This document shows, one piece after another, positions 1-64,000 of a stretch of 64,000 nt of DNA (within the stretch, counting starts at the first letter, position 1; each line of letters starts with the position of its first letter). Made by a program: the position numbers and the translations under genes. The stretch comes from Lachnospiraceae bacterium (GTDB lineage: Bacteria; Bacillota; Clostridia; Lachnospirales; Lachnospiraceae): the NCBI GenBank assembly GCA_045627745.1, contig JAZQOI010000006.1, positions 8,930 to 72,929 of the forward strand, in the 5' to 3' direction. Below the pieces are notes generated by a model, which was not told the DNA's origin, did no database searches, and saw nothing but the letters and a program-made list of their open reading frames with translations.

Positions 1-20
1 GTCAGTAACTGAACAGCAAC

Positions 21-34
21 ACAAATTTGTGTGT
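21..34. promoter_or_regulatory. perfect 14-bp palindrome ACACAAATTTGTGT just upstream of the iorA -35 box (possible operator/activator site)
   Basis: Read directly: acacaaa|tttgtgt is self-complementary and ends 6 nt before TTGACA at 41-46. No regulator can be named. Confidence 0.25.
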
Positions 35-40
35 AAAATC

Positions 41-68
41 TTGACAAATATCCTTAATTGCATAATAT
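41..68 (+). promoter_or_regulatory. sigmaA-type promoter for iorA (TTGACA, about 16 nt, TAATAT)
   Basis: TTGACA at 41-46 and an AT-rich -10 (cATAATATt) at 61-68 preceded by TG at 59-60. It lies about 45 nt upstream of ATG 110. Confidence 0.4.
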
Positions 69-109
69 TAGAAGATAGTGTGTTTTTATTGCTTTGGAAG
101 GAGATAGTT

Positions 110-1858
110 ATGAGTGAAACAAAGAGCGTAATGATGCTGGGAAACGAAGCTATTGCTCGTGGCGCTTATGAAGCAGGTGTTAAGGTTTCTGCTGCATATC
201 CCGGAACCCCCAGTACTGAGATTAGTGAGAATATTGTTAAATATAAGGATGAATTATATTGCGAGTGGTCCCCAAATGAGAAGGTAGCTATGGAGGTTGC
301 CATAGGTGCTTCACTTGTGGGCTGCCGTTCATTAGTGTCTATGAAGCATGTAGGTGTTAATGTTGCTTCCGACCCGTTATATACTGTTTCTTATATTGGT
401 GTTAATGGAGGTCTTGTTCTTGTGGCGGCCGATGATCCCGGTCTTTACAGCTCTCAAAATGAGCAGGATACAAGAATGATTGCCAGAGCAGCTCATCTTC
501 CCGTACTTGAACCCTCTGATTCACAGGAAGCTAAGGATTTTATTAAGTATGCTTATGAGTTAAGTGAGAAATATGACACACCGGTCATTTTGAGAACAAC
601 TACACGTTTATCTCATTCTCAGGGAATGGTTACTCTTGAGGATAGACAGAATGTGGCTGATAAGCCATACGAGAGAAATGTTGCAAAAAATGTTATGATG
701 CCTGCGATGGCTAAGGGACGTCATCTTGCAGTAGAAGCAAGAGAAATTAAAATGGCAGAGGATTCCTGCGAATTCCCTATTAACAGAGTAGAAATGAATG
801 ATACCGCAATTGGTATTATTACAAGTGGTATTTCTTACCAGTATGTAAAAGAGGCAATTCCTAATGCTTCAGTATTAAAGCTTGGTATTGTTAATCCACT
901 TCCAAGAAAGCTTATTGAAGATTTTGCATCCAAGGTGGATACATTATATATAGTAGAGGAACTTGAACCAATTGTTGAAACTCAGGTAAAGTCATGGGGG
1001 ATTAAGGCAATTGGTAAGGAAATTCTTACTGTTCAGGGCGAGTACAGTGCCAATATGTTAAGAAAGGCAATTCTTAAGGAAGAGGTTTTGATTAAGAATC
1101 CGGCTGAGGTTCCTAATCGTCCTCCTATTCTGTGTCCGGGATGTCCACATAGAAGTGCATTTACTGTTCTTAATAAGCTTAAGATTCATGCTGCAGGTGA
1201 TATTGGTTGCTATACCTTAGGAGCAGTTGCGCCACTGAGTGTTATTGATACTACTGTGTGTATGGGCTCGAGTATATCTACTCTTCATGGTATGGAAAAG
1301 GCCAAAGGTAAGGATTATATTAAGAACTGGGTTGCTGTAATCGGTGATTCCACATTTATGCATACAGGTATAAATTCACTTATTAATATGGTATATAATC
1401 AGGGAACCGGAACTGTAATGATTCTTGATAATTCCACAACAGGAATGACCGGTCATCAGGACCATGCGGCTACCGGAAAGACTCTTCAGGGTGAAGAGGT
1501 TCCTGCAATTAATATTTACGAACTTTGTAAGACTATCGGAGTTAAGAACGTATATGAAATAAACGTATTTGATACGGAAGGTCTTGAAAAGCTGCTTAAA
1601 CAGGAGCTTGCTAAGGATGAGGTTTCAGTTATCATTACAAAGACACCTTGTGTGCTTTTGAATAAGACACCTATTACACATAAGTGCGTTGCAGATCCTG
1701 AAGCTTGTAAGAAATGTGGAATGTGTCTTAAACCGGGATGTCCTGCAGTTACCAAGCAGGAGGATGGTACAATCAAAATTGACGAAACTATGTGCAACGG
1801 TTGCGGATTGTGTAAGAAACAGTGTAAGTTTGGTGCAATCAAGGACGTGGCAATTTAG
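110..1858 (+). CDS. iorA: indolepyruvate:ferredoxin oxidoreductase, alpha subunit
   Basis: ORF 29-1858. ATG 110 follows RBS GGAAGGAG (96-103). TPP-binding region GDSTFMHTG...NSTTGMTGHQ. C-terminal ferredoxin-type Cys clusters CKKCGMCLKPGCP and CNGCGLCKKQC. Followed by iorB. Confidence 0.85.
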   Translation: MSETKSVMMLGNEAIARGAYEAGVKVSAAYPGTPSTEISENIVKYKDELYCEWSPNEKVAMEVAIGASLVGCRSLVSMKHVGVNVASDPLYTVSYIGVNGGLVLVAADDPGLYSSQNEQDTRMIARAAHLPVLEPSDSQEAKDFIKYAYELSEKYDTPVILRTTTRLSHSQGMVTLEDRQNVADKPYERNVAKNVMMPAMAKGRHLAVEAREIKMAEDSCEFPINRVEMNDTAIGIITSGISYQYVKEAIPNASVLKLGIVNPLPRKLIEDFASKVDTLYIVEELEPIVETQVKSWGIKAIGKEILTVQGEYSANMLRKAILKEEVLIKNPAEVPNRPPILCPGCPHRSAFTVLNKLKIHAAGDIGCYTLGAVAPLSVIDTTVCMGSSISTLHGMEKAKGKDYIKNWVAVIGDSTFMHTGINSLINMVYNQGTGTVMILDNSTTGMTGHQDHAATGKTLQGEEVPAINIYELCKTIGVKNVYEINVFDTEGLEKLLKQELAKDEVSVIITKTPCVLLNKTPITHKCVADPEACKKCGMCLKPGCPAVTKQEDGTIKIDETMCNGCGLCKKQCKFGAIKDVAI

Positions 1859-1878
1859 TTGGGGATAAGGAGACTGTT

Positions 1879-2448
1879 ATGGAAACGAAGAATATAATGA
1901 TTGTAGGTGTAGGCGGACAGGGAACTCTGCTTACAAGCCGTATTCTCGGTGGAATTATGCTTCAGGCCGGATACGATGTTAAAATGTCTGAGGTTCATGG
2001 AATGGCTCAGAGAGGTGGCTCTGTTGTTACCTTTGTAAGATATGGAGATAAGGTGTGTGAACCTATCGTTGAAGAAGGTCAGGCTGATGTCCTTATTGCA
2101 TTTGAACAGCTTGAGGCCATGAGGTATGCTCATTTCCTTAAAAAGGATGGGGTATTGATTTTGAATAATCAGAGAATTGATCCTATGCCTGTTGTAATAG
2201 GAGCAGCAAAGTATCCTGAAAATATTGTTGAGAATTTAAGTAATGAATATAAGGTTATTTCTGTAGATGCAATGTCAGAGGCAATTAAGCTTGGAAATTC
2301 CAAGGTATTTAATGTTATTGTTTTGGGTGTCGCTGCAAAGCATATGGATTTTTCCAAGGACGAATGGTTTAAGGTAATTGAGAGTATTGTTAAGCCTAAG
2401 TTTGTGGATATGAATAAGCAGGCATTTGAAATCGGATATAATCTGTAG
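1879..2448 (+). CDS. iorB: indolepyruvate:ferredoxin oxidoreductase, beta subunit
   Basis: 189 aa. N-terminal IMIVGVGGQGTLL motif of the 2-oxoacid:ferredoxin oxidoreductase gamma-like family. RBS AAGGAG. Lies immediately after iorA. Confidence 0.8.
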   Translation: METKNIMIVGVGGQGTLLTSRILGGIMLQAGYDVKMSEVHGMAQRGGSVVTFVRYGDKVCEPIVEEGQADVLIAFEQLEAMRYAHFLKKDGVLILNNQRIDPMPVVIGAAKYPENIVENLSNEYKVISVDAMSEAIKLGNSKVFNVIVLGVAAKHMDFSKDEWFKVIESIVKPKFVDMNKQAFEIGYNL

Positions 2449-2509
2449 TTACTGTTTTAAGACTAAACAGTAATACTTTAGTGTTACTGCTCAGGTAATG
2501 AATAGTAAC
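2448..2509. promoter_or_regulatory. four alternating copies of a 7-nt core (GTTACTG / CAGTAAT / GTTACTG / TAGTAAC), i.e. two GTTACTG-N13-yAGTAAy inverted repeats 35 nt apart
   Basis: Cores at 2448-2454, 2468-2474, 2483-2489 and 2503-2509. As RNA, neighbouring copies can pair in mutually exclusive ways (A:B 10 bp, B:C 7 bp, C:D 7 bp). Sits between the iorB stop and the paaK RBS. Confidence 0.4.
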
Positions 2510-2536
2510 AATTGTTTTGGTAAGGTGGTGGAAACA

Positions 2537-3835
2537 ATGATCTGGAATGAAGCCAGAGAATGCATGAGTCGTGATGAGATGGCTCACATTCAGAGCGTAC
2601 GTTTAGTTAAGCTTGTAGATCGTGTATATCATAATGTAGAGTTTTATCGTAAGAGAATGCAGGAGGCCGGTCTTGAACCCGGAGATATTAAGGGGATAGA
2701 AGATATCAATAAGCTTCCGTATACAACAAAGGCTGACCTTAGAGACAATTATCCCTTTGGGTTATTTGCTGTGCCCCGTAGTGAAATTGTTCGTGTACAT
2801 GCATCCAGTGGAACAACGGGCAAAGCTACAGTAGTTGGATATACAAGACATGATATTGATATATGGGCAGAGTGTGTTGCCAGAGCCTTTACAATGGCCG
2901 GCGTTGGTCAGAATGACGTAATGCAGATTGCCTATGGTTATGGATTGTTTACAGGTGGTCTTGGTGCTCATTATGGTGCTGAGAATCTTGGCGCGACAGT
3001 AGTTCCCATGTCTACCGGTAATACTAAAAAGCTTATTACAATGATGGAGGATTTTGGCGTTACAGCAATTGCCTGTACACCTTCATATCTTATTCATATA
3101 GCTGAGGTTTTGGAGGCTGAAAATAAAATGGATAAGATTAAGCTTCGTACCGCAGTGTGCGGTGCAGAACCATGGACAGAGGAAATGCGTTTGCTTATAG
3201 AAAAAATGCTTAATATTGGTGTTCATGATATTTACGGACTTTCGGAGGTTATGGGACCGGGTGTTGCCTGTGACTGTGATTTCCATAAAGGACTTCATGT
3301 ATTTGACGATCATTTTTATCCTGAGATTATTGATAAGGATACTCTTGAGCCTGTGGGTGACAATGTTCTTGGTGAACTTGTATTTACTACATTAACAAAG
3401 GAAGGTTTGCCGCTTATTAGGTATCGTACTAAGGATCTTACAAGTATTGATCATAGCCCCTGTGAATGTGGAAGAACCACACCAAGAATTCAAAAATTCA
3501 AAGGCCGTTCAGATGATATGCTTGTTATTCGTGGAGTTAATGTGTTCCCTTCACAGGTGGAGGCTGCATTACTTGAGGTAGATGAAACAACACCTAATTA
3601 TCTGATGATTGTTGACAGAGTTGATTATCAGGATACTCTTGAGGTTAAGGTAGAAGTAGAAGAACGATTCTTTGATGATGATATGGTTAGTCTTGAAAAA
3701 ATAACAAAGAAGATTCAGGCTGTATTAAAACAGGCCCTTGGACTTGCCTGCAAGGTAACACTTGTAGAGCCTAATACCCTTGAGAGAAGTGAGGGAAAAT
3801 CAAAAAGAGTTATAGACAAGAGAAATCTTGTTTAA
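2537..3835 (+). CDS. paaK: phenylacetate-CoA ligase family (aryl-acid:CoA ligase)
   Basis: ORF 2498-3835. ATG 2537 (MIWNEAREC...) follows RBS AAGGTGGTGG. AMP-binding motif SSGTTGKATVVGYT, YGLSE, and C-terminal GRSDDMLVIRGVNVFP typical of PaaK-like ligases. Confidence 0.8.
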   Translation: MIWNEARECMSRDEMAHIQSVRLVKLVDRVYHNVEFYRKRMQEAGLEPGDIKGIEDINKLPYTTKADLRDNYPFGLFAVPRSEIVRVHASSGTTGKATVVGYTRHDIDIWAECVARAFTMAGVGQNDVMQIAYGYGLFTGGLGAHYGAENLGATVVPMSTGNTKKLITMMEDFGVTAIACTPSYLIHIAEVLEAENKMDKIKLRTAVCGAEPWTEEMRLLIEKMLNIGVHDIYGLSEVMGPGVACDCDFHKGLHVFDDHFYPEIIDKDTLEPVGDNVLGELVFTTLTKEGLPLIRYRTKDLTSIDHSPCECGRTTPRIQKFKGRSDDMLVIRGVNVFPSQVEAALLEVDETTPNYLMIVDRVDYQDTLEVKVEVEERFFDDDMVSLEKITKKIQAVLKQALGLACKVTLVEPNTLERSEGKSKRVIDKRNLV

Positions 3836-3860
3836 CGCTTCGGGTTAAATGTGGTATAAT
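3832..3860 (+). promoter_or_regulatory. possible internal sigmaA promoter (TTAACG-N17-TATAAT with TGn extension)
   Basis: TTAACG at 3832-3837 and TGgTATAAT at 3852-3860. It overlaps a C(UUCG)G-capped hairpin around the paaK stop (3831-3849). Confidence 0.3.
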
Positions 3861-3905
3861 AGGTATTGAATTAAACAATGTGTCTTTGAAGTTGCATTTT
3901 GCTTC

Positions 3906-3931
3906 GTTACTGGGTAGAAATGAACAGTAAC
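3906..3931. promoter_or_regulatory. inverted repeat GTTACTG-N12-CAGTAAC just upstream of the ACT-gene RBS
   Basis: gttactg at 3906-3912 and cagtaac at 3925-3931, a perfect 7-bp inverted repeat. Same core and nearly the same spacing as the pair at 2448-2509. Confidence 0.4.
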
Positions 3932-3948
3932 AGAATGGAGGTGCTTTT

Positions 3949-4374
3949 ATGGCAGTGAAGCAGGTTACTGTGTTTATTGCAAACAAAGAGGGACGAATCG
4001 AAAAGGTAACACAGGTTCTTAAGGATAATGATATTAATATTACTTCATTAAGCCTTGCTGAATCGGAGGATTTTGGATTGCTTCGTCTTATTGTTTCCGA
4101 TGCTGAACGTGCAAAAAACGTTCTTAAGGAGGCCGGACTTAGTGCTAAGACGACGGATGTCATAGCTGTTCAGATATCTAATGAGCCGGGCTCACTTCAT
4201 GATTTGCTGATAGCGGTTAAGGAATATAATATTGAATATATGTATGTATTGACTGCAGCGGAATCTGCATCTATGGTCATGAAAATCAGAGATGTTGAGG
4301 GTGCTGAGAAGGTTCTTAGAGACAAAGGTTTTGTTATTTTATCTGAACAAGAGGTTAATGAGACGGTGTATTAA
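3949..4374 (+). CDS. ACT-domain (amino-acid-binding) protein
   Basis: 141 aa with two tandem roughly 70-aa ACT-like repeats (VTVFIANKEGRIEKVTQVL... and VIAVQISNEPGSLHDLLIAV...). RBS GGAGGTG. This gene commonly follows iorAB-paaK. Confidence 0.6.
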   Translation: MAVKQVTVFIANKEGRIEKVTQVLKDNDINITSLSLAESEDFGLLRLIVSDAERAKNVLKEAGLSAKTTDVIAVQISNEPGSLHDLLIAVKEYNIEYMYVLTAAESASMVMKIRDVEGAEKVLRDKGFVILSEQEVNETVY

Positions 4375-4392
4375 AACACCGTCTCATTTAGT
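4360..4392 (+). terminator. rho-independent terminator after the ACT gene
   Basis: 9-bp stem GAGACGGTG/CACCGTCTC (4360-4368 / 4377-4385) with an 8-nt loop, followed by a T-rich tail. It overlaps the stop codon. Confidence 0.55.
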
Positions 4393-4405
4393 TTAATTTC
4401 CTTTG

Positions 4406-4435
4406 TTGATAATATACTTTAGGTTATGGTATACT
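4406..4435 (+). promoter_or_regulatory. sigmaA-type promoter of the four-gene unknown operon (TTGATA-N18-TATACT, TGn-extended -10)
   Basis: TTGATA at 4406-4411 and TGgTATACT at 4427-4435, about 34 nt upstream of the first possible start at 4469. Confidence 0.45.
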
Positions 4436-4468
4436 AATTCTTAATAAGGTTATTTGACTGAGTAAAGT

Positions 4469-7400
4469 GTGGTGAGGAACTTGCATGATATTGTAAATAG
4501 ACTTCGTGATGGAGTTTTCGATTATGATAATGGGAAACTCTCTTTTTCTGTTACTAAAATTGAAGAATCATTGCCTGTAGGCGGTACATATGAGGGTTCC
4601 TTTACCATTGAAAGTCGTAATGATAATGTTGTTGTAGGAAAGGTATATACCTCCAGTATGCGCCTTGTATGCATGACTGAAAGCTTTGAGGCCAAGAAGG
4701 TTAATGTTGGATTCCTTTTTGATGCAACAGGACTTGATGCGGGAGATATTGTTAAGGGTGATGTTCAGATAGTTTCCAATATGGGTGAGTATTATATTCC
4801 CTTTGCTTTTTCTATTGTACATGGTATTGTCAGAAGCTCTCTTGGTAATGTTAAAAATTTATTTCATTTTACAAATCAGGCACAAATTAGCTGGGATGAG
4901 GCTGTGGGTCTATTCTATTCAAAGGAGTTTATGCAAGTCTTTGAAGGAAACGACAGAGTGCATCTTGCTAAGTATCGCGGTCTTTCCAATCATTATTTAG
5001 ATGAGCAGAATATGGATACGTTTCTTATATCGGTTAATAAGAAACAGCCTGTTCTTTACAGCGTTGACAAGACAATGCATGAATTTCATGAGGTTTCTGA
5101 AACCCTTAGATGTGAATTGCCTGTCAGAAAGTCAACATGGGGATATGTTAATCTTAAGCTTTCAACAGATTGTGAATTTTTACGTCTTGAAAAGACAGAA
5201 CTTGATTATTCTGACTTTTTAGGAAATGTTCATAAGCTTGTATTTTTTATAGAAGAGGACAAGATGCATGAGGGTAAGAATTTTGGTCGTATTACCCTTA
5301 CCAGCAACCATCAGAAGCTTACGGTTACTATTATTGCCTCTAAGCGTATGAGTAACGCTGCACTTAGATGCGAGAGAAGAGAAATACGTAATCTCTATGG
5401 CCGTCTTATGCGTTGCTATATTGCCTTTAGAACCAAGCATATCAGTGTTAATACTTGGGTAAGGGATTCCTTTAAGATTGTGGAGCGACTTAATGCTCTC
5501 GATGAGAAGAATCCTGAATCCAGACTTTTTCAGGCACAGTTAATGCTTGTTTCTCAGCGCTATAATGAGGCGAAGTGGATTCTTGATCATGTTGAGACAG
5601 AAATGAGGATTCAGAAAACAGATCCGACGTTATATTGCTATTATTTGTATTTAACTACTCTTTATTTAAGGGATGATGCATATATTAATGAAGTTGCTGA
5701 TGAAGTGGCAGCAATTTTTGAAAATAACAACGACAATTACAAAATTCTGTGGGCTTTGCTCTATCTTAATGAGGATTTATGCAATAATCATATAAGAAAA
5801 ATCGAGCTGATTGAGGATCAGTTTTATAAGGGCTGCAGAAGCCCCATTATGTATGTGGAAGCATATCAGTTTTTTGTTAATAATCCTGTGACTCTTAATA
5901 AGCTTGAAGATTTTGAACTACAGGTTCTGTATTGGGCGGTTAAAAACGGAATGATGAACCAGGAGGTATGTAAGCAGATATTATACCTTACAGCCAGAAC
6001 CAAGGTTTTTTCTGATAATTTACTAAGACTTCTTACCGGAATTTACAGAATTACCGAAGATGCAGATGTGGTAAGCTCTATTTGCTCACTGCTTATAAAG
6101 GGTAACAAGACAGATGAGAAGTATTTTGAATGGTATAGCATTGGTGTGAATCTTGAACTTCGTATTACTAAGCTATACGAGTATTATATGTTATCTGTTC
6201 CAAAAGATTATAATGAACTGTTGCCGAAGTCAGTTATTATGTACTTTGGCTTTAGGAATAATATGGATTATAAGCATATTGCATTTTTGTATGCAAATAT
6301 GCTAAGACACAGGTATGATATTTCTAACCTGTGTGAGGATTACGCAGTAGCAATGCATGATTTTGTCATTGAACAGATTGTTTATGAAAGAATAGATGAT
6401 AATCTTGCATATTTGTATAGTGAGCTTCTTAGACCTGATGATATAGAACCGGATATGGTTAATAGATTTATTAAGCTTGTTTTCTCCCACGAGGTCAGAG
6501 TCAATGCTCCTAATATTAAGAATGTCTGCGTTGTTCAGGATGAAATGGAATATGAGGAAATATATGCTGTTGAAGATAACGTAGCTTATCCTGTAATATA
6601 TAGCACCCATTATATGATTTTCTATGAGGATGGTGAAGGAAAGAGAGTTCTTGCAGATCCCTCCCAGTGTCGCAAGCTCATAGATGAGACGATTTATGTA
6701 AATGAGCTTAGGCATTATGTTACTGACAATGAGGGCTTTAATCTGTATTTGTGCAGTGGACGTAAGCACTATATTACAGTGGATTCGGGAAATGTGGATT
6801 CCTGTCGTGAGCTCGTGGAGGCAATGAGAATCAAAGAGGATTTCAAACGTGATGTACGTATGGAATTGCTCAAATACTATTATGATAATAATGAGATTTC
6901 TACTCTGGATCAGTTTTTATTAAGTATAGAACCTAAGGTGCTTGGCGCTAAGGACAGAGCAGATTTGGTTGGGTACCTTGTTATAAGGGGAATGTTTGAA
7001 ACGGCGTACGATATTATTACAATTTATGGAGCTGAGAAGGTTCCGGCTAAGACACTTGTAAGAATATGTACCCACATGATTGGAAAGAGTGAAGATATTG
7101 TTGATGTTATGCTTGTAAAGGTGGCGTATTTCGCATTTATTAATGGCAAGTATGATGGAACAATGCTTAAATATCTTGTGGATAATTTTAATGGTCTGAC
7201 CAAGGAGTTGCGTAATCTGTGGCGTGCGGCAATGCAGTTTGACATTGAATGCTTTGGCCTTATGGAGAAAATTCTTGTTCAGATGCTGTTTACCAAGACA
7301 ACTATTGGTGAAAAGGAAGATTTGTTTGAAGAATATATTCGATGCGGTTCAAATACCAAGGTTGAGCTTGCATATCTTTCTTATTCTGCCTTTGATTATT

Positions 7401-8035
7401 TTGCAAAGGAACGTCTTCTTGATGTTCGGGTATTTGACCACATTGTTAAGAATTACAGGCGGGGTGAAGAACTAAACGATGCCTGTAAGCTGGCATTACT
7501 TAAATATTATGCTGAGGATGAAAAGCGTTATTCTGACAGAATCAGAGAGATGCTTGTTGAATTCCTCAAGGAATTTATTCAGAAAAATATTTATTTTGTA
7601 TTCTTTAATGAATTTATTGATATTATGCCGGAACTTGCAGTATATGATGATAAGACCATTATTGAGTACAGAACCGATCCTAATAGTAAAGTTACTCTTC
7701 ATTACATTATTGAAGGAAATGAAGATGATGATTCCTATCATACGGAAGAAATGAAGAATATGTATGGTGGGGTTTTCTCAAAGGAATTTATTCTCTTCTT
7801 TGGTGAGAATCTTCAGTACTATATCACGGAAGAGAAAAACGGTAAGGAGTCACTTACGTTTAGTGATTCAGTGTCTATATCGGATGCGATTGCTGAAAGC
7901 CGTGAATCCAGATATAACCTGCTTAATGATATGGTCGTTTCGAAGGCCTTGCAGGATGATGAAACATTAATGAAAATCATGGAAGAATATGTCGAGGCAG
8001 AGTGTTTTACTGATAAAGTATTTACTTGCCTGTAA
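4469..8035 (+). CDS. large uncharacterised protein: two N-terminal beta-sandwich-like modules followed by long alpha-helical repeat blocks interrupted by beta-rich modules
   Basis: Uninterrupted 1188-codon ORF. The start is ambiguous (GTG 4469 or GTG 4472; no in-frame ATG nearby). The amino-acid pattern suggests the modules; no family recognised by eye. Confidence 0.7.
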   Translation: MVRNLHDIVNRLRDGVFDYDNGKLSFSVTKIEESLPVGGTYEGSFTIESRNDNVVVGKVYTSSMRLVCMTESFEAKKVNVGFLFDATGLDAGDIVKGDVQIVSNMGEYYIPFAFSIVHGIVRSSLGNVKNLFHFTNQAQISWDEAVGLFYSKEFMQVFEGNDRVHLAKYRGLSNHYLDEQNMDTFLISVNKKQPVLYSVDKTMHEFHEVSETLRCELPVRKSTWGYVNLKLSTDCEFLRLEKTELDYSDFLGNVHKLVFFIEEDKMHEGKNFGRITLTSNHQKLTVTIIASKRMSNAALRCERREIRNLYGRLMRCYIAFRTKHISVNTWVRDSFKIVERLNALDEKNPESRLFQAQLMLVSQRYNEAKWILDHVETEMRIQKTDPTLYCYYLYLTTLYLRDDAYINEVADEVAAIFENNNDNYKILWALLYLNEDLCNNHIRKIELIEDQFYKGCRSPIMYVEAYQFFVNNPVTLNKLEDFELQVLYWAVKNGMMNQEVCKQILYLTARTKVFSDNLLRLLTGIYRITEDADVVSSICSLLIKGNKTDEKYFEWYSIGVNLELRITKLYEYYMLSVPKDYNELLPKSVIMYFGFRNNMDYKHIAFLYANMLRHRYDISNLCEDYAVAMHDFVIEQIVYERIDDNLAYLYSELLRPDDIEPDMVNRFIKLVFSHEVRVNAPNIKNVCVVQDEMEYEEIYAVEDNVAYPVIYSTHYMIFYEDGEGKRVLADPSQCRKLIDETIYVNELRHYVTDNEGFNLYLCSGRKHYITVDSGNVDSCRELVEAMRIKEDFKRDVRMELLKYYYDNNEISTLDQFLLSIEPKVLGAKDRADLVGYLVIRGMFETAYDIITIYGAEKVPAKTLVRICTHMIGKSEDIVDVMLVKVAYFAFINGKYDGTMLKYLVDNFNGLTKELRNLWRAAMQFDIECFGLMEKILVQMLFTKTTIGEKEDLFEEYIRCGSNTKVELAYLSYSAFDYFAKERLLDVRVFDHIVKNYRRGEELNDACKLALLKYYAEDEKRYSDRIREMLVEFLKEFIQKNIYFVFFNEFIDIMPELAVYDDKTIIEYRTDPNSKVTLHYIIEGNEDDDSYHTEEMKNMYGGVFSKEFILFFGENLQYYITEEKNGKESLTFSDSVSISDAIAESRESRYNLLNDMVVSKALQDDETLMKIMEEYVEAECFTDKVFTCL

Positions 8036-8047
8036 TGGGAGATAATC

Positions 8048-9325
8048 ATGGGTAATCAAAGCAGGTATATTGTAGGCTGCGATTTGAATGATATGGTAAC
8101 TCAATTGAGTTATTTTGAATTAAATAAGGATGAGCCTGAGACTTTGATATCTGATGGTGAGAATGAACGACTGGGAATCCCCACAGTGTTATGCAAACGA
8201 AGAAAGGTTAATCAGTGGAGTATAGGTACAGAAGCAATTCGTCTAATAGAAAAGGATGGAGAGGCTGAAGTTAATAAATTAGTTTCACTTGCTCTTTCAG
8301 ATAGTAAGATTTCTATAGATGAAGAGGAATTTACAGGGATTGATTTACTTATTCTGTTTCTGAGAAAGTCACTTAATCTATTATCTGTATATGTTTCCAT
8401 GGACCAGATAGATTCTTTTATATTTACGGTTCCCAAGCTCGATTCTTCAATGCTTTCCGTTCTTGAGAGAGTTTCGGTGGCACTTCCTGTAGGACGGGAT
8501 AAAATTGCTTTCCAAAGCTACAGTGAAAGTGTTTTCTATTATATGCTCCATCAGGAAGAGGAGTTATTTAAAAATGAGGTTGTGGTTCTTGACCATGACG
8601 GTGCTGATATTAATTGCTATTATATGCATCTTAATCATCGAACAAAGCCCATTGTGGGAATGGTTGATGAGTATTTTTTTGATGACTTTGAAAGCCCTGA
8701 CAGCGAAAATGCCACAGAGGAGGAAAAACATTTAGCTGATGAGAAGCTCTTGTCAATGCTGCATGATTTTCTTATGGCCAAAACAGTTCGTGCTGTTTAT
8801 CTGCTGGGAGATGGCTTCGATGGTGAATGGTGTAAGAAGACAGTTAGTTTTCTCTGTATGGGACGAAGAGTATTTCAAGGGAAGAATATGTACTCTAAGG
8901 GTGCCTGCTACTACGGTAAGGACAGAATAGAACCGACCGGGCTTAATGAAACCTATGTATTTTTAGGAAGAGACAAGCTGCAGTTTAACCTTGGAATGTA
9001 TGTTGAACATAATGGGGAAGAGGAGTATATTGCTCTGGCAGATGGTGGAGAGAATTGGTTTGAATCAGAATCAAAGCTACAACTGTTGTTAGCTGACGGG
9101 AACAAAATCAAGCTGATTGTTACGCCTCTTGATGGCAAGGAAATACGTGATATTACAATTAATCTGGATGGACTTAAACAACGTCCTCTTAAAACAACAA
9201 GGCTGGAGCTTAATGTGTCCTTTAAATCGGGCACAAAAGTTTATGCCTGCGTTAAAGACTTGGGATTTGGAGAAATATTCCCTTCTACAGGTCAGTATTG
9301 GGAAAAAGAAGTGGAAATCTTTTGA
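8048..9325 (+). CDS. uncharacterised Hsp70/actin-fold-like protein with degenerate nucleotide-binding loops plus a C-terminal beta-rich domain
   Basis: 425 aa, ATG after RBS GGGAGA. Collinear look-alikes of Hsp70 motifs: VGCDLNDMVTQ (phosphate-1), FIFTVPKLDSS, VVVLDHDGADINCYYM (phosphate-2), AVYLLGDGFDGEW (adenosine), KNMYSKGACYYG. Confidence 0.7.
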   Translation: MGNQSRYIVGCDLNDMVTQLSYFELNKDEPETLISDGENERLGIPTVLCKRRKVNQWSIGTEAIRLIEKDGEAEVNKLVSLALSDSKISIDEEEFTGIDLLILFLRKSLNLLSVYVSMDQIDSFIFTVPKLDSSMLSVLERVSVALPVGRDKIAFQSYSESVFYYMLHQEEELFKNEVVVLDHDGADINCYYMHLNHRTKPIVGMVDEYFFDDFESPDSENATEEEKHLADEKLLSMLHDFLMAKTVRAVYLLGDGFDGEWCKKTVSFLCMGRRVFQGKNMYSKGACYYGKDRIEPTGLNETYVFLGRDKLQFNLGMYVEHNGEEEYIALADGGENWFESESKLQLLLADGNKIKLIVTPLDGKEIRDITINLDGLKQRPLKTTRLELNVSFKSGTKVYACVKDLGFGEIFPSTGQYWEKEVEIF

Positions 9326-9336
9326 GGTAGAATTGG

Positions 9337-10176
9337 ATGGCTAATGTTATTTTGTGCCACGGTAAGCTGGCAAAAAAACCTTATAATGTTGTTGGCATTG
9401 GTATTAACGTCTATTCTGCCGAGGAACTCTGTTTTGTAATTGCCCAGAATGCTCATACTTTGGATAGAGATTTTATGGATGAGAATCTGTGTACCTTTCT
9501 TGAAGAAGAGTTAAGCCTAAGAACACTGGCATTAAAGCTTAGGGAAATCATTAACAGACAGGGTGGTTTGGGCGAATTCGTTGTGGCAATTCTTGAGGGA
9601 GTTAATTATTGCGACACTGTAGAAATAAAAAGCATTAAACAAATTCTTGTGGAAAGTGCCGGTCTTAGTCCTGCCAGAAAGCATAAGAGCAGAGCTGACA
9701 ATCTGTTTAAGGCAAGGAAGTACGGTAGGGCGCTGGATGAATATATAGGAACTCTTGATAAGATAGACAAAGAGGCAGAACCTCTTTTGTATGCTGCTGT
9801 GCTTCATAATATGGGAACGACCTATGCAAAGCTGTTGCTGTATAAGAAGGCATCTGAATATTATCTTGAGGCATACCGGTTGAATATGGATGATGAAAGT
9901 CTTGTGCTACATTTAGTCTGCTCTAATTTGTCCATGCCTAAGGAACAATACGAAAAGATGCTTATCCGTTGCGGCTATAAGGATAAGGTAATAGAGGATG
10001 CTAAGGACAGATTAAATCTACAGGGTGGCTTCCTTGATGTTAATAACAGATATGCGAAGGAATTTAATTATCTAAAGGATTTAAAAAAATCCGGCAAAAT
10101 CGGTCAGTATTACCATGCTGTTGATGAGACACTTAATGCATGGAAACAGGAATACAGAGCAAATATGATTTTATAG
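9337..10176 (+). CDS. uncharacterised protein with a C-terminal TPR-like helical region
   Basis: 279 aa, RBS GAGGTAG. The segment ADNLFKARKYGRALDEYIGTL...LHNMGTTYAKLLLYKKASEYYLEAYRL reads like 2-3 TPR units. Confidence 0.6.
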   Translation: MANVILCHGKLAKKPYNVVGIGINVYSAEELCFVIAQNAHTLDRDFMDENLCTFLEEELSLRTLALKLREIINRQGGLGEFVVAILEGVNYCDTVEIKSIKQILVESAGLSPARKHKSRADNLFKARKYGRALDEYIGTLDKIDKEAEPLLYAAVLHNMGTTYAKLLLYKKASEYYLEAYRLNMDDESLVLHLVCSNLSMPKEQYEKMLIRCGYKDKVIEDAKDRLNLQGGFLDVNNRYAKEFNYLKDLKKSGKIGQYYHAVDETLNAWKQEYRANMIL

Positions 10177-10236
10177 ATTATTAACGTCCTGTTTATTCTA
10201 TTAAACTGGGAATAGGAAATATTCATAGGTGTTTAT

Positions 10237-11460
10237 ATGAGGATTATTGATTATATCAAGAAAAAGCTTGGCTTTGTGGAGGACAGTTTCGAGTCGGAGT
10301 TTGAGGTCAATCTGGAAACCGGTGAAAATGCCGAGAATATTACTGAGGTACTAAAGCATTCGGCAATTCGAAGGGCAGATATTAACGTACTTGATTACAA
10401 GGAACGTGAGATGTATGTCCGGGATAAATGTGATCAGATGAAAAACGCCGCAGAGGAAATAAAGCGTGAAAAGGTTGAATATCAGAAGGTAATTGAACGC
10501 CTTTCTGATATTGATGAGCTTAGCGCGCTTCCCTCTAATAATTTTAGCGGAATAATCCGTTCTGCCAAGAAAATCCTGCAAATAGAACAGGATGAGGAAA
10601 ACTACGTACGTCCTACCTCTAAAATCACGGACTCTCAATATCGTGAAATGGAACGTATGGAAAATGAAATTCCCGGGATAATCAAAAAGATTAAAGACGA
10701 AGAGGATTATCAGATGAAGGTTAAGAGGGATCTTAATCTTCTTGAAGGTGAGAAGGGAGCCCTGGCATACCAGCGCAGAGAGGAAAAGGAAAAAGCTGGG
10801 AATTGCAAGGCATTGGCTTTTGTATTTGTTTTTGTTTCCGTTATGGCTGCACTGCTGTTGGCTTTACTTCATTTTTCGCTTGATTTTGAAGTGGTTTTAG
10901 GATATTACATCGTACTCACTTTTCTATGCATTTCTATGGTAATAATCTGTGTGACCTATAAGAATGCTATTGATTCCCAGGCTAAGACGGAGCGTAAGAT
11001 TAATAGGGCTATAACCCTTCAGAACTCTGTTAAGATTAAATATGTTAATGCTACCAATCTTATAGATTATTATTATTCGAAATACAAAATCAATAACTCC
11101 TACGAGCTTAGCTATATGTGGGAGAAGTATAACGAAGAGAAAAATGCCAGAAATCATTCGGAAGAGATTGCACAAAAGTTAGATGATGCAAGAAAAGAAC
11201 TTGCCAAGAATTTAAGAACCTATAATATTAATGATATTGCACTTTTTGTTTTTCAGCCCTATTTGCTTACTGATGAAATGGCTTTGGCTGAAATACGAAA
11301 GAATTTGATTATTCAGAGGCAAAAGCTGAAAAAGGGAATTGATTTTAATACCTTTAGTCTTGAATCCTCCAAGAGAGAAATAGAGGATCTTGTAAGGGAA
11401 TATCCTAAGTTTAATAAGGAAATACTTGCTATTGTAAGTCAGTATGAAGAAGGTAATTAA
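10237..11460 (+). CDS. uncharacterised coiled-coil protein with a central two-TM hairpin
   Basis: 407 aa, RBS AGGTG. Charged heptad-like N- and C-terminal regions flank ALAFVFVFVSVMAALLLALLHF and VVLGYYIVLTFLCISMVIICV. Confidence 0.6.
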   Translation: MRIIDYIKKKLGFVEDSFESEFEVNLETGENAENITEVLKHSAIRRADINVLDYKEREMYVRDKCDQMKNAAEEIKREKVEYQKVIERLSDIDELSALPSNNFSGIIRSAKKILQIEQDEENYVRPTSKITDSQYREMERMENEIPGIIKKIKDEEDYQMKVKRDLNLLEGEKGALAYQRREEKEKAGNCKALAFVFVFVSVMAALLLALLHFSLDFEVVLGYYIVLTFLCISMVIICVTYKNAIDSQAKTERKINRAITLQNSVKIKYVNATNLIDYYYSKYKINNSYELSYMWEKYNEEKNARNHSEEIAQKLDDARKELAKNLRTYNINDIALFVFQPYLLTDEMALAEIRKNLIIQRQKLKKGIDFNTFSLESSKREIEDLVREYPKFNKEILAIVSQYEEGN

Positions 11461-11511
11461 ATGATAGCCCAAAGGTGTAGGGCTTCTTGATTATTAAATA
11501 GAAACATGGTA

Positions 11512-11886
11512 CTATTTTTCAATAAATGATTCGCCGTTTTCCTTAAGTCTTGCTTCAAAATCATCAAGCATTTTGGAAACCTTGGGAGATATTGATACGA
11601 ATTCACAGCCATATTGATAGTGTGTTTTGTCTATAGCTAAGCTGCGTATGATTTTTACGTCTGTAATAATCTGAGGCATATCACGATATAATTCTATATT
11701 AGCAATGAAAATATAACCTACGGGAAGGACTGTTTCGCATATGAAGCCGATTCCCTTGGCTGATATATCGGTTACGTCAATCGAGGATGAAATATCCTTG
11801 AGAGCGTAGGGATTTTCCTGATATAAATCGGACACTGAAAGGTTAAATCCGATAGGAATTCGCTTTTCTTTGCGTTTTTCTTCCAT
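11512..11886 (-). CDS. stand-alone PilZ-domain protein (putative c-di-GMP receptor)
   Basis: ORF 11512-11946. ATG at 11886 follows RBS AGAGGT. RxxxR (RKEKR) and DxSxxG (DISAKG) motifs are at the expected spacing. Confidence 0.7.
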   Translation of the reverse strand: MEEKRKEKRIPIGFNLSVSDLYQENPYALKDISSSIDVTDISAKGIGFICETVLPVGYIFIANIELYRDMPQIITDVKIIRSLAIDKTHYQYGCEFVSISPKVSKMLDDFEARLKENGESFIEK

Positions 11887-12099
11887 TGTAGTTACCTCTG
11901 AAATTAATTTTTGGTTTATTATATAATAAATCATTTTACTTATCAAGAATCATGTTCTTATGGAATCGGTATGTTAAGTGATTTATATCGCAGAGATGCA
12001 AAGGTGAATATGTCGCACCTAAAAGTGCTTAGCGCATCTTGCGGATAGGTATGCTAAGGCGTATATGAATAATGTATATATTTATAAAGGAGAATAAAA

Positions 12100-13530
12100 A
12101 TGAACGACAGATATGTAAGCCCATTATCAGAAAGATACGCAAGTAAGGAGATGCAGTATATCTTCTCACCGGATATGAAGTTTAAAACCTGGAGAAGGTT
12201 ATGGATTGCCCTTGCCGAGACAGAGCGTGAGCTTGGTCTTAATATTACACAGGAGCAGATTGATGAGCTTAAGGCTCATGCCGAAGATATAAATTATGAT
12301 GTTGCCAAGGAAAGAGAGAAGTTAGTCAGACATGATGTAATGAGCCATGTATATGCATACGGGGTTCAGTGTCCTAAGGCAAAGGGTATTATTCATTTAG
12401 GAGCCACCTCCTGCTATGTGGGAGATAATACGGACATTATAGTTATGGCAGAGGCACTTAAGCTAGTCCGTAAGAAGCTTGTTAATGTGATTTTTAAATT
12501 ATCTGAGTTTGCAGACAAATACAAGGCACTTCCGACTCTGGCATTTACTCATTTTCAGCCGGCACAGCCTACTACTGTAGGTAAGCGTGCAACTCTGTGG
12601 ATGAATGAGTTTGTTTTGGATCTTGAAGAGCTTGATTTTGTGCTTGGTTCTCTTAAGCTTCTTGGTTCTAAGGGTACAACAGGTACACAGGCAAGCTTTC
12701 TTGAACTGTTTGACGGCGATCAGGAAACAATTGATAGAATCGATCCAATGATTGCTAAAAAAATGGGCTTTAAGGAGTGCTATCCTGTTTCAGGACAGAC
12801 ATATTCACGTAAGGTTGATACCCGAGTTGTTAATGTTCTTGCTGCAATAGCTGCCAGCGCGCATAAGTTTTCAAATGATATCAGACTTCTTCAGCATTTG
12901 AAGGAGGTTGAGGAACCCTTTGAGAAAACTCAGATTGGTTCATCAGCTATGGCATACAAGCGTAATCCTATGCGTAGCGAGAGAATAGCATCTCTTAGCA
13001 GATATATTATTATTGATTCTCTTAATCCTGCAATTACCAGTGCTACTCAGTGGTTTGAGAGAACTCTTGACGATTCTGCCAACAAGCGTCTTTCTGTTCC
13101 GGAGGGATTCCTTGCTCTTGATGGTGTTCTCGATTTATGTCTTAACGTAGTAGATGGTCTTGTGGTAAATGAGAAGGTTATTGAGAAGAGATTAAGAAGT
13201 GAATTACCGTTTATGGCAACTGAAAATATAATGATGGATGCTGTTAAGGCCGGCGGAGACCGTCAGGAATTACATGAGAAGATAAGAACTCTTTCAATGG
13301 AAGCCGGAAATAATGTTAAGAAGCTTGGTCTTGATAACAATCTTCTTGAGCTTATTGCTGCAGACCCATCCTTTAACATGACACTTGAAGAGCTTGAAGA
13401 AACAATGAATCCAAGTAAGTTTATTGGACGAGCAAAGGAACAGGTTGATGCGTATCTTTCAAAGGTGATTTTCCCCATTGTTGAGGATAATAGGGAATGT
13501 CTTGGTATTCAGGCTGAGATTAATGTTTAG
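12100..13530 (+). CDS. purB: adenylosuccinate lyase
   Basis: 476 aa. N-terminus YVSPLSERYASKEMQYIFS and the fumarate-lyase signature GSSAMAYKRNP. RBS AAGGAG. Confidence 0.9.
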   Translation: MNDRYVSPLSERYASKEMQYIFSPDMKFKTWRRLWIALAETERELGLNITQEQIDELKAHAEDINYDVAKEREKLVRHDVMSHVYAYGVQCPKAKGIIHLGATSCYVGDNTDIIVMAEALKLVRKKLVNVIFKLSEFADKYKALPTLAFTHFQPAQPTTVGKRATLWMNEFVLDLEELDFVLGSLKLLGSKGTTGTQASFLELFDGDQETIDRIDPMIAKKMGFKECYPVSGQTYSRKVDTRVVNVLAAIAASAHKFSNDIRLLQHLKEVEEPFEKTQIGSSAMAYKRNPMRSERIASLSRYIIIDSLNPAITSATQWFERTLDDSANKRLSVPEGFLALDGVLDLCLNVVDGLVVNEKVIEKRLRSELPFMATENIMMDAVKAGGDRQELHEKIRTLSMEAGNNVKKLGLDNNLLELIAADPSFNMTLEELEETMNPSKFIGRAKEQVDAYLSKVIFPIVEDNRECLGIQAEINV

Positions 13531-13565
13531 TATTGTTTGATGTTTTAGGAATTTGAGGTGCTTAA

Positions 13566-14702
13566 TTGGTTCTGAAAGCTTTGAATGATATTTGGATTGC
13601 AATTAGGGCTTTTGATGAACAGGCAATGACCTTTGCTTCAATAGCGGTCCTTATATACATTTTTTTCATAATAATTAAATATATTTATAGAAAACTGCGA
13701 CATAAAAAATGCGACTCAATATGGCAGATGGTTATATCTATCTGCCTATTTGGTATTTTATGTATATATTTATCATATTTAATATCCTTGACCCTGTCGG
13801 GAAGAGAGGCAGGAAGTCGTTCAAACAAAATCAATCTTGAATTGTTTGGAACCTTTTCCAACGATGGCTCGATTTCAAAACATGCAGCAGAGAATGTGTT
13901 ACTGTTTATTCCTTTTGGAATACTTGTACCACTTATGGGACATTTTTTTAAACGCTGGTGGAACCTGACACTGCTTGCTTTTATAAGCAGTATGTTAATT
14001 GAACTTACACAGTTAATTACTGCCAGAGGATATTTTGAGGTTGATGATATAGTGCTTAATACCTTGGGGGCACTATTAGGATATATGGCATTCTCGGTAT
14101 GTTATCACAGTTATATTGATATAAAAAAGAAAACCGAAATACCACTTAACAAGCATGAAATACAGATTAACCGGGTTACGTTATTTGTTATTCAGCTTCT
14201 TCCTGTAATTCTTGTGACTATGATGATTTTCAGATTCTCCGGGGATAATGCTGAGGAATCAAGTGCTCTTAGTTTATTTGTTACAGAAAAGCTTCTGATA
14301 GTTAAGAATAAAATACTGGGTACAGGTCTTACTGCTGAGAAAATATATAATCTTGCTGTTAAGCGTGAAGGCATGGTGCGTACCCTTGCTCATATGATTG
14401 AATATGCATTATTGACTGTTGTGACATTTGTGTTTATATATTGCAGGCGAATCAGTAATTATCTTTCATATATCACTACATTTGTATTTGTGATTGTCAT
14501 TGCATGCTGTGATGAGGTTCATCAGATTAATTCGCCCGGTAGAAGTGCCAGTATAGCAGATGTCGGTGTTGATTCTCTTGCAGCAATAATTGTACTTGCC
14601 TTTATTTTACTTCTATCAGCATTTTTGCGATATTATCGTGTTAGAAGTAAGGTTAAGAATCTAAAAAAAGAATTACTCGATATAAAGAATATGAAGAATT
14701 AA
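13566..14702 (+). CDS. membrane protein with two VanZ-like domains
   Basis: 378 aa. N-half ENVLLFIPFG...ELTQLITARGYFEVDDIVLNTLGALLGY. C-half AHMIEYALLT...CDEVHQINSPGRSASIADVGVDSLAA. The start is uncertain (TTG 13566 or ATG 13626). Confidence 0.6.
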   Translation: MVLKALNDIWIAIRAFDEQAMTFASIAVLIYIFFIIIKYIYRKLRHKKCDSIWQMVISICLFGILCIYLSYLISLTLSGREAGSRSNKINLELFGTFSNDGSISKHAAENVLLFIPFGILVPLMGHFFKRWWNLTLLAFISSMLIELTQLITARGYFEVDDIVLNTLGALLGYMAFSVCYHSYIDIKKKTEIPLNKHEIQINRVTLFVIQLLPVILVTMMIFRFSGDNAEESSALSLFVTEKLLIVKNKILGTGLTAEKIYNLAVKREGMVRTLAHMIEYALLTVVTFVFIYCRRISNYLSYITTFVFVIVIACCDEVHQINSPGRSASIADVGVDSLAAIIVLAFILLLSAFLRYYRVRSKVKNLKKELLDIKNMKN

Positions 14703-14750
14703 AGCTGCTTCTTTTACATATATGAGAGGGAGCAACAAAATGGAGGGAAT

Positions 14751-16568
14751 ATGTCAACTGTTGACCAGAGTAAAATCAGAAATTTTTGTATAATTGCCCA
14801 TATAGATCACGGTAAATCAACATTAGCCGACAGAATTATTGAAAGCACAGGACTGTTGACCAGCCGTGAAATGCAGGCTCAGGTTCTCGATAATATGGAG
14901 CTTGAGAGAGAGCGTGGAATTACCATTAAGTCACAGGCTGTCAGAACTGTATATAAGGCTAAGGATGGAGAGGAATACATCCTTAATCTTATTGATACAC
15001 CGGGACATGTTGACTTTAATTATGAGGTTTCAAGAAGCCTTGCTGCCTGTGATGGCGCAATACTTGTGGTTGATGCTGCCCAGGGAATAGAGGCACAGAC
15101 TCTTGCAAATGTGTATCTGGCACTTGATCATGATCTTGATGTATTTCCTGTAATCAATAAGATTGATTTGCCAAGTGCCGATCCCGAAAGAGTAGTAAAC
15201 GAAATCGAGGATGTTATAGGAATAGAGGCAATGGATGCCCCAAGAATATCAGCTAAAATCGGACTGGGAATCGATGAGGTTCTAGAGCAGATTGTTAAGA
15301 AGATTCCTGCTCCTAAGGGAGATAAGAACAAGCCCCTTAAGGCTTTGATTTTTGATTCGCTATACGATTCCTATAAGGGTGCAATTGTATTCTGCAGAAT
15401 GATGGATGGTGTTGTTAAAAAGGGAACACCTATTAAGATGATGGCAACAGGTGCTGTTGCAGAGGTGGTTGAGGTAGGATATTTTGGCGCAGGTCAGTTT
15501 ATTCCCTGTGATGAGCTGGAAGCAGGCATGGTTGGATATATTACTGCAAGTATTAAGAATGTTCGTGATACTGCTGTGGGTGATACAGTCACTAATGCCG
15601 AGAATCCATGTGAGGAAGCACTTCCGGGTTATAAGAAGGTTCAGTCAATGGTATATTGCGGACTATATCCTGCTGATGGTGCAAAATATCCTGATCTTAG
15701 GGATGCTCTTGAAAAGCTTCAGCTTAATGATGCTTCTCTTAACTATGAGCCGGAAACCTCTATTGCTCTTGGTTTTGGTTTCCGTTGTGGATTTCTGGGA
15801 TTGCTTCACCTAGAGGTTATTCAGGAACGCTTGGAAAGAGAGTATAATCTTGATTTGGTTACTACTGCGCCGGGTGTTATATACAAGGTATATAAGACTG
15901 ATGGTGAGGTAATAGAGCTTACTAATCCTTCTAATCTTCCTGATCCGTCGGAGATTGATTATATGGAGGAGCCTATTGTATCTGCTGAAATAATGGTTAC
16001 CAAGGATTATGTGGGAGCCATTATGGAGCTGTGTCAGGAGAGAAGAGGTAAGTATCTCAGTATGGAATATATGGAGGAGTCAAGAGCTCTTCTTAAATAC
16101 GAGCTTCCGCTAAATGAGATTATCTATGACTTTTTTGATGCATTAAAGTCACGTTCAAGAGGCTATGCATCCTTTGATTATGAAATGAAGGGCTATGAGA
16201 AATCAGATCTTGTTAAGCTGGATATTCTTATTAACAAGGAAGAGGTGGATGCGCTTAGTTTCATAGTTCATGCAGAAAGTGCATATGAGCGTGGAAGAAA
16301 AATGTGTGAGCGACTTAAGGAGGAAATTCCAAGACATTTGTTTGAGGTTCCTATTCAGGCTGCAATTGGCAGTAAAATCATTGCCAGAGAAACGGTTAAG
16401 GCAGTAAGAAAGGATGTATTAGCCAAGTGTTATGGTGGTGATATAAGCCGTAAGAAGAAGCTTCTTGAAAAGCAGAAGGAAGGAAAGAAGCGTATGCGCC
16501 AGATTGGTAATGTAGAGATACCGCAGAAGGCATTTATGAGTGTGTTGAAGCTGGATGACGAAGCATAG
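14751..16568 (+). CDS. lepA: translation elongation factor 4 (LepA)
   Basis: 605 aa. [33 protein letters not shown] and a characteristic LepA C-terminus. Confidence 0.95.
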
Positions 16569-16667
16569 AGCTTAATATCAATTAGTACTGCTTAGACTAT
16601 TGGCGACCCGTGTCTTTTTTGTAAATACCCCGGGGCGTATTTAAAAGATATTTAGGAGGAATGTGCT

Positions 16668-17837
16668 ATGGATAAGAGGATGAAGGATTTATCAATTTAT
16701 GTGCACATTCCTTTTTGTGTGCGCAAATGTAATTATTGTGATTTTGTATCGAAAAGTGCACCTGAGGAATATATGGATAAGTACGTTGAAGCATTGCTGA
16801 CGGAAATAGATAATGTTGAAGATAAGTATAGGATTGATTCCAATATGTACAATATATGTACCATATATATCGGAGGCGGTACACCAAGTATACTTAATGG
16901 TAATCATATAGAAGAAATCTTGAATAGAATCTATAACAGATTCAATATAGATAATTCCCTGCCGGGTAATATGGAGATTACTCTTGAGGCTAATCCCGGT
17001 ACGGTTGACAGAGAAAAGATAAAAAGCTATGTTGACACGGGAATTAACAGAATGAGCTTAGGTCTTCAATCGTCTATTGATAATGAGTTGAGGATGCTTG
17101 GGAGGATTCATTCCTATTCGGAATTTTTATCAGCATACGATTGTGTAAGAAATGGTGGAATAGAAAATGTTAATATTGATATTATGACGGCAATTCCACT
17201 TCAGACTGTAAGCAGTCTATTGACTACTCTTAACAGAGTGGTGAGCCTTAAACCGGAGCATATTTCCACATACAGTCTGATTCTTGAAGAGGGAACAAAG
17301 CTAAGCTCTATGTGTGAGCAGGGTGAGGTAATATTGCCCGGTGAAGAGCTTGAAAGAGAAATGTATTATGAAACGGTAAATTTCCTTAAAACCTTCGGGT
17401 ATGACAGGTATGAAATATCGAATTTTTCTAAACCTATGTATGAAAGCCGTCATAATTGCGGCTATTGGACGGGAAGAGAGTACATCGGATTTGGAGCCTC
17501 GGCATCCTCCTGCATAAACGATACGAGATTAAAAAACACTTCAAATATATCTGACTATATTGAGAATACATCTGCTCCTTACGTATTTGAAGAAAATTTA
17601 AGACTTAATAGTACCGATAAGGAAGAGGAGTTTATGTTTTTAGGACTAAGAATGATGAAGGGAATTGATAAAAAAGAATTTAATTATCGTTTTAAAAAGG
17701 ATTTTGATGATGTTTACGGTAGCGTTGCAGATAGACTTATAAAGGAAGAACTTTTAAAAATCAATGGCGAAACCATAAGTCTTACCGATAAGGGAATCGA
17801 TTATGGAAATTATGTATTTTCAAAATTTTTACATTGA
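16668..17837 (+). CDS. hemW: radical SAM heme chaperone HemW (HemN-like, oxygen-independent coproporphyrinogen oxidase family)
   Basis: 389 aa. YVHIPFCVRKCNYCDF (CxxxCxxC). The lepA-hemN/W synteny is as in Bacillus. Confidence 0.85.
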   Translation: MDKRMKDLSIYVHIPFCVRKCNYCDFVSKSAPEEYMDKYVEALLTEIDNVEDKYRIDSNMYNICTIYIGGGTPSILNGNHIEEILNRIYNRFNIDNSLPGNMEITLEANPGTVDREKIKSYVDTGINRMSLGLQSSIDNELRMLGRIHSYSEFLSAYDCVRNGGIENVNIDIMTAIPLQTVSSLLTTLNRVVSLKPEHISTYSLILEEGTKLSSMCEQGEVILPGEELEREMYYETVNFLKTFGYDRYEISNFSKPMYESRHNCGYWTGREYIGFGASASSCINDTRLKNTSNISDYIENTSAPYVFEENLRLNSTDKEEEFMFLGLRMMKGIDKKEFNYRFKKDFDDVYGSVADRLIKEELLKINGETISLTDKGIDYGNYVFSKFLH

Positions 17838-17876
17838 TTTACAATAATTGACAATTGTAGAATGTGTACAAAAAGG

Positions 17877-17905
17877 TTGTTATTTCTAAAGGATTTTTGT
17901 ATAAT
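17877..17905 (+). promoter_or_regulatory. sigmaA-type promoter (TTGTTA-N17-TATAAT) for the GGDEF/EAL gene
   Basis: TTGTTA at 17877-17882 and TATAAT at 17900-17905. Implies a leader of about 95 nt to ATG 18007. Confidence 0.4.
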
Positions 17906-18006
17906 TATTATTAGTGCTTATAAATACAATATCAATATAAATGTGTGTTTTTTGTACGAAAGTTTATCACATTTTCTGTTTCGGTAAGATGAAAAGAGGT
18001 TGCGAT

Positions 18007-21000
18007 ATGCATAAATTCAGTGAAGATTTATTCAGAGATGCCTTTGATTTAAATGATACTATTGTTTTCGAGTATGATACGAAGCATGACAGCATCAGTT
18101 TTTCTGAAAATATAGATAAATATATTCCGATTCCGTTGAATGTAAGCTCTTTTGTTCAAAATATGGAAATTCGAGGCAAGATTCACAATGATGATTTGAA
18201 AAAAGCTATTTCATTTTTTACTGTAATGCCTGAAGAGGATAAAGTAAAAATGGATTACGTTCGTTTTCTTGATTTTAACGGAGAGTATTTTTGGTATCAG
18301 TTAAAGGGACGGAAGAAGACACTTAAGGATTCCGACAGTCTGATTCTGTATGGAACTATGTCATATATTGATGATGAGAGAAAGCATCAGTCTGAACAGC
18401 TTGAACAAAACAAGGATCAGCTTACACATGTTCTTAATAAAGAAGCTTTTACACGGCTTGTTAATGAATATTTAGGAACGATTACTGAAACAACCATTCC
18501 TAATATAATGGTGATAGATGTAGATAATTTTGAAGATATTAAGAAGCTTAGCGACAAAGTCAATGCCGAGGGCGTTCTTGTTGAGCTTTCCAGAATTCTT
18601 CAGAGAACCTTTAGAGGCTCTGATATTATTGGGCGTATTGGTGAGGATCAGTTTGCCGTTGCCATGAAGGGAGTAAGAAATACCAATATTATTTTAGAGC
18701 GTGCTTCCTATGTGAGGAAGACTGTTAAGGAGGTATGGAAGGAGTTTAACGATATTGTTACAGTGTCGGTGGGAATTTCTGTTGTGACACAGGCACAGCC
18801 TTCAGTTGATATTCTTCTTGAAAGAGCCTATGTTGCTCTTGAGGATGCTAAAAAGTCAGGCAAGGATACCTGCGTAATATATAATGAAGACCTTGAAAAA
18901 ATGGATGATTCCGTTAATCCGCTTCTTACTACAAAGGAGATGGAGCTTGTAACATCTATTCTTGATCCTATGTGTAGCTGGGCCTATGCTGTAGATGACG
19001 ATTATCATATTTTATATAGAAACGAGATGCTTAATAGCAGACTCGGAAATGATGAAAACGGGTTCTGCTATGAGCGTAACAAAGGATATTCCGAGCCCTG
19101 CCCGGACTGCCCGATTGCCCAGGTTAAGGGACGCGTTTCTACCTATGATTCAGAGATTTATTCCACAACTCTTCAATCCAATGTTCCCAGTAGAACCACA
19201 CGTATCGGTCTTAGAAACGGAAGAAATATTTATCTTGTTGCATCTGTTAAGGAAAATGTGCAGAAACAGGAAGAAACCATTAATGCCAGTAAAGCAAGAA
19301 TCCAGGACGCCGTGATTTTTATGCAGGATATTATCTGGGATGTTGATGTTGCAAGAAACAGTTGTATTAGAATTAAAGAGGAAAATGTAAAGAGTGTCAT
19401 GGATAAGCGAATTAAGAACTATCAGATGCTCAGAGATTATTTCCTTGAAAATATAGTATGTGCAGAGGACAGGGGTGCCTTTATGGAGGCAACTGATCCT
19501 AAGTATTTAAAACAGGCACATCATCTTGGCAATTCCTTGATTTGTAAGGAAGTGCGTATGCTTAATAATGCAGGAGAATATGTATGGTACAATGTATATT
19601 CTGTAATTGATGAGAAGGAAGATGCCGTACATGTTATGATTATATGCCTTAATGTGGATGAATACGTTAAGCATAGACTTGAGGATATAGAAACCAAGGT
19701 TAAATATGGAATAATGAAGGAAAAGAGTGATGTCCTTAAGGAGATGGCTCTTAGTAATGAACGTCATGAAAATGTTAATGAAATGACGGGAATTCTGGTA
19801 TATGAATATATGGTTGCAGATGAAAAATATTATCTGTGCCCTATGTTTGAGGAAATCTTTAATATTGATAAAAATGTGCTTACAGACGAATGGTCATTAA
19901 TAAATATGTTAAGACCCTTTGAAGATGATAAGGAAACCTTCGCTGATTTTATTTCAGAGATTAAGAAGTCCGGATTTACACTTAAGACCACAGTAAGATT
20001 GTATAACAAGAATGATGTTCCGATATGGTATACCATTATTATTCAACCGCTTCATGGTCTTAATAATCAGACGGTTAGATACCTTGCTACCTTCCAGAAT
20101 GTTGATTCGGAAATGAAAATCAAAATGGAGATGGAATACAAGGCAGAATATGATTCACTTTCGGGTCTGTATAATTGTGAAACCTTCTATGAAAAGGCAG
20201 GCGAGATATTAAAGGCCAATGAAGCTGCCAATATGGCTATTATTTCTGTGGATATTGACAAGTTTAGACTGATTAATGACAGATACGGCATAGAAGCCGG
20301 TAACAACTGCCTGGCTGTTATGGGACGTCATCTTAAGGAGGTACTGCCTAAGGGCTGTATTGCCAATCGTTATCAAAGTGATATATTTAGTATCCTTCTT
20401 AAATATGATTCTGATCAGGATTTATTAAGGTTTATGAATAAACTGTCAGAAATAATGCGTGATGATGACACCCTGCCAACCACAGTGTCGTTAGTGTACG
20501 GAATATATAAGATAGTTGATGTAAATATACCTGTCCGACTTATGTGCGACAGAGCAAGAGCAGTGAAAAAGCAGGTTAAGGGTACTGCAATGACTAATTA
20601 TGCAGTATACGACGATATAATACGTCTTAAATTAAGAGAACAGGCTGAAATAGAAAGTGAAATGGAGCATGCTTTGCTTAATCGTGAGTTTGTAATGTAC
20701 CTTCAGCCACAGGTTAATATTAAAACAGGTAAGATTTCAGGCGCTGAGGCTTTGGTCAGATGGAAACATCCCACAAAAGGTGTTTTAGTACCGGCTCACT
20801 TCCTTCCACTTTTTGAAAACAATGGATTTATAACGCGTCTTGATATGTATATGTGGCGTGAAGCGGCAAAGTATCTTGCACAGCTACAAAAGTGTGGAAT
20901 AATGCTTCCTATATCGGTTAATGTGTCAAGGCTTCATGTCGGACAGACTGATATTGTGGGAATGCTTACTGATATCGCAAAGGAGTATGGAATTGAGAAT

Positions 21001-21405
21001 AAATATCTTGAAATAGAGATTACTGAGAATCTATTTATGGATGATATTTCTGAACTGTTTGATGAGATGGATGAACTCAAAAAACGCGGCTTTAAGATAC
21101 ATATGGATGACTTTGGCTCGGGCTATTCTTCTTTGAATATGTTGCGTAAGGCTCCCATAGATACACTTAAGATTGACAGATTTTTCCTTGATGAGATTAT
21201 GTCTACAGACAGGGGCAAAATCATAGTGGAATCATCGGTAAGGATGGCAAAGATGATTGGTCTTTCTGTTATTGCTGAGGGCGTGGAAACAAAGGAACAA
21301 CTGGACTTCCTTGCGTCTATTGATTGTGATATTGCTCAGGGATATTATTATTCCAAGCCTATTCCTGTTGAGGAATTTGAAGATTTTGTAAGAAAATATT
21401 CATAA
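18007..21405 (+). CDS. multidomain c-di-GMP signalling protein: PAS-like regions, two degenerate GGDEF domains, intact EAL phosphodiesterase domain
   Basis: ORF 17941-21405. ATG 18007 follows RBS AAAAGAGGT. GGDEF positions read GEDQF and QSDIF. EAL motifs are present: EALVRW, EIEITE, DDFGSGYSSL, KIDRFF, AEGVET, QGYYYSKP. Confidence 0.8.
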   Translation: MHKFSEDLFRDAFDLNDTIVFEYDTKHDSISFSENIDKYIPIPLNVSSFVQNMEIRGKIHNDDLKKAISFFTVMPEEDKVKMDYVRFLDFNGEYFWYQLKGRKKTLKDSDSLILYGTMSYIDDERKHQSEQLEQNKDQLTHVLNKEAFTRLVNEYLGTITETTIPNIMVIDVDNFEDIKKLSDKVNAEGVLVELSRILQRTFRGSDIIGRIGEDQFAVAMKGVRNTNIILERASYVRKTVKEVWKEFNDIVTVSVGISVVTQAQPSVDILLERAYVALEDAKKSGKDTCVIYNEDLEKMDDSVNPLLTTKEMELVTSILDPMCSWAYAVDDDYHILYRNEMLNSRLGNDENGFCYERNKGYSEPCPDCPIAQVKGRVSTYDSEIYSTTLQSNVPSRTTRIGLRNGRNIYLVASVKENVQKQEETINASKARIQDAVIFMQDIIWDVDVARNSCIRIKEENVKSVMDKRIKNYQMLRDYFLENIVCAEDRGAFMEATDPKYLKQAHHLGNSLICKEVRMLNNAGEYVWYNVYSVIDEKEDAVHVMIICLNVDEYVKHRLEDIETKVKYGIMKEKSDVLKEMALSNERHENVNEMTGILVYEYMVADEKYYLCPMFEEIFNIDKNVLTDEWSLINMLRPFEDDKETFADFISEIKKSGFTLKTTVRLYNKNDVPIWYTIIIQPLHGLNNQTVRYLATFQNVDSEMKIKMEMEYKAEYDSLSGLYNCETFYEKAGEILKANEAANMAIISVDIDKFRLINDRYGIEAGNNCLAVMGRHLKEVLPKGCIANRYQSDIFSILLKYDSDQDLLRFMNKLSEIMRDDDTLPTTVSLVYGIYKIVDVNIPVRLMCDRARAVKKQVKGTAMTNYAVYDDIIRLKLREQAEIESEMEHALLNREFVMYLQPQVNIKTGKISGAEALVRWKHPTKGVLVPAHFLPLFENNGFITRLDMYMWREAAKYLAQLQKCGIMLPISVNVSRLHVGQTDIVGMLTDIAKEYGIENKYLEIEITENLFMDDISELFDEMDELKKRGFKIHMDDFGSGYSSLNMLRKAPIDTLKIDRFFLDEIMSTDRGKIIVESSVRMAKMIGLSVIAEGVETKEQLDFLASIDCDIAQGYYYSKPIPVEEFEDFVRKYS

Positions 21406-21433
21406 TCATTATTCTATTGTTTTGTCAAAGATG

Positions 21434-21478
21434 TCCCCCTTTCTGTTAAGTAGGAAGGGGGATTGATTTTCTTTTTGA
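21434..21478 (+). terminator. rho-independent terminator after the GGDEF/EAL gene
   Basis: 10-bp stem TCCCCCTTTC/GGAAGGGGGA (21434-21443 / 21453-21462, one G:U), followed by ttgattttcttttt. Confidence 0.7.
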
Positions 21479-21503
21479 CTTTTTCTGTGAAATAGCCTAT
21501 TAT
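21475..21503 (+). promoter_or_regulatory. sigmaA-type promoter TTGACT-N17-TATTAT with no ORF behind it
   Basis: TTGACT at 21475-21480 and TATTAT at 21498-21503. The next element downstream is a pair of hairpins and a T-run, not a gene. Confidence 0.4.
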
Positions 21504-21509
21504 ATAGAT

Positions 21510-21566
21510 GCACATGATCTTTTGCCTTCGGGCAATCTTATGGGTAGCAATACCCATTCATTTTTT
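21510..21566 (+). ncRNA. candidate ~55-nt small RNA or leader/attenuator (UUCG hairpin + GCAA hairpin + U-tract)
   Basis: Hairpin 1 is TTGCC[TTCG]GGCAA (21522-21535). Hairpin 2 is ATGGGTA[GCAA]TACCCAT (21540-21557), followed by tcaTTTTTTatt. Lies 7 nt or more downstream of the -10 at 21498-21503. No family recognised. Confidence 0.3.
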
Positions 21567-21712
21567 ATTCCATAATATTACATTATAAATAGTGATGTAT
21601 TTTGCTGTATATCCTCTTAAGGCATGCTTATATTCCTGTTGCTTTCCAGTTAAATGGTAGTATCGGGTTGCTTGGAATACAGATAATACATTTATAGGAA
21701 ACGGAGGGAAAA

Positions 21713-23233
21713 TTGTTTAGTAGTGTAATTTCGTCAGGTATACGAGGAATTGACTGCTTTACTGTTATGGTGGAAGCGGACATTTCTGACGGTATGCCTA
21801 TGTTTGATTTGGTGGGCTATCTTTCAGGAGAAGTTCGAGAGGCAAGGGAGAGAGTCAGAACTGCAATGAAAAATGCCGGATATGATTTTCCGGTGAAAAG
21901 AATTACTGTAAATCTGTCGCCGGGTAACATAAGAAAACAGGGAACCGGATATGATTTGCCCATGGCAGTATCTATTCTTGCTGCTATGGGACATATAAAA
22001 AATGACGTACTTAAGGATGCACTTATTGTTGGTGAGCTTATGCTTAATGGAAATGTAGGGGGAATAGACGGAGTTCTTCCTATGGTAATTAAGGCAAGGG
22101 AAATCGGATTGAAGAAATGTATTGTTCCAAGGGATAATGAGGCAGAAGCCAGGCTGGTAGATGGAATAGAGGTTATTGGTGTGGATTCTATTCTGATGCT
22201 TATCAGATATTTGACTGATGGTGTAATAGAGTCGGATAATTCGGAAATAAATGACAATATAAAGCTATGTGAACCATGCAAAAGGGAACCTGATCTGAAA
22301 TATGTAAAGGGGCAGCTAATGGCAAGAAGAGGACTGGAAATTGCTGCGGCAGGTATGCATAATTTGTTGATGGTGGGGGCGCCAGGGGCCGGCAAATCAA
22401 TGCTTGCTAAATGTATTCCGACCATACTTCCGCCATTGTCTCCTGAGGAATCCTTAGAGGTATCTGCTGTGTATTCTGTAGCAGGCCTGTTAAAGGGAAG
22501 TAAAAGCCTTGTTACCAAAAGACCATTTGTTGCACCGCATCATACTGTTACGGATGTAGCAATGACAGGCGGTGGCTTTTATCCAAGACCCGGGAATATT
22601 TCACTGGCTCACAGAGGGGTGCTTTTTCTTGACGAAATGGCTGAATTTTCAAGATATACTTTGGAGGTGCTGCGGCAACCCTTAGAAGACAGGAAAATCA
22701 CCATTACAAGAAATTGCGGAATGTATGAATATCCTTCTGATTTTATGTTGGTAGGAGCTATGAATCCCTGCCCCTGTGGAGCGTATCCTGATTTGAGGAA
22801 ATGTACCTGTAGCGAAACGTCAAGAAAAAGATATATGGGTAAGCTGTCAAAACCCTTACTTGACAGAATGGATATATGTATTGAGGTTGAAAAAACTGAT
22901 TATAATATGCTTCTTTCAAAGGAATATGCTGAGTCGTCAAAGGCGGTAAGAGAGAGGGTTGAAAAGGCACAAAATCTTCAGAAAAACAGGTTCATTAATG
23001 ATGGAATTTTATTTAATTCCCAGATGAATTCTGAAGAAATTGAAAAATACTGTTCGTTAAGTGATGACATCAATGAATGGTTTATGAAGGCTTTGGTTAA
23101 ATTAGATGTGTCTGCCAGGTCGTATCATAAGATATTGCGAGTTGCCAGGACCATTGCGGACCTAGATTATTCTGCGAATATTGAGATTAAACATCTGGGA
23201 GAAGCAATAAAACTTAATAATTCAGTTATATAG
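21713..23233 (+). CDS. comM: YifB/ComM family Mg-chelatase-like AAA+ ATPase
   Basis: 506 aa. TTG start after RBS GGAGGGA. N-terminal Lon-protease-like region, Walker A GAPGAGKS, LFLDE Walker B, C-terminal HKILRVARTIADL. Confidence 0.85.
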   Translation: MFSSVISSGIRGIDCFTVMVEADISDGMPMFDLVGYLSGEVREARERVRTAMKNAGYDFPVKRITVNLSPGNIRKQGTGYDLPMAVSILAAMGHIKNDVLKDALIVGELMLNGNVGGIDGVLPMVIKAREIGLKKCIVPRDNEAEARLVDGIEVIGVDSILMLIRYLTDGVIESDNSEINDNIKLCEPCKREPDLKYVKGQLMARRGLEIAAAGMHNLLMVGAPGAGKSMLAKCIPTILPPLSPEESLEVSAVYSVAGLLKGSKSLVTKRPFVAPHHTVTDVAMTGGGFYPRPGNISLAHRGVLFLDEMAEFSRYTLEVLRQPLEDRKITITRNCGMYEYPSDFMLVGAMNPCPCGAYPDLRKCTCSETSRKRYMGKLSKPLLDRMDICIEVEKTDYNMLLSKEYAESSKAVRERVEKAQNLQKNRFINDGILFNSQMNSEEIEKYCSLSDDINEWFMKALVKLDVSARSYHKILRVARTIADLDYSANIEIKHLGEAIKLNNSVI

Positions 23234-23253
23234 TAGTGGGAAGAGGGTTTTAT

Positions 23254-24375
23254 ATGTTTGATGAAATTGAATATGATTACTGGTGGGCCAGTATGCAATG
23301 TAATTTTTGTAAACAGATTAAAAGGATAGCAGATATAGCCGGCTCCACAAAAGCATTGTATGAAATGCCTGAGGAAGAGCTTATTAATATAGAAGGAATT
23401 TCAACAGGCTATGCACAGGAAATTGTAAAAAGACGTCGAAATTGGGATGTTCATGAAGAGTATGAGAAATTTCTTGATATGGGTATAAGATTTATACCCT
23501 GGTACAGTGAAGAATATCCCAAAAGATTACTGAATATAAAGGGTTTCCCCTTTGGGATATTTGTTAAGGGGGAATTGCCCGGAGATGATGTTAAGACTGT
23601 GGGTATTATCGGTGCCAGAAACTGCTCACAATACGGAATTATGATGGCTGAACGTTTTGGCAGTGATTTGGCTCATTTTGGAGTAGAGGTGGTAAGCGGT
23701 ATGGCATATGGAATCGACGGAATAAGTCAGCAGGCTGCTCTTGATGGAAAGACCAAGACCTACGGTGTTCTTGGCTGTGGTGTTAATATATGTTATCCGC
23801 CTTCAAACAGACAGTTATATGAACGTATAATACAAAACGGAGGAGTGATTTCGGAATATGGAATATATACTCAGGCACAGGCCAGATTATTTCCGCCGAG
23901 GAACAGAATAATAAGTGCATTGTCAGATGTGCTGTTGGTTATAGAGGCCAGAGAAAAAAGCGGTACTATGATAACTGTTGATATGGCACTTGAACAGGGA
24001 AAGGATGTATGTGTTATTCCCGGAAGGGTAACAGACCCTTTAAGTACGGGATGTATAAAATTATGGAAACAGGGAGCTGTTCCTGTTACACAGGCAGAGG
24101 ATGTTATGTATATATTGGATAATGATTTTGACAATAAAAAGAAAAAGGTTAAAAAGAAAAGCATTAAAGTATCAGATATAGAAAAAAATATATTTGAACA
24201 GCTTGATGTGTATGCAAAAAGTATTGGGGAGATTTCAGATGGGGTAAAATTGCCCTTAAGTGATGTGTTGAATGGACTGTTGAATCTACAAATTATGGGA
24301 GTGGTAAAGGAAATAGGAACCGGTTATTATGTGATTTCCAAGGAGTGTGTTGCGGTATCTGAAAAGGGTGCGTAG
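23254..24375 (+). CDS. dprA: DNA-processing protein DprA (Smf)
   Basis: ORF 23236-24375. ATG 23254 follows GGGAAGAGGG. GIIGARNCSQYG...VSGMAYGIDG...RNRIISALS are Rossmann-like DprA motifs. Confidence 0.85.
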   Translation: MFDEIEYDYWWASMQCNFCKQIKRIADIAGSTKALYEMPEEELINIEGISTGYAQEIVKRRRNWDVHEEYEKFLDMGIRFIPWYSEEYPKRLLNIKGFPFGIFVKGELPGDDVKTVGIIGARNCSQYGIMMAERFGSDLAHFGVEVVSGMAYGIDGISQQAALDGKTKTYGVLGCGVNICYPPSNRQLYERIIQNGGVISEYGIYTQAQARLFPPRNRIISALSDVLLVIEAREKSGTMITVDMALEQGKDVCVIPGRVTDPLSTGCIKLWKQGAVPVTQAEDVMYILDNDFDNKKKKVKKKSIKVSDIEKNIFEQLDVYAKSIGEISDGVKLPLSDVLNGLLNLQIMGVVKEIGTGYYVISKECVAVSEKGA

Positions 24376-24485
24376 TTATTCTGAAGGAAATTAATATAAT
24401 ATTATATCTTGAAAATGAAAAAATAATATGTTAAGGTATGGCTTGTCTGTTTATGTATCGAATTTGAATTGAGGAAGGTATAATA

Positions 24486-26561
24486 ATGGGTAAGAAGCTT
24501 GTTATAGTCGAGTCACCGGCGAAGGTGAAAACAATCAAGAAATTTCTTGGTTCAGATTATGAAGTAATGGCAAGTAACGGTCATGTCAGAGATTTACCAA
24601 AAAGCACGTTAGGTGTTGATGTAGAGCATGACTATGAGCCTAAATATATTACAATTCGTGGTAAGGGAGAACTTGTAGCGGCGCTTCGTAAGGAAGTAAA
24701 AAAGGCTGACAAGGTGTATCTTGCAACTGACCCTGACCGTGAAGGAGAAGCTATTTCTTGGCATCTGTTTTTCTCGCTTAAGCTGGAGAATAAGAAGGTA
24801 TTTAGAATAACCTTTAATGAAATTACCAAAACTGCTGTTAAGGATTCTCTTAAGAATGCAAGAGAAATTGATATGAATCTTGTTAATGCTCAACAGGCAA
24901 GACGTATTCTTGACAGAATGGTGGGATATCAGATTTCGCCATTGCTGTGGGCAAAGGTAAAGCGCGGTTTGTCAGCAGGACGTGTTCAGTCTGTTGCTTT
25001 GAGAATTATCTGCGACAGAGAAGCAGAGATAGATGCTTTTATTCCTAAGGAATACTGGACACTGGATGTGGGATTTTCCGTTAAAGGTGAAAAGAAGAAG
25101 CTTTTTGCAAAGTACGTTGGTACAAAGGATGGAAAGCAGGAAATATCTTCAAAAGAAGAGGCTGATAGAATAATTAAAGAGATAGAAAATGGAAAATGTG
25201 AGGTGCTTGATGTTAAAAAGGGCGAACGTACAAAAAAAGCACCGTTTCCTTTTACAACCTCTACATTACAGCAGGAAGCCAGCAAGGTTCTTAATTTTTC
25301 GACTCAAAAGACAATGCGTATAGCTCAGCAGTTATATGAAGGAATAGATGTTGCCGGTATTGGAACAACCGGTATTATAACATATTTGAGAACTGATTCT
25401 ACACGTGTGTCTAATGAAGCTATGGATAGCGCAAAGAACTATATTTCAGAAAGATATGGTTCGGAATATGCTGAAGGTGTCACTGAAAACAAGAACAGTG
25501 GTAAGAAAATTCAGGATGCTCATGAGGCAATACGACCTACAGATATTACAAGAACTCCTGAATCTATAAAGGCTTCACTTTCAAGAGATCAATATCGTTT
25601 GTATTCTTTAATATGGAAGAGATTTGTTGCAAGCAGAATGAAGGCAGCATTATATGAAACCAATTCGGTTAAGATTGGCGTAAATGATTATCGCTTTAGT
25701 GTTTCTACATCGAAGCTTGTTTTTGACGGATTTACTGCTGTATATGTATTAGATGATGAGGAAAAAGAAACTTCAAATGTCACTCTTTCGGATATTTCCG
25801 GGGATTCTGTGCTTTCGGTTGCTGAATGGGTTCCAAAGCAGCATTTTACTCAGCCACCTGCACATTTTACCGAGGCATCACTTGTAAAGACTCTTGAAGA
25901 ACTGGGAATAGGAAGGCCCAGTACCTATGCGCCTACAATTACTACAATTCTTGCCAGACGTTACATTACCAAAGAAGGTAAGAATCTCTTTGTAACGGAG
26001 ATTGGTGAAGTGGTTAATCAGATTATGGTTGATGCATTCCCCAGTATTGTTGATAAGGAATTTACAGCTAATCTTGAACTTCTTCTTGATAATGTTGAAG
26101 AGGGCACCGTTGACTGGAAAACAATTATCAGAAATTTCTATCCGGATCTTGAGTCGGCTGTTGAGCTTGCACAGAAGGAACTTGCCGAGGTTAAAATCAT
26201 GGACGAGGAAACTGATGTGGTATGTGACCTCTGTGGTAAAAATATGGTTATTAAATACGGTCCTCATGGTAAATTTCTGGCGTGTCCGGGATTCCCTGAT
26301 TGCAGAAATACCAAGCCATATCTTGAAAAAATTGGCATAAGCTGTCCAAAGTGTGAAGGTGAAATAGTTATAAGAAAAACCAAAAAGGGAAGAAGATATT
26401 TTGGTTGTGAGAATGGACCTGAATGTGATTTCATGTCATGGCAGAGACCTGTTGATAAAAAATGTGGTAAATGCGGTGGCATGATGGTTGAAAAAGGCTC
26501 AAAGCTGTTGTGTATTAATTCAGAATGCTTAAATGTTGAGGATAAGCCTAAAAAGGAGTAG
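24486..26561 (+). CDS. topA: DNA topoisomerase I
   Basis: 691 aa. KLVIVESPAKVKTI Toprim start, DPDREGEAISWH, YLRTDS active-site Tyr region, C-terminal CxxC zinc ribbons. Confidence 0.95.
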   Translation: MGKKLVIVESPAKVKTIKKFLGSDYEVMASNGHVRDLPKSTLGVDVEHDYEPKYITIRGKGELVAALRKEVKKADKVYLATDPDREGEAISWHLFFSLKLENKKVFRITFNEITKTAVKDSLKNAREIDMNLVNAQQARRILDRMVGYQISPLLWAKVKRGLSAGRVQSVALRIICDREAEIDAFIPKEYWTLDVGFSVKGEKKKLFAKYVGTKDGKQEISSKEEADRIIKEIENGKCEVLDVKKGERTKKAPFPFTTSTLQQEASKVLNFSTQKTMRIAQQLYEGIDVAGIGTTGIITYLRTDSTRVSNEAMDSAKNYISERYGSEYAEGVTENKNSGKKIQDAHEAIRPTDITRTPESIKASLSRDQYRLYSLIWKRFVASRMKAALYETNSVKIGVNDYRFSVSTSKLVFDGFTAVYVLDDEEKETSNVTLSDISGDSVLSVAEWVPKQHFTQPPAHFTEASLVKTLEELGIGRPSTYAPTITTILARRYITKEGKNLFVTEIGEVVNQIMVDAFPSIVDKEFTANLELLLDNVEEGTVDWKTIIRNFYPDLESAVELAQKELAEVKIMDEETDVVCDLCGKNMVIKYGPHGKFLACPGFPDCRNTKPYLEKIGISCPKCEGEIVIRKTKKGRRYFGCENGPECDFMSWQRPVDKKCGKCGGMMVEKGSKLLCINSECLNVEDKPKKE

Positions 26562-26821
26562 TAGTTATTAATTCACCTGTTCTAAATTAGCTGCACTCTC
26601 ACAAAAACATTCTGCGTAAATGGTATAGACAGTTATTTAGAAACCGATGTGCTGGAATTTATAGTCGATTTTGTGGTTGTATATTACGAAAATATTTATA
26701 AATTTAGTCACAATAGGCTTGAAATGCAGTACAATATGTAACATACAGAACCAAAAATGATAAAATTTTAAATCAAATTCTCGAATAGTTTGAAAATACC
26801 TATAAATTAAAAAAATTTTCT

Positions 26822-26861
26822 ACAAACAAGCGCGTAATCGTTGATTATTGCGCTTGTTTGT
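26822..26861. promoter_or_regulatory. perfect 12-bp inverted repeat ACAAACAAGCGC-N16-GCGCTTGTTTGT overlapping the codY promoter
   Basis: Arms at 26822-26833 and 26850-26861. The loop contains the putative -35 and the right arm fills the promoter spacer. Confidence 0.5.
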
Positions 26862-26869
26862 GCTATGAT
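26841..26869 (+). promoter_or_regulatory. sigmaA-type promoter for codY (TTGATT-N17-TATGAT with TGn extension)
   Basis: TTGATT at 26841-26846 and TGcTATGAT at 26861-26869. A second 7-bp hairpin GATTTGT[TTGC]ACAAATC lies at 26883-26900 in the predicted leader. Confidence 0.45.
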
Positions 26870-26935
26870 ATTTTTGTTGTAAGATTTGTTTGCACAAATC
26901 AAAAAATGGGCTGCTTATGATTTGGAGGTACTAGA

Positions 26936-27715
26936 ATGAGTAGTGTTCAGTTATTAGATAAAACCCGAATGATTCAGAAACTATTGCATAATAATAGTTC
27001 CAGTAAGGTAGTATTCAATGATATTTGCGATGTGTTAAAGGATATTCTTTCGTCGAATGTATTGGTTATCAGTAAAAAAGGCAAGATACTTGGAACCGGT
27101 GCGTGTAAGGAAATCGGAGAAATAGAAGGTCTTCTTAAATATGAGGTTGGTGGAATAATAGATCATATGTTGAATGAACGCTTATTGGGAGTACTTTCTA
27201 CAAAGGAGAATGTTAACCTTGAAACGCTTGGTTTTGAGGGCAATGACAGTCATAAATATCAGGCAATTGTAACTCCTATTGATATTGCAGGTGAAAGACT
27301 TGGAACTTTATTTATCTATAAGGTTAAGGAACAGTATACAATTGACGATATAATATTGTGTGAATATGGATCTACTGTTGTAGGACTTGAAATGCTTAGA
27401 GCTGTAAATGAAGAGAGTGCAGAGGAAAGTAGAAAGCTTCAGGTTGTTAAATCAGCTATAGGAACATTATCCTTCTCGGAAATGGAAGCAATTATTCATA
27501 TATTTGAAGAACTTAACGGTAATGAAGGTATTCTTGTTGCCAGTAAAATAGCGGACAGAGTTGGAATAACAAGATCTGTTATAGTTAATGCCTTGAGAAA
27601 ATTTGAAAGTGCCGGAGTAATTGAATCCAGATCCTCAGGAATGAAGGGAACATACATTAAGGTTCTGAATCCTGTGATTTTTGATGAGATTGATGAGCTT
27701 AAGAAGAAAAAATAA
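26936..27715 (+). CDS. codY: GTP/BCAA-sensing pleiotropic transcriptional repressor CodY
   Basis: 259 aa. N-terminal GAF-like region and C-terminal wHTH ASKIADRVGITRSVIVNALRKFESAGVIESRS. Position immediately upstream of flgB as in Bacillus. Confidence 0.95.
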   Translation: MSSVQLLDKTRMIQKLLHNNSSSKVVFNDICDVLKDILSSNVLVISKKGKILGTGACKEIGEIEGLLKYEVGGIIDHMLNERLLGVLSTKENVNLETLGFEGNDSHKYQAIVTPIDIAGERLGTLFIYKVKEQYTIDDIILCEYGSTVVGLEMLRAVNEESAEESRKLQVVKSAIGTLSFSEMEAIIHIFEELNGNEGILVASKIADRVGITRSVIVNALRKFESAGVIESRSSGMKGTYIKVLNPVIFDEIDELKKKK

Positions 27716-27782
27716 GTTACAGTTCATGGACTGAACAATAAAAGAAATATGGTTTCTTATAAATGGATTTGTAAGATATAGT

Positions 27783-27820
27783 AAACGGATTTGCGAATAT
27801 GCAAATCCGTTTTGTTCTGT
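27783..27820 (+). terminator. rho-independent terminator after codY
   Basis: Perfect 12-bp stem AAACGGATTTGC/GCAAATCCGTTT (27783-27794 / 27801-27812) with a 6-nt loop and a T-rich tail. Confidence 0.75.
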
Positions 27821-27851
27821 TACAGGTTATGGACTGAAATATAACTTATGT

Positions 27852-27879
27852 TTGATTATTTGCAAGATATATTTATAAG
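27852..27879 (+). promoter_or_regulatory. candidate sigmaA promoter of the fla/che cluster (TTGATT-N16-TATAAG)
   Basis: TTGATT at 27852-27857 and TATAAG at 27874-27879, about 110 nt upstream of flgB. Several other AT-rich near-matches exist, so the assignment is tentative. Confidence 0.25.
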
Positions 27880-27986
27880 TCAATCACTATATAATGTATG
27901 CTTCTGTGCTTTTTTTGCTTACAACATACTAAACTACTTGTGTTTTTGTGGAATTTCTTTATAATAGAAAAGGGTAGGTGAGTATA

Positions 27987-28385
27987 ATGTTTAATACGGA
28001 TGTTTATAATTATGTTAACGTATTGGGAAAGGCTGCAGATGGAGCCTGGCTTCGTAATGAAGCAATTTCCAATAATATTGCAAATGTAGATACTCCTAAT
28101 TACAAGCGTCAGGATGTATCTTTCGAAAATGAGCTTAAGCATGCTCTTAAGGCTTCGAAGTATGTTAGCCTTGATGATAAGGTTAATCAGCTTAATCGAA
28201 GTTCCTTGTCCAGAATCGAACCCCGTACTTACACAGATCATTCTAATTTTTCCTACAGACTTGATGGTAATAATGTTGATATTGATACCGAGAATGTGGA
28301 GCTTGCTTCCAATCAGATTAAGTATAATGCTTTGATTCAGAGTATTAATCAGGAATTCACTAATTTAAAGTCTGTTATGAAATAG
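27987..28385 (+). CDS. flgB: flagellar basal-body rod protein FlgB
   Basis: ORF 27978-28385, ATG 27987 after AAGGGTAGGTG. ISNNIANVDTPNYKRQDV rod-protein N-terminal motif. Confidence 0.9.
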   Translation: MFNTDVYNYVNVLGKAADGAWLRNEAISNNIANVDTPNYKRQDVSFENELKHALKASKYVSLDDKVNQLNRSSLSRIEPRTYTDHSNFSYRLDGNNVDIDTENVELASNQIKYNALIQSINQEFTNLKSVMK

Positions 28386-28449
28386 GGTTACTATTTTTAA
28401 TTGTTTCCGGTTAGTGACTGAATGGCAACCGGGTAGGGAGGTGTAGAAT

Positions 28450-28896
28450 ATGAGTATATTTAAGTCTTTTGGCGTTAATGCATCAGGTATGACTGCAGAA
28501 AGATATCGTATGGATATTATTTCGCAGAATGTCGCCAATGCTAATACAACCAGAACTGAGGATGGAACACCATACAGACGTAAGGTGGTGACTTTTTCAG
28601 AGAAAACCAATGACCCTACTTCCTTTGGAACGATTTTTGCCAAAAGTCGTGGAATGGATGTGGGTGACGGTGTTAAAGTAAGTAAGGTTTATGAGGATTA
28701 TACAGAGGACATGAAGAGGGTATATGATCCTTCACATCCGGATGCGGACGATGACGGATATGTATGGTATCCTAATGTGAATATTGTCACAGAAATGACG
28801 AATATGATTGATTCAACGAGAGCCTTTGAAGCAAATGCGACAGCCTTTACAGCCAGCAAGAGTATGGCAATGAAGGGGCTTGAAATAGGTCAGTAA
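28450..28896 (+). CDS. flgC: flagellar basal-body rod protein FlgC
   Basis: 148 aa. ASGMTAERYRMDIISQNVANANTTR and C-terminal MIDSTRAFEANATAF. Confidence 0.95.
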   Translation: MSIFKSFGVNASGMTAERYRMDIISQNVANANTTRTEDGTPYRRKVVTFSEKTNDPTSFGTIFAKSRGMDVGDGVKVSKVYEDYTEDMKRVYDPSHPDADDDGYVWYPNVNIVTEMTNMIDSTRAFEANATAFTASKSMAMKGLEIGQ

Positions 28897-28935
28897 TTAA
28901 GCCGGCATTGTTGAGCAGTATAAGGGGGAACAAGC

Positions 28936-29253
28936 ATGGATATATCATCATTATATAATTTAGGATCTTCGGCAATTGCCAATGCATGGAATAAGGCATC
29001 GACTAATGTAGGTGATGCTACAGATGACAGCTTTTCGGCATTGCTTGGCTCGGCTATGAGCAATATAAATGAAACAAATAATTTATTGAATGAGTCAGAG
29101 GAAGAAGAGGTTAAGTTTGCTCTGGGAATATCTAATAATACTCATGATTTAAGTATTGCAGCAGCCAAGGCGTCTACTGCTCTTAGCTATACTGTTGCGC
29201 TTAGAGATAAGTTTATTGAGGCTTATAAGGAGATTATGCAGATTCAGATATAA
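28936..29253 (+). CDS. fliE: flagellar hook-basal body complex protein FliE
   Basis: 105 aa. FSALLGSAMSNINETNN and C-terminal ALRDKFIEAYKEIMQIQI. Position between flgC and fliF. Confidence 0.85.
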   Translation: MDISSLYNLGSSAIANAWNKASTNVGDATDDSFSALLGSAMSNINETNNLLNESEEEEVKFALGISNNTHDLSIAAAKASTALSYTVALRDKFIEAYKEIMQIQI

Positions 29254-29311
29254 TCGGAAGTTTAATGAACATGTATTGATTGTGGGAGACTATTCGTTAT
29301 TGCTTTTGACT

Positions 29312-29340
29312 TTGACAGTATAGAATACGATAACGATTAT
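29312..29340 (+). promoter_or_regulatory. possible internal promoter before fliF (TTGACA-N17-GATTAT; duplicated TTGACTTTGACA)
   Basis: TTGACA at 29312-29317 and GATTAT at 29335-29340, in the 118-nt fliE-fliF spacer. The -10 is weak. Confidence 0.2.
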
Positions 29341-29371
29341 TCCTTTAGAAAAAAGGATAAGGGATGTTTAT

Positions 29372-30988
29372 ATGTTAGACAGATTAAAAGAAATTCCGCA
29401 GAAAATATTAGAGTGGTGGAATAAATTTTCTTCGAAGCAGAAAACCATAATAATCAGTGTTACTGCCGGCGTAATTATTGCGCTGGCTGTTCTTGTTACT
29501 ATTCTTACAAGACCACAGTATGAGGTCCTTATTACCTGCGAAACAACAAAGGAAGCATCTGAGATTATTGACTTGTTGGAAGGCGATGGTATTGAATATA
29601 CTGTTACAGATGATGGTCTCATTATTTCTGTTCTAAAGGAAGATATTTCTACTGCAACATTGTTGCTGGGTGCTAACAGCTATCCCGCTGACAGCTATAG
29701 TATTGAAAGCGCCTTGAGCGGTGGATTTTCTTCTACAGAGTCAGATAAACAGAAGACCTATAAGCTGTACCAGGAAGGACACCTTGAGGATATTATGGAG
29801 GCACAGGCTGCCGTAAATGCAGCTTATGTAACTCTTTCTATTCCGGATAACGACGGTACTCTTTTGTCTAAGGAAGAGGAGAGCTACGCCAGCGTCATGC
29901 TTGAGCTTAATGAAGAGCTTGGAGTAGGTGTGGCAGAGAATTTTGCCAAGAATATTGCAACAGCTCTTGGCAATAAGACAACAGACAATATTACTATTAT
30001 TGATTCAAATGGTAATCTGCTTTTCTCAGGCGCAGATGCTGCAGCAGAGAGTTCATCTGTTGTTAATACGTCTAATCAGATAGCGCTTAAATCAGAAGCC
30101 GAACGGCTTGTTAAACAGGAGGTTACGCAGGTTTTACTTGGTTCTAACCTTTATGAGGATGTAAAGGTTGCACCTAATCTTGTACTTGATTTTTCGGCTA
30201 CTAACGAAACGGAGCACAAGTACACACAGGCTGATGAGAACGGACAAAATGTATTATCCCATGAGGATACCTATGAAGCTGAGGGAAGCGGAGGCACGGA
30301 AGGTGTTCCGGGAACTGATACTAACAACGAAGAAACTACATACGTAATGGAAAACGGTTCCAATTCCGATTACACAGTTGCAGAGGAATCCCGTGACTAT
30401 CTTCCTTCGGAGAAGATTACAGATAAATCGGTTCCACCCGGAGCTATTAAGTATGATGAATCTTCCATTGCTATTACTGCATCGCATTATGTTATTTATA
30501 AAGAGAGTGAACTGAAAAATCAAGGACTTCTTGACGGAATTACATTTGATGAATTTGTTGCAGAGAATTCAGATATGGTAAAGAAGGAAGTTGATGAGGA
30601 AATGGTTACTCTTGTTGCAAATGCGACAGGTATTCCATCTACCAATATATCAATTATTGCCTACGATGTGCCTATTTTCCAGGCTAATGAAGGTAGTAAG
30701 TTAGGTGTATCTGATATTGCACAGATAGCATTGATTGTTATTATTCTTGCACTTTTGGCTGTGGTTGTATTCTCTAGTCTTCGTAAGGAGAAGGTTGAGG
30801 TTGAGCCGGAGGAAGAGCTTTCTGTTGAAGATCTTCTTCAGACTACCGGACAGGAAGAGCTGGAGATTGAAGATATTGAGCTTGAGAACAAGTCGGAAGT
30901 CAGACTTATGGTTGAGAAATTTGTTGATGATAACCCGGATGCTGCAGCAGCATTGTTGCGTAACTGGTTGAATGATGATTGGGGGTAG
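29372..30988 (+). CDS. fliF: flagellar MS-ring protein FliF
   Basis: 538 aa. N-terminal TM, periplasmic ring-building region, C-terminal TM, then DNPDAAAALLRNWL (FliG-binding tail). Confidence 0.9.
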   Translation: MLDRLKEIPQKILEWWNKFSSKQKTIIISVTAGVIIALAVLVTILTRPQYEVLITCETTKEASEIIDLLEGDGIEYTVTDDGLIISVLKEDISTATLLLGANSYPADSYSIESALSGGFSSTESDKQKTYKLYQEGHLEDIMEAQAAVNAAYVTLSIPDNDGTLLSKEEESYASVMLELNEELGVGVAENFAKNIATALGNKTTDNITIIDSNGNLLFSGADAAAESSSVVNTSNQIALKSEAERLVKQEVTQVLLGSNLYEDVKVAPNLVLDFSATNETEHKYTQADENGQNVLSHEDTYEAEGSGGTEGVPGTDTNNEETTYVMENGSNSDYTVAEESRDYLPSEKITDKSVPPGAIKYDESSIAITASHYVIYKESELKNQGLLDGITFDEFVAENSDMVKKEVDEEMVTLVANATGIPSTNISIIAYDVPIFQANEGSKLGVSDIAQIALIVIILALLAVVVFSSLRKEKVEVEPEEELSVEDLLQTTGQEELEIEDIELENKSEVRLMVEKFVDDNPDAAAALLRNWLNDDWG

Positions 30989-30994
30989 AATACG

Positions 30995-32014
30995 ATGATG
31001 CCACAACAATTGGATGATTCACTATCCGGAGTACAGAAGGGGGCAATTCTGTTGATTGCCTTAGGTCCTGAGAGATCGGCGCTTATTTTTAAATACCTAA
31101 AAGAGGAAGAAATAGAAGATTTAACTCTTGAAATTGCCAATACCCGAAGCGTTACGCCACAGATAAAGGAACAGGTTATTGAAGAATTTTATCAGGTGTG
31201 TCTTGCACAGCAGTATATTGCAGAGGGTGGTATCGGCTATGCCAAGGAGCTTTTGGAGAAGGCACTTGGTTCAGAAAAAGCAATGGATGTTATTGGAAAG
31301 CTTACTGCTTCTCTTCAGGTTAAGCCATTTGAATTTATCAGAAAAACAGAAGCTTCACAGCTTCTTAACTTTATACAGGATGAACATCCTCAGACCATTG
31401 CACTTATATTGTCATATTTAAATGCATCACAGTCGGCACTTATTATTTCAGCACTCCCGCCTGACAGGCAGGCTGATGTTGCAAGGAGAATTGCACTTAT
31501 GGACAGAACATCTCCTGACGTAGTTAAGGATGTTGAGAAGATTCTGGAAGGAAAGCTTGCATCACTTGTTAACCAGGATTATACAATCATCGGTGGTGTG
31601 GATTCCGTTGTAGAAATTCTTAATACTGTAGATAGAACAACTGAGAAACATATTATGGAAACCCTTGAAATTGACGAGCCGGAGCTTGCTGATGAAATCA
31701 GAAAGAAGATGTTCGTATTTGAGGATATTTTGTTGCTTGATGACCGTGCTATTCAGCGTGTGCTTCGTGATGTTGATAATGGCGACCTGGCTGTTGCTCT
31801 TAAGAGTGCTAATGTCGAGGTTCAGAATGCAATCTTCCATAACCTTTCAAAGCGTCTTGCTGTTATGATTAAGGAGGACATGGACTTTATGGGTCCTGTT
31901 CGAATGAAGGATGTTGAAGAGGCACAGCAGAAGATTGTTAATATTATCAGAAGACTTGAAGACTCGGCTGAGATTGTTATTTCGCGAGGTGGAGGTGACG
32001 AGATAGTTGTCTAA
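30995..32014 (+). CDS. fliG: flagellar motor switch protein FliG
   Basis: 339 aa. GVQKGAILLIALG..., EHPQTIALILSYL, MFVFEDI and a C-terminal torque-helix region. Confidence 0.95.
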   Translation: MMPQQLDDSLSGVQKGAILLIALGPERSALIFKYLKEEEIEDLTLEIANTRSVTPQIKEQVIEEFYQVCLAQQYIAEGGIGYAKELLEKALGSEKAMDVIGKLTASLQVKPFEFIRKTEASQLLNFIQDEHPQTIALILSYLNASQSALIISALPPDRQADVARRIALMDRTSPDVVKDVEKILEGKLASLVNQDYTIIGGVDSVVEILNTVDRTTEKHIMETLEIDEPELADEIRKKMFVFEDILLLDDRAIQRVLRDVDNGDLAVALKSANVEVQNAIFHNLSKRLAVMIKEDMDFMGPVRMKDVEEAQQKIVNIIRRLEDSAEIVISRGGGDEIVV

Positions 32015-32879
32015 TCTGTTGAAATCACATTCAGTTGTAAGTAATAAAGAAACAAGAGTTATTGACTCTAATGAATTAATCGCAAGCAGGTTACAGATGC
32101 TTAGTGAGATTGCTAGTCGCGCCACTTTTGATGGTGAAGAGGATGAGGATGGCTTCAAGCCGGGGTTGAATGCAGAGCAGCTTGAAATGCTTTTTGAAGA
32201 TAATCCTGACAGGGATACAGCTGATGAAGGCTATTTAGGTGAGGAAGAATATGATGCTCCTCCGGTTGAAGAGACTTTTGCAGAAAGCAATGAACTGGCG
32301 CAGGAAATTTTGGATCAGGCAAGGGCTGAGGCTGAAAGTATTATTAATGATGCTAGGGCTTTAGAAGCCGATATTAAAAAGGATGCCTTTGAACAGGGAA
32401 GAGAAGAGGGCTATGCAAAGGGTCATGAGGAAGCTCTTAGTATTATTGATGAAAAGACCCGTGAACTTGAAATGAAGGAAAATGAGCTCAGGGAAGAGTA
32501 TGAAAAAAAACTTGAAGATATGGAACCCATGCTCGTAGATACAATTACCGATATTTATGAGCATATTTTTCATATTTCTTTATCTTCAAATCGTGAGATT
32601 ATGCTTAATCTTATTCACGATACTGTTCGTAATGTTGAAGGCGGAAAGAATTATATTGTTCATATATCGAAAAATGATTATGAGTATGTTTCTGCTCGTA
32701 AGGACCAGCTTACAGATGGATTGGGAAGTACCGACACAGTAGAAGTAATTGAGGACTTGACTTTGACACAGTCGGAATGCTTTGTTGAAGCTGAAGGCGG
32801 AATATATGATTGTGGTATCGGAACAGAGCTTGAATTGTTAAAGAAGGAGTTAATGCTTCTTTCCTACAGAAAGAATTAA
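32007..32879 (+). CDS. fliH: flagellar export ATPase regulator FliH
   Basis: 290 aa. TTG start overlaps the fliG stop by 8 nt and follows GGTGGAGGTG. Acidic N-half, coiled coil AQEILDQARAEAESIINDA, C-terminal FliH domain. The start is uncertain by a few codons. Confidence 0.8.
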   Translation: MSNLLKSHSVVSNKETRVIDSNELIASRLQMLSEIASRATFDGEEDEDGFKPGLNAEQLEMLFEDNPDRDTADEGYLGEEEYDAPPVEETFAESNELAQEILDQARAEAESIINDARALEADIKKDAFEQGREEGYAKGHEEALSIIDEKTRELEMKENELREEYEKKLEDMEPMLVDTITDIYEHIFHISLSSNREIMLNLIHDTVRNVEGGKNYIVHISKNDYEYVSARKDQLTDGLGSTDTVEVIEDLTLTQSECFVEAEGGIYDCGIGTELELLKKELMLLSYRKN

Positions 32880-32883
32880 GGGG

Positions 32884-34191
32884 ATGCCATTGTACACTGC
32901 AAAATACGAAAGTGCAAAAGAAAAAGTATACTACAAGCGTCTTGGTAAGGTTGTAAATGTTGTTGGACTTACCATAGAATCGCTGGGACCTGATGCCAAT
33001 CTTAATGATTTATGCAAAATCATGTTAGATAAGGATGGAGAGAATTTCTGCCTTGCGGAGGTTGTAGGCTTTAGAAATAACAGAACACTTCTTATGCCTT
33101 GTGATAGTACTGAGGGTATAGGTTTTGGCTGCATTGTTGAAAATCTTGGGTATCCGCTTTCTGTTACGGTGGGGGAGGATATGCTTGGTAAATGTCTGGA
33201 TGGACTTGGCAGACCTGTTGACGGCTCCACTATTAAATCTGCCGAAAGCTATCCTGTTGAGGCACCGCCTCCGGACCCCATGGCACGAATAATAATTGAT
33301 ACGCCGCTTCCTTTGGGAGTTAAAGCTGTTGATGGAATAATGAGTATTGGAAAAGGACAAAGAATTGGTATTTTCGCAGGCTCCGGTGTTGGTAAGAGTA
33401 CATTACTTGGTATGTTTGCCCGAAATACAAGGGCTGATATAAATGTTATAGCTCTAATCGGAGAGCGTGGTCGTGAGGTTCGTGAGTTTATTGAGCGAGA
33501 TATGGGCGAAGAAGGTATGAAGCGTTCTGTACTTGTAGTGGCTACCTCAGATAAACCGGCGCTTATGAGAAAAAAGGCGGCCTTGACAGCTACAGCTATT
33601 GCTGAATATTTCAGAGATCAGGGAAAAGATGTTCTTCTGATGATGGACTCTTTAACACGATTTTCCATGGCACAGCGAGAAATAGGACTTGCCAGTGGAG
33701 AGCCACCTGTTACAAGAGGGTACCCGCCCAGCGTTTATGCTGAAATGCCCAGGCTTCTTGAGAGAGCCGGCAATTCTGACAAGGGTTCCATTACGGGCTT
33801 GTATACCGTTCTTGTTGATGGTGATGATTTTAATGAACCTATTACCGATACTGCTCGTAGTATTCTGGATGGTCATATTATGCTTAATCGTAAGCTGGCT
33901 CATAAGAATCATTATCCTGCAATTGATATTCTACAGAGTATTTCAAGATGTATGAGTCAGATTACAACAAAGGAGCATAAAGCACTTTCCGGTAAGCTAA
34001 AGAATGTTCTTGCAACATATTCCGAAGCCGAGGATTTGATTAATATTGGAGCTTATAAGTCGGGAGCTAATCCAAGTATTGACTATGCTATTGAAAAAAT
34101 AAATAAGGTTAATGAGTATTTGTGTCAGACCACAGATTCTAAGTATACCTTTGAGGAAGAGCTGGATTTGCTTAGAGAAATATTTGAATAA
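32884..34191 (+). CDS. fliI: flagellum-specific export ATPase FliI
   Basis: 435 aa. Walker A GSGVGKST and Walker B LLMMDSLTR. F1-beta-like. Confidence 0.95.
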   Translation: MPLYTAKYESAKEKVYYKRLGKVVNVVGLTIESLGPDANLNDLCKIMLDKDGENFCLAEVVGFRNNRTLLMPCDSTEGIGFGCIVENLGYPLSVTVGEDMLGKCLDGLGRPVDGSTIKSAESYPVEAPPPDPMARIIIDTPLPLGVKAVDGIMSIGKGQRIGIFAGSGVGKSTLLGMFARNTRADINVIALIGERGREVREFIERDMGEEGMKRSVLVVATSDKPALMRKKAALTATAIAEYFRDQGKDVLLMMDSLTRFSMAQREIGLASGEPPVTRGYPPSVYAEMPRLLERAGNSDKGSITGLYTVLVDGDDFNEPITDTARSILDGHIMLNRKLAHKNHYPAIDILQSISRCMSQITTKEHKALSGKLKNVLATYSEAEDLINIGAYKSGANPSIDYAIEKINKVNEYLCQTTDSKYTFEEELDLLREIFE

Positions 34192-34232
34192 ATATTTAAT
34201 TGCTTGAAATGAGTATTTAAAGGGAGGATATT

Positions 34233-34673
34233 ATGGCGAAATTTTTTTACAAGATGCAGAATATCCTTGATATAAAATATAAGCTTGAAACCCAGGCTAA
34301 GAATGAATTTGCGGTTGCAAATGCAGAACTTGATGAGGAAGAGGAAAAATTAAAGGTTCTTAGTGAAAGAAGAGATAATTATGAGAACCATTTAAAGGAG
34401 CTGTATCTTCATAATCTTAACATTCAGGAAATAAATGAAACGGCAAATGCCGTTGAAACAATAAAATATCATATTAAGCTTCAAATGGTAAATGTTTCCA
34501 GAGCAAAGAACAAAGTGGAAATAGCAAGAGCCAAGCTTCAGGAGGCAGTGCAGGAAAGAAAGACACACGAGAAGCTTAAAGAAAATGCCTTTGAAGAATT
34601 TATAGCTGATATGGCTACTGCAGAAAGTAAGGAAATTGATGAGCTTGTAAGCTATAGACACGGCAGAAGCTAG
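34233..34673 (+). CDS. fliJ: flagellar export chaperone/stalk protein FliJ
   Basis: 146-aa all-coiled-coil protein directly after fliI. NILDIKYKLETQAKNEF start typical of FliJ. Confidence 0.8.
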   Translation: MAKFFYKMQNILDIKYKLETQAKNEFAVANAELDEEEEKLKVLSERRDNYENHLKELYLHNLNIQEINETANAVETIKYHIKLQMVNVSRAKNKVEIARAKLQEAVQERKTHEKLKENAFEEFIADMATAESKEIDELVSYRHGRS

Positions 34674-34938
34674 TATATCTTAATGTTGACTACACCTTAT
34701 TTCTTGCCTTTTTTACGATAGCACAGATTCATAAAGCTTCATCGTAGTGACACTGCGCCTATGTTTTATGAACTGCACACGCGCATAGCATTCTACATAA
34801 ATGGTATAGTCATAAGCCTTCGGCAGATTGCGAAGATGAGCCGGTGAATAGCTTTTGGTCTAATACGTCGAGGCGTATTAGAAAGCCTAGTGCGTTACTA
34901 TAGTTAAGTGGGAATATGTAATAATCAGGAGTTAATAT

Positions 34939-35781
34939 ATGGCTGATGATAATGAAAAACTGGAAGCTAAAAATGGTGGAGGTTCCGGTAAGAAAAAGAA
35001 AAAAGATAAGTTTGATGCAGCAGTAACAGATAATGGAACCATGTATCTTGATGGAGAGGATGATGAGGAGGAAAGCTCATTATCAATGGCTCTTATTACT
35101 GTTCTTATAATTGTTATATGGCTTGGAATACTATGTCTTCTTGTGAAATTGGATGTAGGTGGTTTCGGTTCCGGAGTAATGTATCCTATATTTAAAAATG
35201 TTCCGGGAATTAATAAGATTCTTCCCGATAAGGATGTTTTTGTGGAGGAGAATAAAAGCTTTAATGATATTGATGATGCATTGGATGAGATAGAACGTTT
35301 ACAGGCTGAAAACGAGGAGCTTAAGGCTGAGCTTGAGAAAAACAATAGTTCGGATTCCTCTCAGGAGGAAATTGCTACTCTCAAGGAAGAAATCAAGCGC
35401 CTGCAGACCTTTGAAAACTCACAGATTGAATTTCAGAAGCTTAAAACGGAGTTCTATGAAGAGGTGGTATTTGCTGAGGAGGCTCCGGATATTGCCAATT
35501 ATAAGGCGTATTATGAAAGCATAGATCCTGAAAATGCTGAGTATTTATATAAGCAGGTTGTAGAGCAGATGGCAGATGATGCTGAATTGGAAGAATATGT
35601 TAAGGCCTACAGCTCTATGAAGCCTAAGAGCGCTGCTGCTGTGTTTGAGGAAATGACGGACAATCTTGAGCTGGTTGCTAAGATTCTTGGTGCAATGGAT
35701 ACAGATTCAAGAGCAAAGATTCTTAATGTTATGAGCGCTGAGGTTGCATCGAAGCTTACAAAAATAATGGATCCTGATTAA
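34939..35781 (+). CDS. YlxF/MotE-like flagellar protein (TM + coiled coil + MgtE-N-like C-terminal domain)
   Basis: 280 aa. Lys-rich N-terminus, one TM (LITVLIIVIWLGILCLLV), coiled coil, C-terminal KPKSAAAVFEEMTDNLELVAKILGAMDTDSRAKILNVMSAEVASKL. Same position as Bacillus ylxF, between fliJ and fliK. Confidence 0.55.
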   Translation: MADDNEKLEAKNGGGSGKKKKKDKFDAAVTDNGTMYLDGEDDEEESSLSMALITVLIIVIWLGILCLLVKLDVGGFGSGVMYPIFKNVPGINKILPDKDVFVEENKSFNDIDDALDEIERLQAENEELKAELEKNNSSDSSQEEIATLKEEIKRLQTFENSQIEFQKLKTEFYEEVVFAEEAPDIANYKAYYESIDPENAEYLYKQVVEQMADDAELEEYVKAYSSMKPKSAAAVFEEMTDNLELVAKILGAMDTDSRAKILNVMSAEVASKLTKIMDPD

Positions 35782-35797
35782 TGGGGAATTAATAAAG

Positions 35798-35825
35798 GTG
35801 TACACGTTTTGTGTGCACTTTTTTT
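35798..35825 (+). terminator. rho-independent terminator inside the flagellar cluster (after the ylxF-like gene)
   Basis: 8-bp stem GTGTACAC/GTGTGCAC (35798-35805 / 35811-35818, one G:U) with loop GTTTT, then 7 consecutive T (35819-35825). Confidence 0.65.
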
Positions 35826-35835
35826 AAAATCAGAC

Positions 35836-35862
35836 TAATAATTTTACGGTTCTTACCGATAA
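35836..35862 (+). promoter_or_regulatory. sigma-28 (SigD/FliA)-type promoter upstream of fliK: TAAT-N15-ACCGATAA
   Basis: Compared with the Bacillus sigmaD consensus TAAA-N15-GCCGATAT: 3/4 in the -35 and 6/8 in the -10, including the CCGATA core (7/8 against the enteric GCCGATAA form). Sits 10 nt after the terminator T-run and about 150 nt before fliK. Confidence 0.45.
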
Positions 35863-36012
35863 AATACATGAGGGTTTTGTATAATTACCCTATAACACAA
35901 AATGTGTGACATAATATGTACATATAACCAAGGGATATTTCCTTTTTGGTTATAGCCTTAGGCGAATCGATAGGATGAGCTAAGGTGACTTTGAGAAGAA
36001 AGGAGGAATGAA

Positions 36013-37683
36013 TTGGGCATGCAGGTGACGGATATCAAGGCGTTTTTTACAGGTACCGTGATGAATGCCGAGGTTAAGGACTCTAAAGGTTTGACGGATG
36101 ATTCTTTTGTGAAGGCTATTGATGAAGCTTCAAGCAGGACGAGCACAATTAACTTCGAAAATGATAAGCAGGAAGTAAAGCCAACAAAGACTGTTGTGAA
36201 AACAGACGTTAGCGATAAGGTCACTTCCACAAGAACCGGGAACAAGCCGGTTGAGGAGGAAGATGCTAAAGCACAGAAAGCCGAGAATATTGCAGAAGAT
36301 ACACAGCCTGATAAAGAAATTACAGACAAGATTGACGAAAAGATTGATGAGATTAAGGAATCCATTAAGGATAAGCTGTCAGTAAGTGATGAAGATATTG
36401 AAGCCGCTATGGTTAATTTAGGTTTGATGCCTACAGATCTTCTGAATGTAAATGACGTAAAGAGCCTTATGATGGAACTGAGTGGAGAGAATGATCCCAT
36501 TGCTCTTCTTACCAATGATAATCTTTTAAGCTCCATTAAGGAAGTAACAGATCTTGTTTCACAGGTTAATTCGCAACTTTTAGAGAACTTTAATCTAAAT
36601 GTAGAACAGCTTGAAAAAATATGCGATTTTATGGACTCCAATGTAGCTTCTGAGTTTATTAATGATTTTGACTTTGATGATACATCAATGGATATTTCCC
36701 TTAATGAGCTTGGCAGTACAGAGGGTGGAATTAAATCTTTGCCGGGTGTTGAAATATCTACAGATGAGGCAACTGTAGTGTTGACAACAGAGAATGGTAT
36801 TACTTCTACGGACAATGCTGATACAAGCGATAATCCTTTTTCAGATAATACCGGTGAAGAAGGTGTAGAAGGTGAAGACAATGCTGAATTGGTAATTAAT
36901 GCTTCGTCCGGAACGGTAAATAAGAATGCAAAAATAAATTCTGATAGCAAAGCTGAAAAAGAGGCGGATTCAGAAGAAACACCTATTACTGTTAAGGAAA
37001 ATACTACAGAGAGTACCAAAACGATAACTGTAAATAACAAAAAACAGGCTGATAATCAGAACGCAGGTAATAAGTCTTTTACTAATAACACAAATGATGA
37101 TGCCATGAATGAGACAAATCAGCCGATTAACACAACAGTAGAAATTACAACAGATACAAATGGAAATGTTGTTGAAACTGTTCGTGAATTTTCAACCGGA
37201 TATGCTGATACACAGAGAATTTTATCTCAGGTAACTGACAATATTAAGGTCAATATTGATGCGGATACAACCTCTATGGAAATGCAGCTTCATCCCGCAA
37301 GTCTCGGAACAGTTAATCTTCACATTTCATCAAGCGGTGGAACTGTATCGGCACATCTCACAGTTCAGAATGAAACCGTAAAGGCTGTACTTGAAAGTCA
37401 GATGGTTCAGCTTCTTGATACCTTTGCTGAACAGGGACAGAAGGTAGAAACGATTGAAGTTTCTGTTGCAAATTATGATTTGGACAGAAGCCTTAGTCAG
37501 AATAATAATACCGGTAATGATCAGCAAAAGCAGGAAGATAATAAAGCTGTTTCGGGGGTATCAAGAAGACGACTTAATTTATCAGAATTATCTGAGGAAG
37601 ATATTGAAGCACTGTCAGATGAAGAACAGTTGGCAGTGGAAATGATGGAAATGAACGGAACCAGCGTCGATTATAAGGCGTAA
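36013..37683 (+). CDS. fliK: flagellar hook-length control protein FliK
   Basis: 556 aa. Start is TTG 36013 or ATG 36019, after AGGAGG (36001-36006). Long acidic/Thr/Asn-rich ruler region and a C-terminal Flg_hook domain (MEMQLHPASLGTVNLHISSSGGTVSAHLTVQNETVKAVLES). Confidence 0.85.
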   Translation: MGMQVTDIKAFFTGTVMNAEVKDSKGLTDDSFVKAIDEASSRTSTINFENDKQEVKPTKTVVKTDVSDKVTSTRTGNKPVEEEDAKAQKAENIAEDTQPDKEITDKIDEKIDEIKESIKDKLSVSDEDIEAAMVNLGLMPTDLLNVNDVKSLMMELSGENDPIALLTNDNLLSSIKEVTDLVSQVNSQLLENFNLNVEQLEKICDFMDSNVASEFINDFDFDDTSMDISLNELGSTEGGIKSLPGVEISTDEATVVLTTENGITSTDNADTSDNPFSDNTGEEGVEGEDNAELVINASSGTVNKNAKINSDSKAEKEADSEETPITVKENTTESTKTITVNNKKQADNQNAGNKSFTNNTNDDAMNETNQPINTTVEITTDTNGNVVETVREFSTGYADTQRILSQVTDNIKVNIDADTTSMEMQLHPASLGTVNLHISSSGGTVSAHLTVQNETVKAVLESQMVQLLDTFAEQGQKVETIEVSVANYDLDRSLSQNNNTGNDQQKQEDNKAVSGVSRRRLNLSELSEEDIEALSDEEQLAVEMMEMNGTSVDYKA

Positions 37684-37700
37684 AAGAAAGGAGTGATAAA

Positions 37701-38366
37701 ATGGCATTAGTAGCACCGGTACAAAACGGAGAAGTAGTGGATACCTCTACAGTATCATCTACTAAAACAAACGGAACAGGCTCCGGAAACAGTATGGATA
37801 AGGAATCTTTTCTTCAATTGCTTGTGGCACAGATGAAGTATCAGGATCCGCTTGAACCTACTTCCAATACAGAATATGTTTCTCAATATGCACAGTTCTC
37901 TGAACTTGAAGAAATGCAGAATCTTTCAGGAAGTATGGATTTGCAGAGAGCTTCCGGCCTGGTTGGAAAAAATGTAATTGTTAAATCAACAGATTCATCA
38001 GGAGATACCAATTATATTCAGGGCAAGGTTGATTATGTTGTAAATGAGAATTCAAAGGTTTATTTATCTATTAACGGTAAAAATTATGATTTGGATGACC
38101 TTGATACTGTTGTAGATGACCAGTATCTTAACGCAATTAATCTTGTTGATGATTTTGAAAAGAGTCTTGAGAAGCTTCCTAGTCTTGCAAATCTTACAAT
38201 TGAATATAAGGATGTTGTTGAGAATCTTTCAAAGGTATATGAAGACATGGATGATTATCAGAAAAAGTATCTTAAAGAAAGTGATGTTGAAAAGCTCAAT
38301 CAGTATGTTGAGAGAATGAATGCTATTACAGGAACGAATAAAAACAACGATAAGGTTGAGGAGTAG
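37701..38366 (+). CDS. flgD: flagellar hook assembly (capping) protein FlgD
   Basis: 221 aa. KESFLQLLVAQMKYQDPLEP signature. Confidence 0.9.
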   Translation: MALVAPVQNGEVVDTSTVSSTKTNGTGSGNSMDKESFLQLLVAQMKYQDPLEPTSNTEYVSQYAQFSELEEMQNLSGSMDLQRASGLVGKNVIVKSTDSSGDTNYIQGKVDYVVNENSKVYLSINGKNYDLDDLDTVVDDQYLNAINLVDDFEKSLEKLPSLANLTIEYKDVVENLSKVYEDMDDYQKKYLKESDVEKLNQYVERMNAITGTNKNNDKVEE

Positions 38367-38386
38367 TGACATAACCTAAAGGAGGA

Positions 38387-38791
38387 ATGTCAATGAATAT
38401 AATAAATGGACAGTTCCCTTCTATAGAACAGGTTACAAATCAGTATTTTCAGACTGTCGATAGAAAAGAGGGTGTTAAGAATAATCAGTCTTTTGCCGAT
38501 GTATTTAAACAGAGGCAGATGATAGAAGCTGATAGCGGTACACTGAAGTTTTCTAAACATGCTTCTTCACGATTATCGGATAGACAGATTGAATTGTCGG
38601 ACAGTCAGATAAGCAGACTGAATGCAGGGATGCAGAAGGCAAATGAGAAGGGAATCAACGAATCACTGGTACTTATGGATCAGATGGCTTTTATAGTCAA
38701 TGTTAAAAACAATACAGTTATTACTGCAATGAATGATGCGGAAATGAAAGAGAATGTTTTTACGAATATTGACGGGGCTGTCATAGTTTAA
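38387..38791 (+). CDS. small conserved flagellar operon protein (the family found between flgD and flgE in Firmicutes/spirochaetes; function unknown)
   Basis: 134 aa. LKFSKHASSRLSDRQIELSDSQISRL motif as I remember for that family. The position between flgD and flgE supports the call. Confidence 0.55.
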   Translation: MSMNIINGQFPSIEQVTNQYFQTVDRKEGVKNNQSFADVFKQRQMIEADSGTLKFSKHASSRLSDRQIELSDSQISRLNAGMQKANEKGINESLVLMDQMAFIVNVKNNTVITAMNDAEMKENVFTNIDGAVIV

Positions 38792-38866
38792 TAAGCCGGA
38801 CCTTAGGGAGGCTTAGGTATCCTTGAATGACAGAGAGGATACACAATTAAAGGAGGTCATTTAATT

Positions 38867-40285
38867 ATGATGAGATCACTTTTCTCTGGTGTTGCAGGTC
38901 TTAAGACACACCAGACCAAGATGGATGTAATTGGTAATAATATTGCCAATGTAAACACAGTTGGTTTTAAATCAAGTAGTGTTACTTTTTCAGAACTTAT
39001 GTATCAGACAACAGCTAATGCATCAGGAGCTAATGAAGATACCGGTCGTGCCGGTGTAAATGCTAAGCAGATAGGTCTTGGTGTATCCATGGGCGCAATC
39101 AATACAAGCGTTTCTACAGCAGGTGCTTCACAGTCTACAGGAAATCCTTTTGATATTCAGATTAGTGGAGACAGCTTCTTTGTTGTAAATGATGGTAATA
39201 CTAATTTCTTCACCCGTGCAGGTGCGTTCTATGTGGATGGAGCAGGTAATCTTGCTATGACATCTAATGGATATACCGTTATGGGCTGGCAGGAGGATCC
39301 TAACAAGCCCGGAACTATTAAACAGGATACGGTTTCTCCATTAAAAATCATGTCTGCAGAGCATACAACAAGTGCTCCGGAACAGACAACAGAGGGTTAT
39401 ATTTCAGGTATTATTGATAAAAATTCAACTTCTCTTACATCTGAATCGGGACAGATTCTTAATATTTCATTTTATGATGAACTTGGTTTCTCCTATGTTG
39501 CCAAGTTCGCAATTAAGGGCTATGCACAGGATGGAACAGCTCTTAATCAGGGCGTTTACAGAATGGAATTAACAGACCTTATTGATTCTGCCAAGAATGA
39601 ATCAATGCTTGAGGATGGTCAGACAATGGCAGATTCGGGTCTTGCAAATCTTGATGGTGGAACTGAAGTATATCTTGTTTATGATACAGAAACAGGTGCA
39701 TATCTTGGATACAGCGTTGGAGCACAGCCTGCAAGCAATACGCCTGATATAAAGACAACAGATATTGAGGATAATAAGATTTCCATGACTGTTAATATGG
39801 ACAGTATGGCAAAGCCTGTTACAATCAGTCTAAAAACATCTACTATGTACGATAACAACGGAACATCAACTGTATATGGTAAAGCCGGTGACTATGACGG
39901 CAACTATGCAGGACGTAAGGTTGGTACAATGTCTGGTGTGTCTGTACAGACAGATGGTAAGATTTATGCAACCTATGATAATGGTACTACAAAGCTTTTG
40001 GGACAGATTTCAGTTGCATCCTTTGCGAATCCTTCCGGTCTGGAAAAGATAGGAGACAACCTGTATCAGACAACAATGAACTCAGGACTTTTTGATGGTA
40101 TCGGTAAGGATGTTACATCAGATGGTGCCGGAGGCTTTACAACCGGCGTACTTGAAATGTCTAACGTGGATTTGTCTGCGGAGTTCACTGAAATGATTAC
40201 TACACAGCGAGGCTTCCAGGCAAACAGTAGAATTATTACTGTTTCAGATTCGATGCTTGAAGAATTAACAAACCTTAAGAGATAA
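38867..40285 (+). CDS. flgE: flagellar hook protein FlgE
   Basis: 472 aa. MRSLFSGVAGLKTHQTKMDVIGNNIANVNTVGFK and C-terminal TEMITTQRGFQANSRIITVSDSMLEEL. Confidence 0.95.
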   Translation: MMRSLFSGVAGLKTHQTKMDVIGNNIANVNTVGFKSSSVTFSELMYQTTANASGANEDTGRAGVNAKQIGLGVSMGAINTSVSTAGASQSTGNPFDIQISGDSFFVVNDGNTNFFTRAGAFYVDGAGNLAMTSNGYTVMGWQEDPNKPGTIKQDTVSPLKIMSAEHTTSAPEQTTEGYISGIIDKNSTSLTSESGQILNISFYDELGFSYVAKFAIKGYAQDGTALNQGVYRMELTDLIDSAKNESMLEDGQTMADSGLANLDGGTEVYLVYDTETGAYLGYSVGAQPASNTPDIKTTDIEDNKISMTVNMDSMAKPVTISLKTSTMYDNNGTSTVYGKAGDYDGNYAGRKVGTMSGVSVQTDGKIYATYDNGTTKLLGQISVASFANPSGLEKIGDNLYQTTMNSGLFDGIGKDVTSDGAGGFTTGVLEMSNVDLSAEFTEMITTQRGFQANSRIITVSDSMLEELTNLKR

Positions 40286-40300
40286 TTGATAGAATTGTTT

Positions 40301-40336
40301 AAGAGCTCTGAAATGATTTTCGGAGCTCTTTTTATG
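40301..40336 (+). terminator. rho-independent terminator after flgE
   Basis: 10-bp stem AAGAGCTCTG/CGGAGCTCTT (40301-40310 / 40321-40330, one G:U), 10-nt loop, then TTTTAT. Confidence 0.65.
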
Positions 40337-40597
40337 AGGGATGTCTACCGGTACAGTTTTTTTGGATGAGGAAACAGACTAAAATAATGTTTTAAATCAT
40401 TTTTTGAAAAAATATAAAATTTTCGTTTAAATGCATCACATTTGAGACGAAATATGATAAAATAAGATTGTTATTTATTAAGTGGATTATTTTTACTGTA
40501 TTTATGCAGTTCTATGAATATATTTTTCTTAAACTGTCATTAATTAATTGAACAGTATTTGTTACTATTCGGTAGGTCTTAAATTTTATAAATTTCA

Positions 40598-40626
40598 TAG
40601 ACAAGAAGTCAAAAATTTAGTAAAAT
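40598..40626 (+). promoter_or_regulatory. candidate sigmaA promoter for motA (TAGACA-N17-TAAAAT)
   Basis: tagaca at 40598-40603 and taaaat at 40621-40626, about 34 nt before the motA start. The background is very AT-rich, so chance matches are likely. Confidence 0.3.
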
Positions 40627-40659
40627 CTTATAAAAGGGATATTTATGCGAATTAGGTAG

Positions 40660-41466
40660 GTGGGAGTATTGGATATTGCAACCATAATCGGTGTTGTTGC
40701 CGGTTTAGCATTTATGATTATATCGGTTGGTCTTGGACAGGATGGTTTTGCCGGATTGAATTATTTCTTGGATCCTCCAAGTGCCATGATTACATTTGGT
40801 GGTGCCATTGCCACAATGTTTGCATCATATGAAATACCGGACTTTATTAAGGGACTCAAGAGCATTACAATTGCTTTTAAGCTTCCAACACTTGATGCTG
40901 CAACTATTATTAAGAAAATTATTGATCTTTCCAATGTCGCAAGAAAGGAAGGATTGCTGTCACTTGAAGAAGCTGCGGGAGATTTGGATGATGCTTTTTT
41001 GAAGAAGGGCATTATGCTTATCGTTGATGGTACAGACCCGGAGCTTGTTCGTGGTATTATGGAAACGGAATTGTTCAGTATAGATACACGTCACAGAAAC
41101 AATATGGCATTTTGGGACAATTTAGGAGCCATGGGTCCTGCTTGGGGTATGATTGGTACACTGATTGGTCTGGTTATGATGCTTTACCATATGGATGATA
41201 TTTCATCACTGGGTCCTAACATGGCGGTTGCTCTTATTACGACTTTCTATGGATCTGTTCTTGCTAACTGGCTGTGCGCTCCTATTTCTGCAAAGCTTAA
41301 GGCGATAAATGATGGAGAAATGCAGGTTAAGGAAATTGTTGTGGAGGGCCTTCTCTCTATACAGGCAGGTGAAAATCCACGAGTTATTGAAGAAAAGCTT
41401 AAGTCATTCCTGGATCCTGCGGCTCGTGCGGCTGCAATTTCTGAAGGTGAAGGAGGAGACGAGTAA
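40660..41466 (+). CDS. motA: flagellar stator protein MotA
   Basis: 268 aa. Start is GTG 40660 or TTG 40669 (LDIATIIG...). MotA/TolQ/ExbB channel motifs GPAWGMIGTLIGLV and ALITTFYGSVLAN. Confidence 0.9.
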   Translation: MGVLDIATIIGVVAGLAFMIISVGLGQDGFAGLNYFLDPPSAMITFGGAIATMFASYEIPDFIKGLKSITIAFKLPTLDAATIIKKIIDLSNVARKEGLLSLEEAAGDLDDAFLKKGIMLIVDGTDPELVRGIMETELFSIDTRHRNNMAFWDNLGAMGPAWGMIGTLIGLVMMLYHMDDISSLGPNMAVALITTFYGSVLANWLCAPISAKLKAINDGEMQVKEIVVEGLLSIQAGENPRVIEEKLKSFLDPAARAAAISEGEGGDE

Positions 41467-42263
41467 TGGCCAAACGTAAAGCCGAAGACGCACCTAAAGG
41501 TTCACCGGCGTGGATGGCGACCTTCTCCGACTTGATGAACCTGCTTCTATGTTTCTTCGTTATGCTTTTTGCCATGTCGGATGTTAACAAACAGAAATTT
41601 GAGCTTGTTGCGGCTTCGTTTTCACAGAGTTTTAGTATATTTTCAGGTGGTGCCACTGCCATTGGAGACGGATTACTTGTATCTAATGGCGTCAGTCAGT
41701 TGAGTATGCTTGACCAGTATATGACTACAATGGGTAAAGCTGCCGAGAGTAACACAGAGGATGTTGACAGATGGGAGGAGCTTGAGAAGGAACAGCTTGA
41801 AGAAGCTGAAAGCCTGAGCGAGATAGTAGAAGAAGCTCTTGCCGAACAGAATATGGATGGTGTTGTAGATATTGATTTTACATCCCAATATGTTTCGTTA
41901 ACGCTGAATGGTGCGTTACTGTTTGACTCCGGAAGCGCTGAAATCAAGACCGATTCCTTACAGATTCTTGATAAAATAGGGCTTATTCTAAAAAAATACG
42001 GCAAGAGTCTTATAGAGATTGAAGGTCATACAGATAATGTTCCTATACATAATTCTGATTTTTCCGATAATAATGAACTGTCCAGTGCCCGTGCACTTTC
42101 GGTATTTAATTATCTTGTGGATAGTGCCAATCTTGATCCTGCAATGGTTAAACATACGGGACGTGGCGAATATGTTCCTATCGCAGATAATTCCACACCG
42201 GAGGGCAGAGCTAAGAACAGACGAGTTGAAATAAAGCTGTATCATACTCTTAGTACATATTAA
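41466..42263 (+). CDS. motB: flagellar stator protein MotB (OmpA-like peptidoglycan-binding C-terminus)
   Basis: 265 aa. The ATG overlaps the motA stop (TAATG). WMATFSDLMNLLLCFF plug/TM with the conserved Asp. C-terminal GHTDNVP...SSARALSV...NRRVEI. Confidence 0.9.
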   Translation: MAKRKAEDAPKGSPAWMATFSDLMNLLLCFFVMLFAMSDVNKQKFELVAASFSQSFSIFSGGATAIGDGLLVSNGVSQLSMLDQYMTTMGKAAESNTEDVDRWEELEKEQLEEAESLSEIVEEALAEQNMDGVVDIDFTSQYVSLTLNGALLFDSGSAEIKTDSLQILDKIGLILKKYGKSLIEIEGHTDNVPIHNSDFSDNNELSSARALSVFNYLVDSANLDPAMVKHTGRGEYVPIADNSTPEGRAKNRRVEIKLYHTLSTY

Positions 42264-42296
42264 TTTTTAATTAGTATAAAAAATGGAGGAGCAGTA

Positions 42297-42803
42297 ATGA
42301 AGAAAAATCTATTATCAGTTATTATTCTTGCATTGCTTGTTGTGAATATTGCACTTACCGGTGTAATGATGTTTTCCACTATCAGTGCGAATAATAAGAC
42401 CATTGCACTGGTTAACCAGATAGCTGCAATACTCGATTTAGAGGTAAAAGGCATGTCCAATAATCAACAGCCTTCTTTACTTGAAACAGAGACCTATAAT
42501 ATTGCTGATGAACTTATTATTTCATTGAAGCATGGGGAGGATGGAATGGATCATTATGCACTTGCATGTGTTTCCTTCTCGCTTGATACAACCAATGAGG
42601 ATTATGCCACCTATCAGCCTATGTTAGCTGAAAAGGAGAGCAAGATTATAAGCGAAATCAATAATATTTTTGCTAAATATACGAAGGAAGAAGCTACACA
42701 GAATCAGAATGCTATTTCAGATGAGATTCTTGAGCGCCTTCAGGAAATGTTTGATTCTGATTTTATTTATGAAGTCTATTTCAAGGAACTTAAGTTCCAA
42801 TAG
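42297..42803 (+). CDS. fliL: flagellar basal-body-associated protein FliL
   Basis: 168 aa. N-terminal TM followed by a FliL-like periplasmic domain. Position between motB and fliM. Confidence 0.7.
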   Translation: MKKNLLSVIILALLVVNIALTGVMMFSTISANNKTIALVNQIAAILDLEVKGMSNNQQPSLLETETYNIADELIISLKHGEDGMDHYALACVSFSLDTTNEDYATYQPMLAEKESKIISEINNIFAKYTKEEATQNQNAISDEILERLQEMFDSDFIYEVYFKELKFQ

Positions 42804-42837
42804 TATTTATCAGATAAGCTAGAGTGAGGTGAGCTTA

Positions 42838-43818
42838 ATGGGCGAGGTACTCTCCCAAAGTGAGATAGACAGTCTGCTTAATGCATTAAGCTCGGGTGAA
42901 CTCGATGCAGATGAGATTAATAATGCTGATGAGAAATCAACCAAGAATTATGACTTTAAGAGACCGGCTAAGTTTTCCAAAGAACATTTGCGTACTTTGG
43001 AAATAATATTTGAACATTATGGACGATTGGTTTCTACGAATCTTCCGGTATATCTTCGTAAAACAGTTCAGGTTACTGTTGTTAACTCAGAAGCATGTAC
43101 ATTCTCTGAATTTTCGACTGCGCTTGCTAATCCGGTTCTGCTTGGAATTGTTAGTTTTGAACCCCTTAATGGTAGCATTATGGTTGAACTTGCTGCCAAT
43201 CTTGGTTTTGCTATTGTGGACAGAATGCTTGGGGGTCAAGGCGCTCCTTTAGATAAGAGCCGTGATTTTTCGGAGATTGAGAGAACTATTGTTGATAAGA
43301 TTATTGCTGTGTGTGTTTCTCTTATGAGAGAACCCTGGAAGAATGTTATTGATATTAACCCCATTCTCGAAAGAGTAGAGACTAATCCACAGTTTGCTCA
43401 GATTATAGCCCCCAGTGAAATGATCGCAATCGTTACACTTAATATGAAGATAGGCGATGTTGAGGGACTTATGAATGTCTGTTTACCGTATTTTACACTT
43501 GAGTCTGTTATGGATAAGCTTAATACCAAGTATTGGTTTGCATCCATGAAAGAAAGTACAGATGAGGTATTTACAGAAGTTATAGAAGCTACTATCAGGA
43601 AGGCTTTAATGCCAATTAAAGCTGTTCTTGGTAAGAGTACAATAACAGTCAGTGATTTTGCTAATTTACAATGTGGTGATATAATAAAGCTAGGTTCCAA
43701 GATAGACAATGATATGGATGTTTATATTGGTCCTATTAGGAAGTTTAAAGCACTTCCCGGATCTGCTAAGGATTCTTATGCAGTCAGAGTAACACAAGTA
43801 TTGAGAGAGGAGGAATAG
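42838..43818 (+). CDS. fliM: flagellar motor switch protein FliM
   Basis: ORF 42829-43818, ATG 42838 after GAGTGAGGTGAG. N-terminal LSQSEIDSLL (CheY-P binding motif), middle CheC-like domain, C-terminal SpoA domain. Confidence 0.9.
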   Translation: MGEVLSQSEIDSLLNALSSGELDADEINNADEKSTKNYDFKRPAKFSKEHLRTLEIIFEHYGRLVSTNLPVYLRKTVQVTVVNSEACTFSEFSTALANPVLLGIVSFEPLNGSIMVELAANLGFAIVDRMLGGQGAPLDKSRDFSEIERTIVDKIIAVCVSLMREPWKNVIDINPILERVETNPQFAQIIAPSEMIAIVTLNMKIGDVEGLMNVCLPYFTLESVMDKLNTKYWFASMKESTDEVFTEVIEATIRKALMPIKAVLGKSTITVSDFANLQCGDIIKLGSKIDNDMDVYIGPIRKFKALPGSAKDSYAVRVTQVLREEE

Positions 43819-43823
43819 CAGAT

Positions 43824-45125
43824 ATGGATGGTATGCTTTCGCAGGATGAGATTAACGCCCTGCTGAATGGCATGATGGATGGTAATGATGGAAGTGATAC
43901 CCAGTCTGCCGACAGTTCCTCCGGTGGTGCTTCGGCATCCGGAGCAGGTGGTGACGATGTTTTCTTAACTGAAGCTGAAAAGGATGCTGTTGGTGAGGTT
44001 GCCAATATTAGTATGGGTACATCGGCAACTACACTATATTCATTAGTTAATCGTAAAGTTAATATTACGACACCTGTCGTAACAGTGGCTAAATGGGATG
44101 ATATAATTGCTGATTATGAACGTCCGTGTGTATTTATAAAGATTAAATATACTGTTGGTCTTGAAGGTACAAATATTCTTGTACTTAAGGAGGACGATGT
44201 TAAGGTTATCACCGATCTTATGATGGGTGGTGACGGAACCAATATAGAGGGTGATTTAGGTGAGATTCATTTAAGTGCTATTTCTGAGGCTATGAATCAG
44301 ATGATGGGTTCATCAGCAACATCACTTTCCTCTATGCTTGGTAAGATGATTGATATTTCTCCACCGGAAGCGAGCCTTGTTGCTCTTGATTCCGTGGAGT
44401 CTACTGATGATTTATCGACGTTTTTACAGAGTACATTTGTACGTATTACATTCAGAATGCAGATCGGTGATTTGGTTGATAGTAATATTATGCAGTTGTA
44501 TCCTGTATCTTTCGCTAAAGAGTTGTATTCATACTTTATGGATAATCAGGAACCCGAACCTGAACCGGCACCTGAACCCGCACCGGCGCCGGCGCCAGCT
44601 CCTATGCCATCAATGCCCGCACCATCGATGGATATGGGAATGGGAATGGGCATGGGTATGCCGGATACGTCAATGAATATGGGAGCACCTCAAGGAATGG
44701 GAATGGGCATGAGCCCCGGTATGGGCATGGGTATGTCACCCGGAATGGGAATGGGTATGCCTCCCGGAATGGGCATGGGCATGGCCCCCGGTATGGGTAT
44801 GAACATGGGCATGCAACAGCCAATGGCTAATGTAAACATTCAACCCGCATCATTCCAGGCTTTTTCAAATGACGTAAATGCAATGCAGAGTCAGGAGAAT
44901 ATAGCACTTATTAAGGATGTTCCGTTGGAAGTGACGGTTGAACTTGGACGAACTCAGAAATCTATTAATGATATTCTTGATTTTGCTCCGGGTACAATTA
45001 TCGAACTTGACAAGATTGCCGGTGAGCCTGTAGATGTTCTGGTTAATGGCAAGTTGGTCGCCAAAGGTGAAGTAGTAGTTATTGAAGAAAACTTTGGTGT
45101 CAGAGTAACTGAAATTATAAACTAA
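43824..45125 (+). CDS. fliY: flagellar motor switch phosphatase FliY (CheC-like domain + FliN/SpoA C-terminus) with an internal Pro/Ala then Met-Gly repeat linker
   Basis: 433 aa. LSQDEINALL, EKDAVGEVANISMGTSATTL and AISEAMNQMMGSSATSL (CheC-type motifs). C-terminal VPLEVTVELGRT...VNGKLVAKGEVVVIEENFGVRVTEI (FliN). Confidence 0.9.
   Translation: MDGMLSQDEINALLNGMMDGNDGSDTQSADSSSGGASASGAGGDDVFLTEAEKDAVGEVANISMGTSATTLYSLVNRKVNITTPVVTVAKWDDIIADYERPCVFIKIKYTVGLEGTNILVLKEDDVKVITDLMMGGDGTNIEGDLGEIHLSAISEAMNQMMGSSATSLSSMLGKMIDISPPEASLVALDSVESTDDLSTFLQSTFVRITFRMQIGDLVDSNIMQLYPVSFAKELYSYFMDNQEPEPEPAPEPAPAPAPAPMPSMPAPSMDMGMGMGMGMPDTSMNMGAPQGMGMGMSPGMGMGMSPGMGMGMPPGMGMGMAPGMGMNMGMQQPMANVNIQPASFQAFSNDVNAMQSQENIALIKDVPLEVTVELGRTQKSINDILDFAPGTIIELDKIAGEPVDVLVNGKLVAKGEVVVIEENFGVRVTEIIN
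44550..44813 (+). repeat. in-frame low-complexity coding repeats: (EP/AP)n, then (ATGGGN)n, including five tandem 24-nt units encoding GMGMGM(S/P/A)P
   Basis: Units at 44694-44717, 44718-44741, 44742-44765, 44766-44789 and 44790-44813. An earlier MGMGMGMGM run at about 44633-44659. A Pro/Ala/Glu tract from 44550. Confidence 0.9.
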
Positions 45126-45143
45126 AGATTAGGAGAATGAAAA

Positions 45144-45506
45144 ATGGCAAAAAATATTTTAATCAGTGATGACGCAGCGTTTATGAGAATGATGATTAAG
45201 GATATTCTTACCAAGAATGGTTATAATGTTGTTGGCGAGGCCGAAAATGGTGCACGTGCAGTGGAAAAGTATAATGAGCTTAAGCCTGATCTTGTTCTCA
45301 TGGATATCACAATGCCTGAGATGGATGGTATTCAGGCACTTAAGAAAATTAAAGAAAGCGATCCAAGTGCACTTGTTATTATGTGTTCTGCAATGGGTCA
45401 GCAGGCAATGGTTATTGAATCAATTCAGGCCGGCGCTAAGGACTTCATTGTTAAGCCTTTCCAGGCTGATCGTGTAATTGAGGCAGTTAAGAAGGTAGTT
45501 GGCTAA
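45144..45506 (+). CDS. cheY: chemotaxis response regulator CheY
   Basis: 120-aa single receiver domain. DD...MDITMPEMDG (phospho-Asp)...KPF. Confidence 0.95.
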   Translation: MAKNILISDDAAFMRMMIKDILTKNGYNVVGEAENGARAVEKYNELKPDLVLMDITMPEMDGIQALKKIKESDPSALVIMCSAMGQQAMVIESIQAGAKDFIVKPFQADRVIEAVKKVVG

Positions 45507-45508
45507 TA

Positions 45509-45886
45509 ATGTGCTGTATTCTTTTAGCTACTTCTAAGACAGACAGTATTGCGCAGTTCGTCACGGTATTTATAGTATTTGTTTTGGTGCTTGCAATGGT
45601 TTATGGAACCACTGTGTTAGTAGGCAAAGGTCAGAAGCTGTATTCGAACAATCGCAATTTTGAGGCAATTGAGACTTTTAAAGTCACGAACAATAAATAT
45701 CTTCAGCTTGTCAGAGTCGGTACCAGATATTTTGTAATTGCTATCGGTAAAGATACAATTACATATTTGCAGGAACTTGATGAATCAGAGCTTGATTTGT
45801 CGGTTAAGAATGGTAGCGATAATGACAAGTTTGCGAAGATATTTGACAGTGCCAAAAATAAGCTATCCAAACGGGGCGAGAAATAA
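45509..45886 (+). CDS. fliO: flagellar biosynthesis protein FliO/FliZ
   Basis: 125 aa. One N-terminal TM, then LQLVRVGTRYFVIAIGKDTITYLQEL typical of FliO/FliZ. Lies immediately upstream of and overlapping fliP. Confidence 0.7.
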   Translation: MCCILLATSKTDSIAQFVTVFIVFVLVLAMVYGTTVLVGKGQKLYSNNRNFEAIETFKVTNNKYLQLVRVGTRYFVIAIGKDTITYLQELDESELDLSVKNGSDNDKFAKIFDSAKNKLSKRGEK

Positions 45887-46767
45887 TGGTTGATTTTTTA
45901 TTACGTGGAGGCAGGATAAGGCAGATATGCATATCTCTGCTTCTATGTGTATTTATTTGTGTAGCTTTTCCAAGTGTTGTAAAGGCTACAGATGTTGATG
46001 ATATTGGCATCACAGATGACAATGGTGTTAATGAGAATAAGACGGTAATCAATGATCCGGGAACAGCAACGGATGCAGATGATCTTCGTGAGCTTAATGT
46101 TGGTAATAATCTCTCTGTTACATATCAGGACGGAGAGGGAAATTTATCCGGTACTTTAAGGATTCTTATTATCCTTACGCTTATTGCCCTTGCTCCGACC
46201 CTCATCATATTGATGACTTCGTTCACACGAATTTTGATTGTTTTGCATTTCGTAAGGTCAGCGTTAGGTACTCAGACAGCACCTCCTAATCAGGTGCTTA
46301 TCGGATTATCTTTGTTTCTGACCTTTTTTATTATGAATCCTGTTATTACGGAAATAAATACTACCGCCATACAGCCTTTTGAGGCGGGTGAGATTTCACA
46401 GCAGGAATTTATTGATACTGCAGTTGTTCCGCTAAGAGAGTTTATGTATGGACAGACTAAAACAAAGGATGTTCGACTGTTTCTTGATATTAGTGGAATT
46501 GATTCTGTAGACAATATTGATGATATTCCTACAAGGGTATTGGTTCCCGCATTTATTATCAGTGAATTAAGAACTGCTTTTATTATAGGATTTTTGATCT
46601 ATATCCCATTTATTGTTATCGATATGGTTGTGGCATCAACGCTAATGTCAATGGGTATGATGATGTTACCGCCTACGACAATTTCTATGCCTTTTAAGAT
46701 TCTGCTCTTTGTTCTTGCTGATGGATGGAATCTTGTGATTGGTAATCTTGTCAGAACCTTTTATTAG
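45886..46767 (+). CDS. fliP: flagellar type III export apparatus protein FliP (with a long N-terminal extension)
   Basis: 293 aa. Conserved core from LRILIILTLIALAPTLIILMTSFTRILIVL onward. Preceded by a signal-like TM and a roughly 60-aa acidic/Asn/Thr-rich segment. Confidence 0.9.
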   Translation: MVDFLLRGGRIRQICISLLLCVFICVAFPSVVKATDVDDIGITDDNGVNENKTVINDPGTATDADDLRELNVGNNLSVTYQDGEGNLSGTLRILIILTLIALAPTLIILMTSFTRILIVLHFVRSALGTQTAPPNQVLIGLSLFLTFFIMNPVITEINTTAIQPFEAGEISQQEFIDTAVVPLREFMYGQTKTKDVRLFLDISGIDSVDNIDDIPTRVLVPAFIISELRTAFIIGFLIYIPFIVIDMVVASTLMSMGMMMLPPTTISMPFKILLFVLADGWNLVIGNLVRTFY

Positions 46768-46796
46768 CAAAGGTTCTATGATTGATGGAGTAAGAT

Positions 46797-47066
46797 ATGA
46801 CTATTGATACTGTTGTTGAGATAACAAGAACAACTTTATATACGATTATAATAACTTCAGCTCCAATGCTGATAATATCTCTTGTATTAGGTCTTATTGT
46901 CAGTATTTTTCAGACAGTTACATCTATTCAGGAACAGACATTAACCTTTGTTCCTAAGCTATTGGGAATATTTGTTATGTTGATGATACTTGGTCATTGG
47001 ATGCTAAATACTATTATTGAGTTTATGAGTGAGTTGTGGGGCAATTTTTCCATATATATAAGGTGA
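46797..47066 (+). CDS. fliQ: flagellar type III export apparatus protein FliQ
   Basis: 89 aa with two TM. SIFQTVTSIQEQTLTFVPKL signature. Confidence 0.95.
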   Translation: MTIDTVVEITRTTLYTIIITSAPMLIISLVLGLIVSIFQTVTSIQEQTLTFVPKLLGIFVMLMILGHWMLNTIIEFMSELWGNFSIYIR

Positions 47067-47070
47067 GAGA

Positions 47071-47853
47071 ATGATTGATTATTCTTTTTCGTATTCGGAT
47101 CTTGAATGCTTTTTACTGATTTTTGTCCGATTATCATGTTTTATTTTTACGGCACCTTTTTTTTCTGTAAGTAATGTTCCAAGGCGTGTTAAGGCCGGAC
47201 TGAGTTTCTTCCTTGCATTTCTTATCTATGGAGCGCTTGATAATAAGGCGGTTCCTGATTATTCAGGTGTTCTTGGTTATTCAACGCTGGTACTTAAGGA
47301 AGCAATATGTGGATTACTTATAGGATTTGGAGCTAATATTTGTAATTCCATTGTTAATTTCGCAGGTAGAATAGCTGATGCGGAAATCGGTATTTCAATG
47401 ATTTCACTTTTGGATCCTTCCACTAAGGAACAGACCGGTTTTACAGGCGTGATTTACCAATATGCGGTTATGCTTTTAATGTTGGTAACAAATCTCCATC
47501 ATTTTTTTATTAAAGCAATTTATGAGACCTTTGAGATTATTCCTATTGGAATGGCAATATTTGATTCGGAAAAAATAGTAACAACTTCAATACAGTATCT
47601 TGATGATTATGTTATGATTTCCTTTCGAATATGTCTTCCTGTTGTTGCATCGATTATGATTACGAATGCTGTGCTTGGTATTCTTGTTAAATCAGCTCCT
47701 CAGATTAATATGTTTTCTGTTGGTATTCAGATTAAAATGTTAGTAGGTTTGGTGGTGCTGTTTATTACAATCAATGTTTTGCCAAGTGCTTCTGAATATA
47801 TATTTAAAGAGATGAAAATTATTATGACAGCAATGGTTGAGAGTATGAGCTAG
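47071..47853 (+). CDS. fliR: flagellar type III export apparatus protein FliR
   Basis: 260-aa polytopic protein. FLLIFVRLSCFIFTAPFFS start typical of FliR. Confidence 0.9.
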   Translation: MIDYSFSYSDLECFLLIFVRLSCFIFTAPFFSVSNVPRRVKAGLSFFLAFLIYGALDNKAVPDYSGVLGYSTLVLKEAICGLLIGFGANICNSIVNFAGRIADAEIGISMISLLDPSTKEQTGFTGVIYQYAVMLLMLVTNLHHFFIKAIYETFEIIPIGMAIFDSEKIVTTSIQYLDDYVMISFRICLPVVASIMITNAVLGILVKSAPQINMFSVGIQIKMLVGLVVLFITINVLPSASEYIFKEMKIIMTAMVESMS

Positions 47854-47983
47854 ATTATTTTTCCGGATTAGCTAATGTTTTATTTTTTATAGAAGATAAT
47901 TACGTCGAGTCGTATTTTTATATCATGAATTTGGTGATGAAATGGCAGAATATTTAATTTTGCATGGTGAATCGGTAGGAGTA

Positions 47984-49105
47984 ATGTTTGACTTAAACCT
48001 TCAGTATTTTGCAAAGGAAGGTCCCGGAGGTGAAAAAACAGAACCTGCTACTGATAAGAAAAAGGAAGATGCAAGAAAAGAGGGACAGGTTGCAAAAAGC
48101 AGGGAGCTTGGTTCGGCTGTCAGTCTTTTTGCGTTATTTGTAGTATTAAAGGTGTATGTGGGTAATCTGGGTAATTCATTTCTTGAGTGTTTTTCCAAGG
48201 CATACAGGCATATTCCGGAATTGACAAATCTTGTTTCGGATGAAATACCCGTACATGATTTTGTAGGTGTAATTAATGATTTTATTCTGGATATGATATT
48301 AATGCTTTTGCCATTCCTTTTAGCAGGCTTTGTTATTGCATTTGTTACGGAATTAATACAGGTAAAGTGGAAACCTACCACGAAAACTCTGCAGCCCAAA
48401 TTCAGCAAAATCAATCCCATTAACGGGTTTAAAAGACTGTTTTCTTTAGATAAGCTTCTTGATTTGTTTAAGGCTCTTATTAAGCTTTTGGTGATTGGCT
48501 ACATGGCCTATTCCACCTTGCGTGATCAGGTCAACCAACTGTTCCTGTTATACGATATGGAGCTTATTGGTGCTATAAATCTTTTTGGAAATATAGTTCT
48601 TGATTTGGCCATTAGGGTTTCGGCTGTATATCTTATAATAGGCATTCTTGATTACGCCTATCAGAAGTGGAAATTTAATGAAGATTTGAAGATGACCAAG
48701 CAGGAGGTTAAGGACGAATGGAAGAATTCTGAAGGAGATCCTGCTGTTAAAGGTAAACAGAAGCAGCGTATGCAGGAGGCTTCAAGGAGAAGAATGATGC
48801 AGCAGGTTCCACAGGCTGATGTGGTTATTACAAACCCTACTCATTTTGCTGTAGCTATTAAGTATGATTTGACTGTAGCACCTGCCCCCTATGTTGTTGC
48901 CAAGGGAGCTGATTTTATGGCTGCTCGAATTAAGGAAGAGGCTAAAAAGTATAATATAGAAATTGTTGAAAACAAGCCTCTTGCCAGAATGTTATATTAC
49001 AACGTGGATTTGGAAAGTCAGATTCCTCCTGAACTATATAGTACGGTAGCGGAAATCTTAGCTGTAATTTATAACAAACGTGAAGCCAATACGAACGTAG
49101 GCTAA
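47984..49105 (+). CDS. flhB: flagellar type III export switch protein FlhB
   Basis: ORF 47942-49105, ATG 47984 after GGTAGGAG. LQYFAKEGPGGEKTEPATDKKKEDARKEGQV N-terminus and the NPTH autocleavage site (VVITNPTHFAVAI). Confidence 0.9.
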   Translation: MFDLNLQYFAKEGPGGEKTEPATDKKKEDARKEGQVAKSRELGSAVSLFALFVVLKVYVGNLGNSFLECFSKAYRHIPELTNLVSDEIPVHDFVGVINDFILDMILMLLPFLLAGFVIAFVTELIQVKWKPTTKTLQPKFSKINPINGFKRLFSLDKLLDLFKALIKLLVIGYMAYSTLRDQVNQLFLLYDMELIGAINLFGNIVLDLAIRVSAVYLIIGILDYAYQKWKFNEDLKMTKQEVKDEWKNSEGDPAVKGKQKQRMQEASRRRMMQQVPQADVVITNPTHFAVAIKYDLTVAPAPYVVAKGADFMAARIKEEAKKYNIEIVENKPLARMLYYNVDLESQIPPELYSTVAEILAVIYNKREANTNVG

Positions 49106-49128
49106 TTTATTGGGAAGGAGGAGAGAAG

Positions 49129-51168
49129 ATGAAGTTTGCAAAATCAGATCTTGGTGTTGCATTATACCTGTTATGTGCCTTCGTATTCCTCATTATTCCA
49201 ATAAGCTCAACTATTCTTGATATTTGTCTTGCGGTAAATATAGCAGTTGCCTTTGCAATCTTATTTAATTCAATGTTTGCAAAGGAAGTTTTGGATATGT
49301 CATTTTATCCTACAATGCTATTGTTCACCACACTGTTTAGAATTTCTCTTAACGTATCATCAACAAGACTTATTCTTACAACCGGTTCCCCAGGTAACGT
49401 TGTTGAAACCTTTGGAAATTTCGTTGGTGGTGGCGATTTGATTATGGGTGCGATTGTATTCATAATTCTGTTGATTGTTCAGTTTATGGTTATCAACAAG
49501 GGTTCCGAGCGTGTTGCTGAGGTAACTGCCCGTTTTACTCTTGATGCTATGCCGGGTAAGCAGATGGCCATTGATGCCGACTTAAATACCGGTGCAATTA
49601 CTGATGAAGAGGCTAAGAAGCGAAGAGAAAAGATTCAGGAGGAGGCAAGCTTCTTTGGTTCCATGGATGGTGCGGTTAAGTATGTAAAGGGAGATGCAAC
49701 CGCAGGTCTTATTATTACCGCTGTAAATATTATTGGTGGTATTGCAATGGGTATGCTTCGAGGCGGCATGGATTTTCAGGATGCTTTGTCTAAGTATACG
49801 ATTCTTACAATAGGTGATGGTCTTGTTTCTCAGATTCCTTCCCTTGTTATATCTCTTTCAACCGGTATTCTGGTAACTAAGGGTGGTAAGGAGGCTGATT
49901 TTGGTAACATTATTGTAAAACAGCTTTTTGGTATGCCGAAGGCGCTGTATTTTGTTGGTGGAATTATTGCATTTTTAGGTATATTCACACCACTTAATCT
50001 TTTACTTTTTGTAACAGTCGGAGCTATTTTTATAGTAACAGGTCGTATGGTTGCCAATACTCTTGAGGAGGCAAAGGTTGAGGCTAAGGTTGATGAAACA
50101 GAAACCGAGGCGGAAGAGATTAGAAAGCCTGAAAATGTTGTTTCGCTGTTGCAGGTTGATCCTATTGAGCTTGAATTTGGTTACGGAATTATTCCACTGG
50201 CTGACGTTAATCAGGGTGGAGACTTGCTTGACCGAGTTGTTATGATTCGTCGTCAGGTTGCCTTAGAGCTTGGTACTGTTGTACCGATTATTCGATTGAG
50301 AGATAATATTCAGCTTAATCCTAATCAGTATATTATTAAAATCAAAGGTATTCAGGTCAGCGAGGGAGAGATTCTTTTTGACCATTATATGGCAATGAAT
50401 CCGGGCTATGCTGAGGAGGAAATTTCAGGTATACCTACTTTTGAACCTTCCTTCCATTTACCGGCGCTGTGGATTACAGAGTCTCAGAGAGAACGTGCAG
50501 AGAGCCTTGGATATACGGTTGTAGATCCACCTTCCATTATTGCAACGCATTTAACAGAGGTAATCAGACAGCATATTTCTGAGCTTCTTACACGTCAGGA
50601 TGTTCAGAATCTTATTAATAATTTAAAGGAGTCCAATCCATCACTTGTGGACGAGCTTACGCCTAAGCTGCTTGGACTTGGTGAAATTCAGAAGGTATTA
50701 CAGAATCTGTTGCGTGAGGGGATTTCAATACGAGATTTACTTACGATTTTTGAAACTTTGGCAGATCATTCTGTAATTACGAGAGATACAGATGTATTAA
50801 CGGAATATGTAAGACAAAGTCTTAAACGTGCAATTAGTGCTAAATATTTTCCGGGTAATGAGGCTACTCAGGTTGTTACCCTTGATCCTAAGCTGGAACA
50901 GGAGATAATGGCTTCTGTAAAGCAGACCGAGCAGGGTGCGTATCTTACACTGGATCCGGAAAAGACAAGGGCAATAATAAAGGCTGTGGAGGTTGAAACG
51001 GCCAAGCTTGAGAATATGGGAAAGAATCCAATTATTATTACATCCCCTATTGTTAGAATGTATTTTAAAAAGCTCACCGAGGATTATTTCAAGGAATTAA
51101 TCGTCGTATCATATAATGAAGTGGACAGTAATGTTGAATTGCAGTCTGTTGGGATGGTGACAGTATAA
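49129..51168 (+). CDS. flhA: flagellar type III export gate protein FlhA
   Basis: 679 aa. FRISLNVSSTRLIL, FHIPE-like region ERVAEVTARFTLDAMPGKQMAIDADL, large cytoplasmic C-domain. Confidence 0.95.
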   Translation: MKFAKSDLGVALYLLCAFVFLIIPISSTILDICLAVNIAVAFAILFNSMFAKEVLDMSFYPTMLLFTTLFRISLNVSSTRLILTTGSPGNVVETFGNFVGGGDLIMGAIVFIILLIVQFMVINKGSERVAEVTARFTLDAMPGKQMAIDADLNTGAITDEEAKKRREKIQEEASFFGSMDGAVKYVKGDATAGLIITAVNIIGGIAMGMLRGGMDFQDALSKYTILTIGDGLVSQIPSLVISLSTGILVTKGGKEADFGNIIVKQLFGMPKALYFVGGIIAFLGIFTPLNLLLFVTVGAIFIVTGRMVANTLEEAKVEAKVDETETEAEEIRKPENVVSLLQVDPIELEFGYGIIPLADVNQGGDLLDRVVMIRRQVALELGTVVPIIRLRDNIQLNPNQYIIKIKGIQVSEGEILFDHYMAMNPGYAEEEISGIPTFEPSFHLPALWITESQRERAESLGYTVVDPPSIIATHLTEVIRQHISELLTRQDVQNLINNLKESNPSLVDELTPKLLGLGEIQKVLQNLLREGISIRDLLTIFETLADHSVITRDTDVLTEYVRQSLKRAISAKYFPGNEATQVVTLDPKLEQEIMASVKQTEQGAYLTLDPEKTRAIIKAVEVETAKLENMGKNPIIITSPIVRMYFKKLTEDYFKELIVVSYNEVDSNVELQSVGMVTV

Positions 51169-52385
51169 TGGTTATTAAAAAGTTTCAGGGTAAAACCGAA
51201 GAGGAAGCAATTAACCTGGCCAAGAAGGAGCTTGGCGAGGCAGTTGTTATAATGAATGTAAAAACAATAAAGAAAAAGGGAATTGCGGCTCTTTTTTCTA
51301 AGCCTACCACAGAAATTACCGTTGCTCTGGAGGATGAAAAGGAAAAACAGAATTTTAAGCCCATTCTTCCGGCTGCTACCGTTAGACATAAGGTGGAAAG
51401 TGCAAGGGCTAACGCTGTTAAGCCTGATATAATATTAGATGATGAAGTAAAAGAGCCGGAAACAAGAGTTAAGTCTGATTCGGTAGATATTTTAGAGGAG
51501 AAGCTAGAAAGTCTTCATGAGCTTCTTGAAAAACAGTTAGAAAAGGACAATAAGGTTAAAGAAGAAGAGGACTATGACGAAGTCCCCGACGATAAAATGG
51601 CGTTCCTTAAATTATTGTATAATACTCTTATTGAAAATGAAGTAGATGAAAAATATGCCAACGATATTATAGATGAGCTTGGTAAGATTAAAAAGCCAAA
51701 TGCAGGTATAGATTTCGTTTTGGCAAATATTTATCAGAAGATGATTTTGAAGTTTGGAAGACCTAATACAATTACACCAGCAGGGGATGGTGCAAAGCTC
51801 GTATTTTTTATAGGACCTACCGGTGTGGGTAAAACAACCACTATTGCGAAAATCGCATCCAAGCTTAGTGTTGATGACAAGAAAAAGGTTGCCCTGCTTA
51901 CTACTGATACATATAGAATTGCGGCAGCAGAGCAGCTAAGAACATATGCAAGTATTTTAGATGCTCCTTTTAGGGTAATTTATACTGAGGATGAGGTACT
52001 TAAGGCCATTGAAGATTATAAGGACTTTGATTATGTTCTTGTAGATACGGCAGGCCATTCTCATCATAATGAAGCTCAGAAAAACAGCATGAAGCAATTT
52101 CTTCATTGTGTGGATGACAAGGTTGAAAAGGAAACATATCTTGTTGTCAGTGCAACTACAAAATACAGAGATTTAATAAGTATTGCAGATGCCTATTCGG
52201 AAATGACAGATTATAAGCTGATTTTTACAAAGCTTGATGAAACAACGACGTTTGGTAACTTATTTAATTTAAAAATGCATACAGGTTCTGAAATGTCTTA
52301 TGTGACCTGTGGTCAGAACGTTCCTGATGATATAGAGGAATTTAGTCCTCAGGATACTGTAAAACAGTTGTTAGGAGGACGTTAA
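51168..52385 (+). CDS. flhF: flagellar SRP-type GTPase FlhF
   Basis: 405 aa. GPTGVGKTTTIAKIA (G1), DTAG, TKLDE. The ATG overlaps the flhA stop. Confidence 0.9.
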   Translation: MVIKKFQGKTEEEAINLAKKELGEAVVIMNVKTIKKKGIAALFSKPTTEITVALEDEKEKQNFKPILPAATVRHKVESARANAVKPDIILDDEVKEPETRVKSDSVDILEEKLESLHELLEKQLEKDNKVKEEEDYDEVPDDKMAFLKLLYNTLIENEVDEKYANDIIDELGKIKKPNAGIDFVLANIYQKMILKFGRPNTITPAGDGAKLVFFIGPTGVGKTTTIAKIASKLSVDDKKKVALLTTDTYRIAAAEQLRTYASILDAPFRVIYTEDEVLKAIEDYKDFDYVLVDTAGHSHHNEAQKNSMKQFLHCVDDKVEKETYLVVSATTKYRDLISIADAYSEMTDYKLIFTKLDETTTFGNLFNLKMHTGSEMSYVTCGQNVPDDIEEFSPQDTVKQLLGGR

Positions 52386-52386
52386 T

Positions 52387-53283
52387 ATGGATCAGGCAGA
52401 ACAGTTACGTAATATAATTAAAATGAATTCGCCTATTTCTCGTCCTACTGCCAGGGTTATTACAGTAACCAGTGGTAAGGGCGGTGTTGGGAAATCAAAT
52501 GTTTCTATTAATCTGGCAGTTCAGTTAAGACGACTGGGTCAGAGAGTAATTATTTTTGATGCAGACTTTGGACTGGCTAATATTGAGGTAATGTTTGGTG
52601 CTATTCCCAAGCACAATCTGGGAGACCTTGTATACCAGGGAAAGAATATTCGTGAAATAATAACGGCAGGTCCTATGGATATTGGTTTTATTTCAGGAGG
52701 CTCAGGTATTGCGGGACTTACCAATTTGGGACGTGATTACATTAATTATCTAATTCAAAATTTAGCTGAGCTTGATATGCTTGCGGATGTTATAATAATA
52801 GATACGGGGGCGGGTATATCTGATGCAGTAATAGAATTCTTAGTTGCCAGTGGTGAGGTGCTTCTTGTAACAACACCTGAGCCAACATCAATTACTGATT
52901 CCTATTCGCTATTAAAGGCTCTTAACAGACATGTTCGATTCAATAAGGAAATGACAACTATAAAAGTAATTGCCAATAAGGTTCATTCCCCGGAGGAGGG
53001 GCAGCAACTGTATAATAAGCTTAATGCGGTTGTTAGCAGATATTTAAAGATACCAATTACTTACTTAGGGCATGTTCCTGAGGATTCGCAGTTAGTTAAG
53101 GCTGTTATGCAGCAGATGCCGATATCTATTGATAATCCAAATGCCAAGAGTGCTAAGGCCTTTGAGAATATTGCAAGGGTTCTTACAAATAATGCTTTGG
53201 ATGTTAATTTTAGAAAACATGGTATGACAGGATTTTTCGCCAATATGGTGCGAGGAATAAAAACAAGAGAATGGCAGCAGTAA
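52387..53283 (+). CDS. flhG: MinD/ParA-type ATPase FlhG (YlxH)
   Basis: 298 aa. Deviant Walker A SGKGGVGKSNV. Follows flhF. Confidence 0.9.
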   Translation: MDQAEQLRNIIKMNSPISRPTARVITVTSGKGGVGKSNVSINLAVQLRRLGQRVIIFDADFGLANIEVMFGAIPKHNLGDLVYQGKNIREIITAGPMDIGFISGGSGIAGLTNLGRDYINYLIQNLAELDMLADVIIIDTGAGISDAVIEFLVASGEVLLVTTPEPTSITDSYSLLKALNRHVRFNKEMTTIKVIANKVHSPEEGQQLYNKLNAVVSRYLKIPITYLGHVPEDSQLVKAVMQQMPISIDNPNAKSAKAFENIARVLTNNALDVNFRKHGMTGFFANMVRGIKTREWQQ

Positions 53284-53298
53284 AAGAGGAGAATAGGT

Positions 53299-54027
53299 AT
53301 GTTATCAAAGTATGTAAAAGTAGGAGATAAGCTTGAACTGGAATCTATTGAGGATAATTCCGAAAAGGACGAGCTTATAGACAAAAAGAATTATCGAAGT
53401 CAGGTATATGACATTGTGTCCGAAGATCAGATTAAGATTGCAATGCCAATGGAACAGGGCAAGGTTGTACTTTTGCCGGTGGACGGTGAGTACAATATTT
53501 GCTTTTATGCACAGTCCGGGCTATATCAGTGTCTTGCAAGAGTAATTGACAGATATAAAACAGATAATATTTTTATTCTTGTTATGGAATTAACTACGGA
53601 TATCAGAAAATATCAGAGACGTGAATATTATCGTCTTAATTGCGTACTTGATATGAAGGTCAGGGAGGTTTTACCTGCTGAAAAGGCTATTCCCAATGGT
53701 CTTGAACAAGTATATTTTTTGGATACGGATATTACCTTCAGTAATGGAACAATGGTTGATATCAGTGGCGGCGGTGCCAGATTTATTTCAAAATCAAAAT
53801 ATCCCAAGGGCTGTAATATTCAGTTTGCCTTCTCATTATTTGTAAGCGGAAAGCTGACAGAGTATAAGCTATTAGGCCGTGTTCTGTTTTCGGAAGAGCT
53901 TGCAAGCAGACCGGGAGCCTTTGAGCATCGTATTCAATTTATTAATATAATGAATGATGAACGTGAAAGCATTATTAAGTTTATATTTGAAGAAGAGCGA
54001 AAAATAAGACGAAGAGAGAAGGGTTGA
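53299..54027 (+). CDS. YcgR-like flagellar brake protein (PilZN-like N-domain + PilZ c-di-GMP-binding domain)
   Basis: 242 aa. RxxxR (QRREYYR) and DxSxxG (DISGGG) motifs. RBS AAGAGGAG. Confidence 0.75.
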   Translation: MLSKYVKVGDKLELESIEDNSEKDELIDKKNYRSQVYDIVSEDQIKIAMPMEQGKVVLLPVDGEYNICFYAQSGLYQCLARVIDRYKTDNIFILVMELTTDIRKYQRREYYRLNCVLDMKVREVLPAEKAIPNGLEQVYFLDTDITFSNGTMVDISGGGARFISKSKYPKGCNIQFAFSLFVSGKLTEYKLLGRVLFSEELASRPGAFEHRIQFINIMNDERESIIKFIFEEERKIRRREKG

Positions 54028-54031
54028 ATAA

Positions 54032-55219
54032 TTGAAGAAAAAAATACTTATAGTAGATGACTCTGCACTTATGAGAAGGGTGTTGTGTGATATAATCAAT
54101 TCGGACGACAGATTTGAGGTTGTTGATTACGCTGTTGACGGAGCCGAAGGTTTCAAGAAAATCTGTGCTAAAACATATGATGCAGTAGTGCTTGATGTGT
54201 ACATGCCAAGAATGACAGGACTTGAAATGCTTCGTGAAATGCAGAAGAGTAAGGTATATGCCAACGTATTGATGGCAAGTACCACAACAGGTGAAGGTGC
54301 CAAAGAGACAATCGAAAGCTTGGAGCTTGGTGCTGTTGATTTTATCAAGAAGCCTGAAAATGTTGCAGATGCCCGTCATGAAGAATTCAGAAAGAGATTT
54401 TTGAGTCTCCTTGATGTAGTCAGCAAGGCGAACAACAATCACATGGCAAGAGCCGGAAAGGCCAATGCCGGCAGCGGCAAAGCAGGTCCTACGTTTACTT
54501 CAAGATATGATGTTAATTTCCATACGGCTGTTAAGCCACCGATGCAATCAAGTGTATCACGTGCGGGTAGTACAGTTGAGAGCAAAAAGGTTGAAACTGC
54601 AAGTGTTGAAAGAAGCTTTACTCCACCGACAAATGTCAGAGGAAACAAGCTTGTTGCAATTGCATCTTCAACAGGTGGACCGAAGGCTTTACAGGAGGTA
54701 ATACCATATCTTCCGAAGAATCTAAAGGCACCGGTTCTCTTAGTGCAACATATGCCAAAGGGATTCACCAAGTCCTTAGCAGACCGTCTTGACGAATTAA
54801 GTCAGATTAAAGTTACTGAGGCCATAGAAGGTGAAACCATTACCAATGGTCATGTGTATATTGCTCAGGGAGGCCAACATCTTAAGGCTGAAAAAAATGG
54901 CACAAGCTATAAATTAAGACTTACTGATGAACCGACCAGAGAGGGTGTTAAGCCCTGTGCGAATTATATGTATGAGTCCTTAATGGATTCTCATTTTGAT
55001 GAAGTTGTCTGTGTAGTGTTAACCGGCATGGGTTGTGATGGAACTGCCGGAATTGTTGAATTGAAGAAGAAAAAGAATGTACGAGTAATCGCACAGGACG
55101 AAGAGAGCTGTACTGTATATGGCATGCCCAGAAGTATAGTAGATGGAGGTCTTGCTGATGATGTGGTACCGCTTTCAAAGGTAGCAGAACACATTATTAA
55201 GAACGTGGGGGTATACTAG
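54032..55219 (+). CDS. cheB: chemotaxis methylesterase/response regulator CheB
   Basis: 395 aa. TTG start (MKKKILIVDDSALMRR). Receiver domain, a roughly 70-aa low-complexity linker, esterase domain (ASSTGGP, HMP, GMGCDG). Confidence 0.9.
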   Translation: MKKKILIVDDSALMRRVLCDIINSDDRFEVVDYAVDGAEGFKKICAKTYDAVVLDVYMPRMTGLEMLREMQKSKVYANVLMASTTTGEGAKETIESLELGAVDFIKKPENVADARHEEFRKRFLSLLDVVSKANNNHMARAGKANAGSGKAGPTFTSRYDVNFHTAVKPPMQSSVSRAGSTVESKKVETASVERSFTPPTNVRGNKLVAIASSTGGPKALQEVIPYLPKNLKAPVLLVQHMPKGFTKSLADRLDELSQIKVTEAIEGETITNGHVYIAQGGQHLKAEKNGTSYKLRLTDEPTREGVKPCANYMYESLMDSHFDEVVCVVLTGMGCDGTAGIVELKKKKNVRVIAQDEESCTVYGMPRSIVDGGLADDVVPLSKVAEHIIKNVGVY

Positions 55220-55221
55220 CT

Positions 55222-57360
55222 ATGGATGTTAACCAGTATTTGGAGATTTTTCTTGATGAAACAAACGAACATTTACAGAGCTTAAGTGATCAGCTTATGA
55301 TCCTGGAAAATGAGCCCGAAAATGAAGACACTATTAATGAAATTTTCCGTGCTGCCCATTCACTAAAGGGTATGGCCGGAACCATGGGTTACAAGAGAAT
55401 GCAGAATCTTACCCATGATATGGAGAATGTATTTTCAGAAGTTCGTAACGGTAAGATGAAGGTTACGAGTCCTTTGATTGATGTATTGTTCCAGGCACTT
55501 GATGCTTTGGAGGAATATAAGAACACAATCCAGGAAACAAGAGATGAAGGAACGAATGACAATATTCCTATTATTCAGGCATTACAGAAATGTTTGGATG
55601 AAGGAACAGGGGCAGCAAGTGCTGCAGCTCCTGCTGAGGCGGCTGCTGAAACACCTGCAGCAGATAGTGCATCTGCTGATGCTTCCGGTGGCAAGAAATG
55701 GAACGCAATTCCCCTTCAGGACAATGAGGTTCATGCCATTAAAGAGGCTGACGAAAAAGGTAATAATGTTTTCGGTTGTACAGTTTCAGTAATGGATACA
55801 TGTATTCTTAAAGCTGCGAGAGCTTTCCTTGTATTCAAGGCTGTTGAGGAACTGGGTGAGATAATTATTTCCGATCCTTCAACTCAGGATATTGAAGATG
55901 AAAAATTTGAATTTGATTTCAGTCTTATTATTTCAACCGCAGAGTCATATGACAAGATTGAAGCTGCAGTTATGAGTGTGTCTGAAATCGAAAAGGTTGT
56001 TGGAGAAAAGATGGATGCTTCTGCTGTTAAGGTTGCAGATAATAATGAGGTTAAGGGCTCAGAAGCTGAGGCTCCTGTTCAGGAAACTGCACCTGCTGCT
56101 AAAGAGGAGGCTAAACCTGCACCGGCAGCTAAGGCTGAACCTGCTGCAACGCAGAACGCTAATGCTCCGGCTAAGAAGGCGCAGAACAATAAGCCTGTAG
56201 TTAACAGAACAGTCAGAGTTGATATAGAAAAATTAGATGTACTAATGAATCTCGTCAGTGAGCTTATTATTGCTAAGAACTCACTTGTATCTTACGGTAC
56301 TGCCGGACAGAATAGTGGTAACGGTAGTTTTAATGAACAAATCGAATACTTAGAGAGTGTTACAACGAATCTGCATGAGTCAGTTATGAAGGTTCGAATG
56401 GTTCCTATAGAGAGTGTAACAACTAAGTTCCCTAGAATGATAAGAGACTTATCGAAAAAACTTAATAAGAAAATGGAATTGTATATGTCCGGTGAGGATA
56501 CAGAGCTTGATCGTACAGTGGTTGATGAAATCGGCGATCCTCTGATGCATTTGCTTCGTAATTCGGCAGACCATGGTCTTGAATCTGCAGAGATTCGTGC
56601 AGAGAGAGGCAAGAATGAAACCGGTTCTATTTTCCTCGATGCATATCAGGATGGTAACAACGTTGTAATTGAAGTTAGAGATGATGGTAACGGTATTGAT
56701 GTTGAAGCTGTAAGAAATAAGGCAATTGACCGTGGAACAATAACACCTGAACAGGGTGATGTGATGTCCGATAAGGAGATTATTGATTTGCTGTTCCTGC
56801 CCAGCTTCTCTACAGCCAAGGTTGTATCTGATGTATCAGGTCGAGGTGTTGGTCTTGATGTTGTTAAGTCCAAAATCGAATCACTTGGTGGTGACGTAAG
56901 TGTTAAGACAAAGCTTGGTGAAGGCTCTACCTTCTCAATCAGACTTCCTCTTACTCTTGCAATTATTCAGGCTCTTATGGTTGTTGTTGGTGGAGAAAAA
57001 TATGCGATTTCATTGGGCTCCATTGATACGATTGAAGATATTTCAGAGGATGAAGTTAAGTATGTTGAAGCTAAAGAGGTAATTCACCTTCGTGGTAACG
57101 TTATTCCTTTGGTTAGACTTAATGAGGTTCTTGGAATTGAAGATAATGAAGACAAGAAGGATAAGAATCTTGTAGTTGTTATTGTTAAGAAGGGTGACCA
57201 GTATGCAGGTCTTGTGGTTGATGACCTTATAGGACAGCAGGAAATCGTTATTAAATCACTTGGTAAGTACATTAATTGTACAACTCGAATGATTTCCGGT
57301 GCAACAATTCTTGGTGATGGCGAAGTTGCATTGATTCTTGATGCTAATTGTCTTATTTAA
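55222..57360 (+). CDS. cheA: chemotaxis histidine kinase CheA
   Basis: 712 aa. Hpt FRAAHSLKGMAG, Ala/Pro-rich linkers, dimerisation/HATPase (DHGLE, DDGNGID, GRGVGLD), C-terminal CheW-like domain. Confidence 0.95.
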   Translation: MDVNQYLEIFLDETNEHLQSLSDQLMILENEPENEDTINEIFRAAHSLKGMAGTMGYKRMQNLTHDMENVFSEVRNGKMKVTSPLIDVLFQALDALEEYKNTIQETRDEGTNDNIPIIQALQKCLDEGTGAASAAAPAEAAAETPAADSASADASGGKKWNAIPLQDNEVHAIKEADEKGNNVFGCTVSVMDTCILKAARAFLVFKAVEELGEIIISDPSTQDIEDEKFEFDFSLIISTAESYDKIEAAVMSVSEIEKVVGEKMDASAVKVADNNEVKGSEAEAPVQETAPAAKEEAKPAPAAKAEPAATQNANAPAKKAQNNKPVVNRTVRVDIEKLDVLMNLVSELIIAKNSLVSYGTAGQNSGNGSFNEQIEYLESVTTNLHESVMKVRMVPIESVTTKFPRMIRDLSKKLNKKMELYMSGEDTELDRTVVDEIGDPLMHLLRNSADHGLESAEIRAERGKNETGSIFLDAYQDGNNVVIEVRDDGNGIDVEAVRNKAIDRGTITPEQGDVMSDKEIIDLLFLPSFSTAKVVSDVSGRGVGLDVVKSKIESLGGDVSVKTKLGEGSTFSIRLPLTLAIIQALMVVVGGEKYAISLGSIDTIEDISEDEVKYVEAKEVIHLRGNVIPLVRLNEVLGIEDNEDKKDKNLVVVIVKKGDQYAGLVVDDLIGQQEIVIKSLGKYINCTTRMISGATILGDGEVALILDANCLI

Positions 57361-57374
57361 GAGGGGGTGAAATA

Positions 57375-57854
57375 ATGGGCGAAATGATGGATGAACTTGG
57401 ATTTGTGACTACCGAATATGCTACTACTCAGTATATTGTTATTACAATAGGTGAGGAACAGTATGGTATTGATATTAAATATGTTGATAATATTGTCAGA
57501 ATGCAGAAGATAACAAGAGTACCTAATGTTCAGGAGTATTTTGACGGTGTTATTAATCTTCGTGGTGAGGTTGTTCCTGTAATGAGCTTCAGAAGAAAGG
57601 TCAATCTTCCTGAGGTAGAAAAATCCAATAAGACACGAATTATTATTATTAAGCTTGAGCAGAATGCACCAATCGGTATTATTGTTGATGCAGTTAAAGA
57701 GGTCGTTACTCTGAGCGAGAACAGTATTGATCCTGTTGCCAAGGGTTCAAAGGCTTCTGAACAGTCGTATATTAACGGAATTGGTAAATGTGGAGATACA
57801 CTGATTTCACTTCTTGATTTAAATGTGGTTATTTCAGAAAAAGAAAGTGTGTAA
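57375..57854 (+). CDS. cheW: chemotaxis coupling protein CheW
   Basis: ORF 57348-57854, ATG 57375 after GAGGGGG. YGIDIKYVDNIVRM...INLRGEVVPV. Confidence 0.9.
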   Translation: MGEMMDELGFVTTEYATTQYIVITIGEEQYGIDIKYVDNIVRMQKITRVPNVQEYFDGVINLRGEVVPVMSFRRKVNLPEVEKSNKTRIIIIKLEQNAPIGIIVDAVKEVVTLSENSIDPVAKGSKASEQSYINGIGKCGDTLISLLDLNVVISEKESV

Positions 57855-57860
57855 TTAATT

Positions 57861-57892
57861 AACTGTCGCTCGAAGCAATTCGGGCGACAGTT
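57861..57892 (+). other. strong intercistronic RNA stem-loop with a GCAA tetraloop (no U-tract)
   Basis: aaCTGTCGCTCGAA[GCAA]TTCGGGCGACAGtt. 14 bp including one G:U. It abuts the cheC RBS GCAGAGGTG. Confidence 0.6.
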
Positions 57893-57908
57893 GTGCAGAG
57901 GTGAAAAA

Positions 57909-58526
57909 ATGAGTAAAATTGACTTGGACAATATGGATGGCGTATATTACGACATTCTAAAAGAAATCGGTAATATAGGTGCCGGGAATGCCACAACGGC
58001 TTTGGCTTCCTTACTTAATACCAAGGTTGATATGAAAGTGCCCAAGGTTGCACTTCTTGAGTTTTCTGAAGTCGGTGAAGCTATGGGAGGCGAGGAGCTT
58101 CTTATGGCAGGAATATATCAGATGATAGAAGGAGATATTTCAGGAAGTATTATGTTCTTACTGGAAGAAAAGTCAGCAAGGACTCTTATTTCACAATTAA
58201 TGGGAACTCCTATATCCCAGACTTCTGCAAGCTTTTCTGAAATGGAAATATCTGCACTTAAGGAAATCGGAAATATTATTACAGGTTCCTACCTGTCTTC
58301 ACTTTCAATGCTAACAAATCTTAGGATAGTTTCATCGATTCCTGCCATAAGCATTGATATGTGTGGTGCAATATTAAGTGTTCCGGCAATTGAATTCGGT
58401 GCTGTGGGAGATAAGATTCTTCTTATTCAAACTGCATTTTCCGGAGAAATGAAGCTTGATGGATATTTTATACTTGTACCTGATTTAGATTCATATGATA
58501 AGATTCTTTCTTCACTGGGTATGTAG
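57909..58526 (+). CDS. cheC: CheY-P phosphatase CheC
   Basis: ORF 57891-58526, ATG 57909. Duplicated motifs EIGNIGAGNATTAL and EIGNIITGSYLSSL. Confidence 0.9.
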   Translation: MSKIDLDNMDGVYYDILKEIGNIGAGNATTALASLLNTKVDMKVPKVALLEFSEVGEAMGGEELLMAGIYQMIEGDISGSIMFLLEEKSARTLISQLMGTPISQTSASFSEMEISALKEIGNIITGSYLSSLSMLTNLRIVSSIPAISIDMCGAILSVPAIEFGAVGDKILLIQTAFSGEMKLDGYFILVPDLDSYDKILSSLGM

Positions 58527-58582
58527 TATTTCGGTGATATGTTAAGATGTATTGTGGCGCATTTGAAAGATAGGACGAATAT

Positions 58583-59068
58583 ATGGCTGAAATGATAAAG
58601 GTTGGTATGGCGGATTTGAAGCTATGTAAGAGCCCCGATGCTATTACAACTCTTGGACTTGGGTCATGTGTTGGAATAGCTATACGTGATCCGGTTACAA
58701 AGATTGGTGGACTTGCACATATTATGCTTCCCGACAGTACCAAATTTCCTAATAATAAATGTATCGCAAAATATGCGGATACCGGTATTGTTGAACTTGT
58801 TCGTATTATGGTTGCTGCTGGTGCAAACCGAGGTAGACTGGTTGCCAAGATTGCAGGCGGAGCTCAAATGTTTGCTCTGCAGAATAAGTCTGATTTAATG
58901 GCTGTTGGAGCCAGAAATGTAGAATCTGTCATAAAGGTTCTTAATGAAATGAAAATTCCGATATTAGCCAGAGATACAGGGCTTAATTTTGGAAGAACAG
59001 TAGAGTTTTATCCTGAAACCGGTGATTTTGTAATTAAAGCAGTGGGTAAGGATGTTAAAACAATTTAG
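58583..59068 (+). CDS. cheD: chemoreceptor glutamine deamidase CheD
   Basis: 161 aa. TTLGLGSCVGIAIRD (catalytic Cys) and GLAHIMLP. Confidence 0.9.
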   Translation: MAEMIKVGMADLKLCKSPDAITTLGLGSCVGIAIRDPVTKIGGLAHIMLPDSTKFPNNKCIAKYADTGIVELVRIMVAAGANRGRLVAKIAGGAQMFALQNKSDLMAVGARNVESVIKVLNEMKIPILARDTGLNFGRTVEFYPETGDFVIKAVGKDVKTI

Positions 59069-59079
59069 TTGGTGAATAT

Positions 59080-59388
59080 ATGAACACTAAGAAGATTCCT
59101 GTGCTTATTATGCTTCTTGCAGGAGCTGTTACCTGTGTGGTAACTTTTCTGAATCATTACAATCTTCGCGATATGCTTGTTGCACTTCTAATTGTTCTGA
59201 TTATTTTTCTTATTATTGGTTTAGTAATAAAGTTTCTTTTCGATAAATTCGAAATTTCTACAGATGATTCTGTATCTGATGAGGGAGAGGTTGTCGAGAA
59301 GCAGGGTGATGGCGAAGCAGTTGAAGAGGGCGAAGAAAATTCAGAAATTAATGAGGAAAATCAGACAGAGGTTATTACTGATAACTGA
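59080..59388 (+). CDS. small membrane protein, two TM + acidic C-terminal tail (unknown function)
   Basis: 102 aa. IPVLIMLLAGAVTCVVTFL and LVALLIVLIIFLIIGLVI, then a Glu/Asp-rich tail. Lies between cheD and sigD. Confidence 0.5.
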   Translation: MNTKKIPVLIMLLAGAVTCVVTFLNHYNLRDMLVALLIVLIIFLIIGLVIKFLFDKFEISTDDSVSDEGEVVEKQGDGEAVEEGEENSEINEENQTEVITDN

Positions 59389-59520
59389 TTATTATAACTT
59401 GAAGTGGATGTTCCCATCTTCACTACGAAGAGTAGGTGGGGACAAGCTTTGCTGAGGAGGGGTACAATCCCTTTTGGAGTAAAAGCTTCTGTGTATCTTA
59501 TGAAAAACACCGAGGCGTAT

Positions 59521-59549
59521 TTGAAATATGCTCTTAGGACTGATATAGT
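59521..59549 (+). promoter_or_regulatory. sigmaA-type promoter dedicated to sigD (TTGAAA-N17-TATAGT with TGn extension)
   Basis: TTGAAA at 59521-59526 and TGaTATAGT at 59541-59549. The predicted leader contains a 9-bp AT-rich inverted repeat ATTGATATT/AATATCAAT (59576-59598) just before RBS GGAGGGG. Confidence 0.45.
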
Positions 59550-59613
59550 ACTATGTAGGAGCAAAATTGTGTTATATTGATATTGATTAAATATCAATTG
59601 TACGGAGGGGAAT

Positions 59614-60381
59614 ATGGACGAAGCTTCAAAATTAAAAATGTGGAGCGATTACAGTAGGAATCCTTCCCAGGAATTACGTGAAAAGATAATATTGGAATAC
59701 GCACCTCTTGTTAAGGTGGTCGCAGGCAGGTTGTCTATGTATCTTGGTTACAATGTAGAATATGAAGACTTAGTTAGTTATGGAATATTCGGACTTATTG
59801 ATGCTATAGATAAGTATGATACTACTAAGGAAGTTAAATTTGAGACTTATGCCAGTCTTAGAATCCGTGGAGCAATCTTAGATCAGATTAGAAAAATGGA
59901 TTGGATTCCCAGAACTGTTCGTAAGCGTCAGCGTGATATAACAAATGCCATAAAAGCAATCGAAAGTCGAACCGGCAAGACAGCGACTGATGAAGAGGTT
60001 GCTAAGGAGCTCGGAATATCTCAGGATGAATATGATGACTGGCAGTCACAGATGAAGGTTACTAATGTTATTTCCCTTGACGAGTTTACGGAAGCCGGCG
60101 GTAGTGAAATAAGTGAAAGCAGAACAGTATCCCGTTTTGAAATGCCTGAAGAGGCAGTAGAAAAAGAGGAGTTAAAGGTTATGCTTGAACAGGCCCTGGC
60201 ACAGCTTACCGAGAAAGAACAGAAGGTAATTACACTGTACTACTATGAAGATTTGACACTGAAGGAAATCAGCAATGTATTAGAGGTTTCTGAATCAAGA
60301 GTATCGCAGTTGCATACCAAGGCACTTGGTAAAATGAAGAATAAGCTTGGAAAATATATGGGTATTTTAACAAAGTATTAA
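59614..60381 (+). CDS. sigD: flagellar sigma factor SigD/FliA (sigma-28)
   Basis: 255 aa. Region 2 (DLVSYGIFGLIDAIDKYD), region 3, region 4 (TLKEISNVLEVSESRVSQLHTKAL). Confidence 0.95.
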   Translation: MDEASKLKMWSDYSRNPSQELREKIILEYAPLVKVVAGRLSMYLGYNVEYEDLVSYGIFGLIDAIDKYDTTKEVKFETYASLRIRGAILDQIRKMDWIPRTVRKRQRDITNAIKAIESRTGKTATDEEVAKELGISQDEYDDWQSQMKVTNVISLDEFTEAGGSEISESRTVSRFEMPEEAVEKEELKVMLEQALAQLTEKEQKVITLYYYEDLTLKEISNVLEVSESRVSQLHTKALGKMKNKLGKYMGILTKY

Positions 60382-60480
60382 TGTTTATAATTGGGTTTCA
60401 AACAGCCGGTTCAGTATTTACAGTATGTGAAAGGTCAATTGGGATGTTGAATTGGATGTTGATTTTAACGGGGGCTAAAT

Positions 60481-62082
60481 ATGGCTAGAAGAAATGGCTA
60501 TTTTAGATTACTGGTTCTTGAAGACGGAACATATATTGAACTGTTTCCACCTGTTGATGGTGGTGATCCTGTTTCCTTTGATGAATTGCAGGAATATCTT
60601 ATCAGACGCAATCATCTATTGGATAAGCTGGCGGTAGCACAGGCAATTAAGGATAGTAACGGTGAAAAATGTACCGTTAAGATTGATGATACTACGGGTA
60701 TATACGAAGCTGAATCGTATGAGCTAAAGGTATCTGAGGATAATATGCGTCTTATTGCCCGATTCTATCCATGTTCTAATTGTGCTGCATCTCTCACTAT
60801 AGATGAAATCCTAAAAGATTTAAAATTTAAAAAAATTACTTACGGTATCAGAGAAGATGTTATTGCCAGATATTTTGCTGACAGGAATTATTGCACAGAC
60901 TATCTTTTAGCAGAGGGTACCAGACCTGTTCAGGGTAAAGATGGTAAATTAGATTATTATTTTAACACTGATTTAAGTGCCAAACCTAAGATGAATCCTG
61001 ATGGTACTGTTGATTTTTTTAATCTTAACCTGATATGTCCCTGTGTAAAGGATCAGATACTTGCCAGAATTACACCGGCTGATTTAGGAGAAAACGGAAC
61101 TACAATTTATGGTGAAACCGTTAAACCTCATGAGGTTAAACAGCCGTCGTTTAGCTACGGAAACGGGATGCACATATCCGAGGATGGGCTTAATCTTATA
61201 TCTGATACCAGTGGAAATGTTTCTCTTGTTGATGGCAAAGTATTTGTATCAAATGTATACGAGGTAAGTGATGTAGATACTTCTACAGGTAATATAGAAT
61301 ATGACGGTGATGTGCGTGTTCTTGGTAGTGTTAGAGCGGGATTTTGTGTGCAGGCTACAGGAACAATTGAAGTCCGCGGTGTAGTAGAAGCTGCTATGGT
61401 TCAGTCTGATAAGGATGTTATTATCAGCCGTGGAATGAATGGTATGGGTAAGGGGCTTATTATAGCCGGTAACAATGTGGTAGCCAAATTCATTGAAAAC
61501 AGTCGTGTTCAGGCGGAGGGCTATGTTCAGGCAGAGGCGATTTTACATAGCGAGGTTAACTCCAAGGGGGATGTAATTGTTAATGGTAAGAAGGGCTTTA
61601 TTACCGGAGGTAGTGTTAAGGCTCTTGGTAATGTTGAAGCTAAAATCATTGGCTCCACAATGGGTGTTGATACTGATATTGAGGTAGGGGCTGACCCTGC
61701 AATAAAAATCAGATTAAATGATTTAACTCAGAAAATTAATGATACAAATAGAAAGCTTAATCAGATTAAGCCGGTGCTTGCGGCACTTACTCTGCGCTTG
61801 AAGAAGGGCGACAGACTTACTGATGACCAGCTTAGGAACCTTAAAATGCTTTCGATGGAATATAAGGAATTAAATGAAGATTTAGAGTATTTAATGAATG
61901 AACAGGAGGCTGCTACTCCTGCAGGAGAAGTGGAAGACAATCATTCCTGCGTTAAGGTATATGAGTATGCATATCCGGGAACCCAAATCACTATAAGTGA
62001 TGTATATACTCAGCTCAAGAAGCCTGTTCAGCATTCAAGATTTATTAGGGATGGAGCAGATATTCGTATAACTGCTATTTAA
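60481..62082 (+). CDS. FapA/DUF342-family protein (flagellar-assembly-associated)
   Basis: 533 aa. N-terminal FRLLVLEDGTYIELFPP, central beta-helix-like repeats (GNIEYDGDVRVLGSVRAGFCVQATGTIEVRGVVE...), C-terminal coiled coil. As I remember the DUF342 family. Confidence 0.7.
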   Translation: MARRNGYFRLLVLEDGTYIELFPPVDGGDPVSFDELQEYLIRRNHLLDKLAVAQAIKDSNGEKCTVKIDDTTGIYEAESYELKVSEDNMRLIARFYPCSNCAASLTIDEILKDLKFKKITYGIREDVIARYFADRNYCTDYLLAEGTRPVQGKDGKLDYYFNTDLSAKPKMNPDGTVDFFNLNLICPCVKDQILARITPADLGENGTTIYGETVKPHEVKQPSFSYGNGMHISEDGLNLISDTSGNVSLVDGKVFVSNVYEVSDVDTSTGNIEYDGDVRVLGSVRAGFCVQATGTIEVRGVVEAAMVQSDKDVIISRGMNGMGKGLIIAGNNVVAKFIENSRVQAEGYVQAEAILHSEVNSKGDVIVNGKKGFITGGSVKALGNVEAKIIGSTMGVDTDIEVGADPAIKIRLNDLTQKINDTNRKLNQIKPVLAALTLRLKKGDRLTDDQLRNLKMLSMEYKELNEDLEYLMNEQEAATPAGEVEDNHSCVKVYEYAYPGTQITISDVYTQLKKPVQHSRFIRDGADIRITAI

Positions 62083-62202
62083 TTGGTTAAATATCGACTT
62101 GAATTTTTATATTACATTTGATAATCTTTTAACGAATAGGAAGAGGTTATTTAAGTGTTTTGATTGATTTGTAGTTGTGATTTTGCGTGAAAGGAAGATA
62201 CT

Positions 62203-62865
62203 ATGTCACCTATGGAAATAACACTCCTTATTATAGGAGTGGTTATTTTTTTAGTTAGCTTTTTAATTAAAGATAGCGAAGAAAAATCAGAAGAGGATAT
62301 AGAACTGCAGAAGGAGGAAATACGCAATCTTTTATCAAAGGAGATTGCCGGTATGAATCTTAAGGTTAGAGAGGCAACTGACAGTTCTATTGAATATGCC
62401 ATGGAAAAGGCAGAAAGATCCCTTGAAAAAATATCTAATGAGAAAATCATGGCAGTTAATGAGTATTCCAATACAATACTTGAGGATATTAATAAAAGTC
62501 ATAAAGAGGTTATGTTTCTCTATGATATGTTAAATGATAAGCAGATTGATTTGAAGAATACTGTACGTGAGGCTTCTGCAGTGGCTAAGGAAGTGGAGGA
62601 GGAGAACATTAAGGCTTATTCTCCGGCAAAGGTTAATGTATCCACAAGCGAAGATGATTTTAAGGGAATAGAATTTCTGGAAGCTCAGATTAATGAAAGA
62701 GAAGCAGTTAATGTGCAAAGAACTGAGGAAGCTGATTCAAAGAAGAATAATAATGACATGATTATTAAGCTGTATGAAGAAGGTAAATCCATGGTTGAAA
62801 TAGCTAAGGAGCTTAACCTTGGTGTGGGTGAAGTTACTCTTGTAATTGATTTGTATGAGAGGTGA
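62203..62865 (+). CDS. membrane-anchored coiled-coil protein with a short C-terminal HTH-like segment (unknown function)
   Basis: 220 aa. N-terminal TM ITLLIIGVVIFLVSFLI, charged coiled coil, C-terminal MIIKLYEEGKSMVEIAKELNLGVGEVTLVIDLYER. Confidence 0.55.
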   Translation: MSPMEITLLIIGVVIFLVSFLIKDSEEKSEEDIELQKEEIRNLLSKEIAGMNLKVREATDSSIEYAMEKAERSLEKISNEKIMAVNEYSNTILEDINKSHKEVMFLYDMLNDKQIDLKNTVREASAVAKEVEEENIKAYSPAKVNVSTSEDDFKGIEFLEAQINEREAVNVQRTEEADSKKNNNDMIIKLYEEGKSMVEIAKELNLGVGEVTLVIDLYER

Positions 62866-62870
62866 ACTTT

Positions 62871-63590
62871 ATGAAAATTAAAAGTTATTTAAAAGGGTTT
62901 GGAGCCGGTCTGTTCATATCGGCAGTTCTTATGGGGATTGCAACACCTGATTCTAAATCAACCATGACAGATGCTGAAATAATTCAGAGAGCCAAAGCTC
63001 TTGGTATGGTGGAAGAGGATGATTTGTTACTGAGTCAGAAGAATGCTATTTCACAGAATACAGCAGTTTCCAAAAATGAATCGGTTAAAGAGGTTGATAT
63101 TAAAATTGATAAAGATGTTACGAATCCTTTGTCAGAAGTTGAGGATAGCTCTGATGAGATAAATATTTCATCGGAAAATAATATTTCGGAAAACATTATT
63201 TCCGAAATAGAGGATTTAGATTCGGATAATGATGCAAAAGAGTTCGAATTGTCGTTCCTAAATGAAGCTGAGGATAAGGAAAAGCTAAATACCTCCGGAA
63301 AGGCATTGGCAGAAAAGGGTGATGAGGATTCGGATGATAGTTTAGAAAAGGAAGAAGTACAAAACAAGGTTGAACAAGATAAAAATTATACTCTTGTAAT
63401 TTCAAAGGGGAATTCCTCTTTCGATGTTGCAAAAGCTCTCGAAAGGGAGGGATTTGTTGAGTCGGCTTTAGATTTTGACAGATATTTATGCAATAAGAAT
63501 TACGATAATAGAATTAATCATGGTACTTTCATGATTCCATTCGGTGCATCGTATGATGAAATTGCAAGGATAATTACAGGAATGAAATAG
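62871..63590 (+). CDS. membrane-anchored protein with an acidic linker and a YceG/MltG N-terminal (LysM-like) domain only
   Basis: ORF 62862-63590, ATG 62871 after GAGAGGTGA. TM GFGAGLFISAVLMGI. C-terminal LVISKGNSSFDVAKALEREGFVES...INHGTFMIPFGASYDEIARIITG resembles the non-catalytic domain of MltG-like proteins. Confidence 0.45.
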   Translation: MKIKSYLKGFGAGLFISAVLMGIATPDSKSTMTDAEIIQRAKALGMVEEDDLLLSQKNAISQNTAVSKNESVKEVDIKIDKDVTNPLSEVEDSSDEINISSENNISENIISEIEDLDSDNDAKEFELSFLNEAEDKEKLNTSGKALAEKGDEDSDDSLEKEEVQNKVEQDKNYTLVISKGNSSFDVAKALEREGFVESALDFDRYLCNKNYDNRINHGTFMIPFGASYDEIARIITGMK

Positions 63591-63604
63591 TGAGGTGTAG
63601 TAAA

Positions 63605-64000
63605 ATGGCTGATTATGTATTAAGTTGTTGTTCGGCAGCAGATTTGAATTATGATTACATGAAGGAACGCAATGTTGTTTTTGCAAAATTTCATGTAATG
63701 CTTGACGGAGAGGTTCGTGAAGATGATATGGGCAAATCTCTTGACATGAATGGGTTTTATGAGGCAATGGCCGATGATGCGGATACAAAAACATCACAGG
63801 TAAATGTCGATGATTTTACCGAGCATTTTGAAAATATTCTGAAGGAAGGTAAGGATATTATTCATATTTCACTGTCAAGCGGATTATCGGGAGCAATTAA
63901 TTCCGCTAATATTGCAAGAGAGGATTTACTTGAAAAATATCCCGACAGAAAGATAATAGTTATTGATTCATTAGGTGCTTGTGGCGGATATGGAATGCTT
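63605..64000 (+). CDS. DegV-family fatty-acid-binding protein (5' part; runs off the window)
   Basis: Open frame from ATG 63605 to the window end (132 codons, not in the ORF track because there is no stop). VLSCCSAADL...TSQVNVDDF...HISLSSGLSGAINSA...VIDSLGACGGYG matches the DegV pattern. Confidence 0.7.
   Translation, partial: MADYVLSCCSAADLNYDYMKERNVVFAKFHVMLDGEVREDDMGKSLDMNGFYEAMADDADTKTSQVNVDDFTEHFENILKEGKDIIHISLSSGLSGAINSANIAREDLLEKYPDRKIIVIDSLGACGGYGML

Follow-up and report, generated by a model that had tools for sequence, protein, structure and literature searches.

A conserved four-gene operon of Lachnospiraceae encodes a truncated Hsp70 homologue with degenerate nucleotide-binding loops

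The DUF5716 protein encoded by gene B (8048..9325, + strand; 425 aa) is an Hsp70/ASKHA-fold protein, recognised as a truncated Hsp70 homologue from its open reading frame, Pfam, AF2, Foldseek and HHalign. From the N-terminus it consists of a nucleotide-binding domain that lacks subdomain IIB, a linker and the beta-sandwich part of the substrate-binding domain (SBD-beta), with the helical lid absent. On balance, we favour the explanation that gene B encodes a pseudo-Hsp70 without an ATP cycle, serving as the scaffold or clamp subunit of a complex formed with the products of three neighbouring genes, here called A, C and D. The DNA examined is a 64,000-nt window of Lachnospiraceae bacterium assembly GCA_045627745.1 (contig JAZQOI010000006.1, positions 8,930–72,929 of the forward strand), and all coordinates below refer to this window.

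Gene B begins with an ATG located 6 nt downstream of a GGGAG ribosome-binding site visible in the sequence (8037..8041, +). The 425-aa reading frame described in an earlier note on this DNA is real, and every peptide string quoted there was found in the product, at residues 7–22, 123–136, 178–193, 249–261, 279–290, 310–321, 353–366 and 386–406. Residues 124–424, to which the Pfam model is limited, match DUF5716_C (PF18980) with an E-value of 7.8e-97 and 324.2 bits (cut-off 34.7) over positions 2–296 of the 296-position profile, and gene B is a clear member of this family. An NCBIfam search gave no match for genes A, B or C, and literature searches on the DUF names and Pfam accessions (DUF5716, DUF5717) returned nothing relevant and no functional context.

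Evidence for the Hsp70 fold comes from both structure and profile comparisons. The AF2 model of gene B has a pLDDT of 80.2 and a pTM of 0.77, with residues 28–73 (part of subdomain IB) below a pLDDT of 50, while a single-sequence run reached a pLDDT of 31 and was useless. Foldseek returned 357 PDB matches to the model at E ≤ 1e-3, the top 50 of which were all two-domain Hsp70s at probability 1.00 (E 1e-15 to 8e-10; alignments of 507–568 columns), including DnaK, BiP, Hsc70, mortalin, Sse1 and Ssz1. The Foldseek matches and the order of secondary structure elements in the model also show the duplicated RNase-H-like lobes with a beta-beta-beta-alpha-beta-alpha-beta-alpha core that characterise the ASKHA fold. 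At the sequence level, HHalign of the 149-member gene B family against a profile of nine Hsp70 sequences, HscC included, aligned residues 5–423 with DnaK 1–513 (probability 94.1%, E 1.2e-7). The Hsp70/actin-fold reading of the earlier note therefore holds: both checks for an unrelated fold returned Hsp70, and the by-eye motif match on which it was based is placed beyond chance by the HHalign result. The best TM-scores of the model were obtained with docked DnaK states (7kru, 0.52–0.53, rmsd ~9), the undocked ADP-state structures giving an rmsd of ~20, and the predicted structure resembles DnaK in its docked, ATP-like state.

The relationship lies below the reach of simpler searches. Against DnaK alone HHalign was weak, aligning residues 370–408 only (E 0.17 and 0.036), so that the nine-sequence Hsp70 profile was required for detection. 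BLASTP of gene B against DnaK gave an E-value of 0.2, and gene B differs from DnaK in having no match to Pfam HSP70 (PF00012) at E up to 10, whether as whole protein or sub-fragments, and no Hsp70 match among PDB sequences in phmmer and hmmsearch runs with gene B and its family profile A1. Pfam searches at E up to 10 with fragments of genes A, B, C and D added nothing. The best segment in every sequence comparison paired gene B 370–408 with DnaK 456–494, within the later SBD-beta strands.

A nucleotide-binding-domain homologue comprising subdomains IA, IB and IIA only occupies residues 1–300 (8048..8947, +), as defined by HHalign (residues 5–300), the model and motif anchors. The five motif pairings with Hsp70 proposed earlier proved to be in the correct register. 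Four of them, VGCDLND/IGIDLGT, IFTVP/VITVP, VVVLDHDGAD/IAVYDLGGGT and YSKGAC/AVAIGAA (gene B/DnaK), are HHalign pairings, and the fourth in order, AVYLLGDGF/DVILVGGQT, is the best local HHalign of the middle region, not significant alone at E 0.15. Gene B thus shares with DnaK the order of its motifs and the anchors D8/D12, TVP, E171/E160, D194/D182, G341/G254, G374/G285 and NLDG (DnaK/gene B where paired).

The loops that hold the ATP phosphates have lost their characteristic residues, as the earlier note had read: D-L-N-D-M and D-H-D-G-A-D stand in place of the DLGTT and DLGGGT of DnaK. The phosphate-1 loop (8075..8095, +; HHalign, motif anchors and family counts) is G10-C-D12-L-N14-D15-M16, compared with G6-I-D8-L-G10-T11-T12 in DnaK. 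Across 149 representative clusters G10 occurs in 141 and an acidic residue (D/E) at position 12 in 137, position 14 is variable (G in 44, N in 31, S in 22), D/E-x-G is retained in 42, and the full D-x-G-[ST]-[ST] pattern is found in a single cluster. The phosphate-2 loop (8591..8614, +; family counts) is D182-H-D-G-A-D-I-N189, compared with D194-L-G-G-G-T-F-D201. Its leading D/E182 is present in 115/149 clusters, a GGG(T) or G-x-G-[ST] loop is present in none, and the counterpart of DnaK D201 is K or R in 64. E160 (8525..8527, +), the counterpart of the catalytic Glu171 of DnaK by alignment of QSYSES to INEPTA, is kept, with Glu in 132 and Asp in 9 of the 149 clusters. The residue aligned with the catalytic Lys70 of DnaK, at position 77, varies in the family (N, D, H, G, K or R), and its register is close to the stretch of subdomain IB that was modelled with low confidence. 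The adenosine-motif counterpart (8801..8818, +; local HHalign), L252-L-G254-D-G256-F257 against L339-V-G341-G342-Q-T, includes a G254 found in 149/149 clusters, with G256 in 89 and F257 in 137. Because the loop replacement is conserved family-wide across the 149 clusters, it does not reflect decay of one copy, and the sequence comparison favours the earlier suggestion that this member is non-catalytic or very divergent. The retention of D12, E160 and D182, the invariant G254 and the D/E-x-G of 42 clusters leave some likelihood of metal or nucleotide binding.

Subdomain IIB of Hsp70 is the lobe that holds adenine and ribose and that is gripped by exchange factors. Instead of the four-subdomain nucleotide-binding domain of Hsp70, gene B has this lobe reduced to one helix: a short acidic loop and a single helix at residues 212–243 (8681..8776, +; motif spacing, model and alignment A1) replace DnaK ~228–310. 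Only helix 224–242 is seen in this region of the model, and alignment A1 of the gene B family shows variable low-complexity insertions at the acidic loop of homologues. The earlier impression that the motifs lie at Hsp70-like spacing was borne out by the agreement with DnaK except here, where 75 fewer residues separate the phosphate-2 Asp from the adenosine Gly (72 aa in gene B, 147 aa in DnaK; median 71 aa and range 57–114 across the family).

Homology to DnaK continues from subdomains IA, IB and IIA through a hydrophobic linker into an eight-stranded SBD-beta. The linker counterpart Y303-V-F-L-G307 (8954..8968, +; HHalign) aligns with V389-L-L-L-D393 of DnaK, and alignment A1 shows no or almost no variation at its F305, L306 and G307. 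Residues 308–425 (8969..9322, +) form the SBD-beta homologue, supported by HHalign to DnaK 394–513 and by eight main strands in the model (313–321, 324–331, 342–348, 353–360, 367–372, 384–392, 397–407 and 417–423), with NLDG at 372 corresponding to DnaK 458 and D404..G408 to D490..G494. The claim that the last ~130 residues are unlike an Hsp70 substrate-binding domain is thus overturned, since HHalign covers DnaK 389–513, the Foldseek alignments take in 507–568 columns of two-domain Hsp70 chains, and the best-matching sequence segment itself falls in SBD-beta. The helical SBD-alpha lid is absent. The product stops where this lid would start, residue 425 corresponding to about DnaK 513, and unfused family members have a median tail of 8 residues past the conserved W418; at 425 aa, gene B is accordingly shorter than DnaK (~640 aa).

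Gene B is the second gene of an operon whose order, A-B-C-D, was found in all 84 loci examined, down to 36% identity and with differing flanks. Carriers number at least 543 species, among them Kineothrix alysoides and the mouse isolates 28-4 and 10-1. The intergenic gaps A-B, B-C and C-D are 12, 11 and 60 nt. Gene A (4469..8035, +), the first gene, encodes a 1188-aa DUF5717 protein with Pfam matches to DUF5717_N (PF18984, E 3.7e-289) and DUF5717 (PF18983, E 9.2e-103), no transmembrane segment and no signal peptide; its profile has no relative in the PDB, and HHalign against gene C gave no shared repeats (E 0.07). It precedes gene B in 82/84 loci, the contig ending inside or before gene A in the other two. 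Gene C (9337..10176, +), present in 84/84 loci, encodes a 279-aa TPR protein, assigned from weak Pfam TPR_12/TPR_2 matches and comparison of its profile A2 with the PDB, which consists of a conserved N-terminal domain, three TPR repeats (residues ~114–224) and a helical tail. Gene D (10237..11460, +), present in 78/84 loci with the remainder cut by contig ends, encodes a 407-aa protein in which hydropathy indicates a two-transmembrane hairpin (residues ~190–242) between coiled-coil-like N- and C-terminal regions. These are the only transmembrane segments among the four proteins, and gene D has no relative in Pfam or, by profile, in the PDB. Within the operon, which was the scope of the search, neither a J-protein nor an exchange factor was found, in that all four proteins lack the J-domain HPD motif and have no match to Pfam DnaJ, GrpE or other known co-chaperone families, a further difference from DnaK.

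Operon conservation, together with the fusion of gene B to the gene C protein in 6/149 clusters (BLASTP E 1.6e-14 to 4.5e-38), forms the basis for suggesting that the four products may form a complex. PADLOC and PHROGs have no family for gene B and gave only weak matches for A, C and D (E 4e-4 to 0.03), and readings as a defence system or phage element were dropped since neither resource returned anything meaningful. Clustering of flanking genes revealed housekeeping neighbours only, plus a frequent PilZ gene. The operon has the character of a core housekeeping module in Lachnospiraceae rather than of a mobile or defence element.

We posit that gene B derives from a DnaK/HscC-type chaperone. 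Subdomains IA, IB and IIA have been retained along with the hydrophobic linker and the beta-sandwich that binds substrate, whereas subdomain IIB and the helical lid have gone, as have the Gly/Thr residues of the phosphate loops and, probably, the catalytic lysine. It would no longer run the ATP-driven clamp cycle and, as the predicted model's TM-scores with the docked, ATP-like state suggest, could be held in a single fixed conformation. As such it might be the structural adaptor or peptide clamp of a cytoplasmic complex in which it binds the TPR protein C and joins the 1188-aa DUF5717 protein A, with the two-transmembrane coiled-coil protein D anchoring it to the membrane. The loss of the ATP loops in every species examined, combined with the constant four-gene operon, suggests that gene B is probably a fixed, ATP-independent part of a membrane-attached complex.

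The main competing explanation holds that gene B has stayed active as a highly diverged ASKHA ATPase or chaperone, binding and hydrolysing nucleotide in an altered pocket to power a substrate-clamping cycle, for which A, C or D would be clients or unconventional co-chaperones. Conservation of D12, E160 and D182 (DnaK D8, E171 and D194) and of the invariant G254 is in keeping with such activity, and the linker and SBD-beta are conserved as though allostery still counted. However, the Gly-rich phosphate-2 loop is found in none of the clusters, the phosphate-1 Thr pair is missing, the residue aligned with the catalytic Lys appears to vary, the D201 position is often basic, the entire adenine-binding lobe is absent, and no HPD motif, GrpE or known co-chaperone family occurs among the operon proteins; we consider an active enzyme unlikely. 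Actin and Hsp70 nucleotide-binding domains have a common fold, and a membrane-anchored coiled-coil protein in the operon recalls some cytoskeletal systems, so gene B might instead be an actin-like cytoskeletal or polymerising protein akin to MreB, FtsA or ParM, rather than a derived Hsp70. All of the top 50 structural matches are nevertheless Hsp70s with the substrate-binding domain included, the profile alignment runs on through the Hsp70-specific linker and SBD-beta, and the IB motifs TPS and VG..A match Hsp70, leaving this explanation very improbable. We give least credence to a decaying or functionless remnant whose loops degenerated under relaxed selection. Catalytic motifs and two domains have indeed gone, but gene B occurs as an intact, full-length gene in no fewer than 543 species and in 1623 clusters formed at 50% identity, is conserved in blocks along its whole length (e.g. 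RRVFQG-N-YSKGAC and ADGGENW) with 60 invariant columns in alignment A1, keeps a fixed operon order and is sometimes fused to its neighbour C. Decay is effectively refuted by this conservation, which at the sequence level points to strong purifying selection on the family.

A different kind of alternative concerns the partnership of B and C, which could be a bacterial counterpart of the eukaryotic pairing of Hsp70 with a TPR co-chaperone (CHIP, Hop), the groove of C holding a B peptide. Consistent with this, the best natural PDB matches of the gene C profile are mostly Hsp70/Hsp90-binding TPR domains (CHIP, TOM70, FKBP52, Tah1, RPAP3, STI1 and SPAG1; E 9e-5 to 2e-2), with CHIP at E 9e-5 aligned over its whole TPR domain. 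C resembles CHIP in its three repeats and in a conserved Lys in TPR1 and Asn in TPR2, the nearly invariant K117 aligning with K30 and the invariant N158 with N65 of what we take to be the CHIP clamp residues (K30, N34, N65, K95), and the B-C fusions favour the pairing as well. On the other hand, the carboxylate clamp of the CHIP/Hop type fits at 2/4 positions only, with an invariant Asp (D121) in place of N34 and no basic residue at K95 in TPR3, and C differs from CHIP in lacking a U-box and in having an extra conserved N-terminal domain of ~100 aa. Designed consensus TPRs also outscore CHIP, and the matches may thus reflect no more than a generic three-repeat TPR. Gene B has no EEVD-like tail, its C-terminus being the last beta strand. 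Clamping of such a tail by C was rejected because the B tails are variable, lie within this strand and are internal, not free, in the fusions. We regard a CHIP- or Hop-like pair as doubtful, a shade less probable than an active ATPase.

Among known systems the closest parallel to the scaffold or clamp role is Ssz1, the atypical Hsp70 of the yeast ribosome-associated complex, which works without ATP hydrolysis and, with its truncated substrate-binding domain, is a stable structural partner of another protein. Ssz1 structures (7x3k_B, 6sr6_C and 5mb9_A) are among the structural matches of gene B, and by analogy the role proposed for gene B is of the same kind. Ssz1, however, is eukaryotic and ribosome-associated, keeps all four nucleotide-binding-domain subdomains, binds ATP and has the J-protein zuotin as its partner, whereas gene B lacks the IIB lobe and is accompanied by a TPR protein, a DUF5717 protein and a membrane protein. 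Hsp110/Sse1, HscC, YegD and STCH are likewise divergent Hsp70s, whose cycles are altered or whose set of domains is reduced; Sse1 is among the structural matches and HscC among the sequences of the profile that detected gene B. To our knowledge all of these keep intact nucleotide-binding loops and the IIB lobe, and we know of none from a DUF5717/TPR/two-transmembrane operon; HscC further differs in having its own adjoining J-protein gene, an arrangement observed in L090 and L092.

Few molecular machines are understood as well as the Hsp70s, and almost every Hsp70 known to us, including Hsp110, Ssz1 and HscC, keeps its four-lobed ATP-binding domain. A family in which the adenine-binding lobe and lid are deleted and the phosphate loops erased, yet which appears to be strongly selected across hundreds of Lachnospiraceae species, members of a bacterial family dominant in gut and rumen, would show the capacity of the Hsp70 scaffold without a nucleotide cycle. 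The finding provides a first structural handle on three Pfam DUF families (DUF5716, DUF5717_N and DUF5717) and two unnamed partner proteins, all encoded in an operon that is strictly conserved and specific to Lachnospiraceae, as few others are. A more far-reaching and speculative proposal, which we hold only tentatively, is that A–D constitute an undescribed membrane-anchored machine, widespread in Lachnospiraceae, with an ATP-independent Hsp70 relic as its core that is locked for good in the docked state and gripped by a CHIP-like TPR partner, SBD-beta clamping a segment of the DUF5717 protein or of the membrane tether. If true, this would be a bacterial version of an Hsp70–TPR pairing thought of as eukaryotic, and in gene B an Hsp70 derivative would for the first time be seen to function with neither the IIB lobe nor a nucleotide.

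Three features described here, the absent subdomain IIB, the absent SBD-alpha lid and the strictly conserved four-gene operon, had gone unnoticed in the earlier note. A search for sequencing runs retrieved DNA metagenomes only (gut and horse samples) and none of transcripts. Upstream of gene A, a consensus scan (10/12, a pattern match only) placed a promoter-like site, TTGATA-18-TATACT with an extended TG, at 4406..4435 (+). It is preceded by a terminator-like 13-bp hairpin (4357..4388, +; sequence pattern), which terminates the preceding ACT-domain gene and sets the boundary at which the operon begins.

The product of gene B (8048–9325, +), an ATG-initiated open reading frame of 425 aa, contains all of the peptide strings quoted in an earlier note made from the sequence alone. 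A GGGAG ribosome-binding site precedes the gene at 8037–8041, within the 12 nt that follow the upstream gene's stop codon. Residues 124–424 match DUF5716_C (PF18980) in Pfam at E 7.8e-97, and residues 1–123 match nothing in Pfam or NCBIfam. A word-indexed search recovered 268 close relatives from Lachnospiraceae MAGs, named either "hypothetical" or "DUF5716 family protein", and an exhaustive profile search (E ≤ 1e-3) expanded the family to 1623 clusters, defined at 50% identity. When genomes were scanned at one per species, relatives turned up in at least 543 species, nearly all of them Lachnospiraceae, with carriers including Kineothrix alysoides, Acetatifactor and mouse isolates 28-4 and 10-1. 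The family is known so far solely as a DUF in catalogues, and no discussion of it was found in the literature searched. New here are the recognition of DUF5716 as an Hsp70 without subdomain IIB or lid whose motif loss is conserved, and the finding that this relative sits in an invariant operon and is recurrently fused to a TPR partner. It is a variant on the Hsp70 theme, not a new kind of system.

Simple sequence methods detect no relation between gene B and Hsp70; searched against E. coli DnaK alone, a profile of 149 representative clusters aligned just residues 371–408 with DnaK 457–494 (E 0.036). Homology emerges from structure and from profile–profile comparison. AlphaFold2 with a 36-sequence alignment of relatives (A1) gave a model with pLDDT 80.2 and pTM 0.77, in which residues 28–73 alone fall below pLDDT 50. 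Foldseek returned 357 PDB matches at E ≤ 1e-3, the best 50 of which are all Hsp70s carrying both nucleotide-binding and substrate-binding domains, including DnaK in several states, the Geobacillus, Mycoplasma and Mycobacterium DnaKs, BiP, Hsc70, mortalin, the Hsp110 Sse1, and Ssz1 (probability 1.00, E 1e-15 to 8e-10). These alignments span 507–568 columns from a 425-residue query, so both Hsp70 domains must be matched. The best TM-scores were obtained with DnaK in docked states, 7kru (0.52–0.53, rmsd ~9) and 4b9q (0.45–0.47), and undocked ADP-state structures gave an rmsd of about 20 or more. HHalign of the family profile against a nine-sequence Hsp70 profile (DnaK, HscA, HscC and others, from E. 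coli and plasmid records) aligned residues 5–423 with DnaK 1–513 at 94.1% probability and E 1.2e-7. Four of the five motif pairings proposed by eye in the earlier note recur in this full alignment, and the fifth, AVYLLGDGF with DVILVGGQT, is the best local alignment of the middle regions, by itself non-significant (E 0.15).

Anchor residues run in parallel along both chains (gene B first, DnaK second): the phosphate-1 Asp (D12, D8), the proline of the IB "TPS" (P45, P37), the "TVP" strand (T127-V-P, T142-V-P), the catalytic Glu (E160, E171), the phosphate-2 Asp (D182, D194), the adenosine-motif Gly (G254, G341), the "GAA" Gly (G285, G374), the linker Leu (L306, L391), the Gly of "QGER"/"LDGK" (G363, G443), the start of "NLDG" (372, 458) and a D-x-x-x-G near the end (D404..G408, D490..G494). 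Intervals between anchors agree within a few residues with two exceptions: the stretch from D12 to T127 has 19 fewer residues than its DnaK counterpart, and the phosphate-2 Asp lies 72 aa from the adenosine Gly, against 147 aa in DnaK. The latter spacing, together with a lone helix (224–242) between these motifs in the model, indicates that subdomain IIB is absent; across the family the spacing that marks this loss has a median of 71 aa (range 57–114). The replacing loop (aa 212–223, window 8681–8716, A1 columns 230–290) is an insertion hot spot where homologues carry acidic low-complexity sequence, exemplified by ~60 extra residues in one relative (P0032). The chain terminates where the Hsp70 lid would start, and the architecture is IA, IB and IIA, then the linker and SBD-beta. 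Contrary to the earlier remark, the beta-rich C-terminus therefore does resemble an Hsp70 substrate-binding domain, and it is in fact the region closest to DnaK in sequence.

Whether orthologues share the degenerate nucleotide-binding loops was a question raised in the same note, and among the 149 representative clusters they do so family-wide. G10 is kept in 141 and an acidic residue (D or E) at position 12 in 137, but position 14 is mixed (G 44, N 31, S 22) and the phosphate-1 signature D-x-G-[ST]-[ST] survives in a single cluster. At phosphate-2, D or E occupies position 182 in 115 clusters, none has GGG or G-x-G-[ST], and 64 carry K or R at the position of DnaK D201. The apparent counterpart of the catalytic K70 is variable, being N, D, H, G, K or R. 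E160 is present in 132 clusters, and both G254 and G285 are found in all 149. These counts indicate that loop degeneration is ancestral to the family and maintained. Neutral decay is ruled out by the extreme conservation of other blocks, for example RRVFQG-N-[LM]YSKGAC, A[LIV]AD[AG]G[EV]NW, TPLDGK and DLGFGE. One relative, P0042 (470 aa, 1538-bp contig), matches P0035 over its first ~290 residues, but its SBD-beta half (A1 columns ~360–500) belongs to a far more distant lineage of DUF5716, the result either of recombination or of a chimeric assembly.

Gene B is the second of four genes in an operon, A-B-C-D, with intergenic gaps of 12, 11 and 60 nt. Gene A (4469–8035) encodes a 1188-aa protein with Pfam domains DUF5717_N and DUF5717, gene C (9337–10176) a 279-aa protein with weak Pfam TPR matches, and gene D (10237–11460) a protein of 407 aa whose two TM segments (about 190–242) are flanked by coiled-coil-like regions. 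A terminator-like hairpin (4357–4388) and a promoter-like site (4406–4435) lie upstream of A. In a tblastn survey of the four proteins on 84 loci from different species, gene order was identical in all loci of sufficient length, down to 31–36% identity, while the flanks vary between lineages; A was found in 82 loci, B and C in 84 and D in 78, the shortfalls arising because contigs end. A homologue of C is fused to the C-terminus of B in 6 of the 149 clusters (P0149, P0152, P0155, P0163, P0193 and P0249; 685–765 aa; BLASTP E 1.6e-14 to 4.5e-38), classic evidence suggesting that B and C associate physically. None of the four proteins contains an HPD motif, and neither PADLOC nor PHROGs gave a meaningful match for them.

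Profile searches of the PDB matched C to TPR domains over residues ~114–224, with designed consensus TPRs and IFT88 ranked first and the remaining natural matches mostly Hsp70/Hsp90-binding TPRs (CHIP, TOM70, FKBP52, Tah1, RPAP3, STI1, SPAG1). In the alignment with CHIP, K117 falls on K30 and N158 on N65, both conserved in C, but N34 corresponds to an invariant Asp and the residue opposite K95 is non-basic. B ends in a variable tail that forms part of its last strand and lies inside the chain in the fusion proteins. Taken with the incomplete clamp residues, this excludes a canonical EEVD carboxylate clamp, and C likely has a conserved peptide-binding groove. No PDB relative of A or D was found by profile search. 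The N-terminal ~290 residues of A (aa 1–294, window 4469–5350) look beta-rich and Ig-like or PapD-like by eye; the rest has a helical-repeat look, with a weak sub-threshold HrpB1_HrpK TPR-like match at aa 337–426 (E 0.002).

These findings fit gene B as a pseudo-Hsp70 that has given up the ATP cycle, as indicated by the loss of the IIB lobe, the lid, the phosphate loops and probably the catalytic Lys, and that has kept the linker, SBD-beta and the domain interface. Three acidic active-site residues are also retained, and some metal or nucleotide chemistry might survive around them, although given those losses we consider this unlikely. As a pseudo-Hsp70, B probably acts as a fixed-conformation adaptor or peptide clamp within a putative cytoplasmic complex of A, B, C and D that D would tether to the membrane. 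The nearest functional precedent for such a role would be Ssz1, an Hsp70 with a truncated SBD that does not hydrolyse ATP and serves the ribosome-associated complex as a structural partner. On plasmids of Haliscomenobacter and Vibrio (L094, L095), genes for Hsp70-family proteins of ~830 aa immediately precede AAA ATPase genes; this is another non-canonical setting for Hsp70 and has no relation to the A-B-C-D operon.

GC content in the window is ~38%, the GC skew is strongly positive, and almost all genes lie on the + strand. The operon's neighbours are housekeeping genes (an amino-acid ABC transporter, purC, purB, purF), except for a small single-domain PilZ gene converging on D (11512–11946, −; 144 aa; Pfam E 3.6e-7). 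A convergent PilZ homologue lies downstream of D in 47 of 78 loci, which hints at a c-di-GMP link. Further downstream, a few kb from the PilZ gene, lies the gene for a 1154-aa GGDEF-PAS-EAL protein of c-di-GMP turnover (17941–21405, +). Upstream, an aromatic 2-oxoacid catabolic module (29–4374, +) comprises indolepyruvate:ferredoxin oxidoreductase alpha and beta, a PaaK-type phenylacetate-CoA ligase and an ACT-pair protein; the strong hairpin separates it from the operon, and PaaK and the ACT protein precede the operon in 13 related loci. Downstream, purB, a VanZ-like protein, lepA and a hemN-like radical SAM gene occupy 12100–17837 (+). The genes hrcA-grpE-dnaK-dnaJ come next after lepA-hemN in many Firmicutes; in the window the GGDEF-EAL gene comes after this pair, and no canonical dnaK occurs among the 32 ORFs scanned with Pfam (up to 40285). 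Further along are comM-like, dprA, topA and codY genes (21713–27715) and then a flagellar cluster (29372–40285, +) with fliF, fliG, fliH, fliI, fliK-like and flgE-like genes, from which the source organism is probably motile.
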